From: an uncultured candidate division Zixibacteria bacterium
Lineage (GTDB): Bacteria > Zixibacteria > MSB-5A5 > UBA10806
Length of the DNA stretch: 64,000 nt
Direction of reading: 5' to 3'
NCBI GenBank assembly: GCA_963817915.1
Contig: CAWFQL010000011.1
Location: forward strand, 160,001 to 224,000
Shown: positions 1 through 64,000 of the stretch, in pieces
Layout: every line of letters begins with the position of its first letter
How positions within the stretch are numbered: position 1 is the stretch's first letter
Position numbers and translations under genes: made by a program
Notes under the pieces: model-generated
Seen by the model: only the letters and a program-made list of their open reading frames with translations
Database searches by the model: none
Told to the model about the DNA's origin: nothing

Positions 1-1276
1 AATGTTCGTGCTTCAACGAACGCCGGGCTCGATACCATATCAATATTAAGCTGGTTATACGGCGTCAATCTAAATGACTCTGTGGGAACCGCGCCCGAAA
101 GAATACCTGTTACGGTTGAAAGATCGTCGTCTCTTAGGTTAACATCCAGGATTGCAGGGCCGGGCTCGGCATTAGACGGTATCTTGGAACCCGGATCGCA
201 GCTCGAATATCGGGCGACAGTATTCAATGACGGTCAGGCAGCCGTATCAAGCGGCAGCCTTAATCTCAAATGCCCGATCTTGGGACTGGATTCTGTGCGG
301 ACATTTAATGTCGGCGATAATATCGACTGGATTATCACGATGCCGGATACCGAAATAGCTGTACCGTTTCCGATTTGGACAAAAATTTCCAGTGTCCCGA
401 CGGAAGAAAATATTCAAGCGCCTGCAATTACTGCCATAGATTCGTCTTCAATTACCGTGCTCGTAAAAAATCTATTACCCAGACTTATGATTACGAATTC
501 CACCGGCTTTTCCGGCTCGCTTGTCAAAGGACAGACTCTGGATTATTTATCGCTTGAATCTGAAAAATGATGATAGAGGTGGGAGTTATACTATCGGAAT
601 CGCATCCTTTTCATTTGATCTCAATTCAAATCCACCGGTCGATGCATCCCAACTATTCTCGTCATTAATCCTCTCCTCGGATTCAGGATCAGCTACTGCC
701 AATATTGTCGATGGCAATAAAATTGTATTTGCGCTTCCCGATACGATTCACCTCTTGCCAGGCCGCTCGCTGCAATTCACAATGCAATTGGCCATTTCCC
801 CCAATACGACTGTCGGCGATTTTTCCTTTTCGCTTTCAGAAAATGGAATCGCGGCTGTAATGATACAGCACGGCGGTCCGGCAACTCCGATTTCAGTCGT
901 CAATTCCAGAGGAGATCCGTTTACCTGGAGCAGCAGCCCATCGGCTATATTTGAACAGAATTTTTCGGCTTCGGTCTCAAGTTATCCCAATCCATTCAAT
1001 CCAAGGGATGGCGGGGTTAAGATAGGATATTATTTAAGCCAAAATTCATCATTGGAAATAAAAATCTTTACTCTGTTCGGTGAATTGGTTTGGACTAAGA
1101 CTATCACACCTTCCGATCCTCAGGGACAAATGGGTATGCGCACTGAAGATACCGCGGTTCGCTGGGATGGCAAAAATGATTCGGGCCATGAAATCCGTTC
1201 TGGGGTCTATATCTGCATTATCAAAAACCTGACATCAGGCGAGGAGAAAAAATTAAAAATCGCTGTCGTAAAATAA
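1..1276 (+). CDS. Large secreted Ig-like protein with C-terminal FlgD-Ig / T9SS-like sorting domain (5'-partial; +1 frameshift near 551-558)
   Basis: Frame 1 is open from base 1 to 570 and continues in frame 2 (ORF 521-1276). C-terminus SYPNPFNP...IKIFTLFGELV...WDGKNDSG..IRSGVYICII is typical of FlgD-Ig/Por-type CTDs. Removing one base near TCGCTTGAATCTG joins the two ORFs. Confidence 0.75.
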
Positions 1277-3112
1277 TCGCGTTATCCGCGGTTTTTGTAA
1301 TTTCCTGTTTCGGCCTCGCGCTTTCGCAGGGCGATGCCGGTCGCGAATCGCCGTTTATTTTCGGCGCTGGCGGCCGTGGCATGGGGATGGGCCGGGCGTT
1401 TGTGGCCTTGAACGGCGATGCGTCGGCGCCATTCTGGAATCCCGGAGCCGCCGCGACTATCGATCGCGCCGGATTCATGGTATTTCACACATCTTTGTTC
1501 ATGGGGACTAATTACGACTGTTTTTCATTGTCTTATCCTTTTGAGACTCATGGAGTGGTCTCAATCTTTGCCGGACGACTCTCGACCGGCGATATTCAAG
1601 CACGGGACGAATTCAATCGCCTGATCAGGTCGTTTACATCTGCGGAAAATCAATTTGGGATCGGCTTCGGGCGAAATATAGCATACGGTTTTTATGCGGG
1701 AATGTCGCTCAAGGCCGCTTCGATGGAAATAAATTCAATCTCCGGATATGGTTTCGGTGCCGATGTCGGTTTGCAATTCAAACCTCATTATGTAAAAGGA
1801 TTGACTGCCGGGCTGAGCATAAACGATATCATAAAGCCCTCAATAAAATTATCTTCGGTAAGCGATCGATACCAGACTGTCTCGCGTTTCGGGCTATCAT
1901 ATACGCACGGCATTTTGAAAAATATGGAATCAACATTGGCATTACAGTATGAGACGGTCAAAGACCGAAAATCAATAACACGGGCCGGAATTGAAATGGC
2001 ATTTTATGATCATTATTTTCTGCGCGCCGGCATAGATGATTCCAGACCGACATTTGGCGCCGGCATAGATTATAATGATTTTGTGGTTCTGGATTATGCT
2101 TATGAGAATATCGAATTCTTCGGCTCCAGTCACCGAATTTCGCTGGCATTTTCTTTCGGCAAATCAATTGCCCGTTCGCGCGAGGAAGCCCGAGCTCGGA
2201 TTATACAGGACGAAAAAGAAACCTGGCAAAAAGAAGTCGAAAGCCAAAGAAAAATGGAATATAGGTCTTTTCTCGATAATGCTGATAGCCTTCGCCGGGC
2301 CGGCAAATTGGAGGACGCGCTTGGATATTACGAGCGAGCCCTGGCCATTGATAGCACTTCTCGACGTGCCAAAGCCTCCAGCGATAGCGTGATGAGCGAT
2401 ATAATTGCTCAAAGCATTTCAGTTACCCAGGACAAAAAACGGGAAGAGCTTATTTCCAATAGAATCGAGCTGGCGTTGCGGTCGTTGCGAGCCGGTCAGT
2501 ACAATGATGCGATTGCTCAATATCAAATGGTACTGGAGATCGAACCCAGCAATCCCACAGTTGTTGACCTGCTTCAATCGGCACGACAGATGCTCCAGAC
2601 TGAGATTAATAGCGTAAAATCGAAAGCTCAAGCTTCTCAGTCAGCAGGCGATTATGCCAATGCACTTGCTGGAATGGAAGAGACTTAACGATATTGCTCC
2701 GGCTGATAGCGAGGCATTGAGGGGGATAAATATCGCCAAAGGCCAATTGAAAGTCGATGGTCTTGTGGCCACAGCTGTCAACTCGATGAGAAATGGTGAA
2801 TATGCGAATGCGCTTACTTATCTTCAACAAGCGCAGTCACTTAGGCCGAACGATAAGTCTATCGGTTCACTGCTTGCGGAGGCCAAGGCAAAATCCGCGC
2901 CGCCCACGACGCTAAATGATATAAAGGCATCAAAAGAAAATTGGTCTATATATCTTAACGGTCTGGAACAGTATCAATCAGGAAAGTATTCTAAAGCCCT
3001 GGAAAATTGGGAATCGTTGCGAGAATTCTATCCCAATAATCCCGAGCTTGAGAAAAACATCAGCCAGGCCAAGAGCCGTCTTCAAACCGAGGGCGGAGCC
3101 CCCAAAGATTAG
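1252..3112 (+). CDS. PorV/PorQ (UPF0164)-family outer-membrane beta-barrel fused to C-terminal TPR repeats (probable non-ATG start; +1 frameshift near 2665-2673)
   Basis: GAGGRGMGMGRAFVALNGDASAPFWNPGA motif, beta-strand pattern ending HRISLAFSFG, then TPRs. ORFs 1381-2688 and 2654-3112 join as ...DYANALAEWKRLND. An in-frame signal-peptide-like stretch lies upstream of 1381. Confidence 0.75.
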
Positions 3113-3114
3113 CC

Positions 3115-3143
3115 TTTACAGATTCTTTTTGCTGAATTACTAT
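3115..3143 (+). promoter_or_regulatory. sigma70-type promoter for the signalling/EPS operon
   Basis: TTTACA-N17-TACTAT just upstream of the ATG at 3168. Confidence 0.55.
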
Positions 3144-3167
3144 TTGATGTCTGGAGCGCCTTGATTT

Positions 3168-6113
3168 ATGGGAAAAAAACCAATTAAAGAAGTATTCATG
3201 AGCTTCGCTGCCGAGGAATCCCAAATGGAGGATATCCGAAGCAGCATTCGCGATGTATTGGCCGATTCCGACCTTACAACGAAAGACGTTAATAGTGTTC
3301 TTCTGGCTCTTGAGGAAGGCTGTACCAATGTTATTCGTCATGCATATCTCTATGGCCCTGGCACCATTCGAATTAAGGTAAAGCTTTACCCTGGCAAGGT
3401 TCAATTTTCGATATTTGATCGTGGCCGGGCGTTCGACTTTGACCATTCCGATGTGCCTAATTTGGATCGCTATGTCAAAACGGGACGCAAAGGCGGTTTG
3501 GGGCTTTATCTTATTCGCAAGATGATGGATTCTGTCGATTATCATTCCCGCGATGGCGAAAATGAACTTCGAATGGAAAAAATATCCGATAAAACCAGCT
3601 CGCGATCGATTCGCATTCCAGGTTTCTCAATCCGTGTAAAATTCGCCTTATGGGCATCGCTTGTGGTATTTATGATTGTTGCGGGTGTCTTTTACTATTT
3701 TGATAATCGCGGCCGAAAAAATGCCAGAGAACGATTCTTCGATGGCTCCACGAACGCGATGGAAACATTCGTATCGGATATTGGGGATAAAATCTTATTG
3801 AGGGATTTGGATCTTAATAAATCCGCGGCGTCCTGGCTCGACGCCAACAAAAATCTGTTTTCGTTTATCGTGGTGACAGATACCGGAGGGATTATTATTG
3901 CCGATCCGGAAAGCCCTTCGCTTTTCCTTTCTGCATTTCGCGGAATTGACAGCGGAGATTATAATACTGATATCGCGGTGAAAGACAGCCTGAACAACAA
4001 AATCTTTTATTACAAAAGAGCAGCCAGGATTAATGATCAAACTGTCGGCTACGCTTATTTCGGATTAAGAGAAAGTCCTTTGAAATCCGAATTATCTCAA
4101 ACGCGTACCGGCCTGCTGTTGATTGCATTTGCGGGCCTGTTTGTAGGTTTCATGGCAGTCTATGCCTTGTCCAACTACTTTGTGAAGCCTATTCAAAAAC
4201 TGACCGAAGGCGTACTTAGATTTGGCGAGGGTAATTTAGATCAATCACTGCCGGTGGATGGTTCGGATGAATTTTCGGAGATTGCCCGGGCCTTTAATGA
4301 AATCACAGGCAAATTCAAAAAGGCGCAAGAGAATGTTGTCGAGCAGGAGCGATTGCAAAAAGAAATGCAGGTCGCTCAGGAAATTCAGCATACACTGCTT
4401 CCGCGCACTTTCCCCGATATCGAAGGTTATGATATTGCTACAGTTTACAGGGCCGCCAAAGATGTAGGCGGTGATTATTTTGATTTCGTCAGAATCGATG
4501 AAAACACGCTCGGAATTATCGTCGCCGATGTGTCCGGAAAGGGTATTCCCGGTTCATTGGTTATGACGATGATTCGAACCGCTTTGAGAATGGAAGCGAG
4601 AGGCAATTTCTCCCCCATAGATATTCTTTCGAGAGTAAATAATTTCGTTGCCGATGATGTCAAGAAGGGCATGTTCATTACCATATTTTTCATAATGCTC
4701 AATTCTGAGAGTCGGGCGATATCGTTCTCATCGGCTGGCCACAATCCCATGATTCTTTATCGCAAAGAATCGAATTCTTGCTATTTCCTGAATCCTCGCG
4801 GAATGCCGCTGGGGATAAGTCTCCCTGACGGTGTCAGTTTCGAGAAATCCTTGGAATCAGATAAAGTACAATTGAAAAAAGATGATATGTTGATTGTCTA
4901 TACCGATGGCATAACCGAAGCCATGAACAAGCTCGGTGAGCAATTCGGCAATGATAGGCTGATTCAATTCATAAGAGACAATTCAGATCTTCATCCCAAG
5001 GATTTTGCCAGCAAGCTGGATTTCGAAATCAATAAGTTTACTGGCGGCGCGCCTCAAAATGATGATATCACGTTAGTCGTTATTAAAGAAAAATTGATGC
5101 TCGACGAGGTAATATTCCAGAAACGAAGACGGCTTATAGAGATGGTAGAAAAAGAAGGCGTTCCTCTTGAAGAAGCCTGCACTCAAATGGGAGTATCGAC
5201 CTCGACCTATTATAAATATCTTCGCAGATGGCAAAAATTAGGCGATATGGGTTTATTGAATAAGAAGCTTCGCGCCGAGACCAATATAAAGCAAATTTCA
5301 ACCGAAGTCCGCAAGGAAATCTTGAAGATTGTCAGGGAAGATCCCGAGCTCGGAGGCAAAAGAATTCTTCAAAAGCTTTCGGAATTGGGAATTCAGAATA
5401 TTGATATTCGAGGGCTGTATCTTGAACTCGTAAGAATGCGCCTTAATACCAAAAAACTCAGATTAGAATATGTCGAGCGGGTTGGCGGTTCCACTCCTGA
5501 AATTCGGGCTGAACTCGAAAAAGAAATCCTCAAAGAGGTCAGCAAGAAAGAAGAATTCGATAGAGTTGAGTATATCGAAACTATTAAAAAGAATCTTGAT
5601 CAGAAAAAAGAACAGCTCGGAACGTCGGCCAGGGGGCTTGTCAGCAAGCTTCAGCAAATGGAGCCTGTTCTTGGTGATGCCAGCCTCTATGGTGAAATCG
5701 CCGCTGAACTTGGCAAACTGGGCGAGGGGGAGGATATCGCCAAATTATTTGAGAATCTAATCCTCAAAATGGCGTATAAGAATAAGGGTATCGAGAAATC
5801 ATCAGAGACAGAAATTCCTGCGCCAGCGACAATAAAGCCCATGCCCGATTTGTCCGCAGAAACACCCGTAACGGCAGGCATCGTTTCGGAAGAGGACTCA
5901 ATACCGAAAATAGCACCCAACGATAGTAATTCGGAAATAGCAATCAAGCCGGAAACCGTTGCTCCAATTCAGCCGTTACCCGAGCAGGAAAATACCCCAA
6001 TCGACGTAATTGAAAATGCCAGCAAGCCTCAAATTGATGAAGAAAAAAAGGATGAAGAATTGGATTGGGATGATTATGGTAAGAAGCTTGTTGAAAAATT
6101 TAAGAAAGAATGA
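3168..6113 (+). CDS. Fused RsbW-like Ser/Thr kinase - 2TM sensor - HAMP - SpoIIE/PP2C phosphatase - HTH protein
   Basis: N-term HATPase_c_2 (EEGCTNVIRHAY, DRG, GGLGLYLIRKMMD), two TM helices, HAMP (PIQKL..DEFSEIARAFN), PP2C (VGGDYFD, ADVSGKG, YTDGITEA, QNDDIT), HTH region and acidic tail. Confidence 0.9.
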   Translation: MGKKPIKEVFMSFAAEESQMEDIRSSIRDVLADSDLTTKDVNSVLLALEEGCTNVIRHAYLYGPGTIRIKVKLYPGKVQFSIFDRGRAFDFDHSDVPNLDRYVKTGRKGGLGLYLIRKMMDSVDYHSRDGENELRMEKISDKTSSRSIRIPGFSIRVKFALWASLVVFMIVAGVFYYFDNRGRKNARERFFDGSTNAMETFVSDIGDKILLRDLDLNKSAASWLDANKNLFSFIVVTDTGGIIIADPESPSLFLSAFRGIDSGDYNTDIAVKDSLNNKIFYYKRAARINDQTVGYAYFGLRESPLKSELSQTRTGLLLIAFAGLFVGFMAVYALSNYFVKPIQKLTEGVLRFGEGNLDQSLPVDGSDEFSEIARAFNEITGKFKKAQENVVEQERLQKEMQVAQEIQHTLLPRTFPDIEGYDIATVYRAAKDVGGDYFDFVRIDENTLGIIVADVSGKGIPGSLVMTMIRTALRMEARGNFSPIDILSRVNNFVADDVKKGMFITIFFIMLNSESRAISFSSAGHNPMILYRKESNSCYFLNPRGMPLGISLPDGVSFEKSLESDKVQLKKDDMLIVYTDGITEAMNKLGEQFGNDRLIQFIRDNSDLHPKDFASKLDFEINKFTGGAPQNDDITLVVIKEKLMLDEVIFQKRRRLIEMVEKEGVPLEEACTQMGVSTSTYYKYLRRWQKLGDMGLLNKKLRAETNIKQISTEVRKEILKIVREDPELGGKRILQKLSELGIQNIDIRGLYLELVRMRLNTKKLRLEYVERVGGSTPEIRAELEKEILKEVSKKEEFDRVEYIETIKKNLDQKKEQLGTSARGLVSKLQQMEPVLGDASLYGEIAAELGKLGEGEDIAKLFENLILKMAYKNKGIEKSSETEIPAPATIKPMPDLSAETPVTAGIVSEEDSIPKIAPNDSNSEIAIKPETVAPIQPLPEQENTPIDVIENASKPQIDEEKKDEELDWDDYGKKLVEKFKKE

Positions 6114-6856
6114 TTAAACTCGCTATCCTGACATCCAAAGGCGGGACAGGGAAGACTACTACCGCTATTAACCTTGGACATGGTCTGGCTTTATCCGGGA
6201 AGAAGGTGTTGTTAGTCGATTGCGATCCGCAGGGGTCAACATCGGCGGCTTTTGGTGTTGATGGCGAAAGGGGACTTTCGAATTTATTAACGGATGGTAA
6301 AGTCGATATTTATCAGGTTAGACCAAGGCTCTTTTTATTGCCGTCGGGCAAGAAACGTTTGGCTGACCTTGAGATGACATTAGCCACTATGGACGATAAA
6401 GAATACAGAATCAGCAACGCCCTGGGAAGGCTTTCGGGAAGCGATTGGGTTATTTTAGATTGCTCTCCGTCAATAAATATAATAAATTTAAATGCTTTAG
6501 GGTTTGCGGAACATCTCCTGATTCCAGCATCACTGGATTTTTTTTCGCTGGAGGGAGTTAAATCCACGATGGAATTGGCTAAAGAGATTACGGCAAAAGG
6601 AAAGGGAATGCTTGAGATTCTCGGAGTATTGCCGACATTTTATGATAGAAGGACTATTATTTCGAGGCTGGCTTTAGATGAACTGCGGAATAGCTACGGC
6701 CCGCTCGTATTTAATACTGAAATAAGATTGAATGCCGAGATAAAGAAATCGCAATGGTACAGGCAAACCGTTTTTGAATATGCCCCATTTTCTCATGGAG
6801 CTTATGATTATTATAAATTATCGAAAGAGGTCCAGGAAAGATTGGAGACGAAATAA
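6110..6856 (+). CDS. ParA/Soj-family ATPase (orphan, no parB)
   Basis: Deviant Walker A KGGTGKTT, LVDCDPQG, ILDCSPS, YDRRT. Confidence 0.92.
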   Translation: MIKLAILTSKGGTGKTTTAINLGHGLALSGKKVLLVDCDPQGSTSAAFGVDGERGLSNLLTDGKVDIYQVRPRLFLLPSGKKRLADLEMTLATMDDKEYRISNALGRLSGSDWVILDCSPSINIINLNALGFAEHLLIPASLDFFSLEGVKSTMELAKEITAKGKGMLEILGVLPTFYDRRTIISRLALDELRNSYGPLVFNTEIRLNAEIKKSQWYRQTVFEYAPFSHGAYDYYKLSKEVQERLETK

Positions 6857-6858
6857 AT

Positions 6859-7581
6859 ATGAGTGATATAAAAATATCTTTAGACAGCGCGGGTCCCAAG
6901 GGAGAAATTTCAGTAGTCAGGGTCGACGGGGTCATTGATACCATGACTTCCAGCGACCTCGAAAAAGTAATGAATTCTCTTCTTGAGAGGGGCAAATATT
7001 ATATCGTAATCGATCTCGGCGGGGTAGATTATATATCATCAGCGGGATGGGGTATATTTATTTCGAATATAAGAGAAATCCGCCAGCATTCTGGCGATAT
7101 CAAGCTGGCTCGTATGATTCCCAATGTGTACGAGATATTTGAGCTGTTGGAATTCGATAGCATTCTTAAAGCTTTTGACAGCGTCGAAAAGGCCAAATCG
7201 GATTTTAGCTTCATCAAAAGAAATGGCGCCGACTCCGGCGAAAGAGTGCCCGTAGAGGTTGCGGTTGCGGCGCTGGATTCCGCGGAACCTACTCAGAAGA
7301 TTAAAGAAGTGGCGAATCCGTCAACGAATCTGCAAGATGCTCCCAAACAGCTTTCGCAGTTAGAAAAGAAATCAACCGCTCCCGGGCTTCAGGAAATAGT
7401 TGTTGAGATGGTCATAAAGGACCCCTTCTTTTCGATATCAGAAATTAAAACCGAAATCGCCAGAAAATATCCGACCGCCCAATCTGGTTGGTGGCAGATT
7501 TGGAATGTTTTGCGTCAAAATCGCCTCTTAAGCAAGAAAAGCCGTTTTCGCCTGTCACGTTTTAAGAGCGGAGTTCGATAA
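6859..7581 (+). CDS. STAS anti-sigma-factor antagonist with C-terminal HTH-like domain
   Basis: VRVDGVID, VDYISSAGWG phospho-Ser motif, YEIFELLEF, linker, then a helical basic C-terminal domain. Confidence 0.88.
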   Translation: MSDIKISLDSAGPKGEISVVRVDGVIDTMTSSDLEKVMNSLLERGKYYIVIDLGGVDYISSAGWGIFISNIREIRQHSGDIKLARMIPNVYEIFELLEFDSILKAFDSVEKAKSDFSFIKRNGADSGERVPVEVAVAALDSAEPTQKIKEVANPSTNLQDAPKQLSQLEKKSTAPGLQEIVVEMVIKDPFFSISEIKTEIARKYPTAQSGWWQIWNVLRQNRLLSKKSRFRLSRFKSGVR

Positions 7582-7584
7582 TTA

Positions 7585-9429
7585 ATGATCAATAAGCCAA
7601 AGGCGTGGCCCTTTATAGTAATTTCATTGATGCTGGCCGGCATAGTAATAGCATCAGGGTTTTTCTTGAAAAACCTTAATGCAAGAATATCTATTTATCT
7701 GGCAGGAATATTGATATTGGGGTATTTGATCTATTCATATATCCGTGCCTCCTGGAAGGCCGCCATCATCGAAAAATTAATCAATACAGATTCAAATGAT
7801 AAGGATACCCTGGCCAATTCATTGCTTTCGGAGATAATCGCATCAGGTATTCAGAAAAAATCGATTCAGCAAGCGGCATCGGAAATCATAAAATCAAAAT
7901 TTGGCATCGATAAATTCGTAATTTATTTTCGCGATGACGATAAATTAATTCCTCGAATATATTCAAATGTTAATATTAAAAATCTGGGATATCTGAACAC
8001 CGATAAAATTAAAAAATACCTGGGTTCAAATATGGATTCCGGAATAATATTTAAGAATGACACCTTATTTCACGCCGCTGCAAAAAATAATGATAATGAT
8101 GAATTCGAATCCTATAATATTTTTGCTTTTTCCTGGGGCAAAGGCGGATTAATTCTGATAATTTTCGATGATACCATTGGGCATTTTACCGAAATATTAA
8201 AAAATGCCGACATGAACAAAATGCTTTGGCCGGGTTTGGATTATACATTAAGAGTCCATTTCGATCTCAAGGAAAATGCCGCCGATCTAAAGCAAAATCG
8301 AATAGAATTGGGTCGCGCGAAGAAAGAATTGATTGAATTGAATAAAGAACTCAACAAGAAGATGCTCGATGTCCAGTCGTTCGTCAAGATATCAAACGAT
8401 CTTTATTCACTATTCAATGAAGATCAGCTATTCCCTACATTGAAAAACACGATTAGCAATCAACTTGGGGCGACTAAAGTCGAAATCTTAAAGCCATCCG
8501 GCGACGGGACTTTCAAATTATCCGCCGAAGCTACGGGCAATTCCAATTCGGGATTTGAACTTATATTAGACAGTGAATCGGCTCTATTGAAATTATTGCA
8601 AAAAAGCGCCAAACCACTTTTAATGCCGCTGGTAGGCTCAGGATTAAGCCCCAAAGAACCATTTCTCGACGCGGCAGCCCAGGCCGGTTTTCAGATAGCC
8701 TCGCCAATAAAGGTCAGCGGCCGAATTGAATGCATTATTTTAGTGGGCGAAAAGAAGGATAAAGGACAATATCTAAACCAGGATATAGATTCATTTTATA
8801 GTATCAGTAATATTGCCTCGCTGGCATTGGAAAATATAAAACAGTATTCAACAATAGAGAAACTTTCATATACTGACAGCATGACGGGTATTTATAACTA
8901 TCGCTATTTCTATAAACGTCTCAGCGAGGAAATTCTGAGAGCTCAAAGATACAACCGTGAAATCGCATTGGTAATCATGGATATCGATAATTTCAAAACT
9001 TTTAATGATAATTTTGGCCATCAGGCCGGAGATATGGTATTAAAACAATTGTCGGAGCTGATAACTCGGACGATAAGGTCAATTGATGTTGTCAGCCGCT
9101 ATGGAGGCGAGGAATTCTGTATTATCATGCCGGATACGGGGACTGCCAATTGCAGTATTTTTATCGAACGTTTAAGAGCCGAAATTGCGGGTTTTAAATT
9201 TGAATCGGAGGCGTCCCATATTAATTCAATAACAGTTTCAGTCGGGGGAGCGGTCTACCCATATCACGGGACTAATCCCGACCGATTGATATATTGTTCT
9301 GATATGGCATTATTGAAAGCAAAATCGTCGGGCAGGAACCGCGCGTTGATGTATAGCGTAAATAGTGATGATAAAGGGGATTTAATGTCTGGGAGGTCAG
9401 ATGTCGCTAAAAGGGAATATACAGAATAG
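7585..9429 (+). CDS. Membrane-anchored GAF-GGDEF diguanylate cyclase
   Basis: Two N-terminal TM helices, coiled coil, GAF, TDSMTG, DIDNFK, RSID I-site, SRYGGEEF. Confidence 0.92.
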   Translation: MINKPKAWPFIVISLMLAGIVIASGFFLKNLNARISIYLAGILILGYLIYSYIRASWKAAIIEKLINTDSNDKDTLANSLLSEIIASGIQKKSIQQAASEIIKSKFGIDKFVIYFRDDDKLIPRIYSNVNIKNLGYLNTDKIKKYLGSNMDSGIIFKNDTLFHAAAKNNDNDEFESYNIFAFSWGKGGLILIIFDDTIGHFTEILKNADMNKMLWPGLDYTLRVHFDLKENAADLKQNRIELGRAKKELIELNKELNKKMLDVQSFVKISNDLYSLFNEDQLFPTLKNTISNQLGATKVEILKPSGDGTFKLSAEATGNSNSGFELILDSESALLKLLQKSAKPLLMPLVGSGLSPKEPFLDAAAQAGFQIASPIKVSGRIECIILVGEKKDKGQYLNQDIDSFYSISNIASLALENIKQYSTIEKLSYTDSMTGIYNYRYFYKRLSEEILRAQRYNREIALVIMDIDNFKTFNDNFGHQAGDMVLKQLSELITRTIRSIDVVSRYGGEEFCIIMPDTGTANCSIFIERLRAEIAGFKFESEASHINSITVSVGGAVYPYHGTNPDRLIYCSDMALLKAKSSGRNRALMYSVNSDDKGDLMSGRSDVAKREYTE

Positions 9430-10429
9430 TCTTATGGTTAGCCCAAAAATTAATTGTACTTCTCGAATTGTGCTAATATTTGCTATTTTGTTCATTTCGG
9501 CTAACGCGCAGGATAAGGATACTTATATTATTGGTCCGACGGACAGATTAGCCATATCATTCTGGCAGCAGCCCGATTTAAATACAACAGTTCGAGTCAG
9601 TGATAATGGAAATATAACCTTGCCGGTAATAGGGGAGATCAGGGCTGCGGGACTGACCACCGCGGAATTATCAAAAAAAATTGTAGAGCAAATGGTGTTT
9701 TATAATAGTCCTGTATCACAGGCGACAATAGCAGTCACTGAGTATAATTCCCGGACAGTGGTTGTCACCGGGCAGGTATTGACCCCCGGAAGCCATAGCT
9801 ATGAAAAAATACCTGATATCTGGAAAGTCATTCTCGATTCTGGAGGGCCCACATCTCAGGCGAATCTTTCCGGTGTCACGATTGTACGGAAGGATGGCGA
9901 AAAGACTGATGTAATTGATGTCGATTTGTATAAAATAATCAAAGATGGTGATTTATCGAAGGCTCCTCCACTCAAACCGGGTGATTTGGTCAATATTCCT
10001 GTTTCACCATATGGGTCGGCGGTTGAGCTTGCCGGAACGCCTCAAGCTGAACGGAAAAATATCTATTTTGTTTTTGGAAGGGTTACAACTCCCGGGGCCA
10101 GGGACCTTCAAGAGGGTATCGATATAATGGATGCCATCACGCTGGCCGGTGGACCTCTTGCGGATGCTGATTTGAGAAATATCAGAGTAATTATGAAAGA
10201 CGCCGGGCCGTCGAATATAGTCAAAATTGATCTCGAAAATTATATTGATAAGGGAACTCCTTCTCGTTTTTTGCTTCGTGCTGAAGACACCGTGGTTATT
10301 CCACTGCGTAGGGACGGCACTTTCACAAATATTACGAATAGGCTTGCTACGGTTGTACCAATCATTACCGCCATAGGGACATTGATATTATTATACTATA
10401 ATATTCAAGAGATAAATAGGAGACGTTAG
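9401..10429 (+). CDS. Polysaccharide export protein, Wza/SLBB family
   Basis: YIIGPTDRL, GNITLPVIGEIRAAGLT Poly_export motif and two SLBB repeats; start may be 9434. Confidence 0.88.
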   Translation: MSLKGNIQNSLMVSPKINCTSRIVLIFAILFISANAQDKDTYIIGPTDRLAISFWQQPDLNTTVRVSDNGNITLPVIGEIRAAGLTTAELSKKIVEQMVFYNSPVSQATIAVTEYNSRTVVVTGQVLTPGSHSYEKIPDIWKVILDSGGPTSQANLSGVTIVRKDGEKTDVIDVDLYKIIKDGDLSKAPPLKPGDLVNIPVSPYGSAVELAGTPQAERKNIYFVFGRVTTPGARDLQEGIDIMDAITLAGGPLADADLRNIRVIMKDAGPSNIVKIDLENYIDKGTPSRFLLRAEDTVVIPLRRDGTFTNITNRLATVVPIITAIGTLILLYYNIQEINRRR

Positions 10430-10432
10430 AGC

Positions 10433-12016
10433 TTGAGTAACGATAAAAAGCAAATAAATCTTAAAGAATACTGGGGCATTCTTACGCGTCGCAAGACGCT
10501 CCTAATATTGCCTATTTTGATAATACCATTAGTCTCAATTGCGGTAAGCTATTTTTTAAAGCCTCAATATGTTTCATCTGTTACCATTTTGACCGGAGAA
10601 ACCAATATTTTGCCCCCTTCAGTCGAGAGAGAATTGCAAAGCGGACAAAGATTCGATTGGACTGAGCCGCAGGAACGGCTGATTTCGATTACGAGTAAGA
10701 TCACATCAACTAAGTATTTGAGAAGATTGATTTCAGTTCTTGATATTAAAGCTACACCTGAGATAATGAAGGTCGTGACTGAAACCAAGACCGCATTCCC
10801 GGATATTTCTGAAGCTGATCTTGCCGAAAATATTATGGCTGATCAGCTTAGAAATAATATAACTGTCAATTTACGCTCGAATAACGTTTTTGAAATTCTT
10901 TTTGCGTCCGCCGACCCAATTATGGCGCAGAAGCTTGCCAAATCACTCGCCGACATTTTTATTGAAGAGAATTTAGCACAGGATATGGCGGGGATTAGGT
11001 CCAATATCAGCTTTTCGGAAGAGCAATTAGCAGTTTATCACGAGAAGCTTAAAGATGCCGAGGACAAGTTGAAGGACTATCGTGAAGGCATTCTGGCGAC
11101 ATCTGTCGGGGAAGATACTACTGGCGCAAGCCTCCGGATGATAATTTCCGCTGCAGAAGCGCTTGATTTGGAAATACGAAAAGAAGAGGAATCTCAGGAT
11201 AGTGTGCGATTATATCTGGTAAACAATAAGGTCGATTTGGCAAATCTGGTGTTGCCGGTAAACCTGCAAAACGAAAAATCCAGGCTCATTAATCTCTTAT
11301 CGACTCTAACTGAATTGTTGACTAGAAATAGCTGGCGAGACCCCAAAGTAGTCAATTTAAACGAAGAAGCCAAAAATCTGCATGATCTCATTACACGGGA
11401 AATCGGCATTTTTACTGAAAGTCAATATGCAGATAAATCTTCTCAATTTAAAGATAAAATATCTGAATATCTAACTGGTTCGGTATCGCTCGAATATAGC
11501 AGGGCAAAGAAAGAGGCTCTCGATAAAAGCGTAGGCAAGATCAAATCGCGGATAACCAAAAATCCTGATACCGAAGTAACTATTCAGAGGCTGCAAAGCG
11601 AGGTCAATACTTATCGTGATTTGTACAATACATTCGTGATGCATTCGCAGTACGGAGCGATAGACCAATCCGCCAAGAAGGTCGAAGCTGAAGCCAAATT
11701 TATGATAATAAAGCCAGCCTCGCTCCCATTAACGCCCGAATCACCCAACAGACAGAAACTGGCATTAATGGGAATAGTTCTGGCGTTAGCAATTGGAGTG
11801 GGAGCAATCATTATACTGGAATTGCTCGATAACTCATTCAAGAAGATCGATGATGCTGAAAATTATTTGAATATTGCCGTAATAGGGACTATTCCAAAAA
11901 TCCTTCTTCCCTATTATTCGCCGATTAAAAAAAGAATTCCAATCCTAATCGGAACCGGCATCAGTTTTATGCTTATTATATTAATACTTTATTTAAATTT
12001 AAGGAAAAGCGGGTAA
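10433..12016 (+). CDS. Polysaccharide chain-length determinant (GumC/Wzc N-terminal)
   Basis: INLKEYWGILTRRK plus TM, long coiled coil, PASLPLTPESPNR plus TM, ELLDNSF. Confidence 0.88.
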   Translation: MSNDKKQINLKEYWGILTRRKTLLILPILIIPLVSIAVSYFLKPQYVSSVTILTGETNILPPSVERELQSGQRFDWTEPQERLISITSKITSTKYLRRLISVLDIKATPEIMKVVTETKTAFPDISEADLAENIMADQLRNNITVNLRSNNVFEILFASADPIMAQKLAKSLADIFIEENLAQDMAGIRSNISFSEEQLAVYHEKLKDAEDKLKDYREGILATSVGEDTTGASLRMIISAAEALDLEIRKEEESQDSVRLYLVNNKVDLANLVLPVNLQNEKSRLINLLSTLTELLTRNSWRDPKVVNLNEEAKNLHDLITREIGIFTESQYADKSSQFKDKISEYLTGSVSLEYSRAKKEALDKSVGKIKSRITKNPDTEVTIQRLQSEVNTYRDLYNTFVMHSQYGAIDQSAKKVEAEAKFMIIKPASLPLTPESPNRQKLALMGIVLALAIGVGAIIILELLDNSFKKIDDAENYLNIAVIGTIPKILLPYYSPIKKRIPILIGTGISFMLIILILYLNLRKSG

Positions 12017-12020
12017 ATAA

Positions 12021-13139
12021 GTGGTTTTCAACGGTTATACAGACAAATTCAAAAGACTGGGAAGGGAGTATCTTTTTCAGACTTCTATAGATAATAGTCG
12101 CAAACAAGTAGTAAGTTCGTTGTTTCATGCGGGGCAGCTGCTGAATAGTATCGCTACTCCATTTCAGGATGCTTCGCAGGGAGAGAAGTTGTTTGAAAAG
12201 GCGCTAAGTTTTCATAAGCAAAATCTTGGGGATCTGGATTCATTGCTTGGCTTGGCCGAACGGATGCGAAGTTTAGAAAAGCCGGATATAATCGAAAAGC
12301 TCGGGAAATCATTATGTGCAAGACAGCTTTATGATGAAGGTTTGGAACTGCTGCTTCTGGCTTCTCAGAAATACCCCGAAAGTCCCGGGCTGCATCATGT
12401 TCTCGGCAAATTATACCTGGCCAAGGGACAGGTCAATGATGCCGAAACTGAATTTGGACGCGCCGTTGATTTGGCGCCCGATTTCCCGGACTATAGAAAC
12501 GCCCTTGGAATCGCCTATTTAAAATCAAACAAGGCTGTGGCCGCAATCTCCGAATTCAAAAAAGCCGTGACGCTTAATATCTATTTTGATAAGGCTTATT
12601 TTAATCTGGGTTTGGGGTATATAGCCAATGGCATCATTAGGGAAGATTTCAATCTGGCCAAAAATCTCGTCCAAAATAGCATGGATGCTCTCCAAAAAGC
12701 CGCGTTGTTTAATCCGGCTTATAATACGGATAAATATACCGAGGGCCTTGAATTTCTTAATGAAGGCGAATATGAAAAGGCCTATTCAACGTTGTCGAAA
12801 GTTGCCGAGGAACATACATCTCGTTCCGCGGAAGAGCATTTGGTCGAATTATATCTTCGATATATTCATAACGAGACCGGAATGTCCGAAGAGGGGATTA
12901 ACAACTTTATTGAACGGATTAAAGACTTATTGAAATTAAATCCAGGATATGCCGATTTGCATAATGAATTGGGCATGGCATATACTATCCTGTGTAAATT
13001 TATGAATGATAAGGCAATTTATCATTTTCAGGAGGCGCTCAAAATTAATCCCAATTTTACAAAGGCTGTAAAAAATCTAAAATTATCGAAAAATGACTTG
13101 AAGGGATTCGAAATTCTTTTGGAAGCGATTTTAAAATGA
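12021..13139 (+). CDS. TPR-repeat protein
   Basis: Repeats such as PDFPDYRNALG, PGYADLHNELG, ALKINPNF. Confidence 0.85.
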   Translation: MVFNGYTDKFKRLGREYLFQTSIDNSRKQVVSSLFHAGQLLNSIATPFQDASQGEKLFEKALSFHKQNLGDLDSLLGLAERMRSLEKPDIIEKLGKSLCARQLYDEGLELLLLASQKYPESPGLHHVLGKLYLAKGQVNDAETEFGRAVDLAPDFPDYRNALGIAYLKSNKAVAAISEFKKAVTLNIYFDKAYFNLGLGYIANGIIREDFNLAKNLVQNSMDALQKAALFNPAYNTDKYTEGLEFLNEGEYEKAYSTLSKVAEEHTSRSAEEHLVELYLRYIHNETGMSEEGINNFIERIKDLLKLNPGYADLHNELGMAYTILCKFMNDKAIYHFQEALKINPNFTKAVKNLKLSKNDLKGFEILLEAILK

Positions 13140-13864
13140 AAAATAACGGCAAATTTCCGCCATTAACGGCTGTCTTCGATAAGGAATCATCGGTTGCGAC
13201 TGAATTCAGAAGGCTTTATTCCAATTTAAAATCCCGCAAGGGAACTGAAAATTTAAAAACGATAATGATTACTTCCGCGATAATTGGCGAGGGCAAATCC
13301 CTTACAAGTTCCCTGCTATCAATGACAATGGCGGATCTGACCAAAGCCAAAATTGGATTGGTTGATTTCGATTTAAGACGTCCCAAATTGAATATTTATT
13401 TTAATTTGCCTATAGAAAATGGCGTCTCCGATGTCCTTGGGGGCAAAATCGGCATAAAGGAAATTTGCCGCAAGACTACTATACCAAATCTGACAGTGCT
13501 TTGCGCGGGGAAACCAAATAATAATCCAAGCGAAATTATCGATAGAGCCGATATACCTGCATTTTTTCAGGAGCTAAAATTCTATTTCGATTACATTGTG
13601 ATCGATTCGCCCCCTGTAATTCCCGTTTCGGATCCATTGCTGATCGCTGATCAGGTTGATGGCGTGTTATTAGTTGTAAGGGCCGGAACAACCCAGCGCG
13701 AGGTAGTCGGCAGGGCCGTAAATCTTCTGAAGAATGCCAAAGTCAATCTTCTTGGCGCCGTATTGAATGACTGCGAAAGCGTTTTGCCCTATTATTACAA
13801 AGAAAGCTACTACGGATATCGTTATTATCACAAAGATAATAAAAAATCCCAAAAGACCGCATAA
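13136..13864 (+). CDS. CpsD/CapB-family bacterial tyrosine kinase
   Basis: EFRRLYSNL, ITSAIIGEGKS, VDFDLRRP, VIDSPP, C-terminal Tyr cluster YYYKESYYGYRYY. Confidence 0.93.
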   Translation: MKNNGKFPPLTAVFDKESSVATEFRRLYSNLKSRKGTENLKTIMITSAIIGEGKSLTSSLLSMTMADLTKAKIGLVDFDLRRPKLNIYFNLPIENGVSDVLGGKIGIKEICRKTTIPNLTVLCAGKPNNNPSEIIDRADIPAFFQELKFYFDYIVIDSPPVIPVSDPLLIADQVDGVLLVVRAGTTQREVVGRAVNLLKNAKVNLLGAVLNDCESVLPYYYKESYYGYRYYHKDNKKSQKTA

Positions 13865-14083
13865 CCCCGACCTTAATGCATTTTTGTTGCATTGTATTGC
13901 ATAGTGGGTTGATTTAGTCCATTTTAGTTACCCCATATTTTAGCCTAATATTAATTTATGTTCTTATTTCACGCCGCCATTGTGGTAATATAACTTATTA
14001 CACTGTTTATATTTATAAGACAATGAGCATTAAAATTAATATCAATAAAATTAACTAAAGTTGAATCTCTCAAATCCCATTTG

Positions 14084-14099
14084 TGGCAGATATTTTGCA
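14084..14099 (+). promoter_or_regulatory. sigma54 (-24/-12) promoter of the sugar transferase
   Basis: TGGCAGATATTTTGCA has exact GG-N10-GC spacing and lies 42 bp before the ATG, after a long AT-rich region. Confidence 0.75.
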
Positions 14100-14140
14100 T
14101 TAGGTCATATCAACTTAGAGGATAGAGGGAGAAGACTGTT

Positions 14141-15040
14141 ATGCGTTATCAAAATCCAATTCCAAGCCCCATGGCACACTACTGGGAAGAAGAGGCAATT
14201 AATGCCTGGGGAACTTGGTTAAGGTTACGTAAGGGCGGTCGCCGCGTCTTAAATTTTGTGCTTAGCGAAGTAGTTCTTGCTAATATTTATCTGCTTTCCG
14301 GCTTGATCGCAAACTCTGGCCTGCTCTTGGAAGCAAGAGCAAAGTCCGCAGTTTTATCGAATCATATAAACATCGGAGCGATTCTTAAAAGATCTGTGGA
14401 TATTATCGGAGCGGCATTTGGGCTGGTATTGACATTGCCTATCTGGATAATAGTACCGATCGCCATTAAACTGGATAGTTGCGGATCAGTTTTTTATACT
14501 CAGGAAAGAGTTGGGATTAACAGACGCAGAGGCAATCGCAGAAAAATTGCTGTCGATGGCGAAGAAAATAGAGTTTCGGTCGAAAGAAGAAAGAAATTCA
14601 GCTACGGTAGATCATTTACGATATTAAAATTCCGAACTATGTACATCAACGCAGAATCGATTTCAGGTCCGAAATGGGCATGCAAGAATGATCCCAGAGT
14701 GACAAAATTGGGACGAATTATGAGAGCCACCAGGATTGATGAAATTCCCCAATTATTGAATGTTTTAATGGGAGATATGAGCCTGGTTGGGCCGCGGCCG
14801 GAAAGACCGTTCTTTGTAGACAAGCTTCGTCAAAGTATCGATGAGTATGCCTGCAGATTCGAGGTAAAGCCGGGAATCACAGGGCTTGCTCAGGTCGAAC
14901 ATAAATATGACGAGAGTCTCGAGGATGTAAGCAAGAAAATTAAGTATGATCTTAATTATATTCGAAATTGGACTTTATTCCAGGATATGAAGATTATCGT
15001 TAAGACCATATCGGTGGTTTTAACCGCCCGAGGGATGTAG
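14141..15040 (+). CDS. Priming glycosyl-1-phosphate transferase (WcaJ/WbaP-like sugar transferase)
   Basis: KRSVDI, KFRTM, DPRVT, IDEIPQLLNVLMGDMSLVGPRPER, KPGITGLAQV. Confidence 0.93.
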   Translation: MRYQNPIPSPMAHYWEEEAINAWGTWLRLRKGGRRVLNFVLSEVVLANIYLLSGLIANSGLLLEARAKSAVLSNHINIGAILKRSVDIIGAAFGLVLTLPIWIIVPIAIKLDSCGSVFYTQERVGINRRRGNRRKIAVDGEENRVSVERRKKFSYGRSFTILKFRTMYINAESISGPKWACKNDPRVTKLGRIMRATRIDEIPQLLNVLMGDMSLVGPRPERPFFVDKLRQSIDEYACRFEVKPGITGLAQVEHKYDESLEDVSKKIKYDLNYIRNWTLFQDMKIIVKTISVVLTARGM

Positions 15041-15062
15041 AATTAATAAGGTTAATGGTACC

Positions 15063-15092
15063 GACGGGGATTGCAATCCCCGTCTTTTTTTT
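15063..15092 (+). terminator. Rho-independent terminator
   Basis: GACGGGGATTGCAATCCCCGTC hairpin followed by T8. Confidence 0.85.
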
Positions 15093-15297
15093 GCATAATT
15101 TTAATTATGTTCCAGTCGATATCATAATTAGGATGAGATCGACTATTTCCCCCAAAATTATATTTTGAGTTTTGAATATGATTATGGTATAAGTAATAGG
15201 TAATTATGGCCAGGAAGATAAATATTTAACAGATCACCATCCAAGGCCATTTAGATTTCGTGGATGGTGAGATAAAATGCTTAATTCGGAGACTACA

Positions 15298-16002
15298 ATG
15301 ATAAAGAGAATTTTCATAATGATTGTATTGGCTCTATTGATTTTTCAAACAAGCGTCTGGGCCCAGGACAAGGATAATATCATCTTAACTACCAGACCGG
15401 CCGGAGCTACTATTTACTTGAATGGCGAATATGAGGTTGTAGCCAATGCGCCCGCCAGACTGCCGTCAAGCATCGCGGGGCGCTATAATGTCAAAATAAC
15501 GCGGCCGGGTTATGAGACCTGGAAAGGCATCCTTACTTTTGTCCCAGGCAGTGCCAATAATATGACTATCGATCTGAGTAGGAAGACAAGATTCAAATCA
15601 TGCCTGCGTTCGATTTTTATTCCGGGATGGGGCCAGATCTATTCAGGGCAGACCCTGAAGGGAAGCGCTATTACCGGAGCGGCGATTCTATCCGCTGCCT
15701 CATTTTATTTCGCGGATAAACGCTATCAAAAGAAAAAAACAGATTTCGATATCGCCATGTCAGAATATAGAGTGGCGACTTCAGCTGAAGATCAAATCAG
15801 GCTCAAAGTTAATTTGGATAGTCGGCAGCGTTCGGCATACCAGGCTGAGACCGATAGACGCACGGCCATGGGAGTTGCGGCCGCTGTTTGGGCATACAAT
15901 ATAATAGACGCTTTAATTTTCTTTCCTGACAATGAATTATTTTATCCTTCGGCTGTTGCTTTAAATGATGGTGCCATGTTGAAATTTACGATGGAATTTT
16001 AG
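15298..16002 (+). CDS. Secreted PEGA + DUF5683-like domain protein
   Basis: Signal peptide, TRPAGATIYLNG/ITRPGYE (PEGA), RSIFIPGWGQIY, WAYNIIDA. GGAG RBS favours start 15298 over 15277. Confidence 0.75.
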   Translation: MIKRIFIMIVLALLIFQTSVWAQDKDNIILTTRPAGATIYLNGEYEVVANAPARLPSSIAGRYNVKITRPGYETWKGILTFVPGSANNMTIDLSRKTRFKSCLRSIFIPGWGQIYSGQTLKGSAITGAAILSAASFYFADKRYQKKKTDFDIAMSEYRVATSAEDQIRLKVNLDSRQRSAYQAETDRRTAMGVAAAVWAYNIIDALIFFPDNELFYPSAVALNDGAMLKFTMEF

Positions 16003-16016
16003 GGTGGGGGATATTT

Positions 16017-17879
16017 ATGAAAATTGATAATATTAAAATAATAAGCATAATAATGCTTCTCTTCGTCGTAATCGCGGTGGGGTGTTCCAGAAAAATTACC
16101 GAGCCGGTATCTCCTCCGATCAATAATTTTGTCCCTCCAACTCCTGAAAGTGTTCTTGCTACAGTGGGTGACAGGACCATCGTACTGTCCTGGACAATTT
16201 CAGATACCAGTAGGATAGCACATTATAAAATTTATATGTCGGATTCGCTCCAGGGAACATATAATTTGCAGGCAGAACCGGCAGTACAGACATACTCATT
16301 AAGTGATCTTCAAAATGGCACAATCTATTTTATCAGAGTTTCCGCGGTAAGCGATTCGGGTTTTGAGGGCTATAGAAGCGCTCCGATTTCAGTGACGCCT
16401 GATGTTTTCTCTATTCTTATCGATAATGGCGCTCTCTATACAAATCGACTTGATTTAAACCTGGCACTGACCGCTCCGGTCGGTACAAGGCTAATGCAGA
16501 TATCAAATAATTCCGAGTTTTCCGGCGCTCAATGGGAGCCATTCGCTGTAACGCGTACCTGGCAATTGCTGCCCGGAGATGGGATTAAATCAGTGTATGC
16601 GCGCTTCAGGGATTTCAATGATTATTCAACCACAAATAATATTTCCGACCAGATTGAGCTGGACACCAAGGCCATGGTCGATTCAGTTACATTCGAGCCG
16701 ATACAGGGCTTTTTTGTCGCGGGAAATACTGTTCGTTTTAGATTATATTCAGGTGAACCTTACGGCAGCGCGTCGATCACTGTCGGAAATAATTTGCTGA
16801 ATTTGACATTATATGATGATGGCAGCATGGGAGATTCTATCGCGGGAGATGGTATTTACGAATTGAATTACCAAATCCCCGGTTTTCTCGATTTTGAAAA
16901 TGAGATGGTTATAGGCGGCTTCACTGACCGTGCCGGAAATACCGCTCAGCAGGCTCAGGCAGCAGCGTTTTTCTCTGTGCGCCGCCACCCCGACGCTATT
17001 TCTATCAATAGTCTGTTTCCCCCATTGCAGTATTATGATAGAGTTGAAATTTCCTGGGGGCAGTCGCAGGCGCCCGATTTCGCGAGCTATAGAGTATACA
17101 GGAAGGCCACGTCCGGGGTTGATTCCAGCTCGACACTGGTCCTTTTGGCCACGTCGGCAGGAGCTACGACCGCAATAGATAGCGGACTTGCCGCCAGCAC
17201 TCAATATTATTATCGAGTGTACGTTGTCGACAATACTGGGCTTTGGGCCGGTTCATCGGAAAGTCACGTTACCACCAATTCTGATCAGCCGCCTGTGCCG
17301 GTTACTCTGATGCCAATATCTACTCTGCCCGATCAATACCAAAATGTTACCGTTTCGTGGACAGAATCCGGCGATGTGGATTATTCAAATTACAGATTGT
17401 ATCGTTGGATTGCCGGTTCGCCCAGATCAGACAGCGCGCTGGTAACCATAATATCCGATAGGGCGACTACAGCTTTCGAGGATCATCCGCTATTTGGGGC
17501 CGGCCAGAATACTATTACTTACCGGTATATTATTCATTTATATGATATCGGCGGTAACCACGCCGCATCCGATAGTGTCAATGCGACTCTTACGGATCTG
17601 ATTCCACCTCAGGTATCGGGGAATGTAGCCCCATCGGAAAATTCTCTCATTATCACCTGGGCGCCGTCGACAATTCCGGATTTCGCGTCGTACCGGCTTC
17701 TGCGCAATACAACATCGAATCCAGCCACAGCCATCACGGTATTTGTCGCATCGGATTCAGCCACTATCACCTACACCGATGCCAACACCGTGACGGGGCA
17801 GACTTACTATTATTGGCTGGATATATTTGATAGGCGAGATAATAGCTCCCGCACACTATTAGGCAGCGCGAATTGGTAG
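16017..17879 (+). CDS. Lipoprotein with multiple fibronectin type III domains
   Basis: Lipobox IAVG-C, FN3 repeats (LSW...YKIY; ISW..YRVYR), LYDDGSMGDSIAGDGIY choice-of-anchor X-like motif. Confidence 0.8.
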   Translation: MKIDNIKIISIIMLLFVVIAVGCSRKITEPVSPPINNFVPPTPESVLATVGDRTIVLSWTISDTSRIAHYKIYMSDSLQGTYNLQAEPAVQTYSLSDLQNGTIYFIRVSAVSDSGFEGYRSAPISVTPDVFSILIDNGALYTNRLDLNLALTAPVGTRLMQISNNSEFSGAQWEPFAVTRTWQLLPGDGIKSVYARFRDFNDYSTTNNISDQIELDTKAMVDSVTFEPIQGFFVAGNTVRFRLYSGEPYGSASITVGNNLLNLTLYDDGSMGDSIAGDGIYELNYQIPGFLDFENEMVIGGFTDRAGNTAQQAQAAAFFSVRRHPDAISINSLFPPLQYYDRVEISWGQSQAPDFASYRVYRKATSGVDSSSTLVLLATSAGATTAIDSGLAASTQYYYRVYVVDNTGLWAGSSESHVTTNSDQPPVPVTLMPISTLPDQYQNVTVSWTESGDVDYSNYRLYRWIAGSPRSDSALVTIISDRATTAFEDHPLFGAGQNTITYRYIIHLYDIGGNHAASDSVNATLTDLIPPQVSGNVAPSENSLIITWAPSTIPDFASYRLLRNTTSNPATAITVFVASDSATITYTDANTVTGQTYYYWLDIFDRRDNSSRTLLGSANW

Positions 17880-17880
17880 A

Positions 17881-18726
17881 ATGAAATATACCGCGCTCGA
17901 CAAGATAAACTTGTTTTTATCCTTTTATGGCCGGCTGTTTTCGGCGATTTTCAGGATTTCCTTATGGTTTCCATTTTTGATATTGGCATTAATTCAGTCG
18001 TCTGCGCTTCTGGGCTTGCTCTGGTACTATAAACCTGGATTTAACAATATTGTTTTCCCAATCTTATCACTGATTCTTCCTGCGCAGGTTTTTCATTATC
18101 CGCAATATTACCTGGTATTGCCGTCGATTTATACATTTATCGATGGCTTGATTATCGGCCCGACATTATGGGTAATATTGTCGGCGGCATCGGTTTACAA
18201 ATTGGGTGGATATTTTTCCGATAACGGCAGAAAATTATCAGATGGATTTTCGAAGGCTGTCAAATCATATTGGCCGCTATTGCTCTTCTGGCTTATTGAA
18301 ACATGTTTAGCGCTGATTGTATTATTTGTCCCATCCAATGTTTTATCTTCATATATTGTAGGATCACCAAGAGCCAAATTTGCCCTGGAATTAGCGCTGC
18401 AATTGTTTTCCCTTGGCATATCATCATTCCTGATATTCACAATTCCCGGGGTGATGATCGGCGGCAAGGGCGTTGGACAAGCGATGGCCGATAGTATCAG
18501 GCTATGCTTCCATAATATGATATTGACCTATTCAATAGTCTTGATACCCAATCTGATTAGGATCGGTGTAGATCTAGTATTGACCAATTATGCCATAAAT
18601 ATTGTCAGCAAATTGGATCCAGCGCTGATTATGACTATTATCCTGTTTAAAATAGTGAGCGGGATTTTCATCAATTTATTTGTTTATGGCGCGGCTGTGG
18701 GCGTCTATACCGAAATGTCCGATTAA
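17881..18726 (+). CDS. Integral membrane protein of unknown function
   Basis: 281-aa ORF with about six hydrophobic segments, coupled to the upstream gene. Confidence 0.7.
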   Translation: MKYTALDKINLFLSFYGRLFSAIFRISLWFPFLILALIQSSALLGLLWYYKPGFNNIVFPILSLILPAQVFHYPQYYLVLPSIYTFIDGLIIGPTLWVILSAASVYKLGGYFSDNGRKLSDGFSKAVKSYWPLLLFWLIETCLALIVLFVPSNVLSSYIVGSPRAKFALELALQLFSLGISSFLIFTIPGVMIGGKGVGQAMADSIRLCFHNMILTYSIVLIPNLIRIGVDLVLTNYAINIVSKLDPALIMTIILFKIVSGIFINLFVYGAAVGVYTEMSD

Positions 18727-18811
18727 TTCAAAAAGCTCCCCAATCCAATATTAAATCGCCTTTTTTTAATTTATATCTTCAAGATTTCGGATTTATTCCG
18801 ACAACAGTACT

Positions 18812-20572
18812 ATGGTACTGAATTTGATTCTTCCAGTGGTTATAGCCGTAATCTCATTCCTGTTTTTCGCGGGGCAGACCTGTCCGACATTTTATTTTTG
18901 GGATTCGGCTGAGCTTACCGCGGCAATATTGAATTCCGGCATACCGCATGCGTCCGGTTTTCCGTTCTTTCTTTTGGCGGCAAAAATTTGGCTTGGCATA
19001 CTGCCCGATAATCCTGCTCATTCACTAAATTTGTTCTCGGCATTCTTTGCCGCGCTGGGCCTGGCAGTATGGTTTGCAGTCATACAAACTGTAATCAAAA
19101 GGTCCGAAATTGTTAAAGGCGCCCTTTTGATATCTTTATCCGCGCTCGTAGGGACAATAATAATGGCAATATCGTTGACCTATAGTATTCAGGCCACTCG
19201 ACTCGAAGTTTATTCTTTTAACTTTTTCGGCTTCGCATTAATGACTTACTTCGCCCTGAAAATATCCGAATCAGCCAATTATCCCTACTGGTGGCTTGGC
19301 GCACTTACGGTCATAATAGGGTTATTCCTCGGAGTACATACTCTGACAATCGCATTGGCTATCCCCGGAATACTTCTATTCCCCATCATTAGAAAACGCC
19401 TCAAATTCAAATGGGTGACAGCAGTAGCACTGGGCGCATTGTTGATTGTGGTGCTTTTGTATTCAAGCATTATGGTAATGGCATCTCACAATCCGATCTT
19501 GAATTGGGGCAATCCCTCGAATCCTGGGCGGCTGATTGATTATATTACCGCGAGCGACTTTTCGAAGAATTTCAAATGGCTCAGCCTTGATCATATAAGC
19601 GCGAATTTTTCTTTTGTTTTGGACCTGATGTCCAAGCAAATCGGACTGGTCAGCCTGCTGTTATCGATTTGGGGAATTTTCTATTTGGCATTTAGAAAGG
19701 TTTCTATCGGACTGCCGCTATTGATTATCATGATCCTGAATTTCTTTTCCATAATAATGGCTGAAAATTATTTCTATGAGAATTACGATCTTCATGGATA
19801 TCTAATGATATCCCTGGCGATTCTTGCAGTAGGATTGGCCACATCGATGATGCTAATTTATAGCTATGTATCAAGCCGACTTTCAATTCTACAAGTAAGA
19901 TTCTCAAATATAATTCTCATCATATTATTGGTTGCAGGCTCTTACGCTATTCTCTATCAACCATTGAATGATAATCTGTATTGCGGCGATCTTTCAAAAA
20001 CCAATGAGGCTAAAGTCTTTGCCGCGGGATTTCTGGAGAATGCGCCGGACAGCAGCCTGATTGTCACATCATCCTATAATACTTATTTTACTCTGCTGGC
20101 GTATCAATCTCTTTATGGCAATAATAAAAATCAAAAAGTCCTGAATCTCTATAACTGGGATCATAAATGGGGGAGGGAAGCGACTGATAATCTCCTTAAG
20201 ATGACATCAGCAATCAATTTGGATCGGCAGGCATATTACAGAGGATTTCTAAATCAGTATATGAATCAACGACCAATATATGTTGAATATGATCAATCGA
20301 GCGGAGCCGCGGCAAGATATCTCAGGCCGGACGGTCCGGGGTATATATTTTCGGCTTCGGATACCTCCAATATAAGTGTCGAAGATTCCTGGCGCGATAT
20401 CAATTCTCATCTTTTGACTGCGACATCTTCTAACGATATCGAAAATATCAGAACCTGGATCAACTGGTTTCAGAATCGCGGCGAATTTTACCGCCGAAAA
20501 GGCAATGAAACTCTCGCACTACATTATTTCGGTTTAATCGAACCACTTGCAATGTTGGCTGTACTCAAATAA
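18812..20572 (+). CDS. DUF2723 / TMEM260-like GT-C membrane glycosyltransferase
   Basis: WDSAELTAA..GIPHASGFP, QATRLEVYS, LNWGNP motifs; multiple TM helices. Confidence 0.8.
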   Translation: MVLNLILPVVIAVISFLFFAGQTCPTFYFWDSAELTAAILNSGIPHASGFPFFLLAAKIWLGILPDNPAHSLNLFSAFFAALGLAVWFAVIQTVIKRSEIVKGALLISLSALVGTIIMAISLTYSIQATRLEVYSFNFFGFALMTYFALKISESANYPYWWLGALTVIIGLFLGVHTLTIALAIPGILLFPIIRKRLKFKWVTAVALGALLIVVLLYSSIMVMASHNPILNWGNPSNPGRLIDYITASDFSKNFKWLSLDHISANFSFVLDLMSKQIGLVSLLLSIWGIFYLAFRKVSIGLPLLIIMILNFFSIIMAENYFYENYDLHGYLMISLAILAVGLATSMMLIYSYVSSRLSILQVRFSNIILIILLVAGSYAILYQPLNDNLYCGDLSKTNEAKVFAAGFLENAPDSSLIVTSSYNTYFTLLAYQSLYGNNKNQKVLNLYNWDHKWGREATDNLLKMTSAINLDRQAYYRGFLNQYMNQRPIYVEYDQSSGAAARYLRPDGPGYIFSASDTSNISVEDSWRDINSHLLTATSSNDIENIRTWINWFQNRGEFYRRKGNETLALHYFGLIEPLAMLAVLK

Positions 20573-20623
20573 AATATACTCATGATCCCCAAATTTAACT
20601 GAATAATTTTCTGACGCCGGGTA

Positions 20624-20643
20624 TTGCATTTTGCAAAATGCAA
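20624..20643. promoter_or_regulatory. Perfect 20-bp palindrome, candidate enhancer for the pilin sigma54 promoter
   Basis: TTGCATTTTG|CAAAATGCAA, about 135 bp upstream of the -24 element. Confidence 0.55.
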
Positions 20644-20776
20644 AAGAATTATCCGATGTTTTGGCTAAATTAACTTCCTAATAATCAGGCAGGTCGCGGT
20701 TTCAGGCTTTGCTAACTATCCAATTCATAAGGGCTTGGCATCAAATTATATCCGATCTGTCAGATTCTGGGACTTA

Positions 20777-20791
20777 CGGCACATGATTTGC
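20777..20791 (+). promoter_or_regulatory. sigma54 promoter of the pilin cluster
   Basis: CGGCACATGATTTGC, exact -24/-12 spacing. Confidence 0.75.
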
Positions 20792-20931
20792 CTTATAGGT
20801 CTGCGGTTTCGCGAAGAAATCAAAATGAGACAGTCAGACAAAAGCTAATCCGGCACAGATTAAAGTTGAAATTGCAAAGTTCGATAAAACAAATGGAAAA
20901 CCAGGGAACTAGAAAACAGAGAGGTGAGAAA

Positions 20932-21357
20932 ATGTTAAGGAAATCAAACCGAAATGCAAAAGGTTTTACATTAATCGAATTGATGATTGTCGTAGTCATC
21001 ATCGGTATCCTGGCAGCATTGGCTATTCCGCGCTTTATGCGTTCAACTACTAAATCCAAGCAATCAGAAGCCAAGCAGCTTCTAAAGCAGATCTACACCA
21101 TGCAGCACGCATACAGACAGGAATTTGATTCCTATTGCTTGAACGGAACAGCCGCTTCCGCAGCCGCCCCGACAGCCTTCGCCAGATTAGGCGTTGATAT
21201 CGGTTCAACAGCTCGTTATTCCTACGCGATGGTTTCAGCGCTCAATACCTTTACTTGCACTGCAACATCGAATCTGGATGATGACGCTTCAGTCGATACC
21301 TGGACTATCGACGATACCGGCACGTTGACTTGCACTATCGACGATTCAGTACTATAG
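20932..21357 (+). CDS. pilA: Type IV pilin 1
   Basis: Class III signal KG|FTLIELMIVVVIIGILAALAIPRF; GAGGTG RBS before ATG 20932. Confidence 0.92.
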   Translation: MLRKSNRNAKGFTLIELMIVVVIIGILAALAIPRFMRSTTKSKQSEAKQLLKQIYTMQHAYRQEFDSYCLNGTAASAAAPTAFARLGVDIGSTARYSYAMVSALNTFTCTATSNLDDDASVDTWTIDDTGTLTCTIDDSVL

Positions 21358-21371
21358 CGAATATTTCTTGG

Positions 21372-21400
21372 GGGGACGGTTCGCCGTCCCCTTAATTTTT
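21372..21400 (+). terminator. Stem-loop/terminator after pilin 1
   Basis: GGGGACGG-TTCG-CCGTCCCC then TTAATTTTT. Confidence 0.65.
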
Positions 21401-21447
21401 GCAACGGATGATGGAAGAGACCAAATAACCATTTTAAGGGAGGAAGT

Positions 21448-21864
21448 ATGAAGAGACAGAAAACAGCAGGTTTTACGTTAATCGAATTGATGATTGTCGT
21501 AGTCATCATCGGTATCTTAGCGGCATTAGCTATCCCACGTTTTATGCGTTCAACAACCAAGTCCAAGCAATCAGAAGCCAAGCAGCTTCTAAAGCAGATC
21601 TACACCATGCAGCACGCATACAGACAGGAATTTGATTCCTATTGCTTGAATGGAACAGCCGCTTCCGCCGCCGCCCCGACAGCCTTCGCCAGATTAGGCG
21701 TTGATATCGGTTCAACAGCTCGTTATTCCTACGCGATGGTTTCAGCGCTCAATACCTTTACTTGCACTGCAACATCGAACCTGGATGATGATGCTACAGT
21801 CGATACCTGGACTATCGACGATACCGGCACGTTGACTTGCACTATCGACGATTCAGTTCTATAG
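21448..21864 (+). CDS. pilA: Type IV pilin 2 (near-identical duplicate of pilin 1)
   Basis: AG|FTLIELM; the mature protein differs from pilin 1 at one residue (DDDASVD vs DDDATVD). Confidence 0.92.
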   Translation: MKRQKTAGFTLIELMIVVVIIGILAALAIPRFMRSTTKSKQSEAKQLLKQIYTMQHAYRQEFDSYCLNGTAASAAAPTAFARLGVDIGSTARYSYAMVSALNTFTCTATSNLDDDATVDTWTIDDTGTLTCTIDDSVL

Positions 21865-21872
21865 ATTCCTAT

Positions 21873-21906
21873 AATAAAGGGGACGGCAATACCGTCCCCT
21901 TTATTT
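21873..21906 (+). terminator. Terminator after pilin 2
   Basis: AATAAAGGGGACGG-CAATA-CCGTCCCCTTTATTT. Confidence 0.75.
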
Positions 21907-21954
21907 CTTCTATGAATTCCGAATAAAGAGCTCATGAGAAAAGGATGGCAAAAT

Positions 21955-22380
21955 ATGAAAGCAAATAGATATCGATATACAAAGGGCTTCACACTGATCG
22001 AATTGATGATAGTCGTAGTCATCATAGGTATTCTTGCCGCTCTTGCCATTCCACGCTTCATGCGTTCCGCCACTAAATCCAAGCAGTCTGAAGCCAAAGA
22101 ACTCTTAAAGCAGATTTATACAATGCAACATGCCTATAGGCAGGAATTCGATTCGTATTGCCTCAATGGAGTTACAGCTTCAACAGCGGCGCCGTTAGCA
22201 ATGGCCCGCCTTGGAATTGAAATCGGACCGACTGCTCGTTATTCGTACGCCATGGTTTCCGCGGCAGGTACTTTCACCTGCACCGCCACAGCGGCGCTTG
22301 ATGACGACGCTACCAATGATGTCTGGACAATCGATGATACCGGATTATTGCTTTGTACCAGCGATGATTCCGCATTGTAA
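21955..22380 (+). CDS. Type IV pilin 3
   Basis: KG|FTLIELM; diverged paralog of pilins 1/2. Confidence 0.9.
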   Translation: MKANRYRYTKGFTLIELMIVVVIIGILAALAIPRFMRSATKSKQSEAKELLKQIYTMQHAYRQEFDSYCLNGVTASTAAPLAMARLGIEIGPTARYSYAMVSAAGTFTCTATAALDDDATNDVWTIDDTGLLLCTSDDSAL

Positions 22381-22447
22381 TTACCATCAGAGCTGACGTG
22401 TACTATTCGGGCGATTCAACAGGGTATTCTGCATCAAGGGAGTCTAA

Positions 22448-22873
22448 ATGAAAAGATCGCGCATGATTAACAAAAAAGGCTTCACATTAATCGAATTGAT
22501 GATAGTAGTAGTGATAATTGGAATTCTCGCGGCGCTGGCGGTTCCCAGATTCATGCAGGCGGCGGCAAAATCCAAGCAGTCCGAAGCCAAACAATTGCTA
22601 AAGCAAATTTATACCATGCAGCATGCCTATTTTGCCATGCATGAAAACTACTGCCTTAATGGTACGACTGCGTCATCGGCCATACCGCTTGCTTACGCCC
22701 AAATTCATGTTGAAGTGATGGTACCTGCAAGATACTCGTACCTGATGGTCGCCGCAGGCAATACTTTTAGCTGCACGGCAACCGCCAATATCGATAGCGA
22801 TGCTACTCTGGATACGTGGGTAATTGACCAGACCGGCACGCTACTCAATACAATTGACGATTCGGTATTGTAG
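22448..22873 (+). CDS. Type IV pilin 4
   Basis: KG|FTLIELM; most diverged paralog. Confidence 0.9.
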   Translation: MKRSRMINKKGFTLIELMIVVVIIGILAALAVPRFMQAAAKSKQSEAKQLLKQIYTMQHAYFAMHENYCLNGTTASSAIPLAYAQIHVEVMVPARYSYLMVAAGNTFSCTATANIDSDATLDTWVIDQTGTLLNTIDDSVL

Positions 22874-22945
22874 TGTTTTCAATGATTCCCAAACTCGACT
22901 CCATTAGCAGTTTACAAGATATGACATTTAATATATAATCCGCTT

Positions 22946-23732
22946 ATGGTAGATTTATTTATTGCCGCCTTTGTCTTTTTATTTGGAATAGCCCTCGGCA
23001 GTTTTCTCAATGTTATTATCTACAGGCTTCCCGGAGGCGAATCTCTAGTACGCCCGCCTTCGCACTGCCCCAATTGCAATTCTGAAATCAGATACTACGA
23101 CAATATTCCCATTCTATCATATTTGAATCTTCGGCGGGAAATGCCGTAACTGCAATGAAAAGATCTCCTGCCGTTATCCTTTAGTCGAGTTGGTTACCGG
23201 ATTATTATTTGTACTGGCAATTTACGTCTTTGGACTTTCGCTGAAAGGATATGAAGCGGTATTTCTGTCATTCGTCTTTATGGCGGTATTTTTTATCGAT
23301 CTTGACCATCAGATAATACCCAATGAATTTACGATCCCGGGAGTTGTGATTGGGCTTATTTTAAGCTTTATACCCAATGGATTTATTGGCTGGCAGCACT
23401 CATTTATAGGGGCCTTAGTAGGCGCCGGGATATTTTGGTTGGTCGGATTTTTCGGAAAATTGATTTTTAAAAAAGAAGCGATGGGGCTGGGGGATGTCAA
23501 ATTCGCCGCCATGCTTGGCGCATTTTTCGGATGGCAGAAGCTGATTCTCATTTTGGTTGCGGCTTCCTTTCTCGGTTCAATAATTGGAATTATAATCCTA
23601 TATACCTCCTCGAAGAAAAAGGAAGCCAATTACGTGCCCTTTGGACCTTTTTTGGTTGTCGCGGCCATGATTGCCATGTATCTGGGCGACACCATCATAA
23701 ACGCGTATTTGAGCTATTTTCTTCATAGATAA
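22946..23732 (+). CDS. pilD: Prepilin peptidase A24 (+1 frameshift near 23125)
   Basis: [26 protein letters not shown]; the shifted frame gives [19 protein letters not shown], then FIDLDH, MGLGDVK, VPFGPFL. Confidence 0.88.
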
Positions 23733-23738
23733 TTCTTT

Positions 23739-23765
23739 TATACAGCTACCCATATCTGCCGATAA
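23739..23765 (+). promoter_or_regulatory. Possible sigma28 promoter of the PAS kinase
   Basis: TATA-N15-GCCGATAA, ending 9 bp before ATG 23775. Confidence 0.5.
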
Positions 23766-23774
23766 TTCGTAATA

Positions 23775-25583
23775 ATGAAGCGAAAATACGATTCCTATGA
23801 AATTGAAATAGTAATATCACTGAGCCTCCTGGTTGTCATTCTGATTTCCCTGAGTTTTCTTTCGGGATACGCCTTCGAAAATGCGCGACGCTGGCAGCTA
23901 ATTCAATTTGATGAAAATCTTAATCTCGCAGTTGAAAATGCCAAATTGGTCCTCGAAAATGATATCGATAATTGGCGTCATTCCGATATCGCCACACTCA
24001 AACGGCTACGAGATCTTTCCGCCCAAACTGGAATTGCCGACATTTCAGTCACGGATACTCTCGGCAATGTAATTTCCGCAATTTCGAGTCACCCGGAAAT
24101 CAAATCGAAAAATTCGTATTTCGAAGTTCGCCGACCTATTGTCAATCGAGACGGCAAAATAATGGCCTACGTGATATTTTCTTCGATCAATACGGCCGGA
24201 ATCAAATTTCAGCTTCTCTCTCGCTGGGATGCGGTCTTCAGGATCGCGGGCCTTCTTTCGGCGCTTGTGGTCGGCGCGTTCTTTTTGAAATCGATTCTTT
24301 CGCCATACAGAAGAATCAAGCGGGAGGCGATCGATTACAATCTCGATTGGGGCGATAATGAAAAAAATAAGGGTACTGATTATATCATCGCGACTTTTAA
24401 AAATATTGTCGCCGAACTCGAAGAGAAAAAAGGCCGTCTTGAACAAATGTATGCCACATCTGAAAAAAGAGCGGATTCCCTCGCCAGATATAATGAAGAT
24501 ATCCTGGGCTCCATCACATCGGGAGTCATGATTTGTGACTCAAGCGGCATAATCACCAGACTAAATAGATCGGCTCAGACAATACTGAAATATTTCGAGA
24601 AAGACTGTCTGGGCAGGCATTATCGAGATATTTTCGGCTTAGAACATAAATTAACCATGCTTTTCGACGACGCTCTGCAGCGAAAAGTCGTGCATTCCCG
24701 AATTGAATTCGAGATCAAGCGCCCTGATAATGACAAGCTCTGGATTGGCTGTTCATCGTCTATGATCAACGATGAAAAGGGGGATGGCATGGGGGCCGCC
24801 ATCTTAATGATCGATTTGACTGAAATTCGAAAATTGCAGGAAATTTCTTCATTCAATGAAAAGATGGCTTCTCTGGGACAAACTGCGGCCGGATTGGCTC
24901 ATGAAATCAGAAATTCATTTGCCACCATCGTAGGATTTGCGACTCTCCTCAAGAAGAGTATTGTCGATGATCCTCAAATCGCGAAGCATGTCGATTCTAT
25001 CCGAAATGAATCCATGGCTGCTGAATCATTGCTTTCGAGATTCCTTGATTTTGCCAAGCCTCTTGAGCCCAGAATCGAACGAATACATATCAAAAGCCTG
25101 ATTGATTCCGCGCTTCAATGTCTCCATCATCCGGGTCTTTCCAATATCAAAGTCACCCAAATTATATCGCATGATCTATCCGATTATATGGGTGATTCCG
25201 CGTTATTGCGTCAAGCCTTGATAAATCTTCTGCTAAATTCCTGCGATGCAATCAGCGGCAATGGCGAAATTCGGATTGAAGCATATGTTGCCGATAAAGC
25301 GCACGCAATAAATAAAACCGAATTGGTAATAGCCATCCTCGATAACGGGGCAGGTATTGATTCGAAAGTAATTGGCAAAATATTCGATCCCTTCTTTTCA
25401 GATAAAAAGAATGGTACAGGATTAGGACTGGCTCTGGTCAAAAAAATTGTGGTCTTGCATAACGGCCTTATTGAAGTTCATAGCAAAAAGGGAAGAGGGA
25501 CAAAATTCACCGTTAGGTTGCCTATAATTAGAGATATTGCGATTACCGACAAGAAGCAAATTATGTCATTTCGGGAGGCTTAG
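23775..25583 (+). CDS. Membrane PAS sensor histidine kinase (PilS/NtrB-like, orphan)
   Basis: 2 TM, PAS, LAHEIRN H-box, NLLLNS, DNGAG, FDPFF, GTGLGL. Confidence 0.9.
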   Translation: MKRKYDSYEIEIVISLSLLVVILISLSFLSGYAFENARRWQLIQFDENLNLAVENAKLVLENDIDNWRHSDIATLKRLRDLSAQTGIADISVTDTLGNVISAISSHPEIKSKNSYFEVRRPIVNRDGKIMAYVIFSSINTAGIKFQLLSRWDAVFRIAGLLSALVVGAFFLKSILSPYRRIKREAIDYNLDWGDNEKNKGTDYIIATFKNIVAELEEKKGRLEQMYATSEKRADSLARYNEDILGSITSGVMICDSSGIITRLNRSAQTILKYFEKDCLGRHYRDIFGLEHKLTMLFDDALQRKVVHSRIEFEIKRPDNDKLWIGCSSSMINDEKGDGMGAAILMIDLTEIRKLQEISSFNEKMASLGQTAAGLAHEIRNSFATIVGFATLLKKSIVDDPQIAKHVDSIRNESMAAESLLSRFLDFAKPLEPRIERIHIKSLIDSALQCLHHPGLSNIKVTQIISHDLSDYMGDSALLRQALINLLLNSCDAISGNGEIRIEAYVADKAHAINKTELVIAILDNGAGIDSKVIGKIFDPFFSDKKNGTGLGLALVKKIVVLHNGLIEVHSKKGRGTKFTVRLPIIRDIAITDKKQIMSFREA

Positions 25584-25659
25584 ATCGAGCGGGATTCGAG
25601 TAGTTTTGGTATTATTAATTTGCCGGTATCATAGTATGATTCACCATGAAATTACGACA

Positions 25660-25686
25660 TAAAGGCTCAGGATAATAAGCCGATAG
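25660..25686 (+). promoter_or_regulatory. sigma28 (FliA) promoter of the HDOD gene
   Basis: TAAA-N15-GCCGATAG. Confidence 0.75.
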
Positions 25687-25719
25687 TTAGTAATGAATGG
25701 GTAGCGAAAGGGGAATGCC

Positions 25720-27030
25720 ATGACTTTGAAAAATAAAATTCTTACGAAACTAAGTTCATTGGAAGTTGTTGCTTCGCCTGCTCCCGTTCTTGCGGAAATC
25801 CTTACATTATTAGATCAGGAATCCTCAAATGCCAAAAATCTTACAGAAATAATTTTAAAAGATCCTAACCTGACTGCGAGAATTCTTAAAGCCGCGAATT
25901 CATCTTTTTATGGTGTTCGTCAAAAAGTAAACACTATCAATCAGGCGGTTTTGGTCCTCGGGCTTGATGCGGTAAAATGCCTGGTACTTTCCATCTCTAT
26001 TTACAATCAGTTATCCACCAGAGGAAATGTTAACGAACACGAATTCTCGGGGCTCTGGAGGCATTTCCTGGAATCCGCGGCGGCCGCGAAGAATATTGCT
26101 ATAAATATAAAATACCCAAGTATCGAAGAAGCGTATATAGCCGGTTTGCTGCATGATTTTGGAAGACTCTTCCTCTTGCGATATTTTTCTCCGGAGGTAT
26201 TTCAGACCAATAGAATGGTTGCCGAGGGCGCCAGGCTGGTCGAGGCGGAAGAGAAGATTTTTGGATTGGATCATCAGGAAATAGGTCACTATATCGCTAC
26301 CAAGTGGAATCTTCCGGACAAGCTTGTTGCTGCTATAGGCGCGCATCATCCCAAGAATGAGCAGGAAGTATCTAATCTATCGCTTCTGACAAAAATCGCC
26401 GCCCTGGCCGAACACCTTTGTCCTAATAGCCAGGAATTACCGGAGACTCCGGAGGGAGTGAGCCATAAGGCGCTTATTCTGGATACCTGCTGTACCCAGA
26501 TGGGAATCGGCATGGATGTTATTCAGAAAATCTATGGAGTCCTGCCTCAAGAAGTATTGCATCACGCGGAAAGCATGGAAATCAATATCGGCGATGCCAT
26601 TGAATATTTGACTCGCACCAATATGGAGCTTTTCAATCTTTATGTCGAATTGGCCTCGACCTTCAAACAAAGGCAGGAATTGTCAAAAAGGATACTTGCC
26701 GATGAAAGAGTGGAAGGCACACTCGAATCGCTTCATATCGCTCTGGCAACATTGTCGCACTATATCAATAATTCCACTATGAGTATCAGCGGTCAATGCG
26801 AAGTGGTCAATTTGCTTCATACAAAGGGTGATAAGAACGGGGTATACGAGAGAATTCCCGGACTCACCGATTCCATACGAAAATCGATAAAGAAAATCTC
26901 GATCGTTTTACAGGAGCTTTCGAATATAACTACTCTTGAAAGAATAAACTATTTCAAGCATTCCAAGGCGATCGATATCGAAAAATCGCTCAAAGATCGT
27001 CTCGAAAGAGAATCCGCTCCAGTCGCATAG
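25720..27030 (+). CDS. HDOD-domain protein with C-terminal HisKA-like helix pair (no ATPase domain)
   Basis: DPNLTARILKAANS, AGLLHDFG, DHQEIG, WNLP; C-term ATLSHYINN. Confidence 0.85.
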   Translation: MTLKNKILTKLSSLEVVASPAPVLAEILTLLDQESSNAKNLTEIILKDPNLTARILKAANSSFYGVRQKVNTINQAVLVLGLDAVKCLVLSISIYNQLSTRGNVNEHEFSGLWRHFLESAAAAKNIAINIKYPSIEEAYIAGLLHDFGRLFLLRYFSPEVFQTNRMVAEGARLVEAEEKIFGLDHQEIGHYIATKWNLPDKLVAAIGAHHPKNEQEVSNLSLLTKIAALAEHLCPNSQELPETPEGVSHKALILDTCCTQMGIGMDVIQKIYGVLPQEVLHHAESMEINIGDAIEYLTRTNMELFNLYVELASTFKQRQELSKRILADERVEGTLESLHIALATLSHYINNSTMSISGQCEVVNLLHTKGDKNGVYERIPGLTDSIRKSIKKISIVLQELSNITTLERINYFKHSKAIDIEKSLKDRLERESAPVA

Positions 27031-27636
27031 TTATTTTACAAATATTTTCCCAGGCACAAATTTTGGCTTCCATGAATGGACTCCATCCGGAGAACCAAAA
27101 TATAATTCCTTTTGAAGCGGATCCGCCGTCAATTGGAAATCGTAAACTCCGGTTTTCGCGTTCTGAGATATCGAAATAAATAATTTTAACATTTGCTCGG
27201 GCTTGCCGGATGTAAATATGGTTGGCTTTTCCTTGCCGCCCAGGCTGTGAATGCCATTTATGGAAATGAAGCCCGTATCGATTTTGGCATTGGTAAATTT
27301 CTCATCCCATTTGCTCATCGTTCCCATAAAATTCACCGAATCAATTTTAAAAGCCTTTGAATCATATTTTATGGGGATACAAAGAGTGCCGATCCCGTAC
27401 CATTGTTTTCCGTCCTGTTTGACAGTATCGTCAACCCAAAATCTAATCCCGAGTTCGACCTTTTGTCCTGCCGCAGTCAAAACTGAATCCATGATTATTT
27501 CATCAGGTTTGCCGGGATCTATTGCCACTGAGCTCTTCGGTGTTTCGCTGGCCTTTTTTGTATCCGCACCTGCCAAATTATAAAAAAATGCTCCCCAAAT
27601 AACTATAGCCGCGATATTAAGAATGTTTTTTCTCAT
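27031..27636 (-). CDS. Secreted/anchored cohesin-like beta-sandwich protein
   Basis: N-terminal signal/TM, then GQKVELGI...IPIKYDSKAFKIDSV...MLKLFISI...FVPGKIFV, a pattern resembling cohesin domains. Confidence 0.55.
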   Translation of the reverse strand: MRKNILNIAAIVIWGAFFYNLAGADTKKASETPKSSVAIDPGKPDEIIMDSVLTAAGQKVELGIRFWVDDTVKQDGKQWYGIGTLCIPIKYDSKAFKIDSVNFMGTMSKWDEKFTNAKIDTGFISINGIHSLGGKEKPTIFTSGKPEQMLKLFISISQNAKTGVYDFQLTADPLQKELYFGSPDGVHSWKPKFVPGKIFVK

Positions 27637-27647
27637 TTGATTTTGCC

Positions 27648-28439
27648 CTACTGAATAATTGTTGCGCGTATTGGTATTGTTATTCTTGTATCCGGATTAT
27701 CTTTGGCCTCGATCGTGACTGATTTATGGAGGGTCGTGGTATCCGCTTGAGGAGCAAGATCCATTGTAAGAATCATCGACTTACCTGCCTTGATAATATC
27801 TCCAGCCAGAGTGGTTGACATCATGCTTTTGGCGGGCTCTTCGACTATTGCAACCATATGATCGAGGCTGTCACCGTTGATAAGATTTATCTTTATTTGC
27901 GATTTTTCCCCTATCTTGACTCCGCCGAAATCAGGCTCAAGCGGATCAATTTTGAAAACCTGCGTTGGATCGTTAATAACCGCTGTAAATGAGACTTTCA
28001 TGTATGGATTAATAGGATCATTGGATTCGATATAAATCCATTTCTCAACTCGGCCATTAAATTTTTGCGTATTGAATGTTGCCGCGACATAAGCTGTGCC
28101 GCCCGGCGGAACTTTATCATTTGAAACAGGCGCGATAGTGCAGCCGCAGGTAGGTTTGACCTTGGTGATTATCAAAGTATCCTGACCCTTATTTTCGACC
28201 CCGAAATTATGAAGTACAATGGCCCCTTTTGGTATCGAGCCAAAATTCCATGAGTCATTGTCAAACGCAATACGTGCTTTGCATGCCGGATCGATTTTTA
28301 TTGTCGGTTTGAAGCTGGGAGGGCTCTGCGGCTGATTTGGATCCTGTGTCGCAGTTTGGGCATTAAGATTCCCCTCAAAAATGAAGCATATAGCCATCAT
28401 AAAGATGCATGCCGTGACCAGTACATTTAATCTTTTCAT
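27648..28439 (-). CDS. DUF1573 domain protein
   Basis: WNFGSI, HNFGVENKG, KPTCGCT, ESNDP; AGGAG RBS favours start 28439 over 28481. Confidence 0.8.
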   Translation of the reverse strand: MKRLNVLVTACIFMMAICFIFEGNLNAQTATQDPNQPQSPPSFKPTIKIDPACKARIAFDNDSWNFGSIPKGAIVLHNFGVENKGQDTLIITKVKPTCGCTIAPVSNDKVPPGGTAYVAATFNTQKFNGRVEKWIYIESNDPINPYMKVSFTAVINDPTQVFKIDPLEPDFGGVKIGEKSQIKINLINGDSLDHMVAIVEEPAKSMMSTTLAGDIIKAGKSMILTMDLAPQADTTTLHKSVTIEAKDNPDTRITIPIRATIIQ

Positions 28440-28488
28440 TTTGTAGGCGTCTCCTTCTTGTCCTATTTTTATTTTATTCAATTCTATT

Positions 28489-29457
28489 CTAATTAATGTA
28501 TCCCAACTGTTTCATCCAGTTATCGTTAAAAGCTTTAGACAAATACCGGTTACCCGAATCGGCTAAAATAACGACAGGGTATCTGAAATTAGAGCCCTCT
28601 CTTAGGAGCTTTCTCGCAGCTGAGACAACCGCCCCAGATGATCCCCCCGCAAGAAGTCCTTCTTCCCGGGCTATTTCGCGAGTTGTTAAAAAGGCTTCTT
28701 TGTCGCTGATCTGAATAAATCTATCGATAACTTTGAAATCCATTGCGCCAACAAGCTTGTCGGTACCTATGCCCTCGATCTCATAATGAGTCGCTTCTAT
28801 CACTTTGCCGGTCTCGAAATAATGGGTAAATATCGAACCTTCCGAATCGACCGCGATAATCTTAATCTGGGGATTTTTCTCTTTCAAGTAGCGACCAGCA
28901 CCTGATATAGTCCCGCCGGTGCCCGCGCCGGCAATTAAACAATCTATCTGACCGTCAGTTTGAAGCCACAACTCAGGGCCGGTAGTTTGATAATGGCAGT
29001 CGATATTGGCCGGGTTATTATATTGATCGAGATAAATTGAATTCGGGATTTGCGATGCCAACCGCTCGGCAGTCTTATAATTGCATTGAGGATCGTCCGG
29101 TTTCGCGGTATGCGGAGTCAAAACTAATTCCGCGCCAAAAAGCTTCATCATATCCTGCTTTTCGCGCGAATTTTTATCGCTCATTACTATAATGGCTTTA
29201 TATCCCTTAGCGGCGCATATCCATGCCACGGCAATACCGGTATTGCCCGATGTCACCTCAATGACTGTCCCGCCCGGTTTTAGACGGCCATCCTTTTCAG
29301 CCGATTCTATCAAAGAAATGGCCAGACGGTCCTTGAGCGAACCACTGGGATTGAACATTTCAGCCTTCGCGTTGATGACAGCCGATAATCCCCTCGACAT
29401 TTTGGCGAGCGGAATTAACGGTGTCTTACCAATCAAATTTAACGATGTATTTGCCAT
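28489..29457 (-). CDS. Cysteine synthase / cystathionine beta-synthase family PLP enzyme
   Basis: IGKTPL, NPSGSLKDR, TSGNTG, GAGTGGT, EGIG, GGSSG; start may be 29457 or 29481. Confidence 0.88.
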   Translation of the reverse strand: MANTSLNLIGKTPLIPLAKMSRGLSAVINAKAEMFNPSGSLKDRLAISLIESAEKDGRLKPGGTVIEVTSGNTGIAVAWICAAKGYKAIIVMSDKNSREKQDMMKLFGAELVLTPHTAKPDDPQCNYKTAERLASQIPNSIYLDQYNNPANIDCHYQTTGPELWLQTDGQIDCLIAGAGTGGTISGAGRYLKEKNPQIKIIAVDSEGSIFTHYFETGKVIEATHYEIEGIGTDKLVGAMDFKVIDRFIQISDKEAFLTTREIAREEGLLAGGSSGAVVSAARKLLREGSNFRYPVVILADSGNRYLSKAFNDNWMKQLGYIN

Positions 29458-29782
29458 AAAAGGCGTCGTGCGAACCAGCATTTACAGTTATACCCCTCTT
29501 CCGACCAAAAGATTCAATTTTTGAGGCGGATTCTATACATTAATTACCTTTTGTCCACCCTTGTTAATAGGAATAATATATTTTATCGCATTTGTCAAAA
29601 ATATTCTAATTTGAGCAAATTGAAGCGCCATTGGGGGTAGAACGATAAAAAGGTAATTTCTTTCGTTGCTGGACTCCCTTGATTAGCCAGATGGCAGGGA
29701 TTCGGCGGGGAATCCAAAAACCTGTTGTATTTGTCTTTGAATTTATTGTATATCTCTTTCAGGACAAAAAATTTGGAGGATA

Positions 29783-31066
29783 ATGAAAATTCTTGTAATA
29801 GGAAAAGGTGGCCGGGAACACGCGCTTGTATGGAAGTTATCTCAATCACCGCAAGTTAAAAAGATTTACGCCGCTCCGGGAAATGCCGGAATTTCCACGA
29901 TCGCGGAATCTGTGCCGATAGCCATCAATGATCTCGAAGGCTTGGCCAATTTCGCGAAAAAGAATTCCATCGGCTTGACAGTTGTCGGTCCCGAATTACC
30001 GTTGACGTTGGGCATTGTCGATATTTTCGAAGGGCATGGGTTGAAGATTTTCGGACCCACCAAAGAGGCATCGGAGATCGAGGGTTCTAAGTCATTCGCC
30101 AAGCAATTCATGCAAAAATACCACATTCCGACAGCGAGCTTTAGGATATTCCAAAATCACTTTGAGGCGATCGATTTCGTCTCGACTGCGCGCTACCCGT
30201 TGGTCATAAAGGCCGATGGGCTCGCCGCCGGCAAAGGCGCGGTAATCGCCGCGAATTTCGAAGAGGCCCGCTCCACAGTTGAAAATATCATGGTTCAGAA
30301 AGTATTCGGAGATGCCGGCGCCAAATTGGTAGTGGAGGAATTCCTTACAGGCGAGGAAATCACCGTAATGGCCTTGACCGACGGCGAGAGAGTCATTCCA
30401 ATGGTTTCCGCTCAAGATCACAAACGTATTTTTGACAATGACAAAGGTCCCAATACGGGCGGCATGGGTGCCTACGCTCCCGCGAATATAGTCTCAGACA
30501 AGATGCTTAAGAAAATTGTCGAGGAAATTCTTGAGCCGACAGTCCAGGGGCTCGCGGATCAAGGAAGACTTTATAAAGGCGTATTATATACCGGCCTGAT
30601 TATTACCGATAGAGGCCCCAAAGTGCTCGAGTATAACTGCAGATTCGGCGACCCCGAGACTCAGGCAGTCCTGCCGCTTCTGGAAAATGACCTGGCTCAG
30701 ATCTTTTTAGATATTGCCGATGGCTATCTTAATATCGATGAAGTTAAGTGGAAAGATATGTATTCAGTCTGCATTGTTTTGGCCTCGAAAGGATATCCTG
30801 AATCAACTGAAACAGGCATGGAAATAGACGGGCTGGATGATAAACGATTGCGCGATGTGCTGATATTTCATGCAGGCACGGTCAAAAAAGGCGAAAAATT
30901 TGTTACGGGCGGCGGTAGGGTTCTCGGAGTAACTGCGATGGATTATTCGATCAGGGGAGCAATCGCCAAGGCCTATGAAAGCGTAAAACATATTGGTTTC
31001 GATGGCATGCAATACAGGCATGATATCGGACAGAGGTCTGGAAGAGTAGATTCCAGTTATTTCTAA
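29783..31066 (+). CDS. purD: Phosphoribosylamine--glycine ligase
   Basis: GKGGREHAL, KADGLAAGKG, QDHKR, GPNTGGMG, RFGDPETQ. Confidence 0.97.
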   Translation: MKILVIGKGGREHALVWKLSQSPQVKKIYAAPGNAGISTIAESVPIAINDLEGLANFAKKNSIGLTVVGPELPLTLGIVDIFEGHGLKIFGPTKEASEIEGSKSFAKQFMQKYHIPTASFRIFQNHFEAIDFVSTARYPLVIKADGLAAGKGAVIAANFEEARSTVENIMVQKVFGDAGAKLVVEEFLTGEEITVMALTDGERVIPMVSAQDHKRIFDNDKGPNTGGMGAYAPANIVSDKMLKKIVEEILEPTVQGLADQGRLYKGVLYTGLIITDRGPKVLEYNCRFGDPETQAVLPLLENDLAQIFLDIADGYLNIDEVKWKDMYSVCIVLASKGYPESTETGMEIDGLDDKRLRDVLIFHAGTVKKGEKFVTGGGRVLGVTAMDYSIRGAIAKAYESVKHIGFDGMQYRHDIGQRSGRVDSSYF

Positions 31067-31530
31067 TGAAAAAGATCAAAGTACTTATAGTTCTCGGAAG
31101 CAAATCTGATAATGAAGCTATGGCCGGATGCGGAGCGCTTCTCGATGAATTCAAAATCCCTTTTACGCAGGAAATCAGTTCTGCCCATAGACAACCTGAT
31201 AAAACAATAAAATTACTGCGCCAGGCGGAATCATCCGGTGTTCAGATCGTAATCGCGGCGGCGGGCATGGCGGCTCACCTGCCCGGCTTTATCGCCTCTC
31301 AGACGATCTTACCGGTGATAGGCGTGCCGTTGTCTGGATCGGCATTGTCGGGTGTCGATGCGCTCTACTCGATAGTCCAGATGCCTGCTGGTGTGCCGGT
31401 AGCAACTATGGCCATAGGCGCGCATGGGGCAAAGAATGCGGCCCTGCTTGCGATCGAGATTCTTTCTCTCGCCGACGAAAAATTGAAGAAAAAACTTGTC
31501 GAATATCGAAAAGGTGCGGGAGGGCATTGA
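31066..31530 (+). CDS. purE: N5-CAIR mutase
   Basis: GSKSD, SAHR, AGMAAHLPG, SIVQMPAGVPVAT. Confidence 0.96.
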   Translation: MKKIKVLIVLGSKSDNEAMAGCGALLDEFKIPFTQEISSAHRQPDKTIKLLRQAESSGVQIVIAAAGMAAHLPGFIASQTILPVIGVPLSGSALSGVDALYSIVQMPAGVPVATMAIGAHGAKNAALLAIEILSLADEKLKKKLVEYRKGAGGH

Positions 31531-31531
31531 T

Positions 31532-32092
31532 ATGATAGTTCTTATTTTTTTATTGCCTATAATTCTAGCCGTCATTGTCGCGATGATCGCCGTTTTCATT
31601 TATAATAATCTGGTGACCCTGAAAAATACCGCTGTGGCCGCCTGGCATCAAATTGATGTCCAACTGGCGAGGCGCGCCGATCTCGTCGGCAATCTGGTCG
31701 AAACTGTCAAAGGGTATGCCGCTCATGAAAAGACGGTTCTTGAGGACGTCACCAATGCCAGATCATCAGTCATGCAGAGTAAGACGCCCGGCGATGCAGG
31801 TAAGGCCATGACAGGGCTGGATGGCGCCTTGGCGCGTTTATTCGCGGTGGCCGAGAATTATCCCAATCTCAAGGCTGATACCAGTTTTCTATCGCTCCAA
31901 AATCAGCTCAGGGAAATCGAGTTGAGTATCGCGGAAGTGAGGCAGTATTATAATGGCGTCGTGCGAAATTACAATATTGCTTGCGAACGTTTCCCTGCCA
32001 ATTTATTCGCGACTACTTTCGGATTTGCTCAGCGGGATTATTTCGAAATCCCTGAAACCAAAACCGAACCCCCAAAAGTGAGTTTTACATAG
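31532..32092 (+). CDS. lemA: LemA family protein
   Basis: N-terminal TM, IDVQLARRADL, VKGYAAHE, AENYPNLKA. Confidence 0.92.
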   Translation: MIVLIFLLPIILAVIVAMIAVFIYNNLVTLKNTAVAAWHQIDVQLARRADLVGNLVETVKGYAAHEKTVLEDVTNARSSVMQSKTPGDAGKAMTGLDGALARLFAVAENYPNLKADTSFLSLQNQLREIELSIAEVRQYYNGVVRNYNIACERFPANLFATTFGFAQRDYFEIPETKTEPPKVSFT

Positions 32093-32093
32093 C

Positions 32094-32972
32094 GTGACTT
32101 CGATTGGGCAAAGACTTGACAGCCCGGAAGCCTCGACTAAGCTATCATTAGCCGCAAACGTTTTATTACTGATTCTTAAGACTGCCGGTGGATTCTGGGG
32201 CGGTAGCCGGGCATTAATCGCGGATAGTATTAATTCGCTGCTTGATCTTGTCGCTAATTCGGCTGTCTGGATTGGCATCAGGCTGGCCAAAAAGCCTGCA
32301 GACTCAGACCATCAATATGGCCACGGAAATGCGGATGTTATCGCGGCGTCATTTGTGGCGATAATAATTTTCGTAACAGGCATTTTTATCACTTATGATT
32401 CTATCGCGATCATAGTAAAGCAGGAATTCAAGATTCCGGCATTTTACGCGACTCTAATTGCGCTCTTTACGATTATCCTCAAGCAGATATTATATATATA
32501 TACAAAAAAGGTCGGCGCTAAATTCAAAAGCCCTGCTGTCCTCGCCAACGCCCAGGATCATAAATCCGACGTCTATGCCTCATCGGGCGCGCTGGTTGGC
32601 ATTATATTTTCACAATTGGGTTATCCGATATTGGATCCGATCGGCGGACTTTGGGTTTCCTTTTTTATTTTAAGAAATTCCATAAATTTGATAAAAGATA
32701 ATGTTCACACCTTAATGAGCGGAGCTCCCAAAAAGGCGTTCGAGGATAAGGTAAAACAAACAATAAATGAGGTAAAAGAAGTCGAGGGAATAGTGGCCAC
32801 CAGGATTCGCACTCTCGGCATGCGACATTATGTCGATATCGATATTTTTGTCGATGGCAATCTAAGTGTAAAACAAGGGCATTGTATCGCCCATCAGGTC
32901 AGAGATTTATTGCTGGCCAGATTTGATGATATAATAGAAGTCATGGTTCATGTAGAACCGTCGCCGGAGTGA
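32094..32972 (+). CDS. Cation diffusion facilitator (FieF-like) transporter
   Basis: SRALIAD, DHQYGHG, HKSD, C-terminal ZT-dimer domain VMVHVEP. Confidence 0.9.
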   Translation: MTSIGQRLDSPEASTKLSLAANVLLLILKTAGGFWGGSRALIADSINSLLDLVANSAVWIGIRLAKKPADSDHQYGHGNADVIAASFVAIIIFVTGIFITYDSIAIIVKQEFKIPAFYATLIALFTIILKQILYIYTKKVGAKFKSPAVLANAQDHKSDVYASSGALVGIIFSQLGYPILDPIGGLWVSFFILRNSINLIKDNVHTLMSGAPKKAFEDKVKQTINEVKEVEGIVATRIRTLGMRHYVDIDIFVDGNLSVKQGHCIAHQVRDLLLARFDDIIEVMVHVEPSPE

Positions 32973-32976
32973 TTAT

Positions 32977-34206
32977 ATGAACATTACATTTTTTGAAGAT
33001 TTCTCATTTGGCAATTTTTATCCGATTTCACTTTCTCACCCTATTTATATGCTCTGGAGCGGCACGTCGAGACTATACGAAAAATGGCTGAGGAGTTTAT
33101 AAGCCTTCGCAATATTCATTTTTTTGCAGGCCTTATTTATCGCTGGCTTGGCCAATGAAACCGCGAAGAATGTCAATATCGTTCCTGAAAATGATGTCGT
33201 CTTTATCAATAGCAGATTCCTGCCGTCCAAGGCTCTAACTGCCGCCATCAAAAATCTTGGATCTGGTCAGGCGTTACTTTGCGAAGATATCCTGATTGCG
33301 TTCAGGGTTGGCAAAAATAGGACTTCGGCACAACTTGAGATTATCGAGAATCTTCTTGAACGGGACAGCATCGACAGAATAAAAGGCTCATTTAATATAA
33401 AAGAATTAAAGCTCGAACCGATCAATTACCTCTGGGATCTCGTAAGTCAAAACAGCGATATAATTACGAGAGAATTCAGCTATTTCAAAAAGCGGAGAAT
33501 GGGTAAAATCGACAATCAATCGTCGCTAATGAATAAATCCAAAATATACATCTCACCCAAGGCGACTATATTCCCGCATGTTGTTATTGACGCCACCGAG
33601 GGCCCCGTCATAATCGATGAGAATGCTACAGTCGAATCTATGACCTACATCAAGGGGCCGACCTATATAGGGCGCAATTCCAGGATTGTCGGTGGAAGAA
33701 TTCGTGAGGGATGCTCCATTGGCCCTGTTTGCCGCGTGGGAGGAGAGGTTGAGGATTCTATTATTCTCGGCTATTCCAATAAATACCATGAAGGATTTCT
33801 TGGTCATGCCTATCTTGGCGAATGGGTCAATCTCGGCGCGATGACTACCAATTCCGATCTCAAAAACAATTATGCTAATATCAATGTTTCAGTAGGGGAA
33901 AGGGTAGTCGACAGCAAGCAAATGAAGATCGGCTGTTTTATTGGAGACCATACAAAAACTGGCATTGGCACATTGCTAAATACCGGCATTTCGATTGGAT
34001 TTTCTTGCAATCTTTATGGGGGGAGCCTCTTCCAGGAGAAGCTGATAAAATCGTTCTCGTGGGGAACCCCCGATGATCTGGTCGAGTATCGTATAAACAA
34101 GGCGATTGAAACAGCTTCCCGGACCATGGCGCGGCGAGATATTCAGTTTTCGACCGTGCAAGAGAAGCTTTTTCAATACATTCAAAAGCTCGATGGAATG
34201 GTTTAG
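32977..34206 (+). CDS. GlmU-like putative sugar nucleotidyl/acetyltransferase (disrupted at 33095-33152, likely sequence errors)
   Basis: MNITFFED..FYPISLSHP N-terminus from ATG 32977; in-frame TAA at 33100; left-handed beta-helix with NKYHEGFLGHAYLGEWVNLGAMTTNSDLKNNY. Confidence 0.8.
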
Positions 34207-34368
34207 TTCTTGCGATGGAATTACTTTTCGTTTGACAATGCTTAATTAAGAGATTTATTCATTCGGTGATGATAAAGGGTCAAGTGCAGTCTACAGCGGA
34301 CGATAACCTGTATAAGATGATTTTAATATTTGGGATTTAAGTTATGCATATAGCTAATTGGAGGGCAA

Positions 34369-35364
34369 ATGCCTGAGCTTCGTAAAGATCCTATTGTCGG
34401 CCGATGGGTCATTATTTCTACTGAACGGGGTAAACGGCCATCGGATTTCCCCACTGAATCTCATAAAAGAAACTCCAAATTATGCCCGTTTTGCCCAACC
34501 AATGAATCCGCGACACCACCAGAAATTTACGCGATTCGCGAAAATGGTTCCAGCTCCAATTCACCCGGATGGAAGTTGCGAGTAATTCCCAATAAATATC
34601 CGGCACTCAGAATTGAAGGCGACCTGAATAGAGTCGGCGAAGGCATTTTCGATAAAATGAACGGTATCGGTGCTCACGAGGTAATAATCGAGACCCCGGA
34701 TCATCTGCTTGATCTCGCCGATCTTGAAAATAAGGATATCGAAAATGTCATCTGGGCCTATAGAGGACGAATAATTGATTTAAAAAATGACCATAGATTT
34801 CGCTATATGATGATATTTAAGAACCAGGGCGAGGCGGCCGGGGCATCGTTGGAGCATTCGCACAGCCAATTGATCGCCACTCCCATAGTCCCGAAAAATA
34901 TTGTCGAGGAGATGGCCGGTGTTCAAAAATACTATGAATACAAAGAACGTTGTATTTTCTGCGATATCATTCGTCAGGAGATCAGGGAAGAGGCGCGCGT
35001 TATAAGCCAAAACGATGATTATATTTCTATGGAACCATTTGCGGCCAGATTCCCATTTGAAACCTGGATTTTACCCAAAAAGCATGATGCTTCATTCGAA
35101 AATATTCAAAAAGAGAGCGTTATCGCGTTTGCGGCAATTTTAAAGGACACACTTTTGAAATTATCGCGAGCCCTTAATAATCCGTCATATAATTATGTTA
35201 TTCATACCGCGCCCGCTGAAGTCGGCAACCCCATGGAATTCCACTGGCATCTAGAGATTATGCCCAAACTGACTAAGGTAGCAGGGTTTGAATGGGGTAC
35301 TGGATTTTTCATTAATCCAACATCGCCCGAAGATGCCGCACGCTTTTTAAAAGAGATAAAATAA
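34369..35364 (+). CDS. galT: Galactose-1-phosphate uridylyltransferase family (GalT-like)
   Basis: ELRKDP, CPFC, GASLEHSHSQ, CIFC, HWHLEI, AGFEWGTG. Confidence 0.92.
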   Translation: MPELRKDPIVGRWVIISTERGKRPSDFPTESHKRNSKLCPFCPTNESATPPEIYAIRENGSSSNSPGWKLRVIPNKYPALRIEGDLNRVGEGIFDKMNGIGAHEVIIETPDHLLDLADLENKDIENVIWAYRGRIIDLKNDHRFRYMMIFKNQGEAAGASLEHSHSQLIATPIVPKNIVEEMAGVQKYYEYKERCIFCDIIRQEIREEARVISQNDDYISMEPFAARFPFETWILPKKHDASFENIQKESVIAFAAILKDTLLKLSRALNNPSYNYVIHTAPAEVGNPMEFHWHLEIMPKLTKVAGFEWGTGFFINPTSPEDAARFLKEIK

Positions 35365-35417
35365 TATTCCCCGGATTATTCCATTCGTAATAGATTTTCC
35401 ATAATTGGAGGCATTTC

Positions 35418-36905
35418 ATGCAATCATTGAAAATATTAATTGTATCCCCCGAAGCTGTTCCCTATGCCAAAACTGGTGGGCTCGCCGATGTTGCCGGAGC
35501 TCTGCCCAAGGCGATTTCCGCATCCGGGCACGAAGTAAAGCTGGTACTTCCATTGTATAAACATGTAGATCGCGCAAAATTCGGTCTGGTGGAAATCGCA
35601 TCGAATATTTCGATGGAATTTGCCGGGAGAGATGAAAAATTCAGCCTCTATAAATGCGAGGCGGCAGGCGATGGATTCGAAGTTTGGTTCATTCAAAATG
35701 ATAATTTTTACAATCGTCCAGAGCTCTACCGCGACCCGGCGACCGGCAATGACTGGGCTGATAATGATGAACGATTCGCGTTCTTTGCTCGGGCAGTATT
35801 GGAATCCTGCAAGAATACAGGCTTTATTCCCGATGTAATCCATTGCAACGACTGGCAAAGCGGCCTGATTCCAGCATTTTTGAAAGTTGATCCGCGCTAT
35901 AGCCAATTTCAAAAAATCGCGACCATATTTTCGATTCACAATATCGCCTATCAGGGGAATTTCCCTCCTGAATGTTTTGCTAAATTAGGGCTGGATAAAT
36001 CGCTATTCGCTGCGGCAGGCGGCTTTGAATTTTGGAATAAACTGAGCTATTTGAAGGCCGGGGTTTGGTATACCGACATTATCAATACGGTCTCCAAACG
36101 ATACGCTGAAGAAATCCAATCGACAAATGAATATGGTTATGGTTTCGAAGGAATCTTAAAAGATCGCACCAAAGATTTATTCGGCGTTCTCAACGGTATC
36201 GATTATGATATCTGGAATCCTGCCACTGATGAATTGCTTCCGGCCAATTACACTCCTGAAAAACTCGCCGGAAAATCCAAATGCAAACGAGCCCTTCGCC
36301 AGATGGTCAAACTGCCATTGGTGAGAACCGATGTTCCGATTATTGGGATTATTTCCCGTTTAGCGGACCAAAAAGGATTCGACCTGATTGCTGAAGTCGC
36401 CGACAGCCTATTGGCTTTGGAATTGCAGGTAGTGGTTTTGGGTACCGGAGATCAGAAATATCACGAACTATTCGCGGCATTGCAGAAAAAATATCCCAAA
36501 AAGTTAGCGTTATCGCTCGAATTTAACAACCAACTGGCCCATCTAATTGAGGCGGGAAGTGATATGTTTCTGATGCCATCACGCTATGAGCCCTGCGGTT
36601 TAAATCAGATGTACAGCCTCAAATACGGCACTATACCGATTGTCCGCGAGACCGGTGGCCTTGCCGATACTATCCAAAACGCTAATCCCTCCAGAGGCAC
36701 CGGAAATGGTTTCGTTTTCAAAAGCTATAATTCTAAAGAGATGCTGAATACGATCAAATTTGCCTTGGAAGTCTATCGCGATAAAAATGTCTGGGAAGTC
36801 CTGATGCTCAAGGGCATGCGCCAGGATTTCTCCTGGAACGCCTCCGCCCAGCAGTATATAGAGCTTTATAATAAGGCCATCGAAAAGAAATCCTCCTGGA
36901 CTTGA
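35418..36905 (+). CDS. glgA: Glycogen synthase
   Basis: KTGGLADV, HCNDWQ, LNGID, SRLADQKG, EPCGLNQ. Confidence 0.95.
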   Translation: MQSLKILIVSPEAVPYAKTGGLADVAGALPKAISASGHEVKLVLPLYKHVDRAKFGLVEIASNISMEFAGRDEKFSLYKCEAAGDGFEVWFIQNDNFYNRPELYRDPATGNDWADNDERFAFFARAVLESCKNTGFIPDVIHCNDWQSGLIPAFLKVDPRYSQFQKIATIFSIHNIAYQGNFPPECFAKLGLDKSLFAAAGGFEFWNKLSYLKAGVWYTDIINTVSKRYAEEIQSTNEYGYGFEGILKDRTKDLFGVLNGIDYDIWNPATDELLPANYTPEKLAGKSKCKRALRQMVKLPLVRTDVPIIGIISRLADQKGFDLIAEVADSLLALELQVVVLGTGDQKYHELFAALQKKYPKKLALSLEFNNQLAHLIEAGSDMFLMPSRYEPCGLNQMYSLKYGTIPIVRETGGLADTIQNANPSRGTGNGFVFKSYNSKEMLNTIKFALEVYRDKNVWEVLMLKGMRQDFSWNASAQQYIELYNKAIEKKSSWT

Positions 36906-37179
36906 TTCCTGCGAGTCATGGCTTGCCATGACCGCAATCCACTTGTCATTCCGCACCCGCCACGGCGGGCCTGAAGCAGCTTGATGCGGAATCCATCCTG
37001 TTCGCCAAAATCACGAATCTCCTGTAGGGGCGGGTTTGAAACCCGCCCCTACAATATATCAATCTTCGTATGGGACTGATTTATCAAACCCATTAATAAT
37101 TATTGCAAAATCCCCTGTAGGGGCCGACCTGCGCGTCGGCCCGAACATGTGGCGTGCGCACCCGTGTGTGCACTCCTAC
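36904..37179. repeat. Cluster of REP-like palindromes (GTAG-type and GTCATTCC...GGAATCC-type)
   Basis: GTCATGGC-TT-GCCATGAC; GTCATTCCGCA...TGCGGAATCC; TGTAGGGGCGGGTTT-G-AAACCCGCCCCTACA (37023-37053); GTAGGGGCCGACCTGCGCGTCGGCCC (37117-37142) facing an inverted ...CTCCTAC unit (37151-37179). Confidence 0.8.
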
Positions 37180-37295
37180 TTTGGCAATTTCTCGCGTCGT
37201 CAGGAACCCTTTCCTCACAACGGCAGGTACCAAATGGGTGTCATGGGTCATTTCCCCTGGAGAATGACGCCAGATTTTCTTTCTCATAAAAATTC

Positions 37296-37323
37296 TTGAC
37301 AAATCCTCTTTTTCGGATAATTT
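37296..37323 (+). promoter_or_regulatory. sigma70 promoter for tRNA-Gly
   Basis: TTGACA-N16-TAATTT. Confidence 0.55.
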
Positions 37324-37357
37324 ACGTATCTGTCGCCGCCGGATGGCGGCATCCAAT

Positions 37358-37430
37358 GCGGGAGTAGCTCAGCTGGTAGAGCACCACCTTGCCAAGGTGG
37401 CTGTCGCGAGTTCGATCCTCGTCTCCCGCT
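37358..37430 (+). tRNA. tRNA-Gly (GCC)
   Basis: GCGGGAG acceptor stem, AGCTCAGCTGGTAGAGC D-arm, CTTGCCAAG anticodon loop, GTTCGA T-loop; CCA not encoded. Confidence 0.96.
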
Positions 37431-37481
37431 TATTTTTTTGCCCGCAATTTATATCGGAACAGTCACCGCGCCTGTTTTCGC

Positions 37482-37510
37482 TTGACACTTTTATGCCTCG
37501 TCTCTATTTT
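37482..37510 (+). promoter_or_regulatory. sigma70 promoter for tRNA-Cys/Leu
   Basis: TTGACA-N17-TATTTT. Confidence 0.55.
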
Positions 37511-37529
37511 GCCGATGAAGTCTTATGAT

Positions 37530-37601
<72 letters not shown>

Positions 37602-37608
37602 TTGTCAT

Positions 37609-37694
37609 GCCGGAATGGCGGAACAGGTAGACGCAAGGGACTTAAAATCCCTCGGGCCTTACGGTCCGTGTCGGTTCAATTCCGACTTCCGGCA
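37609..37694 (+). tRNA. tRNA-Leu (TAA)
   Basis: GCCGGAA...TTCCGGC-A, anticodon loop CTTAAAA, long variable arm; Gly-Cys-Leu order as in glyW-cysT-leuZ. Confidence 0.96.
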
Positions 37695-37720
37695 TTAATC
37701 ATATCTCCCTGAAAATTATT

Positions 37721-37751
37721 ATCTTAGGCTCCCCCAGCCTGAGATTTTTTT
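37721..37751 (+). terminator. Terminator after the tRNA cluster
   Basis: ATCTTAGGCT-CCCCC-AGCCTGAGAT followed by a T-run. Confidence 0.7.
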
Positions 37752-37772
37752 ATTGATAATTCCATACCAAAA

Positions 37773-37799
37773 TCAAGCCTATATCTATTAAGCCGATAT
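37773..37799 (+). promoter_or_regulatory. sigma28 promoter of the RsbU/W/V module
   Basis: TCAA-N15-GCCGATAT. Confidence 0.6.
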
Positions 37800-37809
37800 T
37801 AGATATGGT

Positions 37810-39141
37810 ATGGTGGAAAATATAATTTCAATCGATCCCGCCATCATCAAAGATTCGCCGGAAAAAGTTATCGCGATTCTCGATGAAAAATTGCAGGATC
37901 AAATCAATAAATTCAACGATCTCTCTCGGATCGGCACGGTCATCACCTCTGTTATGGAGCTCGACCGAATCCTTCCGGTAGTCATGGAATCAGCGTTGGC
38001 CATGATAAAAGGTGAGGTCGGCGAGATCGTTCTTTTTTCGCCCGATGGCACCAATAACACCTCGGTATGCTGGGGGATTTCGAAAAAAGTCACAAGCGTT
38101 CTGATGAATAAAAATGGCCAGAATATTTGGGACTACATAAAGGAATCCGGCGGCAATATAAAAATCGATGACCTATCCAGCGACCCCGAGTGGAGCATGA
38201 CCAAAAAAGGGGCTAATATCTCGTCGCTTGTTGCTGTCCCTTTGAGCAGTCAGAATCGAGTAATTGGCGCCGCGGTAATTGCGAATAAAATCGATGAACC
38301 GTTCTTCACCGATGATGATGTCTTCTCGCTCGAAATTCTGGGAAGATTCGCCGCGGTCGCTGTGATCAATAGCGAGCTTCACGCCGAGGCTCTTGAAAAG
38401 CAAAAGCTTGAGGCCAATCTAAATATGGCCCATCAGATTCAGAATACATTGATGCCTGAAAAAATAATCGATTTCGGCAATCTTAAGATTTATGCCCAAA
38501 ATACGATGGCCATGCAGGTCGGCGGCGATTTTTACGACGTTATTCAAGTCTCGCCAAACAAATACGTCATCGCCATCGCCGATGTCTGCAATAAGGGCTT
38601 TTCCGCCGCCTTGATGATGACCGCTACTCGAAGCCTGGTGCGGGCCTATGTCAATGAACCTATTGACCTTAGCGCTCTCGCCCGCAATGTCAATCTTCAA
38701 TTGAGCAAGGATGCCGCTCGTCTGGAAGGAATGTTTGTCACATCAATGCTGGTTTACGTGGATTTCGATGAGAATATTATAAAATCGGTCAATGCCGGTC
38801 ATCCACCTGGCTTTATTTGGTCTCCCGGAGGCGAAATCGAAAAAATGAAGACCGGAGGCCCGTTTCTGGGCCAATTTGAGGAATTCCAGTACAAAGAAGA
38901 GTCATTTCCGTTAACTCCTGGAACACGATTTTTTCTTTACACAGATGGTGTCTTCGAATGTGTCGATAAAAATGGTAAGATGTTTGGAATTTCAGGGGTC
39001 GAAAATTTTTTAAGGATAAATGAAGATGCCGAACCGGAGATTCTCATGACCAGTATGCTTGAAATACTCAAACAATATACAAGCGATCCGGAACGTTTGG
39101 ATGACACTACTTTTGTATTAGCTCACGTGAGGAATCTATGA
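37810..39141 (+). CDS. GAF + PP2C (RsbU/SpoIIE-type) phosphatase
   Basis: GAF, VGGDFYD, ADVCNKG, NAGHPP, YTDGVFE, DDTT. Confidence 0.9.
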   Translation: MVENIISIDPAIIKDSPEKVIAILDEKLQDQINKFNDLSRIGTVITSVMELDRILPVVMESALAMIKGEVGEIVLFSPDGTNNTSVCWGISKKVTSVLMNKNGQNIWDYIKESGGNIKIDDLSSDPEWSMTKKGANISSLVAVPLSSQNRVIGAAVIANKIDEPFFTDDDVFSLEILGRFAAVAVINSELHAEALEKQKLEANLNMAHQIQNTLMPEKIIDFGNLKIYAQNTMAMQVGGDFYDVIQVSPNKYVIAIADVCNKGFSAALMMTATRSLVRAYVNEPIDLSALARNVNLQLSKDAARLEGMFVTSMLVYVDFDENIIKSVNAGHPPGFIWSPGGEIEKMKTGGPFLGQFEEFQYKEESFPLTPGTRFFLYTDGVFECVDKNGKMFGISGVENFLRINEDAEPEILMTSMLEILKQYTSDPERLDDTTFVLAHVRNL

Positions 39142-39587
39142 GTAAATATTTTTTCTCATTCCCAAGTAATATGACAACGCTCAAAATTTCCGATTTTGTT
39201 TTTGAGGCTCTCATCGATACTATCGATACCGATGAAATGGAAAAGCACCGGCTAAAAGTCGTGGTCTCGGAGTTATTCGTCAACGCTTTCAAGCATGGAA
39301 ATAATTCCGATCCGTCAAAATATATCGATGTCATCTTCGATATCGACAAGCGCAATTTTGAAGTCGTCGTGAAGGATCAGGGAAGCGGGCTGGCTCGAGA
39401 GACATTCAGAGCGTTTGTTGATTCCTGGGCTGATCCCGAAGAAGAGCATGGCCGCGGTATAAAAATTGTCTGCAAGCTCAGCGATAATGTCAATATTTTC
39501 AAAGATTCCGATGGAAAATTCTGTGTCAGGGCTGTCAAAAATATAAAAGATAAAGTCAATAATTTTAGTCTGGTAATAAATAAATAG
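39138..39587 (+). CDS. RsbW-type anti-sigma factor / Ser kinase
   Basis: VSELFVNAFKHGN, DQGSG, EHGRGIKIV. Confidence 0.88.
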   Translation: MSKYFFSFPSNMTTLKISDFVFEALIDTIDTDEMEKHRLKVVVSELFVNAFKHGNNSDPSKYIDVIFDIDKRNFEVVVKDQGSGLARETFRAFVDSWADPEEEHGRGIKIVCKLSDNVNIFKDSDGKFCVRAVKNIKDKVNNFSLVINK

Positions 39588-39605
39588 ATAAAATCGGAGG
39601 GTAAT

Positions 39606-39938
39606 ATGAATATTTCCACGAAAGTCGATGGCGACGTTGCGATTCTTGATCTGGCGGGTAGATTGGATCTGTCCAGCGCCTCGGATCTTAAAGACGCCTC
39701 GAAAACATATATAGGAAAACCAAACTGCAAATTGATATTCAATATGGAAAAAGTGGATTTTATCAATAGCTCCGGTCTTGGCGCCCTCGTATCTATTCTC
39801 AAGGATGTCAGAACATCCAAGGGGAAAATGAAATTGACAAATCTCGCTCCTTACGTCAAAGAGATTTTCGATATCACTCAGCTTTCGAATATATTCGATA
39901 TTTGCCAGACTGTGGACCAGGCAAAGAAAACCTATTAG
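39606..39938 (+). CDS. STAS anti-anti-sigma factor (RsbV-like)
   Basis: GRLD, VDFINSSGLGALV, VKEIFDITQL. Confidence 0.92.
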   Translation: MNISTKVDGDVAILDLAGRLDLSSASDLKDASKTYIGKPNCKLIFNMEKVDFINSSGLGALVSILKDVRTSKGKMKLTNLAPYVKEIFDITQLSNIFDICQTVDQAKKTY

Positions 39939-40071
39939 GTCTATTTAACCGTTTGCTGACAATCAATCCTGATAATGAAATTATCGGCCGATGCCGATAA
40001 TAATAATGTCGGCAGTCACGTTATTGAATCTTCTTCATTGAACTTCTCGACATGCTTAGAGGATGGATTAA

Positions 40072-40677
40072 TTGGAAAGAGATATCGAATTAAAAAATAA
40101 TCCGGCAATATCCGAGGGCATTCCCAGAAAAACTGATCTCGCTTCGATAATGATTGTCGATGACGAAAGTTTCGTTCTTGAGCTTTTGACCGAATTTCTG
40201 CGCGATGAGGGATACAAGGTGTTTTCCGCGACATCCGGCGAAGAAGCGATCACCCATATGCGTTCTGTCCAAGTCGATATCATTTTGATCGATTTCAAGA
40301 TGAGCGGAATGGATGGCCTGCAGACCGTAGAGCAGATAACCGAAATAGATCCCGACGCCGTGGCCATTCTAATGACCGGCTTTCCAACACTCGATACATC
40401 AATCAAAGCTATCAAAACAGGCATTTCGGACTATATTTTAAAGCCCTTCAAGCTCGATGAGGTCAGCTTCTCGGTGAAAAAAGCTATCAAAGAACACGAA
40501 TTGCGAATCGAGATGAAAAATCTCAAACGACGAGTTTCGGAGCTCGAAAAGAATATCAGCGAAAAGAAGGAATCAATAAAGATAAATCACAATATCGGAG
40601 TAATCACCACTCTCGAAGGATATTCCACGAAAATCATGGGCCATGATGAATCTTCCGCCGATGACTCGAAGAAGTAA
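40072..40677 (+). CDS. Response regulator (REC + coiled coil, no clear output domain)
   Basis: IVDDE, IDFKMSGMDG, LMTG, DYILKPF. Confidence 0.85.
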   Translation: MERDIELKNNPAISEGIPRKTDLASIMIVDDESFVLELLTEFLRDEGYKVFSATSGEEAITHMRSVQVDIILIDFKMSGMDGLQTVEQITEIDPDAVAILMTGFPTLDTSIKAIKTGISDYILKPFKLDEVSFSVKKAIKEHELRIEMKNLKRRVSELEKNISEKKESIKINHNIGVITTLEGYSTKIMGHDESSADDSKK

Positions 40678-40758
40678 GCAACGCGCATATAGACCTACAT
40701 GACCATTTAATTCAAATGATATTTCTTTGGTTGTAATTGAAATCTTGATAGATTTAGG

Positions 40759-42039
40759 TTGAAAAATTATTTATATATGGTACAATCGATCGTTATGGGG
40801 AAAAAAGACGACGAATTGATGCGCCTGAAAAAACTTGCAGAATCCTTTACTTCGATGGACAGCCTTACGCGTTCTATTAATAATTCCTATTCACAAATGG
40901 AGACTAAATTTGCGGATGTCAACGCCAGGTTGGCGCATGTCAATGAGCTTCTTCGCCAATCACTCGATGATAGAAATCGTTTGGCCCATTATCTTAGCAA
41001 TATCCTCGAAAGCCTAAATTCCGGTGTAATAGTTACGGATCATGTTGGCATTATAACTGTTTTCAATTCCGCCGCCGAGAAATTAACCGGTATTTCCGCT
41101 GAATCGGCGTTAGGGAAGAAGTATATGGATATTTTTGGGCCGGAATGCGCTGGAAAGATTCAAGACATCCTCGAAGGCAAAAAAGAAAATATTTCCGGCG
41201 AAAAGATATTCAAGTCTTCGAGCGGTAATTCGGTGCCGGTGGCCTATTCGATAACACGCCTTCGTGACGATACTAATATCCAGCAAACCGGAATTGTCGA
41301 AATATTCTATGATCTTACAGAATTCAAGGCGCTCGAAGATAATCTTAAACGAATTTCGACATTGGCCGCTTTAGGAGAAATGGCGGCTACCGTGGCGCAT
41401 GAGATCCGAAATCCGGTGGCAGGCATTGCGGGATTTACCGCGCTTTTGATGAAAGACCTTGCCGATGACCCCGATAAGCTTCGGCTTGTTGAGAAAATCA
41501 GTAGGGGAGTAGCCTCGCTAAATGCCATAGTCGGGAATCTCTTGGATTATACACGATCCGTAATTTTGAATAAATCAGAAGTCGACCCGGAGCCTATAAT
41601 AGAAGAAACAATTCATGACCTCAAGACCGATGTCAAATTGGAAAATCATAAAATTAAAATTGAAAAGGCATCGAAGCATTTGCATATCAATGCCGATCCC
41701 TTTCTATTCCGCCAAATAGTATTCAATCTTATCAAAAACGCTCTCCAGGCCAGCCCCAATGGCGGCAGGATATGGATTTCAATGGATGGCGGATCGTCAA
41801 AGGGATTCACTCTGAGTGTATCGGATGACGGTCCCGGTATACCCGATAATGTAGGACAAAAATTATTTACGCCATTTTACACGACCAAAACAAATGGCAC
41901 TGGTCTGGGTTTAGCCACAGTAAAAAAGCTGACCGAGCTTCACGGCGGTAAAATTTCCTTCAAGAATCGTCTTGGGGGAGGAGCCGTTTTTACTGTGGAG
42001 ATACCGGGAGTAAAAGAAGGAGAATCGAATGAAAGCTAA
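40759..42039 (+). CDS. Cytoplasmic PAS histidine kinase (FleS/FlgS-like)
   Basis: Coiled coil, PAS, VAHEIRNP, DDGPG, GTGLGL; no TM; precedes a sigma54 activator and flagellar genes. Confidence 0.88.
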   Translation: MKNYLYMVQSIVMGKKDDELMRLKKLAESFTSMDSLTRSINNSYSQMETKFADVNARLAHVNELLRQSLDDRNRLAHYLSNILESLNSGVIVTDHVGIITVFNSAAEKLTGISAESALGKKYMDIFGPECAGKIQDILEGKKENISGEKIFKSSSGNSVPVAYSITRLRDDTNIQQTGIVEIFYDLTEFKALEDNLKRISTLAALGEMAATVAHEIRNPVAGIAGFTALLMKDLADDPDKLRLVEKISRGVASLNAIVGNLLDYTRSVILNKSEVDPEPIIEETIHDLKTDVKLENHKIKIEKASKHLHINADPFLFRQIVFNLIKNALQASPNGGRIWISMDGGSSKGFTLSVSDDGPGIPDNVGQKLFTPFYTTKTNGTGLGLATVKKLTELHGGKISFKNRLGGGAVFTVEIPGVKEGESNES

Positions 42040-43381
42040 GATATTGATTGTTGACGATGAACCGATTGTCCGCGAATTTATAACAGAAGTGCTGATCAGA
42101 ATCGGGTATGCTCCGCTGTCAGTCGAAAGCGGCGAGCAGGCGCTTGAATATTTGAATCGAAGCGAATTCGATCTCGTAATTACCGATTTCAAAATGCCGG
42201 GCATCTCCGGCACCGATTTGATGCAAAGGACCCTAGAATTATGGCCGGATTGCAGAATTATTATTATTACAGCGTTTGGCACTATTGAGCATGCTGTCAA
42301 TGCCATCAAATTGGGTGCGCACGATTATATTACAAAACCTATCAGCCCCGACCATATCGAAATGGTAGTCTCGAAAGCCCTTGAGTATAAGACACTGCGC
42401 ATAGAGAATCGGATGTTAAAAAGAGAAATCAGTGATAAGTATTCATTTGAAAATATAATCGGCAAGTCAGATTGTATGATGAAGGTCTTTGAGCTTATCC
42501 GCCGAGCCAGCCCTTCGGATTCGACTATACTCATAAATGGCGAATCCGGAACCGGAAAAGAATTGGTGGCCAAGGCTATTCATTATAATTCTCCCCGAAT
42601 CAATGGGCCGTTCGTGAAAATGAACTGTGCCGCTCTCCCCGAAGGTCTTATTGAATCAGAACTTTTCGGCCATGAAAGAGGCGCGTTTACCGGCGCTATT
42701 CGCTCTACGAGGGGAAGATTCGAACTTGCCGACGGCGGAACCCTGCTTCTCGATGAAATCTCGGAAATTCCTCCCGCGCTGCAGGCGAAACTCTTAAGAG
42801 TACTTCAAGAAAAGGAATTCGAGCGGATCGGCTCCGGTCAGACTATTAAGACCGATGTTCGCGTGATAGCAACATCCAATCGCGATCTGAAATCTGAAAT
42901 CGCCAACGGGAGATTCCGGGACGATCTTTATTACCGTTTGAATGTTATACCAATCGATCTCCCTCCATTAAGACAGAGGCAGGAAGATATTCCCATATTA
43001 TGCGAATTTTTCCTCAATAAATATTGCCAGAAAATTGGAGTCCCGACAAAATCCTTATCCGACAAGGTTAAGGAATTATTTTTGAGCTATTCCTGGCCCG
43101 GCAATATTAGAGAACTGGAAAATGTTATCGAAAGAGCCGCGGTTATTTCCCGCAATCAGGAATTGAAAGTTTCCGATTTTCCCAATGATATAATTTCGGG
43201 TGTTCCAGATATACCGTCAAAAAATCTCGATTCAGGTATTACAATCGATGCTGCCGAGAGAGTTCTGATTCTCAGGACCTTAAAAGCTCATTCCGGCAAC
43301 AAAACCAAAGCCGCCGAAGCGCTGGGAATTAGCGCCCGGACATTGCGGAATAAATTGCAGGAATACGGCCAGAACGATTAG
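42029..43381 (+). CDS. sigma54-dependent response regulator (FleR/FlgR/NtrC family)
   Basis: REC, GESGTGKE, GAFTGA, LLDEI, WPGNIRELEN, Fis-type HTH. Confidence 0.93.
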   Translation: MKAKILIVDDEPIVREFITEVLIRIGYAPLSVESGEQALEYLNRSEFDLVITDFKMPGISGTDLMQRTLELWPDCRIIIITAFGTIEHAVNAIKLGAHDYITKPISPDHIEMVVSKALEYKTLRIENRMLKREISDKYSFENIIGKSDCMMKVFELIRRASPSDSTILINGESGTGKELVAKAIHYNSPRINGPFVKMNCAALPEGLIESELFGHERGAFTGAIRSTRGRFELADGGTLLLDEISEIPPALQAKLLRVLQEKEFERIGSGQTIKTDVRVIATSNRDLKSEIANGRFRDDLYYRLNVIPIDLPPLRQRQEDIPILCEFFLNKYCQKIGVPTKSLSDKVKELFLSYSWPGNIRELENVIERAAVISRNQELKVSDFPNDIISGVPDIPSKNLDSGITIDAAERVLILRTLKAHSGNKTKAAEALGISARTLRNKLQEYGQND

Positions 43382-43461
43382 GCTGATTAGCCTTACAGCA
43401 AATATATAGTATTTATACCCAAATCTACCCGATTCAAATTTAAACATTTTATTTATATAGT

Positions 43462-43488
43462 TAAAACAGACCTATAGCCTGCCGATAC
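43462..43488 (+). promoter_or_regulatory. sigma28 promoter of motAB
   Basis: TAAA-N15-GCCGATAC. Confidence 0.8.
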
Positions 43489-43516
43489 AGTAGTAAAAAG
43501 GAGATTTAGTTAGCAA

Positions 43517-44278
43517 ATGGATATTGCAACTGTTGCCGGTCTTTTAATCGGTGTTGGCGCCGTAGTCTTGTCATATATAATGGAAGGCGGAGCTCTGTCA
43601 GCGGTCCTCCAATTGCCTGCCATGATATTGGTGATCGGTGGGACATTTGGAGCGGCAACTATAACGACATCCATCAAAACTCTCACGAATCTGCCTAATC
43701 TAATAAGAATTTCGCTATTTCAAAAAGCGGAAGATCCGCTCGAATTAATTAATAAAATTGTCGCTCTTGCTGAAAAAGCTCGGCGCGAGGGAATTCTCGG
43801 ACTTGAATCAGACCTGCAGAAAACTCATAATCCATTTTTCCGCAAAGCTATTCAACTTGTCATAGATGGTACCGAAGTTACGGTACTTAGAAATATCCTT
43901 GAGACGGAAATGGCCTATATCTCCGAACGGCATAAAACCGGCCAGTCCTACTTTCAAAAGCTCGGCGGTTTTTCTCCCACACTCGGGATTATAGGCACAG
44001 TATTAGGTTTGATAAATACCCTGGGTAATACTGAGGACGCTTCCAAAATGGCGCCTCATATCGCCGGGGCATTTATCGCCACACTATGGGGAGTTTCGTT
44101 GGCAAACCTGCTTTACCTTCCGATCAGCGATAAGCTTAAATATCGCAATGTCGAAGAAATGGAAAGCCTCGAACTAATTATCGAAGGCGTGATTTCTATT
44201 CAATCCGGCGAAAATCCCAGAGTAATAAGAACCAAGCTCCTCTCATTTGTGACTCCTAAAGCCCGAATGGAGTCCTAG
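43517..44278 (+). CDS. motA: Flagellar stator MotA
   Basis: ARREGILGLE, PTLGIIGTVLGLI, GENP. Confidence 0.95.
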   Translation: MDIATVAGLLIGVGAVVLSYIMEGGALSAVLQLPAMILVIGGTFGAATITTSIKTLTNLPNLIRISLFQKAEDPLELINKIVALAEKARREGILGLESDLQKTHNPFFRKAIQLVIDGTEVTVLRNILETEMAYISERHKTGQSYFQKLGGFSPTLGIIGTVLGLINTLGNTEDASKMAPHIAGAFIATLWGVSLANLLYLPISDKLKYRNVEEMESLELIIEGVISIQSGENPRVIRTKLLSFVTPKARMES

Positions 44279-44280
44279 TC

Positions 44281-45081
44281 ATGCCCCGAAAATCCAAAGG
44301 TGAAGGAGAGCACGAGAATCTCGAACGTTGGCTCCTGACTTACGCGGATTTGATCACATTGCTGTTGGCATTTTTTATCGTCATGTACTCGATGTCAAAA
44401 ATCGACGCCAAGAAATTCGGCCAGATGACCGAAGCTTTAAATACGATTCTCCGCGGCAGAGGAACTTCGGTATTAAAAGGGCAGGCCAATTTCACTAATC
44501 TGGACGGCGGCGGCGGGGCTATGAAAATCGGCGATTTAATGGTAATACAGGAAAAAATCAATAAGATGGCTGCCGAAAGAGGTTTGGGCGATAAAATCAA
44601 AGCCTCCATGGAAAAACGCGGCCTTATTATTCATATCTCCGAATCGGCATTTTTTGATCTCGGTTCCGCTGACCTGAAACCCCAGGCGCTTGATGTTTTG
44701 AATATCATCACAGATATGCTACTGGAAATTCCTAATGATGTTCGTGTCGAAGGGCATACAGATAACACTCCAATTAAATACGGCAAGAGATATCCGTCGA
44801 ATTGGGAATTATCAGTAACTCGCGCTACTAACTGTGTCAGATATATGATCGATTCGCGAAAATTTCCTCCAATGAAGATTTCTGCCCTGGGCTATAGCGA
44901 ATACAGGCCCATCGCTACAAATGACACGGAAGTCGGGCGATCCCGAAACCGCCGTGTCGATATCGTGGTGTTATCGTGGGATAGCAAAAAGGATGAACCA
45001 TCGGCCAGCCCAGAAGATATTTCTCAAATTCCGGAAAAAAATTCCAACTCAAAGGATTCGACATCTAAGGCCACCGATTAG
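44281..45081 (+). CDS. motB: Flagellar stator MotB
   Basis: WLLTYADLITLLLAFF, GHTDN, NWELS, NRRVDI. Confidence 0.95.
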   Translation: MPRKSKGEGEHENLERWLLTYADLITLLLAFFIVMYSMSKIDAKKFGQMTEALNTILRGRGTSVLKGQANFTNLDGGGGAMKIGDLMVIQEKINKMAAERGLGDKIKASMEKRGLIIHISESAFFDLGSADLKPQALDVLNIITDMLLEIPNDVRVEGHTDNTPIKYGKRYPSNWELSVTRATNCVRYMIDSRKFPPMKISALGYSEYRPIATNDTEVGRSRNRRVDIVVLSWDSKKDEPSASPEDISQIPEKNSNSKDSTSKATD

Positions 45082-45141
45082 ATCGCCTCGTAACATGATA
45101 TAAAATAACCACTTACATCATTATATCCGAATTACCCGTAA

Positions 45142-45156
45142 TGGCATGGGCTTTGC
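45142..45156 (+). promoter_or_regulatory. sigma54 promoter of the flgB operon
   Basis: TGGCATGGGCTTTGC. Confidence 0.8.
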
Positions 45157-45182
45157 TGAATGAATGTCGGGAGTTATGGAAT

Positions 45183-45599
45183 ATGATGATTAAAAACAAA
45201 ATTTTCGATCAATCAGGAATCTCGTTTTATCAGCAGATACTAAAGGTATCCTCCGCCGCCGGTAAAACAACAGCCGCCAATATCGCCAATGTTGGCACTC
45301 AAGGCTATGATGCTAAATCGGTTGACTTCAAAGAAGAAATGAAAAACTTCCTTTCAACTCAAAAACATATTGCGCCAATTGCAACCGAGCCGGGCCATAT
45401 TGCGCCTCCCAAACCCAATGAAATCGTTCATATACAGGAAATTGGGGGCGACGAAAATGCATCTGGTATCAACAACGTTGATATCGAAAAAGAAATGACC
45501 AATCTGTCCGAAAGCCAGATTATTTATGAATTAGGCGCCAAGAAGGCTGCCAAGGCTTTTGGGCTATTGCGAATGGCAATAAGGGGTAAGAGCGTATGA
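45183..45599 (+). CDS. flgB: Flagellar rod protein FlgB
   Basis: ANIANVGTQGY, NNVDIEKEM; start moved downstream of the promoter and GGGAG RBS. Confidence 0.9.
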   Translation: MMIKNKIFDQSGISFYQQILKVSSAAGKTTAANIANVGTQGYDAKSVDFKEEMKNFLSTQKHIAPIATEPGHIAPPKPNEIVHIQEIGGDENASGINNVDIEKEMTNLSESQIIYELGAKKAAKAFGLLRMAIRGKSV

Positions 45600-46090
45600 G
45601 CGGAGTATTTGGGATTCTCGATGTAAGCGCGTCGGGTCTTTCGGCTCAAAGAAGAAAGCTGAATGCCGTCGCCGATAATATCGCCAATGTCGAAACAACC
45701 AATACGCCCGAGGGCGGTCCATATAGAAGAAAACAAGTTATCTTCAGTGAGGATAATCCGGGTGGCACTTTCATAGAGAATCTTAGCAACGCCGCGATGG
45801 AGCTCGATAGGACCGATTACCGGCATTTCGGAAATTCCGAGCCCAATATTTCTGTAAATAATGAAATCCCGGCAGTGGAATCCGAAGAAGTGCGTATCGA
45901 ACCGGAATCATTTAAAATGATTTATGATCCCACTCATCCCGATGCCGATGCAAACGGGTATGTTGCCATGCCCGATATAAATATTATTTCTGAAATGGTA
46001 GAGATGATGACAGCAAGCAGGGCTTATGAGGCCAATGTCTCCGTAACAAGAGCGGCCAAAGCCATGTATAAGGAAGCTTTAAACATTTGA
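45596..46090 (+). CDS. flgC: Flagellar rod protein FlgC
   Basis: NIANVETT..GGPYRRK, YDPTHPDA, ASRAYEAN. Confidence 0.95.
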   Translation: MSGVFGILDVSASGLSAQRRKLNAVADNIANVETTNTPEGGPYRRKQVIFSEDNPGGTFIENLSNAAMELDRTDYRHFGNSEPNISVNNEIPAVESEEVRIEPESFKMIYDPTHPDADANGYVAMPDINIISEMVEMMTASRAYEANVSVTRAAKAMYKEALNI

Positions 46091-46097
46091 GGTAGCC

Positions 46098-46355
46098 ATG
46101 AAAATCGAATTGCTATCAGGCGCGACCTATTTTCCATCGAGGGTGACGCCTAATTCGAAAATTGACAACGAACAGAAAGTACCGGAGCAAAAAGCGGCCG
46201 GCAGCAAAGAGCAGTTCAAAAATTTCCTTTTGGAAAACCTTTCCCCGAAAGAATCCGGCGCGATTCAAAAGCTTTTTGGTGAAATCCAGGCCAGGGAAAA
46301 CAATAAAGCGGTATCGGCAATTCCGCTCGGAAGCCTGATAGATATCACATTGTAA
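46098..46355 (+). CDS. Small hypothetical flagellar-operon protein
   Basis: GAGG RBS, coupled to fliE, ends LGSLIDITL. Confidence 0.7.
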   Translation: MKIELLSGATYFPSRVTPNSKIDNEQKVPEQKAAGSKEQFKNFLLENLSPKESGAIQKLFGEIQARENNKAVSAIPLGSLIDITL

Positions 46356-46657
46356 TGACTAAGATATTACCAGGTTATCAGCAATTTAGCCTGCCGGATT
46401 TGCAGGGCAAAAAGATTGAAGTAGGCAATGCCGATTCTCCGTCATTCTTACAGGTCTTCAAAGATATGGTCAATGAGACCAACCAGCTTCAAACCGACGC
46501 CTCCGATATCGCCCAGAAATTCGCGCTGGGACAGGTATCTGACATTCATGATGTCATGATAGCGGCGGAAAAAGCCGGTGTATCATTCGAATTGGTAATG
46601 GAAATTAGAAATAAATTGATCGAAGCTTACCAGGAAATAATGAGAATGCAGGTATAA
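46355..46657 (+). CDS. fliE: Hook-basal body protein FliE
   Basis: DIHDVMIAAEKA, IRNKLIEAYQEIMRMQV. Confidence 0.95.
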   Translation: MTKILPGYQQFSLPDLQGKKIEVGNADSPSFLQVFKDMVNETNQLQTDASDIAQKFALGQVSDIHDVMIAAEKAGVSFELVMEIRNKLIEAYQEIMRMQV

Positions 46658-46658
46658 T

Positions 46659-48197
46659 ATGAATCAAATTTCCGCCTACATTAAAGAGCAAATAAAACCA
46701 TGGTGGGACGCCCTGGATAAAACGTCCAGGATGACATATCTGCTGCTCACTGCGGCCGCCCTGATAGCCCTGGTGATAACCTCAGTATTCATGCTGAGGC
46801 CCCAATACGAGACATTATACACTGGCCTGGACCCCGCGGAAGCCGGGCAGGTCGTGGAGAGACTTAAAGAAGGCAAAATACCCTACAGGCTTGAAAATGG
46901 CGGCACTACTATTGACGTTGCCAGAAAAAGTATTTACGATGTCCGTTTGCAGATGGCATCGGAGGGTTTGCCTCGTTCTGGCACTGTCGGCTACGAGATT
47001 TTCGATAAATCCAACTTAGGCATGACCGATTTTCTGCAGAAAGTCAATTACCGGCGTGCTCTGGAAGGCGAAATTTCAAAATCAATTTCCAGTATTCGCG
47101 AAGTAAAATCTGCGAGAGTCCATCTCGTTATTCCGGAACCTCGCCTATTCAAAGAAGATAATAAAGATGCCACGGCATCGGTGATCTTAAACCTTGCGGG
47201 AGCGAGATCGATATCCCAAAGACAGGTCGAGGGTATAGCCTATTTGGTGGCCTCGTCGGTTGAGGGATTAAATCCTGATAACGTCACGATTCTTGATTCC
47301 AATGGTCGATTGCTTTCCGAGAAAAAATACGGCGATCAAATTGGTTCGCTATCGTCATCTCAGCTCGATCTGCGCAAGAATGTCGAGACTTATCTTGAGG
47401 CCAAAGCTCGATCGATGCTTGATCCGGTGATCGGCATGGGGAAATCTGTGGTTACAGTGGCCGCGGACCTGAATTTCGAGCAGGTTGAAAAGAATATTGA
47501 AAGCTATGATCCTGATAATACAGTAGTCAGATCAGAAGAAAAAAATACCGAGAAATCATCTGAATCCAATGCCAAAACCGACGGACTTGGCAAGACAGTA
47601 AGCAATTCCAAGGAAAACACTGTCACCAATTATGAAGTTACAAAGACCCTTCAGCATGTTGTGAGCCAAATAGGCAATATCCAAAGACTATGGGTCGCCG
47701 TAGTGGTTGATGGTGTCTATAAGGTGCCAGCCGGGGGAGATGTCAAAGGCGAAAAACAATATGCTCCCCGTTCACAGGAAGACCTTGATAAAATTACAGG
47801 TATCGTAAAAAGCGCCGTTGGATTTGTATCCGAGCGCAATGATATTATCGAGGTTGCCAATGTGCCATTTGAGAATAACCAGGAGGTCGAAGTTACCGAG
47901 GGGTATTTCTCACAAGATAGAATTGATAATTGGATTGCGATCGCTATTAAGCTGGCGATATTCGCGATCGTAATTATGATACTCATGAAAGCCCGAAAAA
48001 GCTACAGCGCCTTCATGAAACGACAAAAAATCGAATCTCAGCGCAAACAAGCGTTGGAAGAATCGCTTCGCCAACAGCAGGAATTGATGCCTAAATTGAA
48101 AAATGAACCTCAACTTGTCGATCACCTCAGGGCCATCGCCGATGAAAAACCTGAAGAAGTCGCGAAGGTGATAAGAACTATGATGGTAGAGGCATAA
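46659..48197 (+). CDS. fliF: MS-ring protein FliF
   Basis: GYEIFD, RALEGEI, ARVHLVIP, two TM helices. Confidence 0.95.
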   Translation: MNQISAYIKEQIKPWWDALDKTSRMTYLLLTAAALIALVITSVFMLRPQYETLYTGLDPAEAGQVVERLKEGKIPYRLENGGTTIDVARKSIYDVRLQMASEGLPRSGTVGYEIFDKSNLGMTDFLQKVNYRRALEGEISKSISSIREVKSARVHLVIPEPRLFKEDNKDATASVILNLAGARSISQRQVEGIAYLVASSVEGLNPDNVTILDSNGRLLSEKKYGDQIGSLSSSQLDLRKNVETYLEAKARSMLDPVIGMGKSVVTVAADLNFEQVEKNIESYDPDNTVVRSEEKNTEKSSESNAKTDGLGKTVSNSKENTVTNYEVTKTLQHVVSQIGNIQRLWVAVVVDGVYKVPAGGDVKGEKQYAPRSQEDLDKITGIVKSAVGFVSERNDIIEVANVPFENNQEVEVTEGYFSQDRIDNWIAIAIKLAIFAIVIMILMKARKSYSAFMKRQKIESQRKQALEESLRQQQELMPKLKNEPQLVDHLRAIADEKPEEVAKVIRTMMVEA

Positions 48198-49217
48198 ATG
48201 CCCCCTCTTAAAATTGATGAGCTGACACAAATTCAAAAGGCCGCCATCTTATTGGTTTCCCTTGGAGCCGATGTCGCGCCAAAAATACTCAAAGAGCTCA
48301 ATGAAACCGAGATCGAGAAAATAACTCTCGAGATCGCTAACCTGAGAGATATCGCTCCGGCAATCGAGAATAAAGTATTGCGTGAAGCCTCTGATATTAT
48401 TATGGCGCAGCAATACATCACTCAAGGTGGTGTGGACTATGCCAGAAGCCTTTTGGAAAAGGCGCTCGGACGGGACAAAACCAACGACATTCTCAGAAAA
48501 CTTGAAGGATCAATCCGTCAGACCGGGTTCGGCCTTCTCAAAAATATTGATCCCAGGCAGTTAATTAATTTTATTCAAAATGAGCATCCTCAGACGATAT
48601 CCTTGATCCTGACTCAAATACCACCATCGACAGCCGCGGCGATTCTGGCCGAATTGCCGCCGGAACTGCAGTCGGATGTATCATTCAGGATAGCTACCAT
48701 GGAAAAGATTTCGCCGGATATTATCAAGGAGCTCGAAGGCGTTCTGCAGGATCAATTTGCCGATGTCGGCGACCGCGATCTATCAGTTTCCGGCGGCACT
48801 AAGATTGTCGCGGAGATACTCAACCTTTTGGAAGCTTCCGCTGAAAAAGGCATTATGGAAGCATTGGAAACCGAAAACGCCGAATTGGCAGCCGAAATTA
48901 AGAACCTGATGTTCGTATTCGAAGATATTATTCTGCTCGATAACAAATCGATTCAGCGAGTACTCAAAGAGGTGGAGACAAAAGACCTGGCTATTGCTCT
49001 CAAGGCTGCTTCGGATGAAGTAAAGCAGAAGATATTTGCCAATGTCTCCGAAAGAGTCGCCGCCATGATCAAGGAAGAAATGGAATATATGGGTCCGATG
49101 CGCCTTAGCGATGTCGAAGCCACTCAGCAGAAGGTCGTTGAGACCATCAGAAGATTGCAGGATGCCGGCCAGATCATCATTTCAGGCCGCGGCGGAAGGG
49201 AAGAGTTAGTTGTTTAA
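48198..49217 (+). CDS. fliG: Motor switch protein FliG
   Basis: KAAILL, GGVDYA, EHPQ, MFVFED, MGPMRLSDVE. Confidence 0.96.
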   Translation: MPPLKIDELTQIQKAAILLVSLGADVAPKILKELNETEIEKITLEIANLRDIAPAIENKVLREASDIIMAQQYITQGGVDYARSLLEKALGRDKTNDILRKLEGSIRQTGFGLLKNIDPRQLINFIQNEHPQTISLILTQIPPSTAAAILAELPPELQSDVSFRIATMEKISPDIIKELEGVLQDQFADVGDRDLSVSGGTKIVAEILNLLEASAEKGIMEALETENAELAAEIKNLMFVFEDIILLDNKSIQRVLKEVETKDLAIALKAASDEVKQKIFANVSERVAAMIKEEMEYMGPMRLSDVEATQQKVVETIRRLQDAGQIIISGRGGREELVV

Positions 49218-50010
49218 CAGACTTATAAAATCAAAAACGGAGATTTTGCAGGCAGTAGGCAAAAAAGAGCCCGAAAAAATATCGAGAGTTATTCCCAAAG
49301 AAAAGGTCAGATTTCTTGCGGACTCAGTTGCTACAGGGGCGATTCATTCGGGCAAAGGCGATAAAATAAATGCCTTGCGAAAAAAAACGGCAACGATTCC
49401 AGCTATCGTCTCTGCAGTTACTGGTTCTGGTTCGGATGAATCTACTGCGGCTCTTGAAGTCAGCAAAATCGTCGAGGATAGGCTCAAGGAATTCGAGGCG
49501 CGACACCAATATGAGAAAGAACAGGCCTCCAACGATGCCTACAATCGGGGGAAGCTTGCCGGTATGGCCGATGCAAGAAAAGACATCGAAAATATCGAGG
49601 CGATACTAACCAAAATGAACACCGATTTATCGCTCGAATGGCAAAAATTGATTGCCCAGGCCAACACGGTGTTGGCGAGGCTCGCCGTGGAAATTGCGGA
49701 AACAATCATCGGCGAAGCGGCCATGAAAGCATCCAATGAAATGCTCGAATACAATCTTAAAAGATGCCTCGATGTTTTGGGCGGCTCCGGTAAAGTCATT
49801 GTCAGAGTCAATCCGACCGACTTTCAATTCGCTCGCGATAATCTGAATATCGCGCGTGAAATGTCCAAGGATGGCTTTTCATTTGAATTCGAATCCGATC
49901 AATCTATCACTCCCGGCGGCTGCTTTTTGGAATCGCGAAATGGAGCCATCGATGCCAGAGTGGAAAAGCAATTCCAGGCCGTTAAAGATAATTTCCTTCA
50001 ATTAGCTTGA
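49210..50010 (+). CDS. fliH: Flagellar assembly protein FliH
   Basis: AxxxGxxxG repeats, VRVNPTD, ITPGGC..GAIDA; position between fliG and fliI. Confidence 0.85.
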   Translation: MFNRLIKSKTEILQAVGKKEPEKISRVIPKEKVRFLADSVATGAIHSGKGDKINALRKKTATIPAIVSAVTGSGSDESTAALEVSKIVEDRLKEFEARHQYEKEQASNDAYNRGKLAGMADARKDIENIEAILTKMNTDLSLEWQKLIAQANTVLARLAVEIAETIIGEAAMKASNEMLEYNLKRCLDVLGGSGKVIVRVNPTDFQFARDNLNIAREMSKDGFSFEFESDQSITPGGCFLESRNGAIDARVEKQFQAVKDNFLQLA

Positions 50011-50011
50011 T

Positions 50012-51334
50012 ATGGCATCATTAATAGAAGACGTAGAAAAAATCTCAAGGCATATCAGGAATATCAAGCCGATTCGACAGAGCGGAATTGTCGAATCAGT
50101 TGTCGGTTTGATAATTGAAGCCAATGGCCCGCCCGTGAGTGTGGGAGAGCATCTGGCTATCGAATGTCAGGACCAGAAAGAACGATATGTTACCGCTGAA
50201 GCGGTCGGCTTTAGAAATGGCCGCATATTGCTAATGCCATTGGGTGAAATGGCCGGTATCGCGCCGGGCGCCAAGGTCTGGGCTTATGGTCATCCATTGT
50301 CAGTGCCGGTTGGTAACGAATTACTCGGCAGGGTGCTCGACGCATTCGGGAACCCAATTGATAATCTTGGCCCGATCTATTCACAGGAGAAACGACCATT
50401 GAATTGCGAGCCTCCGCATCCATTGAGCCGCTCCAGAATTACTCAGCCGCTTATTACAGGTATCAAGGCGATCGATTGCTTTAATACCTGCGGCAAAGGC
50501 CAGAGGATGGGAATATTTTCCGGCTCGGGAGTAGGTAAGTCTACTTTGCTCGGTATGATCGCCCGTGATTCAAAGGCTGATATCAATGTTATAGGCTTGA
50601 TCGGTGAACGCGGTCGAGAAGTACGAGAATTTATCGAAAAAGACCTGGGGCCTGAAGGTCTAAAGCGATCAGTTATTGTGGCGGTCACCTCGGATAAGTC
50701 TCCGCTGCTCAGAGTCAAAGCGGCCATGGCGACTACTGCGATCGCCGAATATTTTAGAGATTTGGGCAAGGATGTTATTCTGATGATGGATTCGCTCACC
50801 AGAATTGGCATGGCTCAACGAGAAGTGGGTCTGGCCACCGGCGAGCCGCCAACTACAAAGGGATATACACCATCGGTATTTTCATTATTCCCCCGGCTTC
50901 TGGAACGGGCTGGATGCAGCGATAAGGGGAGTATTACGGGATTTTATACGGTATTGGTGGAGGGCGATGATATTCAAGATCCCATTGCTGATACTACCAG
51001 AGCCATTCTCGATGGCCACATTGTCTTGTCTCGCGATCTCGCCTCGAAAAATCATTATCCGGCGGTCGATATGCTGGGTTCAATTTCCCGTCTGATGATC
51101 GATATCACATCGAAAGAGCATATCGAGATGTCTGGGAGATCGCGCCGAATCCTGTCGGACTATAACCAGGCTGAGGATTTGATAAGCATTGGAGCCTATG
51201 TCAAGGGTTCGTCTCCCAAAATAGACTATGCGCTTGAGCATATTGGCCCGCTGAATAGCTTCCTTATGCAAGATATTAATGAGAAATCCGATTTCAATGC
51301 TTCATTGGAAAAACTTAAATCAATTCTGTCCTGA
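50012..51334 (+). CDS. fliI: Flagellar export ATPase FliI
   Basis: GSGVGKST, GERGREV, MDSLTR, LDGHIVLSR. Confidence 0.96.
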   Translation: MASLIEDVEKISRHIRNIKPIRQSGIVESVVGLIIEANGPPVSVGEHLAIECQDQKERYVTAEAVGFRNGRILLMPLGEMAGIAPGAKVWAYGHPLSVPVGNELLGRVLDAFGNPIDNLGPIYSQEKRPLNCEPPHPLSRSRITQPLITGIKAIDCFNTCGKGQRMGIFSGSGVGKSTLLGMIARDSKADINVIGLIGERGREVREFIEKDLGPEGLKRSVIVAVTSDKSPLLRVKAAMATTAIAEYFRDLGKDVILMMDSLTRIGMAQREVGLATGEPPTTKGYTPSVFSLFPRLLERAGCSDKGSITGFYTVLVEGDDIQDPIADTTRAILDGHIVLSRDLASKNHYPAVDMLGSISRLMIDITSKEHIEMSGRSRRILSDYNQAEDLISIGAYVKGSSPKIDYALEHIGPLNSFLMQDINEKSDFNASLEKLKSILS

Positions 51335-51342
51335 CATTTATT

Positions 51343-51807
51343 ATGAAACGGTTCACTTTCAGACTCGAACGGATACTGCGCTATAAGGTGCAAATCGAAG
51401 AGCAAAAAAGGCTGATATTAGCGTCACGCGTTGAAGAGCTAAAAGAAAATAAAGAAAAAATGCTCAGGATGACTCGCGAAAGAGAAGAATATTTTGTTCT
51501 ATATTCATCTTATTTTAATGGCATTATCGATATCAATAGACTCAAGATAGCAAGGCGATATCTGGATAAGCTTCATGTCGACCTTATAAATCAGGCAAAA
51601 AGAGTTATCGATTGCGAAAAAAAAGTCGAGAAAGCCAAATTGGAGCTGATAGAGGCCATGCGCGACCGCAAAAAATTCGAAAACTTAAGAGAACGAAAAC
51701 TGCAGGCATACGAAAAAGAAGCCAATAAAGAAGAACAAAAATATCTTGATGAATTTGCCGGTCAGTCCAGTACGAGAAATTCAGTATTTAACGACAATTC
51801 CCTCTAA
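51343..51807 (+). CDS. fliJ: Flagellar export chaperone FliJ
   Basis: MKRFTFRLERIL, coiled coil, EQKYLDE. Confidence 0.9.
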   Translation: MKRFTFRLERILRYKVQIEEQKRLILASRVEELKENKEKMLRMTREREEYFVLYSSYFNGIIDINRLKIARRYLDKLHVDLINQAKRVIDCEKKVEKAKLELIEAMRDRKKFENLRERKLQAYEKEANKEEQKYLDEFAGQSSTRNSVFNDNSL

Positions 51808-54259
51808 ATGGCGCCGCTCCGCCCTTAAAATAATTTACCAAATACACGACATCATTGCCATTAACCAGACAATCGCCATTGGCATCGGCGGCCAGATATG
51901 GATTGGGCGGCGAACCAATTCCTCTAAAAAAATTCACAAGATAAGTGACATCGAGGCCATTAACCGCTCCGCTTCCATTAGCGTCTCCTGGCAAGTAATC
52001 GCCGGCATACGACGTGTCAATGAATGTGATTGTTTCTGCGATTGAATTCCTCGTTTCGATATTTCCGGCAATATCATAATTTAATGCTTCAAAGCTGTAT
52101 CTATGATTATTTTGACCGCTATATTCGGCTACTGTATCAAGTGAATTATATATCCATCTTGACCAGGCGCCATTATCAATTTTTACCCACACATCGAATT
52201 TATTGGCCAGGCCCGATCCGCCATTATCGCCGCCTCTTGTCCACAAAACAGTAAATAGCATCGATGCCGAAGTGTCGGCGGAAGACGCTATGCATCCTGT
52301 TGGTCGAGTGGAATCGAAATTCAATATCACCTGGCTTCTGCTATTGTAATTGCTGTTGCCCGCGTTATCTATCAGCCATAGATATAATGGTACACCGCCC
52401 TGAATACTCATGGTCAACGTCTTTGGCGGATTTCCGATAAATGAACCGGTGGTATCATATATCCCTGTTGGTGGATTTGATAATTTATAAAGGGCCTTTT
52501 GAATTCCGCTTAAATCCACCGGGTTTGTCCAATTAATTGAAAACGCAGAATTATTGGTCCAGGCGCTGGGATTGGCGCCATTGCCGGTCAGATTTATGGG
52601 AGCTGCGGGAGAGGTGGCATCGATAATGACAGTCCATACCGCAGACCACGGTGACCATGCGCTGCCATTGCCTGCCCTGACTCGCCAATAATATAATGCC
52701 TCCGGTAAGTTCGAAGACGGCGTGAACTGCGATACGGCTAAATTGCTGACATCATAAATTGGAGATGAAAAATCGGAATTATTATCAATTTGTAAATGAT
52801 ATACATTTGCCCCCGATGAGTTTGCAAAGTCAAACAGAGGCCTTAAGTTATTGGTCGCCGAGCCTGTATTGGGCGAGATAAGCAATGGCGCGGATGGGGC
52901 ATTGGAGACAGCCAAATCCGCGGTCATGATGTTACCTGAATTCGATATATTCATAATCGAAACGAGAGTAGGGGAGCTGTTGTAACTATTGGAATTTGGA
53001 GTGCTGGCAGCATTGAATGTCCTATGCGTCGTCGACCCTGGATACGGATCTCCCGCGTCGCCCGAATTACTGTTTTGCTCCAAATTCCAGGCGCCATCGG
53101 CTTGCTCCAAGGCAACCATATAATGGCCATTCGAAGTATATCCCGGGTACCACTGATTATTATTCCCTGTCGATACAGTGTCATCAACATGGTAAATCAA
53201 AAGGCCGGACGATGGCAGATATGAATCAAATCCCGTCTGCTGACGGTTTTCGGCCAGAAAATATTCAGTGCTCGATTGACCATTAGTCCATAGTCTATAG
53301 ACCAGCCCGGTATCTTCTACCGCTGGAATTGAGGCTGATATTAAATTGGATGTGACATTCACCGCGGTCGCGAATCCAAGAAATACTCTGCCGTAAGCAT
53401 CAAACTGCGCCGGTGAATCGCCGGAGTAACCATTCCAACTGCCGAATGCCATCAATGACCAACTTCCAAGGCCTCTGGAATCATAGCCATAATCGTAAAA
53501 ATCGGGCAAACCGAACACATGTCCTAATTCATGGCAATAGACACCGCAGGTCATATCACCGGGATTGGACCAGAATTCAGGTTCCATCGAATAGCTTCGA
53601 ACCATTACGCCATCCACATTGGGCCAGAACATGCATTCCCACGCGTGTGACCAGATATCGTCGACACTGCCTGTCCATTCCGCGCCCTGGCCCGAATGAA
53701 TTATATAAAGGGCATCTACAACCCCATCGCCATCGTTATCATATTGGGAAAAATCAATATATGGATCGGCTGCCGCCACTGCATCCTCAGCCAGTTTCTG
53801 GGCATTGTTAGGATAATTTCCAAATCCATAATTGCCGTCGACATAATAGCCGTAATTTTGCGGCATTGTTCTCCATCCCGTGCTCGACGGCAAATTTACC
53901 GTAATAATATCCAGCCGCCCGTACGAGACTTCACTATAAAAATCTTTAACCGTATTTCCATTAGTTCCATATATGAGATTATCAAAATAGCTCGGGGTTA
54001 CCTGGCTGTTTTGGTCGCTGAATTTTACCAGTATGGCAATTGCCTTGAATGAGCCGGTTGGATTATCCAGCGCCGCCAAACGGCGGGGAAGACCCTGGTT
54101 AATATTTCTCGTCTTAAAATAATTCGGGTCAGACATAAAGGCAGGCTCAGGTATACTTTCGGCCTTGATCATATCCAGGACCCTTTTATTGGGAGGCATT
54201 CCTTTAATAGAAGATGTAAGCCCTACAATCAGCAGACAAAACAATATAAAACGTTTCAT
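51788..54259 (-). CDS. Secreted M6-family (immune inhibitor A-like) metalloprotease with FN3/Ig domains and C-terminal dockerin
   Basis: Signal peptide, DFYSEVSYG, CHELGHVFGLPD, WSLMAFGSW, EYFLAENR; duplicated GDANG.../ADANG... dockerin repeats. Confidence 0.9.
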   Translation of the reverse strand: MKRFILFCLLIVGLTSSIKGMPPNKRVLDMIKAESIPEPAFMSDPNYFKTRNINQGLPRRLAALDNPTGSFKAIAILVKFSDQNSQVTPSYFDNLIYGTNGNTVKDFYSEVSYGRLDIITVNLPSSTGWRTMPQNYGYYVDGNYGFGNYPNNAQKLAEDAVAAADPYIDFSQYDNDGDGVVDALYIIHSGQGAEWTGSVDDIWSHAWECMFWPNVDGVMVRSYSMEPEFWSNPGDMTCGVYCHELGHVFGLPDFYDYGYDSRGLGSWSLMAFGSWNGYSGDSPAQFDAYGRVFLGFATAVNVTSNLISASIPAVEDTGLVYRLWTNGQSSTEYFLAENRQQTGFDSYLPSSGLLIYHVDDTVSTGNNNQWYPGYTSNGHYMVALEQADGAWNLEQNSNSGDAGDPYPGSTTHRTFNAASTPNSNSYNSSPTLVSIMNISNSGNIMTADLAVSNAPSAPLLISPNTGSATNNLRPLFDFANSSGANVYHLQIDNNSDFSSPIYDVSNLAVSQFTPSSNLPEALYYWRVRAGNGSAWSPWSAVWTVIIDATSPAAPINLTGNGANPSAWTNNSAFSINWTNPVDLSGIQKALYKLSNPPTGIYDTTGSFIGNPPKTLTMSIQGGVPLYLWLIDNAGNSNYNSRSQVILNFDSTRPTGCIASSADTSASMLFTVLWTRGGDNGGSGLANKFDVWVKIDNGAWSRWIYNSLDTVAEYSGQNNHRYSFEALNYDIAGNIETRNSIAETITFIDTSYAGDYLPGDANGSGAVNGLDVTYLVNFFRGIGSPPNPYLAADANGDCLVNGNDVVYLVNYFKGGAAPFRGNCR

Positions 54260-54373
54260 GCTTCTCTCCTCGAGTTTAACGGGGCAATATCGAAGAAATT
54301 GACTGCGGCTATTTTTGAAACCGCCTAATGTAATTTAAGATAAAATAGAAATAGGTCAAGTCGATTCCCCAAT

Positions 54374-54404
54374 AAAAAAGCCCCCCATGATTACAGGGGG
54401 GCTT
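54374..54404 (-). terminator. Terminator of the S8 protease gene
   Basis: AAGCCCCCC-N9-GGGGGGCTT with a 5' A-run (U-tract on the minus strand). Confidence 0.8.
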
Positions 54405-54425
54405 GTTCTTGAAATTCTAAAAAGA

Positions 54426-57400
54426 CTATTTTCCTAAACCACTTGGTTTGGCGTCATCGTTGTTGAGAATTGAAAGTCCCGTCGGCGGGCAATCCGGACA
54501 GAATGCCAGGGCAGCGCCGCCCTTAAAGAAATTGACCATATAAGTCACATCAAGACCATTCACTGTGCAGCTGGCATTGACATCGCAAGCCGCGTAAATC
54601 GTTCCGTTAGGCGGGCAATCGCACGAATTGATCGGTGCGTCTCCGCCTTTAAAGTAATTTACCAGGTATGTGACATCCAGACCGTTAGTGCTTCCGCTTC
54701 CATTGACATCACCGCCGACATACACACAACTTCCGCCTTGCTCTCTGACTACTAAATTTACCGGCAGTGTAATCAACTGCTGTGTGGGATCGTCGGAATT
54801 AACGTTGATCTGGCCTGTATAGGCCCCGGGTGTTAATGTTGTAGCGTCAAATGTGATAGCTGATGTATCCGATGAGGCTATAATTACTACTCCGGTATCT
54901 GGGAGTTCAGTTAGCCATGTTCTGTTGTCATGGATTCCAAAATGAAGTGTCGCTGTGCCCGAATTCGAAATTATCAGATTGGCTGAGTGCGTAAAGCCGG
55001 TCACTACCGTATCCGTAAATGATGCCGCGGATAAATTGATATGAGCAGCACCCAGCGAATTTACGGTTAAAGTCACAGGGACGTGCAGCAGCGGCTGGCC
55101 GGGATCGTTGGAAGTTATATCTATTCTTCCAGTATGCACTCCGGGAGCCAATGTGGCCGCGTTTAACGTAACGTGCCCGATAATAGTATCGTTGGCGGCG
55201 ATAGTGTCTGCCGCCGGGCTTATAAACAGCCAGGTATTCTGAATCACCGGAATATCACTATCGCCGGAGGAATTTGTCTGACCGGCAGCCTTTGAGTTAT
55301 TTGACTTTCCTGCTTTTGCGGGTGCAGGAATACCACCAATGTTCGAGCTCAGGGTAAGCTCTACAGCGCTGAAATTCACTATCAACGGCATCGTGCCGAC
55401 ATTTCTAACTATCAAATTCTCGGTAGATTGCGATCCTTCCTGCAATGTTTTCGTAATGCTTGCGGTTCCCAATTCGATTTGAGGCACCTGAGCGGAATTT
55501 ACATTGAATGTCACCGGAATATTAATACTCGGGGAAACCGGATCATTGGAGAGAAGATTGATTGATCCTGTATAAGTGCCCGCTACGAGGTCGGAAGCGT
55601 CAAACGAAATATCAGATACCGCATTTCCTCCAGGCTGAACTGTACCGGATACCGGCAATGCTGATAACCATTCTCCGGCGGTAATTTTAATGCTCAAATT
55701 GCTATGCATATAAGCGGCGTTGTAAACTACCTGTAGCCCATCTGTTCCAGTTGAATTTTCAATTCCGATTGTCGCGCTGGTCAGGCTAGCATTTCCTGGA
55801 GTCATGGTACCGTAATTCATCTCAATCTTGCCACTTGGATAAAGCACGGCCTGGAATGTCAATGAGCCAGTGCCGCCCCAATAATAGTAAAATGGAACAC
55901 CAACGAAACTGACGATATACCTCTGATTGGAACTATCGAAATATCTATATATCATTCCGCCCGAACCGGGATTAAGATCATCCCAGAACATGGGAATGAT
56001 ATCATTTGGTATGGCGTTGTTCGGCAGGTTGCTATTGCTGATTGAGCTCGTCCCCGCCCCGAATGATATTATGCCATTAGAGCTAATGTATAGCTGAGTG
56101 TATGTATTGTTATAGAAGGTAAAATTGAATCCAATATCGAATGGTCCCGCGTAAGAATCATCGGTTAAACTAACCGCGGTTCCAGGACCTGTAATATCGA
56201 TCCAGCTTACTGTCGGTCCATTAGGCTCACCCGAATCGATCCACTTATGCCCGAATGTGTCCGGGCCGCCTTGACCCTGTATAATGGGCGGATAGAGCGG
56301 TTCAGTTATTGAACCGGGTTTATTGCCTTTTGATTTCTGATATCCAATTGGACTTGGCAAAGTGGGCGAGATGTTGATTGGTATCTCACGTCCGCTATTT
56401 AGGAGAAGTCGGTTATTCGTGACTGTGTTTATGGCATAGCTCAGGATTCCGGGGCCGCCATTGGAAATAGTCAGATTGCGATGCTCTATTGCGCCCGGCG
56501 CACCCGTGACATTGAAGTTCTGAGGGCTAAACGAGATACTCGGAGGTATCGGAGGCACGGAGCCAATCACCACAACATCGTCTAGATACCATCCGTAATC
56601 TACTACCGAACCATCTGAGGCGAATCTCCAGCGGAATTTTACAGTGCTGCCGTTATAGCTCGAAATATTGTATCCTGCCAACACCCATCCGCCGGAACCT
56701 CCGGTATATCCGGCTTCCCCCAAAGCTGAAACATTGCTGTTGGGATATCCACCATCCGGGGTAAGCAGAGTCCATGTCGTGCCGTTGTTAGTGGAAATTG
56801 AGACATTACCGCCGTCCCATGTGTTTTCCATCGAATACCAATGATAAAATTCCAGCCTTGCGTTCGGATCGTTCAATGAATATTCGTGGCTTATCAAGGT
56901 ACCTTCGGCATTATTCGCATATTGCCCGCCAATAACGGTTCCCCAGCATTTTGTGCCGGAATACGCTGAAGGTGATCCGCCTGAAGGGACACCCCATTCC
57001 CAAACCCCCGAACCGGTATAATTTCCATTCGATGATTCGAATGTTTCTGCCGGAATAAGCTGAAAGTCCAACGTATTAGTTGCGCCGTTAATCACAAGAA
57101 TTGGCAATGTCGCCTGGCTATGGCCATCCGCCCTCGCGGTGACATTATATGTTGTCCCCGAAGGCACAGCGGCAAAATGATAAAATCCATTTGAATCGGT
57201 GGTATCGGGAGGAAGCGGTGTAGAATTGATTGTGACAATCGCTCCGGGCAATGGATCGCCCGAAGAATTCATAACCGTACCCTGCAGAACCGCGCTGGGA
57301 GCGGGGGAGAGGCTGAAACTATGCGAAACGGTATCATTAGGAGTGATATAAGTTGAAAAATCCTGCGGCAAAAAACCGAAGTATGATGCCCTGAAAACAT

Positions 57401-58991
57401 AAGTAGTTTCTGCCGGGGCGGAGAGTAAATAATATCCTGACGCATTCGCGTTGACAGAGATATGACCGTTTAGTATTTCAACCTTGCCTGGTAATGGATT
57501 ATTATTCGTCGAGTTCCTTATATATCCGTCAATGCTGCCGAAACCGGTTTGAGCCAACTGGACCGCTGTCAAAAGATTAATGACACCTTTTCCATAAGTA
57601 TTATCTTCCCCGATATCCCCCAAATCGGTAGCGGACTGAAGCAATATATCTTTTATCGCGTCGACATCGAGATTCGGATTGACCTGACGCAATATAGCGA
57701 TTGATCCTGTCACATGCGGCGATGCCATCGATGTGCCGCTCATTGTAGTATAGCCGCCGCCGGGGTATGAAGATCTTACATTCACTCCCGGAGCTACCAC
57801 TTCCGGTTTGATTACCGATTGTCCGCCGGGACCGCAATCGGTCGGACCTCTTGACGAAAAATCAGCTATGGGAAGGCTGGGATTGGAACCATCAACCGCG
57901 CCGACCGAAAAACAATTATATGGTGTTGTGCCTCTATCGGCGGGTCTTCTCAATGAATTTGGCGATGGCCCTTCATTACCGGCTGAGAAAATAACAGCCG
58001 ATCCGGCCGCTTCGCAATTATCTATGTATGTCCAGAATGTTTGATCGCAATTAGGATAGCCATGACCGGTTGTGACTCCCCACGAATTTCCTATAGCATC
58101 CGGGTTGTCTTGAGTGAGAGGATTGCCATCAGGATCAACTGCCCACTGAAATGATAGTATGGCATCGGATACTGTTCGCGGAATTGTTCCCGATCTGTCG
58201 ATTGCTCCCGCCGCAATCCATTTGGCATCTATCGCGACACCGATTGTATCACCGCTTGTAGTGCGGCCGCAGATTGTGCCCATTGTATGAGTTCCATGGC
58301 CGCCGTCATCGGTAGGGGTGGGGTAATGAGTGTCGTATGGGTCGAACCAGCTTTCGTTCACATTACCGTCGCCATTGACATCGCCGCGGAATCTCGCGGA
58401 TAGCGCCGGGTGGGTTCCTTCAACACCCGTATCGATATTCATTACAACTCTACCAAGGCCAGTCCATCCCTGCGCCCAGACCGCGGGAGCGTTGATGCGG
58501 GTCAGGCCTTCTTCATGCCCGGCTATCATTTGCTCCGATTCATGATTGGAGACAGGAATGATATTTTCTATAGGATAATCAAGGTAGATTGCATCGAGAT
58601 CCTCGCGGGCGGCCAATGCTTCATATCCTGCCTTGTTTGCCTCAACTATGAATGAATTAGTGATCCAAAGTAATTTATAACTTTTGATTTTGCCTTGTGA
58701 CTTTAGGCTTTCCAATACTGAAGCCATCTCCGGTTGGGTTTGAGAAGCGGCGTCCTGCAACGCCAAAATTACTCTGCGATTTCTTTCCGCCAAAGTTGCA
58801 TGTTCTGCTTTTAATTGCTGGCTTAGGGTTGGGATGTCAGCCTGATACTTGAAATAAACCAGACCGCTAACTGTTTCGCCCGCAGATAAATTGTCTAATT
58901 CGTTAGCCAAATTAGCGTCAATTTCCGCGGCATTGACCACTGCTGAGACCATGATGATGGTTAGGGCCAAAATTAATAGACGTTTGTACAT
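54426..58991 (-). CDS. Secreted S8 subtilase (bacillopeptidase F-like) with carboxypeptidase-regulatory-like/Ig domains and C-terminal dockerin
   Basis: Signal peptide, IDTG, HGTHTMG, SAGNEG, GTSMASP; C-terminal GDVNGSG..NGLDVTYLVNYFKGG / DVNASC..NGLDVTYMVNFFKGG. Confidence 0.92.
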   Translation of the reverse strand: MYKRLLILALTIIMVSAVVNAAEIDANLANELDNLSAGETVSGLVYFKYQADIPTLSQQLKAEHATLAERNRRVILALQDAASQTQPEMASVLESLKSQGKIKSYKLLWITNSFIVEANKAGYEALAAREDLDAIYLDYPIENIIPVSNHESEQMIAGHEEGLTRINAPAVWAQGWTGLGRVVMNIDTGVEGTHPALSARFRGDVNGDGNVNESWFDPYDTHYPTPTDDGGHGTHTMGTICGRTTSGDTIGVAIDAKWIAAGAIDRSGTIPRTVSDAILSFQWAVDPDGNPLTQDNPDAIGNSWGVTTGHGYPNCDQTFWTYIDNCEAAGSAVIFSAGNEGPSPNSLRRPADRGTTPYNCFSVGAVDGSNPSLPIADFSSRGPTDCGPGGQSVIKPEVVAPGVNVRSSYPGGGYTTMSGTSMASPHVTGSIAILRQVNPNLDVDAIKDILLQSATDLGDIGEDNTYGKGVINLLTAVQLAQTGFGSIDGYIRNSTNNNPLPGKVEILNGHISVNANASGYYLLSAPAETTYVFRASYFGFLPQDFSTYITPNDTVSHSFSLSPAPSAVLQGTVMNSSGDPLPGAIVTINSTPLPPDTTDSNGFYHFAAVPSGTTYNVTARADGHSQATLPILVINGATNTLDFQLIPAETFESSNGNYTGSGVWEWGVPSGGSPSAYSGTKCWGTVIGGQYANNAEGTLISHEYSLNDPNARLEFYHWYSMENTWDGGNVSISTNNGTTWTLLTPDGGYPNSNVSALGEAGYTGGSGGWVLAGYNISSYNGSTVKFRWRFASDGSVVDYGWYLDDVVVIGSVPPIPPSISFSPQNFNVTGAPGAIEHRNLTISNGGPGILSYAINTVTNNRLLLNSGREIPINISPTLPSPIGYQKSKGNKPGSITEPLYPPIIQGQGGPDTFGHKWIDSGEPNGPTVSWIDITGPGTAVSLTDDSYAGPFDIGFNFTFYNNTYTQLYISSNGIISFGAGTSSISNSNLPNNAIPNDIIPMFWDDLNPGSGGMIYRYFDSSNQRYIVSFVGVPFYYYWGGTGSLTFQAVLYPSGKIEMNYGTMTPGNASLTSATIGIENSTGTDGLQVVYNAAYMHSNLSIKITAGEWLSALPVSGTVQPGGNAVSDISFDASDLVAGTYTGSINLLSNDPVSPSINIPVTFNVNSAQVPQIELGTASITKTLQEGSQSTENLIVRNVGTMPLIVNFSAVELTLSSNIGGIPAPAKAGKSNNSKAAGQTNSSGDSDIPVIQNTWLFISPAADTIAANDTIIGHVTLNAATLAPGVHTGRIDITSNDPGQPLLHVPVTLTVNSLGAAHINLSAASFTDTVVTGFTHSANLIISNSGTATLHFGIHDNRTWLTELPDTGVVIIASSDTSAITFDATTLTPGAYTGQINVNSDDPTQQLITLPVNLVVREQGGSCVYVGGDVNGSGSTNGLDVTYLVNYFKGGDAPINSCDCPPNGTIYAACDVNASCTVNGLDVTYMVNFFKGGAALAFCPDCPPTGLSILNNDDAKPSGLGK

Positions 58992-59264
58992 AACTCTCCT
59001 GGGTTTAAGAGTTTATTAAATTTATTTTATTAGAAGATTTTAAGTCCCATTCACCAAAGCGGTTTAACACGCCATAGAAGCTTACCAAAGCAAATTATAC
59101 AATGTTATTTATTAAAATCAACCATTAATATCGGAAATATCTTCCGGGAGCCCAGAAGATTTTGCCGAAGTTTCCAAAAGAGAGCAGAGTCCAAAATTTC
59201 GAATTCAAAATATAACCCGTTAACAATCAAGCCATTGAAACATTTTTTCGCGGAAATAAAATTA

Positions 59265-59279
59265 AGGCATGGCTCTTGC
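59265..59279 (+). promoter_or_regulatory. sigma54 promoter of the motE-fliK-flgD-flgE operon
   Basis: AGGCATGGCTCTTGC, 21 bp before ATG 59301. Confidence 0.75.
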
Positions 59280-59300
59280 TTAATACGGCTGGGGAATACT

Positions 59301-59858
59301 ATGAACTTTTTGAAGAAAATACTAATGTTAGCGGTACTGAGCGTCATCAGCTTCGTTTTGTACATATTCGTTATTGGGCTCGCAATGGGCATTCATCCGG
59401 GTCAGGCGATATCAGCAATCATTAATCCTGTCCAGCCTGATAGCCTTTCACAATTATCTGACTCCACCAAATCCGCCGCCGATAGCACTTTGGATTCAAC
59501 CGCCATCACTCCGGATTCTACGGCCAAAGTGATTATTTCGACATTAGATGATTCATTGACCCAATTGCTTTCGAGCATCAAAAGTCAGCAAACCGAAATA
59601 AGTAAAATGAAATCCGAGGCATTAAAGCGCTCGGAGGCTGATAAAACTGAAGAAGAAAATAGATTATATACACTGGCCAAAATGTATGAGGGGATTGATC
59701 CAGTCCAATTGGCCGATGTCTTCTCCAAAATGGATGATTCTTTGGTCATCCGAATTTTGCCAAAGATGAAGAGTGCGAAGGCCGGAAAAATCATCGAATC
59801 AATGCCTGCGGACAGGGCCGCCGCAATTTCAAGTAGATTGTTAGGAAAGAGCAACTAA
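59301..59858 (+). CDS. MotE/YlxF-like (MgtE_N-like) flagellar protein
   Basis: N-terminal TM, LAKMYEGIDP...ILPKMKSAKAGKIIESMPADRAA; usual position between fliJ and fliK. Confidence 0.8.
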   Translation: MNFLKKILMLAVLSVISFVLYIFVIGLAMGIHPGQAISAIINPVQPDSLSQLSDSTKSAADSTLDSTAITPDSTAKVIISTLDDSLTQLLSSIKSQQTEISKMKSEALKRSEADKTEEENRLYTLAKMYEGIDPVQLADVFSKMDDSLVIRILPKMKSAKAGKIIESMPADRAAAISSRLLGKSN

Positions 59859-61690
59859 TGGGCTTTATTTTCAATAACATAGCGCAACTGGCTAACCACT
59901 TGGTTAATGAATCCGAATCCAAAGCGCAGCCAAAAAACTCAGTTCATGAATCCTCTGATAATATCCTGGATTTCGCGTCTGTTTTAGGTTCCGCGCAATC
60001 CGGCCATAAATCAAAAACAACGACTAATGGACAATCGCAAGTTGACCCGGAATTCGAAACCAAAGAGCGGATTGAAATCCCGGCATCGATTGTCAAGGCG
60101 GCCATCTCCAATAACAAAGATAAGCTGACAATTCTAATCTCAGCAGAACAACTCAGCGGTCTTTTAGCCAAATTTAACCTGTCGCAATTTCGGCAAGTTA
60201 TACCAGATTCAAAGAATAGGGTCGTATCCGGGGAGGCCATATTAAACATGCTTCCTGGCGGTGAGCCCTTAAAGTTATCCTTTAACCCATCAGACCTATT
60301 TGACGCGGCGGGCAAGATTAATGTTGGCTCGATTCCGGTCGAGTTGGAAGGTGCCGGAGCCAGCTCCGAAACAAAAATTGATGTCAAGGAACTGATGAAT
60401 CTAATCGGCGAATTTCCCGATCCAATCGAAATGGAGATTTCGGAATCATTTAGCGCTGATGAGCTCTCGTCAGAATTTTCGACCTCAAATGATAACGGCA
60501 AAGGGCTTATTGAATCGTTCGATACTCCAGTCCTCAAATCATCATTTACCTTCGATTTGAAGGAAATAGCCAAAAATCTGGATAATAAAGTGCAGACAAC
60601 TATCAATGGAATTTTGACTCAATCTCAAAAGGCCGGTCATATTGATAATTCCGCGGCAACTATAGCATTAATGAAAAATAGCGGCAATTTTGAAGACATC
60701 TTCTCATTACCGACAAAATTCGAGAAACCCTCCGCCATTCCAGCTAAAATGGCGAATACGATATGGTCCGATATGAGCAATCCAACTTCGAATGTTTCGA
60801 TTTTCGGATCGGATAATACCGGTGATCTCAATTCGTCAAGGATAAAAAATAATCAGCAATTCGATCATTTCGTCAAACAAGTTAATACGATTTTCAAAGA
60901 ATCGCTGGCTCCGGAATCAGCAAAATCGGTGGGCAAGCAATTCATTCAAAGTTTTGGCAAAGATATTTTTAAGAATAACGGAATACAGATTCAGGACAGC
61001 CCCAAAGTATCATCGGTATCCGGTATTGCGGTCAAAGCCCCGGAGAAAACAATCGGCGATAAGAATATAATGTCGCCTGCCGAAGCAAAATCGGATTCGT
61101 TCCGATCAGCCTTGGACTCCAATAGAGTGCATTCGACAGAAGAAATTCACGATGATGCGAATAATATTCTATTAAAGCCGGAAATGCTTTTTGCTAAAAA
61201 TTCATCGAACAAAATATTGTCGAGTCCGAAAATCATTAACGCCGAGACTATCAAGTCCGCGATTTTGCATGCGGCATCAAATAACCTTACTAGTCTGAAA
61301 TTAAGGCTCCATCCGGAAAGCCTTGGCAATATCGATATTCGTATGATTTGGAAGAATGATGCAGTCTCCATATCGATAAAGGCCGATACAACCGAAGCCG
61401 CTCGTATAATGACATCAAATCTTGCCGACTTGAAAAGCGGCCTTGAAAATGCCAACTTTAAAATCAGCGAAATAAGTGTGGTTCTGGATAACTCCAGAAA
61501 TTCCAATAACTATAATCATGAAAATCGCGAATTCGCAAATTCCGCGGCCAATGGAGGCGGCCACCAAAGAAGATCAAATTCCGAATTTTCAAATCAGCTC
61601 GATAAAAAACATGAATCCGAATTTCTGTCCGATTCCCGTGAAGAGTACAACGCGTCTGTTGTCAGGGGATGGATAGATTTAAAAGCATAA
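59858..61690 (+). CDS. fliK: Hook-length control protein FliK
   Basis: Low-complexity N-terminus, LRLHPESLGNIDI, precedes flgD. Confidence 0.85.
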   Translation: MGFIFNNIAQLANHLVNESESKAQPKNSVHESSDNILDFASVLGSAQSGHKSKTTTNGQSQVDPEFETKERIEIPASIVKAAISNNKDKLTILISAEQLSGLLAKFNLSQFRQVIPDSKNRVVSGEAILNMLPGGEPLKLSFNPSDLFDAAGKINVGSIPVELEGAGASSETKIDVKELMNLIGEFPDPIEMEISESFSADELSSEFSTSNDNGKGLIESFDTPVLKSSFTFDLKEIAKNLDNKVQTTINGILTQSQKAGHIDNSAATIALMKNSGNFEDIFSLPTKFEKPSAIPAKMANTIWSDMSNPTSNVSIFGSDNTGDLNSSRIKNNQQFDHFVKQVNTIFKESLAPESAKSVGKQFIQSFGKDIFKNNGIQIQDSPKVSSVSGIAVKAPEKTIGDKNIMSPAEAKSDSFRSALDSNRVHSTEEIHDDANNILLKPEMLFAKNSSNKILSSPKIINAETIKSAILHAASNNLTSLKLRLHPESLGNIDIRMIWKNDAVSISIKADTTEAARIMTSNLADLKSGLENANFKISEISVVLDNSRNSNNYNHENREFANSAANGGGHQRRSNSEFSNQLDKKHESEFLSDSREEYNASVVRGWIDLKA

Positions 61691-61702
61691 TAGGAGGTGG
61701 GA

Positions 61703-62431
61703 ATGCCTAATGTCGCCCCGGTAGGGGGTTTATCAACTCCAGGTCAAAACAATCAGGTTGCAGGCAAAAGCAATTTGGGCAAAGATGATTTTCTTAATTT
61801 GCTGGTGAAACAGCTGCAATATCAGGATCCGATGGAACCAATGAAGGATACTGATTTTGTGGCTCAGCTGGCAAGTTTTTCGTCGCTCGAACAGCTTTCC
61901 AATATCGGCACTTCATTGGATAACTCGACCCAGTTGAATTACATTCTGAGCCAGACAATTGCCAATACCATGGCAACTACCTTGATAGGCAAAGAGGTTG
62001 TAGCTAATGGCAATCAGATTCAACACGATTCCAATTCATCGAATCAGCTCAATTTTAATCTTGCTGATCCCGCCGCCAACGTCGAAGTCGAGGTGAAGGA
62101 TGAAAATGGGACAGTAATCCGCACCATTACCGCCAATCATCTCGCGAAGGGAAATAATTCAGTTGAATGGGACGGTCGCGATGATAACGGCGTACGGGTT
62201 GCCGCGGCAAATTATACTTTCTCGGTTTCCGCTAAAGATCAGGATGGGAAAGAAGTAAAGGCCGAAACTCGTTTGATTGGCCTGGTTGAATCTGTCAGAT
62301 ATGAAGAAGGCCAGGGATACTTGATTGTCAACGGTCAGAAGGTCTCGTTGTCGGATATTATCGAAGTCAACCTGGATAGATCATCTTCAGGCATGACCGA
62401 AAATGGCGGCAATTCGGACGGCCATAATTAA
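61703..62431 (+). CDS. flgD: Hook capping protein FlgD
   Basis: LGKDDFLNLLVKQLQYQDPMEP, QLASFSSLEQ, WDGRDDNG. Confidence 0.95.
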   Translation: MPNVAPVGGLSTPGQNNQVAGKSNLGKDDFLNLLVKQLQYQDPMEPMKDTDFVAQLASFSSLEQLSNIGTSLDNSTQLNYILSQTIANTMATTLIGKEVVANGNQIQHDSNSSNQLNFNLADPAANVEVEVKDENGTVIRTITANHLAKGNNSVEWDGRDDNGVRVAAANYTFSVSAKDQDGKEVKAETRLIGLVESVRYEEGQGYLIVNGQKVSLSDIIEVNLDRSSSGMTENGGNSDGHN

Positions 62432-62453
62432 TTGAAATCAGAAAGGAGTGAGA

Positions 62454-62834
62454 ATGGCAATCAAAACAGTAAATAACATTCAGCCGATTCAAGGCGATGC
62501 CTCGATCTCACGCCAACCGAAAGCTGGAAATCAAATAAATTCGGATTCGAAATTCAGGAATCTCCTGGATAATTCGCTTTCGAATCTAAAATTCTCAGGT
62601 CATGCCCTCAATCGTCTTTCGGACAGGGGAGTCGTAATGACGAACGAGAAGACCGAGCGTTTGATGAAGGCGGTCGATACTGCTGAAAATAAAGGATCGA
62701 AAGATTCATTAGTATTGCTCGATGAATTGGCGTTTGTGGTTTCCGTTAAGAATCGAACGGTAATTACCGCATGCGATATGTCGGGTTTCAAAGAGGGAGT
62801 ATTTACTAAAATCGATAGTACAATATTTGGATAA
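62454..62834 (+). CDS. TIGR02530-family flagellar operon protein
   Basis: LKFSGHALNRLSDRG, KGSKDSLVL, VSVKNRTVITA, GVFTKIDS. Confidence 0.88.
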   Translation: MAIKTVNNIQPIQGDASISRQPKAGNQINSDSKFRNLLDNSLSNLKFSGHALNRLSDRGVVMTNEKTERLMKAVDTAENKGSKDSLVLLDELAFVVSVKNRTVITACDMSGFKEGVFTKIDSTIFG

Positions 62835-62842
62835 TAATAAAC

Positions 62843-62916
62843 GGCTGGACCCCTTTCGGGGAGGCCATTACCCGCATCAGAATGATGCGGCTTTACGCTT
62901 GTGCGATATCAAGCGT
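62843..62916 (+). other. Structured flgE leader (three hairpins)
   Basis: GGCTGGACCCC-TTTC-GGGGAGGCC; CCGCATCA-GAA-TGATGCGG; ACGCTTG-N8-CAAGCGT directly before the GGAGG RBS. Confidence 0.5.
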
Positions 62917-62933
62917 TCTGGAGGGAACTTAAA

Positions 62934-64000
62934 ATGATGGCATCACTTTTCGCGGGCGTATCAGGTCTGAAAAATCACCAGGTAAGAATGAACGTGGTTG
63001 GCGACAATATCTCCAACGTCAATACAATCGGTTATAAGTCCGGTAGAGCGACATTTCAGGAAGCGCTGGTTCAGACCATGCGCGGCGCCGGTCGACCGAC
63101 GACGACATCGGGCGGTACCAATCCGTTGCAGCTGGGATTAGGCATGAGCCTTTCGACAATTGATAACTTGTTCTTGCAGGGCGGTCTGGAAACAACAGGT
63201 CAGATAACCGATTTAGCTTTGCAGGGAACCGGGTTCTTTATTCTTTCCGATGGCCAACAGCAATATTATACAAGGGCAGGAGCGTTTGGGTTCGACGCTA
63301 ACTCCAACATGGTAAATCCCAGCAATGGCTATATTCTTCAGGGAAAATTAGCTGATGTTGACGGCACTATACCTGCTAATGCGTCGGTCGGTGATATAAC
63401 TCTGCCATTCGGGCAGCAAACACCTGCACGCATGACATCGCGTGTTCAATTGGGAATGAATCTTAATGCCGCAGCCACCGATTCGACAGCATCACTGGCA
63501 TCGGCCGGCACTTCAAATATTACGACAGTCTCAGGCCAGGCCACAAACGGAGCCGGCGGACAGCACGTAATCACTATTATTGGAAATAACGCTCAATATT
63601 CTCAAGCGTCAGGCGCTCATGGTCTGGTGCTGACCGATGTTGCCGCCGCCGATGTTGGCGCGGTAGCCGGCGCGGGTGGATCAGGGACGTTGCCTGCTGA
63701 CAATTATGTTTATACCGTAGTAGCGGTCAATTCGCTTGGTCAATCGACAGGACAAGAAATAACCGTTAATGGAGTCCCAGCCAATGGCTCAGTAGCTCTA
63801 ACTATAAACTACGCGGATGCTGACGCTACATCTGTCAGAGTCTATCGCAGAACACAGGGCGGAACTTATTCGAGCACATTGGGCGGATTAGTTTATGAAA
63901 GTCCTTATACATCTCCAGGGCCTCTGGCCTGGACCGATGACGGTTCGGTATCTGGTAATGGAGCAACACCTCCAGCTGTCAATACAACTTTGGCGCTTTC
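62934..64000 (+). CDS. flgE: Flagellar hook protein FlgE (3'-partial)
   Basis: Own translation: MMASLFAGVSGLKNHQVRMNVVGDNISNVNTIGYK, NPLQLGLG, TDLALQGTGFF, YTRAGAF; open to the window end. Confidence 0.93.
   Translation, partial: MMASLFAGVSGLKNHQVRMNVVGDNISNVNTIGYKSGRATFQEALVQTMRGAGRPTTTSGGTNPLQLGLGMSLSTIDNLFLQGGLETTGQITDLALQGTGFFILSDGQQQYYTRAGAFGFDANSNMVNPSNGYILQGKLADVDGTIPANASVGDITLPFGQQTPARMTSRVQLGMNLNAAATDSTASLASAGTSNITTVSGQATNGAGGQHVITIIGNNAQYSQASGAHGLVLTDVAAADVGAVAGAGGSGTLPADNYVYTVVAVNSLGQSTGQEITVNGVPANGSVALTINYADADATSVRVYRRTQGGTYSSTLGGLVYESPYTSPGPLAWTDDGSVSGNGATPPAVNTTLAL

Follow-up and report, generated by a model that had tools for sequence, protein, structure and literature searches.

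What do HTH modules of a transposase type do in both partners of a bacterial signalling switch? This question is raised by a cassette in the window (the whole stretch of 64,000 nucleotides of Zixibacteria DNA analysed here), in which a sensor kinase/phosphatase carries two such modules in tandem and a STAS protein carries one (Table 1). The gene order (TPR, TPR, kinase/phosphatase, in some loci ParA, STAS-HTH, diguanylate cyclase, Wza and Wzz) is conserved in Zixibacteria and Calditrichota. Relatives of the 435-aa TPR protein lie upstream in 28/29, 20/20 and 6/6 complete loci of three architectures, and those of the 152-aa protein in all of them (29, 20 and 6, respectively). The cyclase, presumably the output enzyme of the switch, has a GGEEF motif with an RxxD five residues upstream of it. 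The Wza/Wzz genes are the start of a downstream exopolysaccharide cluster, and 51 of the fetched loci have a Wza relative downstream.

Table 1. Features of the cassette (nucleotide positions in the window; res, residues of the encoded protein).
Feature	Position	Strand	Evidence
Two TPR proteins, 435 and 152 aa	1381..3112	+	Pfam TPR; 5' of kinase gene
Sensor kinase/phosphatase, 981 aa	3168..6113	+	SpoIIE 2.1e-48, HATPase_c_2 4.2e-27, HAMP 3e-12 (Pfam)
HTH1, res 648-700, first HTH of pair	5109..5267	+	HTH_23, HTH_28, IS481 model; net charge +5
HTH2, res 701-772, homolog of STAS tail	5268..5483	+	HTH_32 below cut-off; hhalign to STAS tails; net charge +5
Spacer "Cmid", res 773-869	5484..5774	+	Conserved; HMM from 31 orthologs
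Two C-terminal kinase motifs	5976..6101	+	res 937-954 "PIDV..AS", res 964-978 "LDWDDYGKKLVEKFK"; conserved
ParA/MinD-family ATPase, 248 aa	6110..6856	+	AAA_31 6.4e-35
STAS-HTH protein, 240 aa	6859..7581	+	STAS 2.7e-17; TIGR00377 58.5 bits (cut-off 53.45)
STAS tail, three-helix HTH2-type module and basic fourth helix	7384..7578	+	Motifs DPF, GWW, RFRxxR; net charge +8
Diguanylate cyclase, 614 aa, N-terminal membrane region	7585..9429	+	GGDEF 1.7e-45; TIGR00254 173.6 bits
Wza-type polysaccharide export and Wzz-type chain-length proteins	9401..12016	+	Poly_export 3e-21, SLBB, Wzz 8e-7

Ahead of its HTH pair, the kinase comprises: (i) HATPase_c_2 (residues 13-138); (ii) a membrane/sensor region; (iii) HAMP (334-378); and (iv) SpoIIE/PP2C (445-640). 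After PP2C come the HTH pair, a spacer, an acidic stretch and a predicted ParA-docking end. The kinase and PP2C motifs are invariant in the alignment of orthologs. In all, 65 relatives were collected besides the window's own protein. The first-pass annotation had correctly reported both reading frames and the two peptides quoted from them; the module that it described is present too, but its start at 5104 was one base out of frame, and the in-frame tandem HTH spans 5109-5483 (residues 648-772). Its statement that both proteins end in an HTH module holds for the STAS protein but not for the kinase, in which some 210 residues follow the pair. Pfam HTH_23 matches kinase residues 651-693 with 30.9 bits (cut-off 24.6), whereas the anticipated HTH_32 (680-741), HTH_28 and HTH_29 matches were all found below their cut-offs. 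Residues 652-765 match positions 1-109 of 284 of the NCBIfam IS481 transposase model (E 2.9e-16), and the IS630, IS3 and ISNCY models score lower. As the annotation had it, the transposase core and ends are missing: Pfam and NCBIfam searches found no DDE/rve domain, and the search for terminal inverted repeats gave none that was convincing (the 23 pairs detected were weak, 14-23 nt long and 73-94% complementary).

The STAS protein consists of a STAS domain (residues 15-112) with invariant S60 and S61, a disordered linker (117-175) and the HTH tail (176-240). In its AF2 model, pLDDT is below 50 at residues 121-174 and about 90 in the tail; modelled in isolation, the tail has a pLDDT of 87.6 and helices at 8-18, 24-34, 42-51 and 57-68. 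The window's own tail has no Pfam match at E<=1 and its structure no Foldseek match at E<=0.001, but HTH_Tnp_Tc3_2 matches 30 of 60 orthologous tails at E<=1 (all Pfam matches of STAS tails lie below the gathering cut-off), and the nearest structures are HTH or winged-HTH DNA-binding domains. These structural matches are weak and generic, with best Z values of 5.8-6.1, in the range that the tool calls common; among them, tied with many others, are the Pax5 and Pax6 paired domains, matched in their second subdomain (Z 5.8, rmsd 4.7, 52-54 aligned).

The by-eye alignment of the STAS tail with the latter half of the kinase's tandem HTH was confirmed, in the same register, by deep profile comparison. 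BLASTP gave no alignment between the two tails, and hhalign with shallow alignments returned P=0.01; with 60 STAS tails set against 42 kinase HTH2 segments, the probability was 96.5% (E 8.8e-10, 59 columns), versus P 0.018 for a reversed template and P 0.019 for HTH1 as template. In a set of 2952 ORFs, the kinase HTH2 HMM picks out the STAS tails of Calditrichota at E 1.2e-7 to 6.6e-5. When the STAS-tail HMM was run on the 25,242 six-frame ORFs of the window's own genome, its best non-self match fell on kinase residues 712-771 (E 0.47). With deep alignments, the similarity is far above chance, and the STAS tail and HTH2 are homologous. Both tails are HTH modules of the kind with which IS481/IS630/Tc1 transposases begin.

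DNA binding by these modules is what we infer, and DNA tethering by the tails, all three modules being basic (Table 1), is plausible, although a single HTH on a monomeric STAS protein would be a weak DNA binder unless brought into a dimer. Recognition helices are usually not rich in acidic or aromatic residues; in the alignments, such residues abound in the third helix of kinase HTH2 (LYEELVRMRL) and in that of the Zixibacteria STAS tail (GWWKIW), and they would fit a protein-contact surface as well. The HTH folds might have been re-used for protein docking, with DNA binding gone: the STAS tail would sit on a cassette partner (the N-terminal region of the cyclase, a TPR protein or the kinase core), and the kinase pair would scaffold ParA and the C-terminal region of the kinase itself. 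Such docking is a possibility that we take seriously but rate as somewhat unlikely. It accords with the use of protein contacts by STAS proteins in every switch so far described (PMC8457831; PMC10120452), and with the paralogous kinase forms, in which diverse protein-interaction cargo, either TPR repeats or three STAS domains, comes after the tail. It also accords with Patescibacteria GT2 glycosyltransferases, which carry the HTH pair twice at their N-terminus: the kinase HTH2 and STAS-tail HMMs fall there on the same segments, with the HTH1 HMM just upstream of each, and a DNA role is not obvious on these membrane enzymes. Against docking stand the strong positive net charge of all three modules (Table 1) and the S/T/Y/K/R-rich helix typical of transposase HTHs that HTH1 keeps (S677, T680, Y682, Y684 and R687, invariant in 31 orthologs).

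The C-terminal end of the kinase, a point absent from the first-pass annotation, is predicted to dock on ParA. The ParA gene start overlaps the kinase stop, and the deviant Walker A of ParA (K10-G-G-T-G-K-T-T) is invariant in 26 orthologs. By eye, 34 of the 36 kinases encoded at ParA loci have the C-terminal motif, and no kinase from a locus without ParA does. No Pfam family was found for the Cmid spacer; matches of its HMM are confined to kinases of ParA-containing loci, four of which (L036, L042, L050 and L068) lack one. Complex prediction for the kinase end and ParA scored 0.72, versus 0.00 for the best of three controls; this mark was reached by 116/157 solved complexes and 2/215 mismatched pairs, a calibration that is only roughly valid here because custom alignments were used and ATP/Mg was included. 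The predicted contacts fall on the two C-terminal motifs (at least 84% of contacts are shared between runs; partner pLDDT at least 59). Such a prediction is a model confidence rather than a measurement, and known complexes of ParA with partner peptides may have informed it. As an alternative to a DNA-riding type, the ATPase could be of the BcsQ type (ParA_partition 9.9e-24 and BcsQ 3.5e-20, both below cut-offs), which organises secretion machines and does not ride on DNA (PMC11407121).

A second point new to this analysis is found in the clade without kinase HTH pair and ParA, where the STAS domain is joined to its tail by a conserved A9-11 run. In 22 genomes the tail continues in frame; in 46 it lies in the -1 frame and in one in +1. 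This run is a candidate programmed slippage site that would yield two isoforms. Plain split genes (STAS and a small HTH protein that starts independently) or homopolymer assembly errors would be another explanation: some sequencing chemistries make errors at homopolymers, prediction gave no conserved stimulatory RNA structure (0 pairs), and gene callers report stand-alone ORFs of 56-115 aa (the second member of the one cluster inspected is a 242-aa STAS protein). Nevertheless, all 47 split loci have a tail frame that stays open over the whole run (in three it opens just 2 nt before), 46 of them share one -1 relation, and conservation takes on a codon-like three-base periodicity in the tail frame about 10 nt past the run, where no start codon is conserved. 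Even in frame, the run stays pure A (AAA makes up 66/66 of its lysine codons; the other lysine codons of these 22 genes are 144 AAA and 100 AAG), no in-frame A11 version occurs among 81 in-frame genes, and contigs of two further public runs, possibly from the same sample as the genome, span it without indel. Split genes or errors are unlikely.

Both modules are old and evolve under purifying selection. The STAS gene is present in 177/201 genomes sampled from the phylum, and the tail is kept, with the same motifs, in all 80 fetched STAS loci. For pairs with unsaturated dS, the only ones for which it was estimated, dN/dS is 0.045-0.21 in the STAS tail, 0-0.27 in HTH1 and 0.024-0.085 in HTH2; retention in orthologs, a test that the annotation had proposed, extends across two phyla.

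Homotypic pairing of the tails, which the first-pass annotation offered as an alternative to DNA tethering, is disfavoured as the reason for both because kinases lose the HTH pair while STAS tails persist. The pair is absent from 20/55 complete kinases, 19 of which group in a single clade (support 100) with HTH-bearing rows around it, and the STAS proteins of all 20 keep the tail with its DPF, GWW and RFR motifs; the two tails do not depend on each other. That the STAS tail and HTH2 bind like with like, the substrate being held on its enzyme, is very improbable on these counts and given the canonical docking site of the STAS domain itself on the kinase domain, as described in PMC10120452, even though the modules are homologous, are encoded in one operon and occur in fused kinase-PP2C-HTH-STAS chains.

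The tail might instead be a small-ligand receptor, for instance for the c-di-GMP of the neighbouring cyclase in a feedback loop. Aromatic-plus-arginine stacking is common in c-di-GMP sites. The invariant aromatic and arginine residues of the tail, and the GGDEF gene that always adjoins its gene in the fetched loci, are circumstantial support; the GWW double Trp is not retained in Calditrichota tails, Pfam matched no known c-di-GMP-binding family, and we give this receptor still less credence.

Regarding origin, the proposal that host proteins recruited a transposase unit is consistent with transposase-type HTHs lacking a core; its direction of descent, from transposase to host, is putative, and the modules are unlike any resident transposase. 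In the large-library search, run with the STAS-tail profile only, the nearest relatives outside the STAS family were the Patescibacteria glycosyltransferase arrays, not transposases. Recent IS debris or chance resemblance has practically no chance of being right: an IS481-like rve transposase does lie elsewhere on the contig, but it is not significantly similar to the kinase tail, neither the HTH1 nor the HTH2 HMM has a further match in the genome at E<=10, and the idea is already refuted because the modules are conserved, across two phyla and under purifying selection.

Our preferred reading, a phospho-switched STAS protein with a nucleic-acid-directed tail, a ParA-coupled kinase and dosing by the A-run, has, as a whole, about an even chance of being correct. 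The fused kinase and phosphatase of the membrane sensor would set the phosphorylation state of the STAS protein, the downstream element, which would act on the adjacent cyclase, by analogy with SypE/SypA and SiaABC-SiaD, where STAS is likewise downstream; action on a cyclase or exopolysaccharide enzyme has precedent in three sources (PMC8457831; PMC10120452; 10.64898/2026.04.08.717354). That the parts are competent for such a switch is supported by the invariant S60 and S61 of STAS, the invariant kinase and PP2C motifs and the GGEEF motif of the cyclase. The basic HTH tail would be the second contact of the switch, toward nucleic acid (DNA near the exopolysaccharide genes, or the nucleoid). 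Functioning independently of it, the kinase HTH pair and the C-terminal ParA-docking peptide would form a ParB-type adaptor, coupling the sensor to the ParA ATPase, and the kinase would reach DNA via ParA or beside it. The dose of the STAS tail would matter: at the A9-11 run, standard decoding and slippage, transcriptional or by -1 ribosomal frameshifting, would between them give a STAS-only product and a STAS-HTH product. The cassette would then be a signalling cluster with exopolysaccharide (slime) production under its control.

The known targets of partner switches are sigma factors, to which cyclases and polysaccharide enzymes have more recently been added. The cassette of the window resembles the partner switches SypE/SypA and Sia/Hsb in kind and has three features beyond theirs: (i) transposase-type helix-turn-helix (HTH) modules on both switch proteins; (ii) a ParA-family ATPase that is predicted to be docked; and (iii) in one clade, a run of A's at the junction between the STAS domain and its tail (hereafter, the A-run). 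The core consists of four translationally close genes on the + strand, with two TPR proteins encoded upstream and a Wza/Wzz/sugar-transferase exopolysaccharide cluster downstream. No sigma factor gene is found in the cassette, the neighbours being ParA, GGDEF and Wza genes. A second ParA/MinD-like P-loop protein (13136-13864), possibly a tyrosine autokinase partner, adjoins Wzz within the exopolysaccharide cluster; farther downstream (23775-27030), a PAS histidine kinase and an HDOD/HD protein add signalling capacity near the polysaccharide genes.

Coordinates, in the window, of the core genes of the cassette and of the modules within them
Feature	Position	Strand	Remarks
Kinase/phosphatase	3168-6113	+	981 aa
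HTH1	5109-5267	+	kinase module
HTH2	5268-5483	+	kinase module
Two conserved kinase motifs	5976-6101 (residues 937-978)	+	occur only where a ParA gene follows
ParA/MinD-type ATPase	6110-6856	+	248 aa
STAS-HTH protein	6859-7581	+	240 aa; STAS domain at residues 15-112
STAS tail	7384-7578	+	HTH2-type module
GGDEF protein (diguanylate cyclase)	7585-9429	+	614 aa; GGDEF 155.1 bits (Pfam); GGEEF motif

The kinase/phosphatase contains, in this order, a serine kinase domain (HATPase_c_2, PF13581; residues 13-138, 95.1 bits versus a cut-off of 27.4), a HAMP domain (residues 334-378, Pfam) and a SpoIIE/PP2C domain (PF07228; residues 445-640, 165.3 bits versus a cut-off of 25). Among its orthologs, the residues E49, N54 and G109-G112 of the kinase domain are invariant, as are the acidic residues D436, D454, D580, D632 and D633 of the PP2C domain. 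The STAS domain is recognized by PF01740 (62.9 bits) and TIGR00377 (58.5 bits versus a cut-off of 53.45), and its S60 and S61, which we take to be at the canonical phospho-site position, are invariant among 32 orthologs. In most of the 80 fetched loci, a GGDEF gene lies downstream of the STAS gene.

According to the accessible part of the source, SypE of Vibrio fischeri has a central sensory part flanked by an RsbW-type serine kinase on the N-terminal side and a PP2C phosphatase on the C-terminal side, with the STAS protein SypA as downstream element, and the locus governs a polysaccharide cluster (PMC10120452). As in SypE-SypA, the cassette has HATPase_c_2, sensor/HAMP and SpoIIE in one protein, followed by a STAS gene. 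Unlike SypE, whose centre is a receiver domain in that account, the kinase/phosphatase described here has a transmembrane sensor with HAMP at its centre; furthermore, it bears an HTH pair and a predicted ParA-docking tail, its STAS partner bears an HTH tail, and the operon contains a ParA gene and a GGDEF gene. In SiaABCD, HsbR-HsbA-HsbD and BgrSTUWV-BgrR, as far as the excerpted source describes them, binding of a GGDEF enzyme by a STAS or STAS-like protein is gated by the phosphorylation state of the latter (PMC8457831). As in SiaABCD and HsbA-HsbD, the STAS gene directly precedes the GGDEF gene with its GGEEF motif, the similarity of the cassette to SiaA and SiaD being weak and below the NCBIfam cut-offs. 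Unlike in the Sia, Hsb and Bgr systems as there described, kinase and phosphatase are fused and membrane-bound, and the same excerpts make no mention of HTH modules, a ParA partner or a slippery run.

Behind the PP2C domain, the kinase carries two consecutive HTHs. HTH_23 matches residues 651-693 with 30.9 bits (cut-off 24.6), while HTH_32 (residues 680-741), HTH_28 and HTH_29 stay sub-threshold (Pfam). The IS481 transposase model NF033577 matches residues 652-765 with its positions 1-109 of 284 (E 2.9e-16), and the IS630, IS3 and ISNCY models match the same stretch more weakly (NCBIfam). The paired domain is related to the HTH domains of IS481/IS630/Tc1 transposases, and the kinase tail resembles the N-terminus of these transposases in being made of two consecutive three-helix HTHs. 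It differs from them in lacking a DDE/rve core and inverted repeats and in having the HTH unit C-terminal to signalling domains; the STAS protein, in turn, differs from the bipartite transposase unit in having the second HTH only. The catalytic part of IS481 is unmatched on the kinase, as the match ends at model position 109 of 284 with 59.8 bits versus a cut-off of 224, and no rve family is matched at E<=1 (Pfam). Likewise, no terminal inverted repeats bracket the kinase or the STAS gene in 2500-10000, where only 23 weak inverted pairs occur (14-23 nt, 73-94% complementary). In both respects the results agree with the first-pass annotation, which had noted no DDE core and no terminal repeats. 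In a phmmer search of the kinase tail against the PDB, the best E was 0.017, for unrelated hypothetical proteins.

The peptides that had been quoted for the two modules were found in both proteins; the start proposed for the kinase module, 5104, is one base out of frame, the in-frame modules being those of the table. It had also been proposed that both switch proteins end in HTH modules, which holds for the STAS protein; in the kinase, some 210 residues follow C-terminal to the HTH pair. Both HTH1 and HTH2 have a charge of +5, and residues 773-981 a net charge of -17. The kinase extension is thus a composite of a basic HTH pair, a conserved spacer, an acidic stretch and an end that is predicted to dock ParA.

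In the AlphaFold2 model of the STAS protein, the linker (residues 121-174) has a pLDDT below 50 and the tail about 90; modelled alone, the tail folds into four helices with a pLDDT of 87.6. The tail of the window's own protein matches no Pfam family at E<=1. Among 60 STAS tails, whose Pfam matches all lie below the gathering cut-offs, HTH_Tnp_Tc3_2 is matched by 30 at E<=1 (best E 3.5e-5, 24.4 bits versus 31.5), HTH_32 by three (23.6 bits versus 33.7) and HTH_21 by four. Against PDB sequences, the best match of the STAS-tail profile is a fragment of the Sleeping Beauty transposase (5unk; 62 residues, E 0.13). Foldseek found no PDB match of the STAS tail at E<=0.001, and the ESM Atlas gave no usable match. 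With VIA-align, the best match is the C-terminal domain of NarL (Z 5.8, rmsd 2.3, 52 aligned residues), 41 chains reaching Z>=5; a second run gave LmrR (Z 6.1) with many ties, and the second subdomains of Pax5 and Pax6 are all tied at Z 5.8 (rmsd 4.7, 52-54 aligned). The structural matches of the tail are with generic HTH and winged-HTH DNA-binding domains only, and with no specific family. Similarity to transposase HTH profiles, anticipated for both tails, was obtained for the kinase, through HTH_23 above its cut-off and HTH_28, HTH_29 and HTH_32 below theirs, and not for the window's STAS tail, with neither Pfam nor Foldseek at the thresholds mentioned. Exposed tryptophan as a mark of a non-DNA surface on the STAS tail was considered and weakened, because the Calditrichota tails lack the double Trp.

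BLASTP finds no alignment between the STAS tail and the kinase tail at E<=100. A shallow hhalign comparison (32 and 31 close orthologs) recovers the register in which the first-pass annotation had aligned the STAS tail by eye to the second half of the kinase module, with P 0.01 and a probability of 4%, which is not convincing alone. A deep comparison of 60 STAS tails with 42 kinase HTH2 segments yields, in the same register, a probability of 96.5% (E 8.8e-10, 59 columns); the controls gave P 0.018 with a reversed template and P 0.019 with HTH1 as template. On the strength of these deeper alignments, the STAS tail is homologous to HTH2 of the kinase, as had been suggested. Among 2952 ORFs, an HMM of Zixibacteria kinase HTH2 reaches the STAS tails of four Calditrichota-type loci (E 1.2e-7 to 6.6e-5), and the STAS-tail HMM reaches one kinase HTH2 (E 4e-4). 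Within the window's own genome (25,242 six-frame ORFs), the best non-self match of the tail HMM is weak (E 0.47) and falls on kinase residues 712-771, which is exactly the expected partner segment; the HTH1 and HTH2 HMMs find nothing else there at E<=10.

A profile of 60 STAS tails searched against 1.84 billion representative proteins gave 372 matches at E<=1e-3, of which 108 at E<=1e-10, including HTH_32-bearing segments of Patescibacteria proteins (E 1e-12 to 1e-8). Beyond STAS proteins and short ORFs, 27 longer proteins were scanned; where named, they belong to Patescibacteria or Microgenomates, and no DDE or rve family was matched by any of them at E<=1e-4 (in one case, among the best 25 of 31 families). 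Fifteen of the 27 are GT2 glycosyltransferases with two consecutive HTH_23/HTH_28 plus HTH_32 pairs at the N-terminus (P0276, P0292, P0293, P0296, P0297, P0301, P0303, P0304, P0308, P0316-P0318, P0320, P0321, P0331). These GT2 proteins are matched by the HMMs of kinase HTH1, kinase HTH2 and STAS tail, so the HTH pair recurs on polysaccharide enzymes; moreover, the HTH2 and STAS-tail HMMs fall on the same segments, in confirmation of the STAS tail as the pair's second HTH. The top match of the tail profile is a protein of 3274 aa (P0187; E 4.8e-132, via 50 short weak stretches) without a Pfam family, which may be a repeat protein of HTH-like units.

From 598 pattern matches in species genomes, 507 relatives were confirmed, of which the best 80 were used. 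The STAS tail is encoded in all 80 of these loci. STAS orthologs of about 240 aa number 1320 among 2184 candidates at E<=0.001, and the 120 matches listed show 50-67% identity, apart from the window's own protein at 100%, with most alignments spanning 98-99% of the length. Across 32 aligned orthologs, the tail residues D188, P189, F190, G210, W211, W212, L218, R229, R231 and R234 are invariant and the linker is free to vary. The dN/dS ratios (Nei-Gojobori) were 0.045-0.21 for the STAS tail, 0-0.27 for HTH1, 0.024-0.085 for HTH2 and 0.07-0.54 for the linker, all from the unsaturated pairs, dS being saturated in most; retention and constraint in orthologs, proposed earlier as a check on the modules, are in this way both observed. 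At E<=1e-20, the STAS gene occurs in 177 of 201 sampled genomes of the phylum (162 of the 180 high-quality ones) and is absent from three families of that sample (0/8, 0/4 and 0/10). In one family (L091, L092), the STAS protein is in frame and 214-217 aa long, and its tail diverges (GFWGLVRLLW versus GWWxIW); proteins of this type were missed by the full-length profile in the genome search.

HTH-bearing kinases number 66 at E<=0.001 among 8000 candidates scored. Some paralogous kinase/phosphatases continue behind the HTH pair with three STAS domains (P0177-P0179, 1432-1575 aa) or with TPR repeats (P0180-P0184, 1090-1189 aa), and some of them have an sCache_3_2 sensor domain. The 55 complete kinases, the window's own and 54 that were fetched, fall into three architectures: (i) HTH pair and ParA gene, 29; (ii) HTH pair without ParA, 6, namely five Calditrichota-type loci and L024; and (iii) neither, 20. 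Synteny holds in all three for the TPR genes and, as far as the fetched loci extend, for Wza. In a kinase-core tree, one clade on a long stem, with support 100, unites 19 of the 20 HTH-less kinases and lies among HTH-bearing ones, and the HTH state requires two changes and the ParA state four; it is a quick LG+G4 tree with midpoint root and long branches flagged for L051, L024, L075 and L084. The pattern fits a loss of HTH pair and ParA in one lineage, on a tree that is midpoint-rooted. A resident IS481-like transposase with rve domains lies outside the window on the same contig (G000:C11:297461-298267); it has no significant similarity to the kinase tail.

The ATPase encoded between both switch genes is of the ParA/MinD type (AAA_31, 121.1 bits, Pfam), with a deviant Walker A motif (K10-G-G-T-G-K-T-T) invariant in 26 orthologs. 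No named subfamily scores above its NCBIfam cut-off, i.e. ParA_partition (84 versus 180 bits), BcsQ (72.5 versus 157.85) and MinD (43.7 versus 201.75). At ParA loci, the kinase ends in a terminal motif with acidic and aromatic residues, then Y..KKL..K(F/Y)KK. By eye, it is clear in 34 of 36 kinases of such loci (degenerate in L035 and L068), and neither the six HTH-bearing kinases from loci lacking ParA nor any HTH-less kinase shows it. This co-occurrence signal, found for this pair only, is the reason why ParA and kinase were chosen for complex prediction, with two ParA copies, ATP and Mg against kinase residues 915-981. The score was 0.72 (runs 0.72, 0.71 and 0.74), versus 0.00 for the best of three controls. 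In calibration, 116 of the 157 solved complexes attained as high a mark, as did 2 of the 215 mismatched pairs, counts that hold only roughly here owing to the custom alignments and small molecules. The runs agreed in at least 84% of contacts, with a partner pLDDT of at least 59; confident contacts involve motifs 937-954 and 964-978 on the kinase side and residues 25-34, 60-75, 90-111 and 222-235 on the ParA side. The prediction supports binding of ParA by the C-terminal end of the kinase and names specific residues for mutation.

Partners of ParA/MinD ATPases such as ParB, McdB, ParP and FlrA-FlhG make contact via a short terminal peptide and often have a DNA-binding domain, according to the available sections of PMC11407121. 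As in those adaptor systems, a deviant-Walker-A ATPase stands here beside a partner with a co-occurring and predicted docking peptide. The peptide is C-terminal in the kinase and, by the same sections, lies in the N-terminal region in many known ParA partners (PMC11407121); and unlike ParB, McdB, ParP and FlrA-FlhG as there presented, the predicted partner is a membrane sensor enzyme.

Domain make-up, mutual homology of the two modules, their conservation and the patterns of co-occurrence are thus all shown by the sequence data. By analogy with SypE/SypA, SiaABC-SiaD and HsbA-HsbD, the fused kinase/phosphatase would set the phosphorylation state of the STAS protein, and the latter would be the downstream element acting on the neighbouring cyclase, a step for which the available part of a study on Anabaena offers a further analogy in a polysaccharide enzyme under STAS control (10.64898/2026.04.08.717354). 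The basic HTH tail would in addition provide the STAS protein with nucleic-acid contact, and the kinase HTH pair, with its ParA-docking end, would be a ParB-like adaptor, a reading that we hold to be about evenly poised between right and wrong. Its main rival, which we consider rather unlikely, is that the HTH folds now serve protein docking. Homotypic pairing of the STAS tail with the kinase tail, proposed by the first-pass annotation as a purpose of the modules, is very improbable as the reason for their existence, given that 20 of 55 kinases have no HTH pair and yet the STAS tail is encoded in 80 of 80 loci; where both tails are present, they may pair.

Turning to the A-run, roughly 50 of the 150 matches listed for the phylum sample are, by eye, ORFs of 128-148 aa with the STAS domain only, and 54 loci with such an ORF were fetched. 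In 47 of them (L085-L135 range), hereafter split loci, the tail is present in another frame; three are fused in frame after all (L091, L092, L095), and two are cut by a contig edge (L136, L137). Of the other two, L138 (G144) has STAS and tail in different frames without an A-run, and in L134 (G122) the 521 nt that follow STAS contain no tail. The run of the split loci is A10 in 38, A9 in eight and A11 in one. The STAS frame stops 6-28 nt past the run, and the tail frame, which is at -1 relative to the STAS frame in 46 loci and at +1 in one, is open across the run in all 47, opening in three just 2 nt before it. A conserved peptide of the LTRLTVVD type is encoded directly 3' of the run in the tail frame, which displays a three-base conservation period (low-information columns 63, 66, ... 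81); no conserved start codon is found at that position in the split loci.

In the same clade, 22 in-frame genes have exactly A10 at the STAS/linker junction (L038, L046, L047, L049, L052, L055-L058, L060, L061, L063-L067, L071, L072, L078, L079, L082, L083), comprising L055, L058, L083 and all 19 loci whose kinases form the HTH-less clade. In frame, the run is read as xxA AAA AAA AAA G; its Lys codons are AAA in 66 of 66 cases, versus 144 AAA and 100 AAG elsewhere in the same genes, and with one A more, two more or one fewer, a stop is reached after 1-11 codons. In the remaining 59 in-frame genes, among them that of the window, no A-run exceeds 8. RNAalifold predicted no base pairs (0) downstream of the run in 47 sequences; the consulted portion of PMC5009743 describes stimulatory structure as dispensable for transcriptional slippage on long runs. 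In L090, contigs of two public DNA runs, perhaps from the same sample as the genome, span the A-run without indel. A search for RNA runs that contain the locus listed none.

Taken from sequence, the simplest reading is that the A-run is a candidate programmed slippage site (transcriptional or -1 frameshift) which would yield STAS-only and STAS-HTH isoforms; if slippage occurs, the default product would differ between the split and in-frame arrangements. The evidence argues against both a plain split gene and a homopolymer error, and these rival readings are considered unlikely. Known recoding at A-runs, in the excerpt of PMC5009743, includes the A_AAA_AAG frameshift of Escherichia coli dnaX, transcriptional slippage in Thermus dnaX and IS orfA-orfB fusion. 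As with dnaX and orfA-orfB in that excerpt, the run lies at the junction of two protein parts, and, as in the two dnaX arrangements, slippage would be needed to obtain the long form from the split type or the short form from the in-frame type. Unlike orfA-orfB, the gene is a cellular signalling gene, and the joined part is itself a transposase-type HTH; unlike all these cases as excerpted, no stimulatory structure is predicted, and slippage itself is a prediction from the sequence.

A full-text literature search, which mostly covered papers free of subscription and these in part, found no STAS protein, or kinase/phosphatase of one, with a DNA-binding-type module, a docked ParA or a recoding site; a review of STAS-only proteins leaves DNA binding, helix-turn-helix and fusions unmentioned. 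The A-run is a new and directly testable candidate site at which a cellular regulatory gene may use programmed slippage, and its in-frame and -1 arrangements would form a natural pair resembling the two dnaX solutions as far as the source describes them. To judge from its occurrence on glycosyltransferases of Patescibacteria, the HTH module may have a wider role in the control of polysaccharides. If the modules do not bind DNA, they are a clear example of a signalling adaptor made from the DNA-binding fold of a transposase; if they do, they provide a new direct route from membrane sensor to chromosome in two poorly known phyla. Putting all parts together, a sigma-independent switch reaching DNA would comprise a phosphorylation-gated STAS-HTH DNA binder, A10-slippage isoforms in one large clade and a sensor coupled to the nucleoid via its HTH pair and docked ParA. 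This joint reading is, as a whole, distinctly unlikely; were it true, the cassette would combine second-messenger, transcriptional and spatial-positioning output for exopolysaccharide production.

Follow-up and report, generated by a model that had tools for sequence, protein, structure and literature searches.

Control of diguanylate cyclases and exopolysaccharide (EPS) by STAS proteins has been described for HsbA-HsbD and BgrV-BgrR (PMC8457831). In the HptB-HsbR-HsbA-HsbD pathway of Pseudomonas aeruginosa and the BgrSTUWV-BgrR pathway of Sinorhizobium meliloti, the phosphorylation state of the STAS protein is passed on to a cyclase and then to biofilm or EPS formation; phosphorylated HsbA binds HsbD and switches the cyclase on (PMC5085249, PMC6482189, PMC8457831). 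HsbA also affects the location of HsbD in the cell, and HsbR has PP2C and kinase in one chain (PMC6482189). SiaABCD of P. aeruginosa combines a membrane HAMP-PP2C protein (SiaA) with a kinase, a small phospho-switch protein and a cyclase transcribed together with them, and here it is unphosphorylated SiaC that binds and activates SiaD (PMC8457831). SypE of Vibrio fischeri is a chain of serine kinase, central input domain and PP2C that acts on the STAS protein SypA; the pair is encoded in the polysaccharide (syp) locus, and in the part of the report drawn on here SypA acts as the downstream partner without participation of a sigma factor (PMC10120452). In CapK/CapS, an HTH-bearing RsbW-like kinase frees its substrate, a STAS-wHTH repressor, from DNA, and phosphorylation of the STAS serine sets the output on an adjacent operon (Chambers et al., EMBO J 2026, PMC13373217). 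In the cyanobacterial All4160/HenR case, a STAS domain is fused to the EPS priming transferase that it governs, and its phosphorylation is set by a PP2C and RsbW-like kinases, as far as the consulted part of the preprint describes it (bioRxiv 10.64898/2026.04.08.717354).

The Zixibacteria locus analysed here, in a 64-kb window (the whole stretch of DNA under study), is a new layout of this known type of biofilm switch: a sensor-kinase-phosphatase (KinPP2C), ParA, a STAS protein and a cyclase stand before polysaccharide-export genes (Table 1). The original prediction of a candidate new system was overstated, since STAS-controlled cyclases, one-chain kinase/phosphatases and STAS-wHTH proteins with HTH-bearing kinases are all in print. 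SypE has a central REC domain where KinPP2C has membrane helices, a Cache-like outside domain and HAMP; the Zixibacteria enzyme additionally carries an HTH and a predicted ParA-docking tail, its STAS protein has an HTH tail, and the module includes ParA and the cyclase. The Hsb and Bgr systems receive input via REC or a phosphorelay instead of a membrane Cache/HAMP sensor, differ in domain order and are without ParA and HTH modules; contact between STAS and cyclase is proposed by analogy only in Zixibacteria. In SiaABCD the kinase is a separate protein and SiaC is a DUF1987 protein, not STAS. The Zixibacteria proteins are not orthologues of SiaA and SiaD, because their scores are far under the cut-offs (73.6 bits against 700 and 155.4 against 290). 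Unlike in All4160/HenR, the priming transferase is a separate gene without STAS, and it is therefore at most a possible in-trans STAS target.

Table 1. Features of the locus and their positions in the window
Feature	Position	Strand	Basis
Protein with weak T9SS C-terminal sorting signal	521..1276	+	Pfam/NCBIfam T9SS-tail matches, below cut-off
PorV/PorQ-family outer-membrane protein fused to TPR repeats	1252..2688	+	NF033709 PorV_fam 91.8 bits (cut-off 90)
Small TPR protein	2654..3112	+	Pfam TPR_2
KinPP2C, 981-aa membrane sensor serine kinase/phosphatase	3168..6113	+	Domains, alignment
RsbW/SpoIIAB-type GHKL serine-kinase domain, residues 13-138	3204..3581	+	HATPase_c_2 E 4.2e-27
Hydrophobic helices 159-178 and 316-338 around outside sensor segment 179-315 (~135 aa, Cache-like)	3642..4181	+	Sequence
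HAMP domain, residues 334-378	4167..4301	+	Pfam E 3e-12
PP2C/SpoIIE phosphatase domain, residues 445-640	4500..5087	+	Pfam E 2.1e-48
Bipartite transposase-type HTH in KinPP2C: HTH_23 651-693 and HTH_32-like ~713-771	5118..5480	+	Pfam
Two conserved C-terminal motifs, residues 937-954 and 964-978, predicted ParA dock	5976..6101	+	Alignment, complex prediction
Soj-like ParA ATPase, deviant Walker A	6110..6856	+	AAA_31 E 6.4e-35; start overlaps sensor-gene stop
STAS protein: STAS 15-112, variable disordered linker, conserved HTH-type tail ~176-236	6859..7581	+	Pfam STAS E 2.7e-17
STAS Ser61 codon	7039-7041	+	Alignment with SpoIIAA
Membrane diguanylate cyclase: two N-terminal hydrophobic helices, poorly conserved cytoplasmic region, GGDEF 429-586	7585..9429	+	Pfam E 1.7e-45
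EPS export block: Wza 9401-10429, Wzz/PCP 10433-12016, TPR 12021-13139, BY-kinase 13136-13864	9401..13864	+	Pfam/NCBIfam, synteny
Priming polyprenyl-phosphate sugar transferase (Bac_transf)	14141..15040	+	Pfam E 1e-63
Terminator-like hairpin	15063..15084	+	9-bp stem, 6 GC pairs, T8; consensus scan only

The coupled gene run from 3168 to 13864 was confirmed in its positions, overlaps and gaps. The KinPP2C gene and parA overlap by 4 nt, 2 nt separate parA from the STAS gene and 3 nt the STAS gene from the cyclase gene, and the export block continues the run tightly. Pfam and NCBIfam matches agreed with the predicted HATPase_c_2, HAMP, SpoIIE/PP2C, ParA, STAS, GGDEF, Wza and BY-kinase content (the last with 138.9 bits to TIGR01007, above the cut-off). 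Other details were not supported. The transferase had been considered separately promoted, but the 276-nt spacer before it contained no terminator-like site in a consensus scan; the strong site is the hairpin 3' of the transferase, which likely marks the end of the transcription unit. A GAF domain had been assigned to the cyclase, for which Pfam gave no GAF match at E<=10 and the sole pointer was a language-model look-alike search (0.95). Nor does the unit start at 3168 as first assumed: the conserved unit begins further upstream, with the T9SS-tail and PorV-like/TPR genes.

These upstream genes are the most constant neighbours of the sensor. The T9SS-tail gene lies 5' of the sensor gene in most related loci, and the PorV-like gene adjoins it even in loci without ParA, STAS and GGDEF. 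In distant relatives (L025-L028) the PorV-like and TPR proteins are fused in single ORFs of 608-638 aa. In the window, the T9SS-tail gene is the third of three successive overlapping ORFs, the others, of 1557 and 391 aa, lying 5' and partly beyond the window. The first ATG of the PorV-like ORF is at 1381, and a signal-peptide-like stretch is encoded from ~1252 (translation of 1261-1440).

A search of related gene neighbourhoods, proposed with the original prediction, found the order KinPP2C-ParA-STAS-GGDEF retained in 24 of 30 informative Zixibacteria loci. Wza came next in 21 of the 23 loci with sequence there, so the switch is syntenic with cyclase and EPS export genes in relatives as well. 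This is more than a chance arrangement, since it persists in several families of the class while the proteins are 30-75% identical. Two loci (L050, L051) have the four-gene core but no export genes. A fused KinPP2C orthologue was found in 37 of 41 genomes of the class. Among the relatives without ParA (L025-L030), four (L025, L026, L029, L030) have KinPP2C without an adjacent STAS gene.

KinPP2C and the STAS protein have all the sequence hallmarks of a partner switch. In 29 orthologues, E49, E50, N54, D84, G86, G109, G110 and G112 of the kinase domain and D436, D439, D454, G457, D580, G581, D632 and D633 of the PP2C domain are invariant. The sCache_3_2 match of the outside segment is weak here (E 0.05), and PF17203 is annotated in many orthologues. 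The STAS fold resembles SpoIIAA of the SpoIIAB complex (1tid_B; Z 19.3, rmsd 1.8, 116 aligned), with the intact and conserved Ser61 aligned to the serine replaced in the 1tid variant; the phospho-residue position of SpoIIAA is named Ser58 in the CapS paper (PMC13373217). Three strong HATPase_c_2 genes and three STAS genes in the genome are adjacent as pairs. The cyclase has a GGEEF and an RxxD site, and R498, D501, G507, G508, E510, F511 and the metal and substrate residues are invariant in 23 orthologues.

We suggest, at a probability of roughly 0.65 and on sequence and structure predictions, that the locus encodes a partner-switching-type phospho-switch independent of sigma factors that sets c-di-GMP and EPS output. 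The outside Cache-like domain and HAMP would join the N-terminal RsbW-type serine kinase and PP2C in one membrane sensor, and the signal outside would probably concern the envelope or a T9SS-secreted surface protein, as the constant upstream neighbours of the sensor suggest. The kinase would phosphorylate the neighbouring STAS protein at Ser61, and PP2C would reverse this. The state of Ser61 would then govern the cyclase, most likely through direct contact between STAS and cyclase in the manner of HsbA-HsbD, BgrV-BgrR and SiaC-SiaD, and the effect would pass on to the Wza/PCP/BY-kinase/priming-transferase machinery. None of the export proteins of the locus was identified as a c-di-GMP receptor. 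Which STAS state activates the cyclase is not readable from sequence; the SiaC-SiaD and HsbA-HsbD precedents are opposite in polarity.

The STAS domain is trailed by a 128-aa tail, which is homologous to the second HTH in the tail of KinPP2C itself, as judged by profile comparison (hhalign probability 89.6%, E 1.9e-6, 60 columns). In KinPP2C, HTH_23 scores 30.9 bits (cut-off 24.6) and residues 652-765 match the NCBIfam IS481 transposase N-terminus (E 2.9e-16). The STAS-tail profile found 218 proteins at E<=1e-3, and in the 6 proteins inspected by eye the match overlapped Pfam HTH_32, HTH_Tnp_Tc3_2 or HTH_Tnp_ISL3. Foldseek gave no matches to the tail at E<=0.001.

It is possible, although we would not expect it, that the STAS-HTH protein is a DNA-binding regulator of the downstream cyclase/EPS operon like CapS, with Ser61 phosphorylation altering its oligomeric state or DNA binding. 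The cyclase would then be a regulated product rather than a binding partner, which is compatible with the phospho-switch proposed above, as the STAS-HTH protein may act on DNA directly as well. The CapK/CapS precedent, the transposase-type HTH with its conserved basic end, the absence of a sigma factor nearby and the retention of the STAS tail in L027, whose KinPP2C-STAS pair has no adjacent cyclase, are consistent with this idea. However, the wHTH of CapS is MarR/ArsR-like and abuts STAS (PMC13373217), whereas the HTH here is HTH_32/Tc3-like and parted from STAS by a disordered linker of ~55 residues (pLDDT ~40). The best fold match of the tail had Z 5.7 and every match was below 8, no candidate operators, palindromic or repeated, were conspicuous in 1-21000, and the tight coupling of STAS and GGDEF genes in 24 of 30 loci speaks for a protein as the partner. 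In the part of the CapK/CapS report consulted, the kinase is activated by ssDNA, has neither phosphatase nor membrane sensor, and controls immune operons, not EPS (PMC13373217).

The Soj-like ParA is predicted to bind at the C-terminal motifs of KinPP2C, which follow a hypervariable linker. Three complex predictions gave ipSAE 0.68, 0.65 and 0.68 against 0.00 for the best of 3 controls, shared at least 74% of contacts with a partner pLDDT of at least 55, and placed the interface at the two motifs, touching one ParA protomer. In the calibration set, 116 of 157 solved complexes attained this ipSAE mark, as did 2 of 215 mismatched pairs; the present prediction differed from that set in using custom alignments and including ATP. 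ParA-family ATPases have already been solved with partner peptides, and the pass may therefore partly reflect likeness. The C-terminal motif was present in 23 of 23 aligned orthologues with an adjacent ParA and absent in 6 of 6 without. In the tree of the KinPP2C core, the ParA-less pair L025/L026 lies inside the ParA clade (support 0.97), which suggests joint loss of ParA and motif; the co-occurrence is statistically weak because it reflects at most two evolutionary events.

ParA is an orphan, as predicted: a profile search of the genome found no ParB_N protein at the locus, and the matches were confined to two other contigs. Like Soj/ParB and BcsQ, it is a deviant Walker A ATPase predicted to hold a conserved motif ending the disordered tail of its client, and this client also bears an HTH. 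In contrast to these positioning ATPases, the locus has no ParB_N protein and no parS-like repeats, and no repeated centromere-like sites were found in 1-21000; the predicted adaptor is part of a signalling enzyme, with a C-terminal motif and one protomer touched in the model. An unlikely alternative is that ParA, in the manner of BcsQ or TadZ, places the export machine or sensor at a cell pole or elsewhere on the membrane without involvement of the nucleoid, while the HTHs serve protein-protein contacts. Its client is a membrane protein, HsbD is polar via its STAS partner (PMC6482189), and the match to the BcsQ family (TIGR03371, E 3.5e-20) spans the whole of ParA. However, that score, 72.5, is below the cut-off of 157.85, and the best solved relative is Soj of T. 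thermophilus (1wcv, E 2.7e-51, 177 bits, full length).

We find it hard to believe that ParA and the HTH modules are passengers outside the switch, either leftovers of mobile elements or a ParA with a housekeeping role of its own, even though the modules are transposase-derived, ParA is nearest to chromosomal Soj and relatives without ParA exist. Among the best 120 protein clusters listed, all full-length or partial KinPP2C relatives, nearly all keep an in-frame transposase-type HTH 3' of the phosphatase; parA overlaps the stop codon of the enzyme gene and has the same position in all 24 loci; the tail motifs are missing where ParA is missing; two ParB genes sit elsewhere; and the predicted dock stood well above its controls. 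Just as improbable is a canonical anti-sigma switch, in which the RsbW-type domain (NF003144, E 9.2e-18) would sequester one of the 13 sigma-70-family (Sigma70_r2) products until unphosphorylated STAS frees it, with the EPS and cyclase genes as regulon: the kinase is membrane-tethered, the nearest sigma gene is ~60 kb away, with none in the locus, as predicted, elsewhere in the window or beside orthologous loci, and STAS is the downstream component in the parts of the SypE/SypA and STAS-cyclase reports consulted (PMC10120452, PMC8457831).

The original idea that ParA and the HTH tails could position the switch on the nucleoid gained computational support, in that a ParA dock is predicted on the KinPP2C tail and both tails are transposase-type HTHs; the positioning itself stays a proposal, in which the HTH modules and ParA would form a DNA- or nucleoid-linked scaffold uniting enzyme, substrate and ParA. 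What is new in these Zixibacteria is the homology between the HTH modules of STAS and enzyme, the predicted ParA dock and the constant upstream PorV-like/TPR and T9SS neighbours.

The domain calls and the gene run of the original prediction were borne out by Pfam and NCBIfam matches and by the ORF positions, with three corrections. The GAF domain assigned to the cyclase has no Pfam match at E<=10; the language-model look-alikes of this protein are GAF clusters (0.95; 186 of 256 features). The priming transferase had been described as separately promoted, and this is unsupported because the only strong terminator-like hairpin lies 3' of that gene; a scan for sigma-70 promoters gave 54 sites, where shuffles gave 39.2 +/- 6.9, and is uninformative for this phylum. 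Finally, the run does start at the enzyme gene as far as ORF positions go, but the conserved unit begins farther upstream, where a T9SS-tailed protein, a PorV/PorQ-family protein with TPR repeats and a small TPR protein are the most constant neighbours of the enzyme.

Coordinates of the locus and its surroundings; window coordinates (C11:160001-224000 of a 3.3-Mb metagenome-assembled genome) unless a locus is named
Feature	Position	Strand	Remark
ORFs of 1557, 391 and 251 aa	L062 13430-19977, running into window 1-1276		consecutive, overlapping, different frames
T9SS-tailed protein	521-1276		
PorV-like protein with TPR repeats	1252-2688		first ATG/GTG/TTG at 1381
Open stretch upstream of 1381	1252-1381		overlaps the preceding gene's end
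Hairpin	1275-1293		
PorV-like/TPR and small TPR as two ORFs	1381-3112		different frames, ~35 nt overlap
Small TPR protein	2654-3112		
Run of eight ORFs	3168-13864	+	overlapping or few-base gaps, from ORF positions
Fused enzyme (981 aa)	3168-6113	+	
ParA	6110-6856	+	
STAS protein (240 aa)	6859-7581	+	
GGDEF cyclase (614 aa)	7585-9429	+	
Export block	9401-13864	+	Wza, Wzz/GNVR co-polymerase, TPR, BY-kinase
Bac_transf priming transferase	14141-15040	+	after 276-nt gap
Terminator-like hairpin	15063-15084		
PEGA/DUF5683 to TMEM260-like genes	15277-20572		
Prepilin genes	20788-23732		
Second partner switch and following genes	37810-43381		
GAF-PP2C of second switch	37810-39141		
RsbW-like kinase of second switch	39138-39587		
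STAS of second switch	39612-39923		
STAS region of relative L028	L028 5107-5783		ORF only 134 aa; tail matched apart at 5601-5783

The enzyme joins both activities of a partner switch in one chain. It consists of an RsbW-type HATPase_c_2 kinase domain (residues 13-138; 95.1 bits, cut-off 27.4), two hydrophobic stretches (159-178 and 316-338) that bracket a segment of ~135 aa, a HAMP domain (334-378), a SpoIIE/PP2C phosphatase domain (445-640; 165.3 bits) and an HTH_23 match above the Pfam cut-off (651-693), with HTH_32 just under it. The outside segment is weakly Cache-like (E 0.05), and among the matches listed sCache_3_2 is precomputed on many orthologues. In 29 aligned enzymes the ATP-binding residues of the kinase (E49, E50, N54, D84, G86, G109, G110 and G112) and the metal-binding aspartates of the phosphatase (D436, D439, D454, D580, D632 and D633) are invariant. 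The only name carried by the family, among the matches listed, is 'SpoIIE family protein phosphatase'.

The STAS protein matches TIGR00377 (58.5 bits, cut-off 53.45), and its STAS domain, predicted with pLDDT about 90, has as best structural match SpoIIAA in the SpoIIAB complex (1tid_B; Z 19.3, rmsd 1.8, 116 aligned). The alignment is near-invariant around a Ser-Ser motif. Ser61 is invariant; its counterpart in SpoIIAA is the serine that the 1tid variant has mutated, and it also lines up with the equivalent serine in RsbV. In this genome each of the three strong RsbW-type kinase genes is adjacent to one of the three STAS genes, so the adjoining STAS protein is the natural candidate for the substrate. 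The predicted absence of a sigma factor from the locus held: Sigma70_r2 is absent from the window, no sigma factor was found among the scanned neighbour genes, and the nearest of 13 sigma-70-family genes elsewhere in the genome lies about 60 kb off. Therefore, the feature that defines an anti-sigma system is not seen here, as in SypE/SypA. The window contains a second, unfused partner switch. After it come genes for a REC protein, a PAS histidine kinase and an NtrC-type sigma-54 activator, and the whole group sits directly 5' of flagellar genes (motAB, flg, fliF-J), which recalls the Pseudomonas Hsb module in a similar position.

Sampling 41 genomes of the class turned up an orthologue of the fused enzyme in 37. 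We examined 45 related loci; 30 were informative, 12 duplicates having been dropped and four loci being cut at the enzyme gene. The order enzyme-ParA-STAS-GGDEF stood up to this neighbourhood check and is kept in 24 of the 30, and Wza comes next after the core in 21 of the 23 loci having sequence there. In L050 and L051 the four-gene core is kept and the next genes are on the opposite strand; thus the signalling core is separable from the export block. ParA is missing in six loci (L025-L030): L028 has enzyme-STAS-GGDEF-Wza, L027 has enzyme-STAS only, and in the other four the enzyme adjoins unrelated genes (pilMNO, hrcA-grpE-dnaK). In L028 either the STAS gene is interrupted or its tail is a separate ORF. 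A Victivallaceae contig (L059) carries the same parts unfused, as a STAS protein, a 152-aa kinase and a 582-aa HAMP-PP2C protein.

The ParA has an invariant deviant Walker A motif (KGGxGK[ST]; K10, G11, G12, T13, G14, K15 and T16 in 23 sequences) and is closest, over its full length, to T. thermophilus Soj (1wcv; E 2.7e-51). BcsQ was rejected as its identity (TIGR03371, 72.5 bits against a cut-off of 157.85). The deviant Walker A ParA is shared with ParABS systems; in contrast to these, no ParB adjoins it, the ParB_N matches in the genome being only on contigs C16 and C4. A search of window positions 1-21000 for centromere- or operator-like repeats gave only chance-level pairs and no arrays. 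Where ParA is adjacent, all 23 enzymes in the alignment have a C-terminal aromatic-Tyr-Lys-Leu motif behind a variable linker and a second short motif about 20 residues upstream of it, and both are absent from the six enzymes without ParA (L042 and L057 were excluded here for their fragmented enzyme gene). In a FastTree tree of the enzyme core, L025 and L026 fall inside the ParA clade (support 0.97), sister to L049-L051 (0.81). Thus, as far as the tree goes, ParA and the motif may have been lost together, but the co-occurrence amounts to two evolutionary events at most.

We predicted a complex of two ParA, two ATP and enzyme residues 890-981. The ipSAE values were 0.68, 0.65 and 0.68, compared to 0.00 for the best of three controls; in the calibration, 116 of 157 solved complexes attain the ipSAE mark, as do 2 of 215 mismatched pairs. 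Our prediction departs from that calibration in its own alignments and the ATP ligand. Contacts agreed by at least 74% between runs, the partner pLDDT was at least 55, and the confident ParA contacts fell exactly at the conserved enzyme motifs (937-954 and 964-978). As a prediction, this complex speaks for an enzyme tail that binds ParA.

The other additions to the switch are the HTH tails. In the enzyme, residues 652-765 resemble the DNA-binding region at the N-terminus of IS481 transposases (E 2.9e-16). Pfam matches nothing in the STAS tail, which is conserved, preceded by a hypervariable disordered linker and predicted to form four short helices (pLDDT about 97). A fold search with the tail alone returned mostly wHTH/HTH DNA binders, with Z of 5.0-5.7, all below 8, which assigns no fold. 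With Foldseek nothing matched at E<=0.001, an Atlas look-alike search gave no usable match and a word-indexed homologue search only the tail itself, and the tail profile reached only E 0.25-0.72 among PDB sequences (SNF8 winged helix, Lrp/AsnC-type regulator). By hhalign, the tail profile matched the single window sequence weakly (E 0.012, probability 3.6%). Only the profile-profile comparison of the two tails was significant, aligning STAS 176-235 to enzyme 713-771 (probability 89.6%, E 1.9e-6); the enzyme and its putative substrate therefore carry homologous HTH modules. The STAS tail is also present in L027, where the enzyme has no HTH, and separate acquisition of the two modules would be consistent with this.

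Against 1.84 billion representatives, the STAS-tail profile matched 218 proteins at E<=1e-3, and 28 of these were scanned with Pfam. Eleven are glycosyltransferase-2 proteins with transposase-type HTH domains (HTH_23/HTH_32), mostly as two tandem pairs: P0211, P0213, P0217, P0223, P0224, P0225, P0228, P0229, P0233, P0238 and P0242. They are distant matches of the STAS-tail profile, and among the cluster members one carries the name of a Patescibacteria glycosyltransferase; thus, the same HTH type recurs on polysaccharide enzymes of another phylum. Seven of the 28 have HTH domains only, one has STAS, and six have no Pfam match, three of which, when read, were C-terminal fragments of STAS-tail proteins. 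In six proteins checked by eye the tail match occupies the position of HTH_32, HTH_Tnp_Tc3_2 or HTH_Tnp_ISL3. The remaining three (P0127, P0169 and P0190) were regarded as spurious; P0127 (3274 aa), the best-scoring match, has 37 partial matches to profile positions 17-48 and P0169 (790 aa) has 12, and both look like repeat or low-complexity artefacts. Searched against the genome of the window, profiles A4 and A6 matched nothing but themselves, and this genome therefore has no wider 'HTH-tail network'.

In the export block we found Poly_export and SLBB (Wza), Wzz and GNVR (PCP), and a BY-kinase over the cut-off of TIGR01007 (138.9 bits against 108.05). An XrtA/PEP-CTERM-associated EPS locus was rejected: TIGR03027, TIGR03007, TIGR03018 and TIGR02917 are the best matches, all below cut-off, and no exosortase is near the locus, the only one in the genome being on contig C9. 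After the terminator-like hairpin, genes for PEGA/DUF5683, 620-aa fn3, 281-aa (no family match) and TMEM260-like (GT-C type) proteins are syntenic in the two closest families, and no Wzx/Wzy or ordinary glycosyltransferases were found near them. Just downstream of these EPS-associated genes are four small proteins with a prepilin N-methylation motif and a prepilin peptidase, then a PAS histidine kinase and an HDOD protein.

On the upstream side, ORFs of 1557 and 391 aa precede the T9SS-tail, PorV-like and TPR genes before the window's start. Together with the 251-aa ORF, the last of the three and the one with a weak T9SS sorting tail, they represent either three genes or a frameshift-broken giant surface protein; Big_5 and TPR proteins are farther 5'. 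The frame of the PorV-like gene is open upstream of its first usual start, with a signal-peptide-like stretch and no canonical start codon, and the likely explanation is either a start codon of non-canonical type, perhaps the ATT at 1252, or an error. The hairpin here was rejected as a terminator because it sits within the probable coding sequence. The PorV-like/TPR and small TPR genes form one ORF of 608-638 aa in the distant relatives L025-L028 and two ORFs in the window and the two closest families.

Several known systems resemble parts of this locus. SypE has the same domain order of kinase, input and PP2C, according to PMC10120452, whereas here a membrane sensor with HAMP takes the central position of REC, Response_reg having no match in the enzyme. 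The Hsb, Bgr and Sia systems are alike in their wiring to a cyclase (PMC5085249, PMC6482189 and PMC8457831). SiaABCD membership was rejected, with SiaA at 73.6 bits against a cut-off of 700 and SiaD at 155.4 against 290, and SiaC is DUF1987, whereas the partner here is STAS (PF01740). CapS shares the STAS-HTH idea; in PMC13373217, however, its STAS domain is directly followed by a MarR/ArsR-like wHTH and CapK is HTH-STAS-GHKL without a phosphatase, whereas the tail here is of HTH_32/Tc3 type after a disordered linker and the enzyme has another architecture that includes PP2C. Because REC is absent, SiaA and SiaD score far below cut-off, the partner is not DUF1987 and the HTH type and linker are unlike those of CapS, the locus is a member of none of the SypE/SypA, Hsb/Bgr/Sia and CapS systems. 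In the literature searched, we found no ParA attached to a partner-switch enzyme, no transposase-type HTH shared by enzyme and substrate in an EPS/c-di-GMP setting, no link of such a switch to PorV-like/T9SS genes, nothing on Zixibacteria with a diguanylate cyclase or on a ParA-like protein with an anti-sigma factor antagonist plus exopolysaccharide, nothing relevant on an orphan ParA with polysaccharide, and no description of a ParA-positioned partner switch.

The computed basis for a mechanism comprises the domain set, the conservation of catalytic and acceptor residues, the synteny, the homology between the HTH modules and the predicted ParA dock. We suggest that the outside domain would read an envelope or surface-protein cue tied to the PorV-like/TPR genes, that HAMP would tip the balance between kinase and phosphatase, and that Ser61 of the STAS protein would be the switch residue. 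The STAS protein would then act on the adjoining cyclase and, via c-di-GMP, on export. The STAS gene adjoins the GGDEF gene in 24 of the 30 informative loci and in L028, and the GGEEF and RxxD sites of the cyclase are invariant in the aligned orthologues. Precedents for STAS or its counterpart acting on a cyclase are HsbA-HsbD, BgrV-BgrR and SiaC-SiaD, from PMC5085249, PMC6482189 and PMC8457831.

A strong alternative, or an extra output, is a CapK/CapS-like one in which the STAS-HTH protein would act on DNA; the analogy is to PMC13373217, where phosphorylation by an RsbW-like kinase that bears an HTH makes a STAS-wHTH repressor come off DNA. The priming transferase is a possible third target of STAS, by analogy to cyanobacterial STAS-Bac_transf fusions described in a preprint (bioRxiv 10.64898/2026.04.08.717354).

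The most novel of our readings, which remains tentative (probability about 0.3), is that of a partner switch positioned by ParA. The enzyme would be a ParA cargo with a built-in 'ParB-like' adaptor, formed by the transposase-derived HTH and the C-terminal ParA-docking motif, the STAS protein would bear the same HTH type, and envelope or adhesin sensing would be physically coupled to the nucleoid. If this is true, c-di-GMP synthesis and control of the EPS operon would be placed at defined DNA-proximal sites.

Sigma-factor-independent partner switches are increasingly recognised as general controllers of c-di-GMP and polysaccharide, and their outputs are poorly understood. The enzyme family described here is conserved through an uncultured phylum and brings two testable additions, a domesticated transposase HTH shared by enzyme and substrate, and a tail on which a Soj-like ParA is predicted to dock. 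Confirmation would mean that positioning of the ParA type reaches a signalling enzyme as well, and it would reveal a way in which the state of the outer membrane or of an adhesin is passed on to DNA-proximal control of the biofilm matrix.
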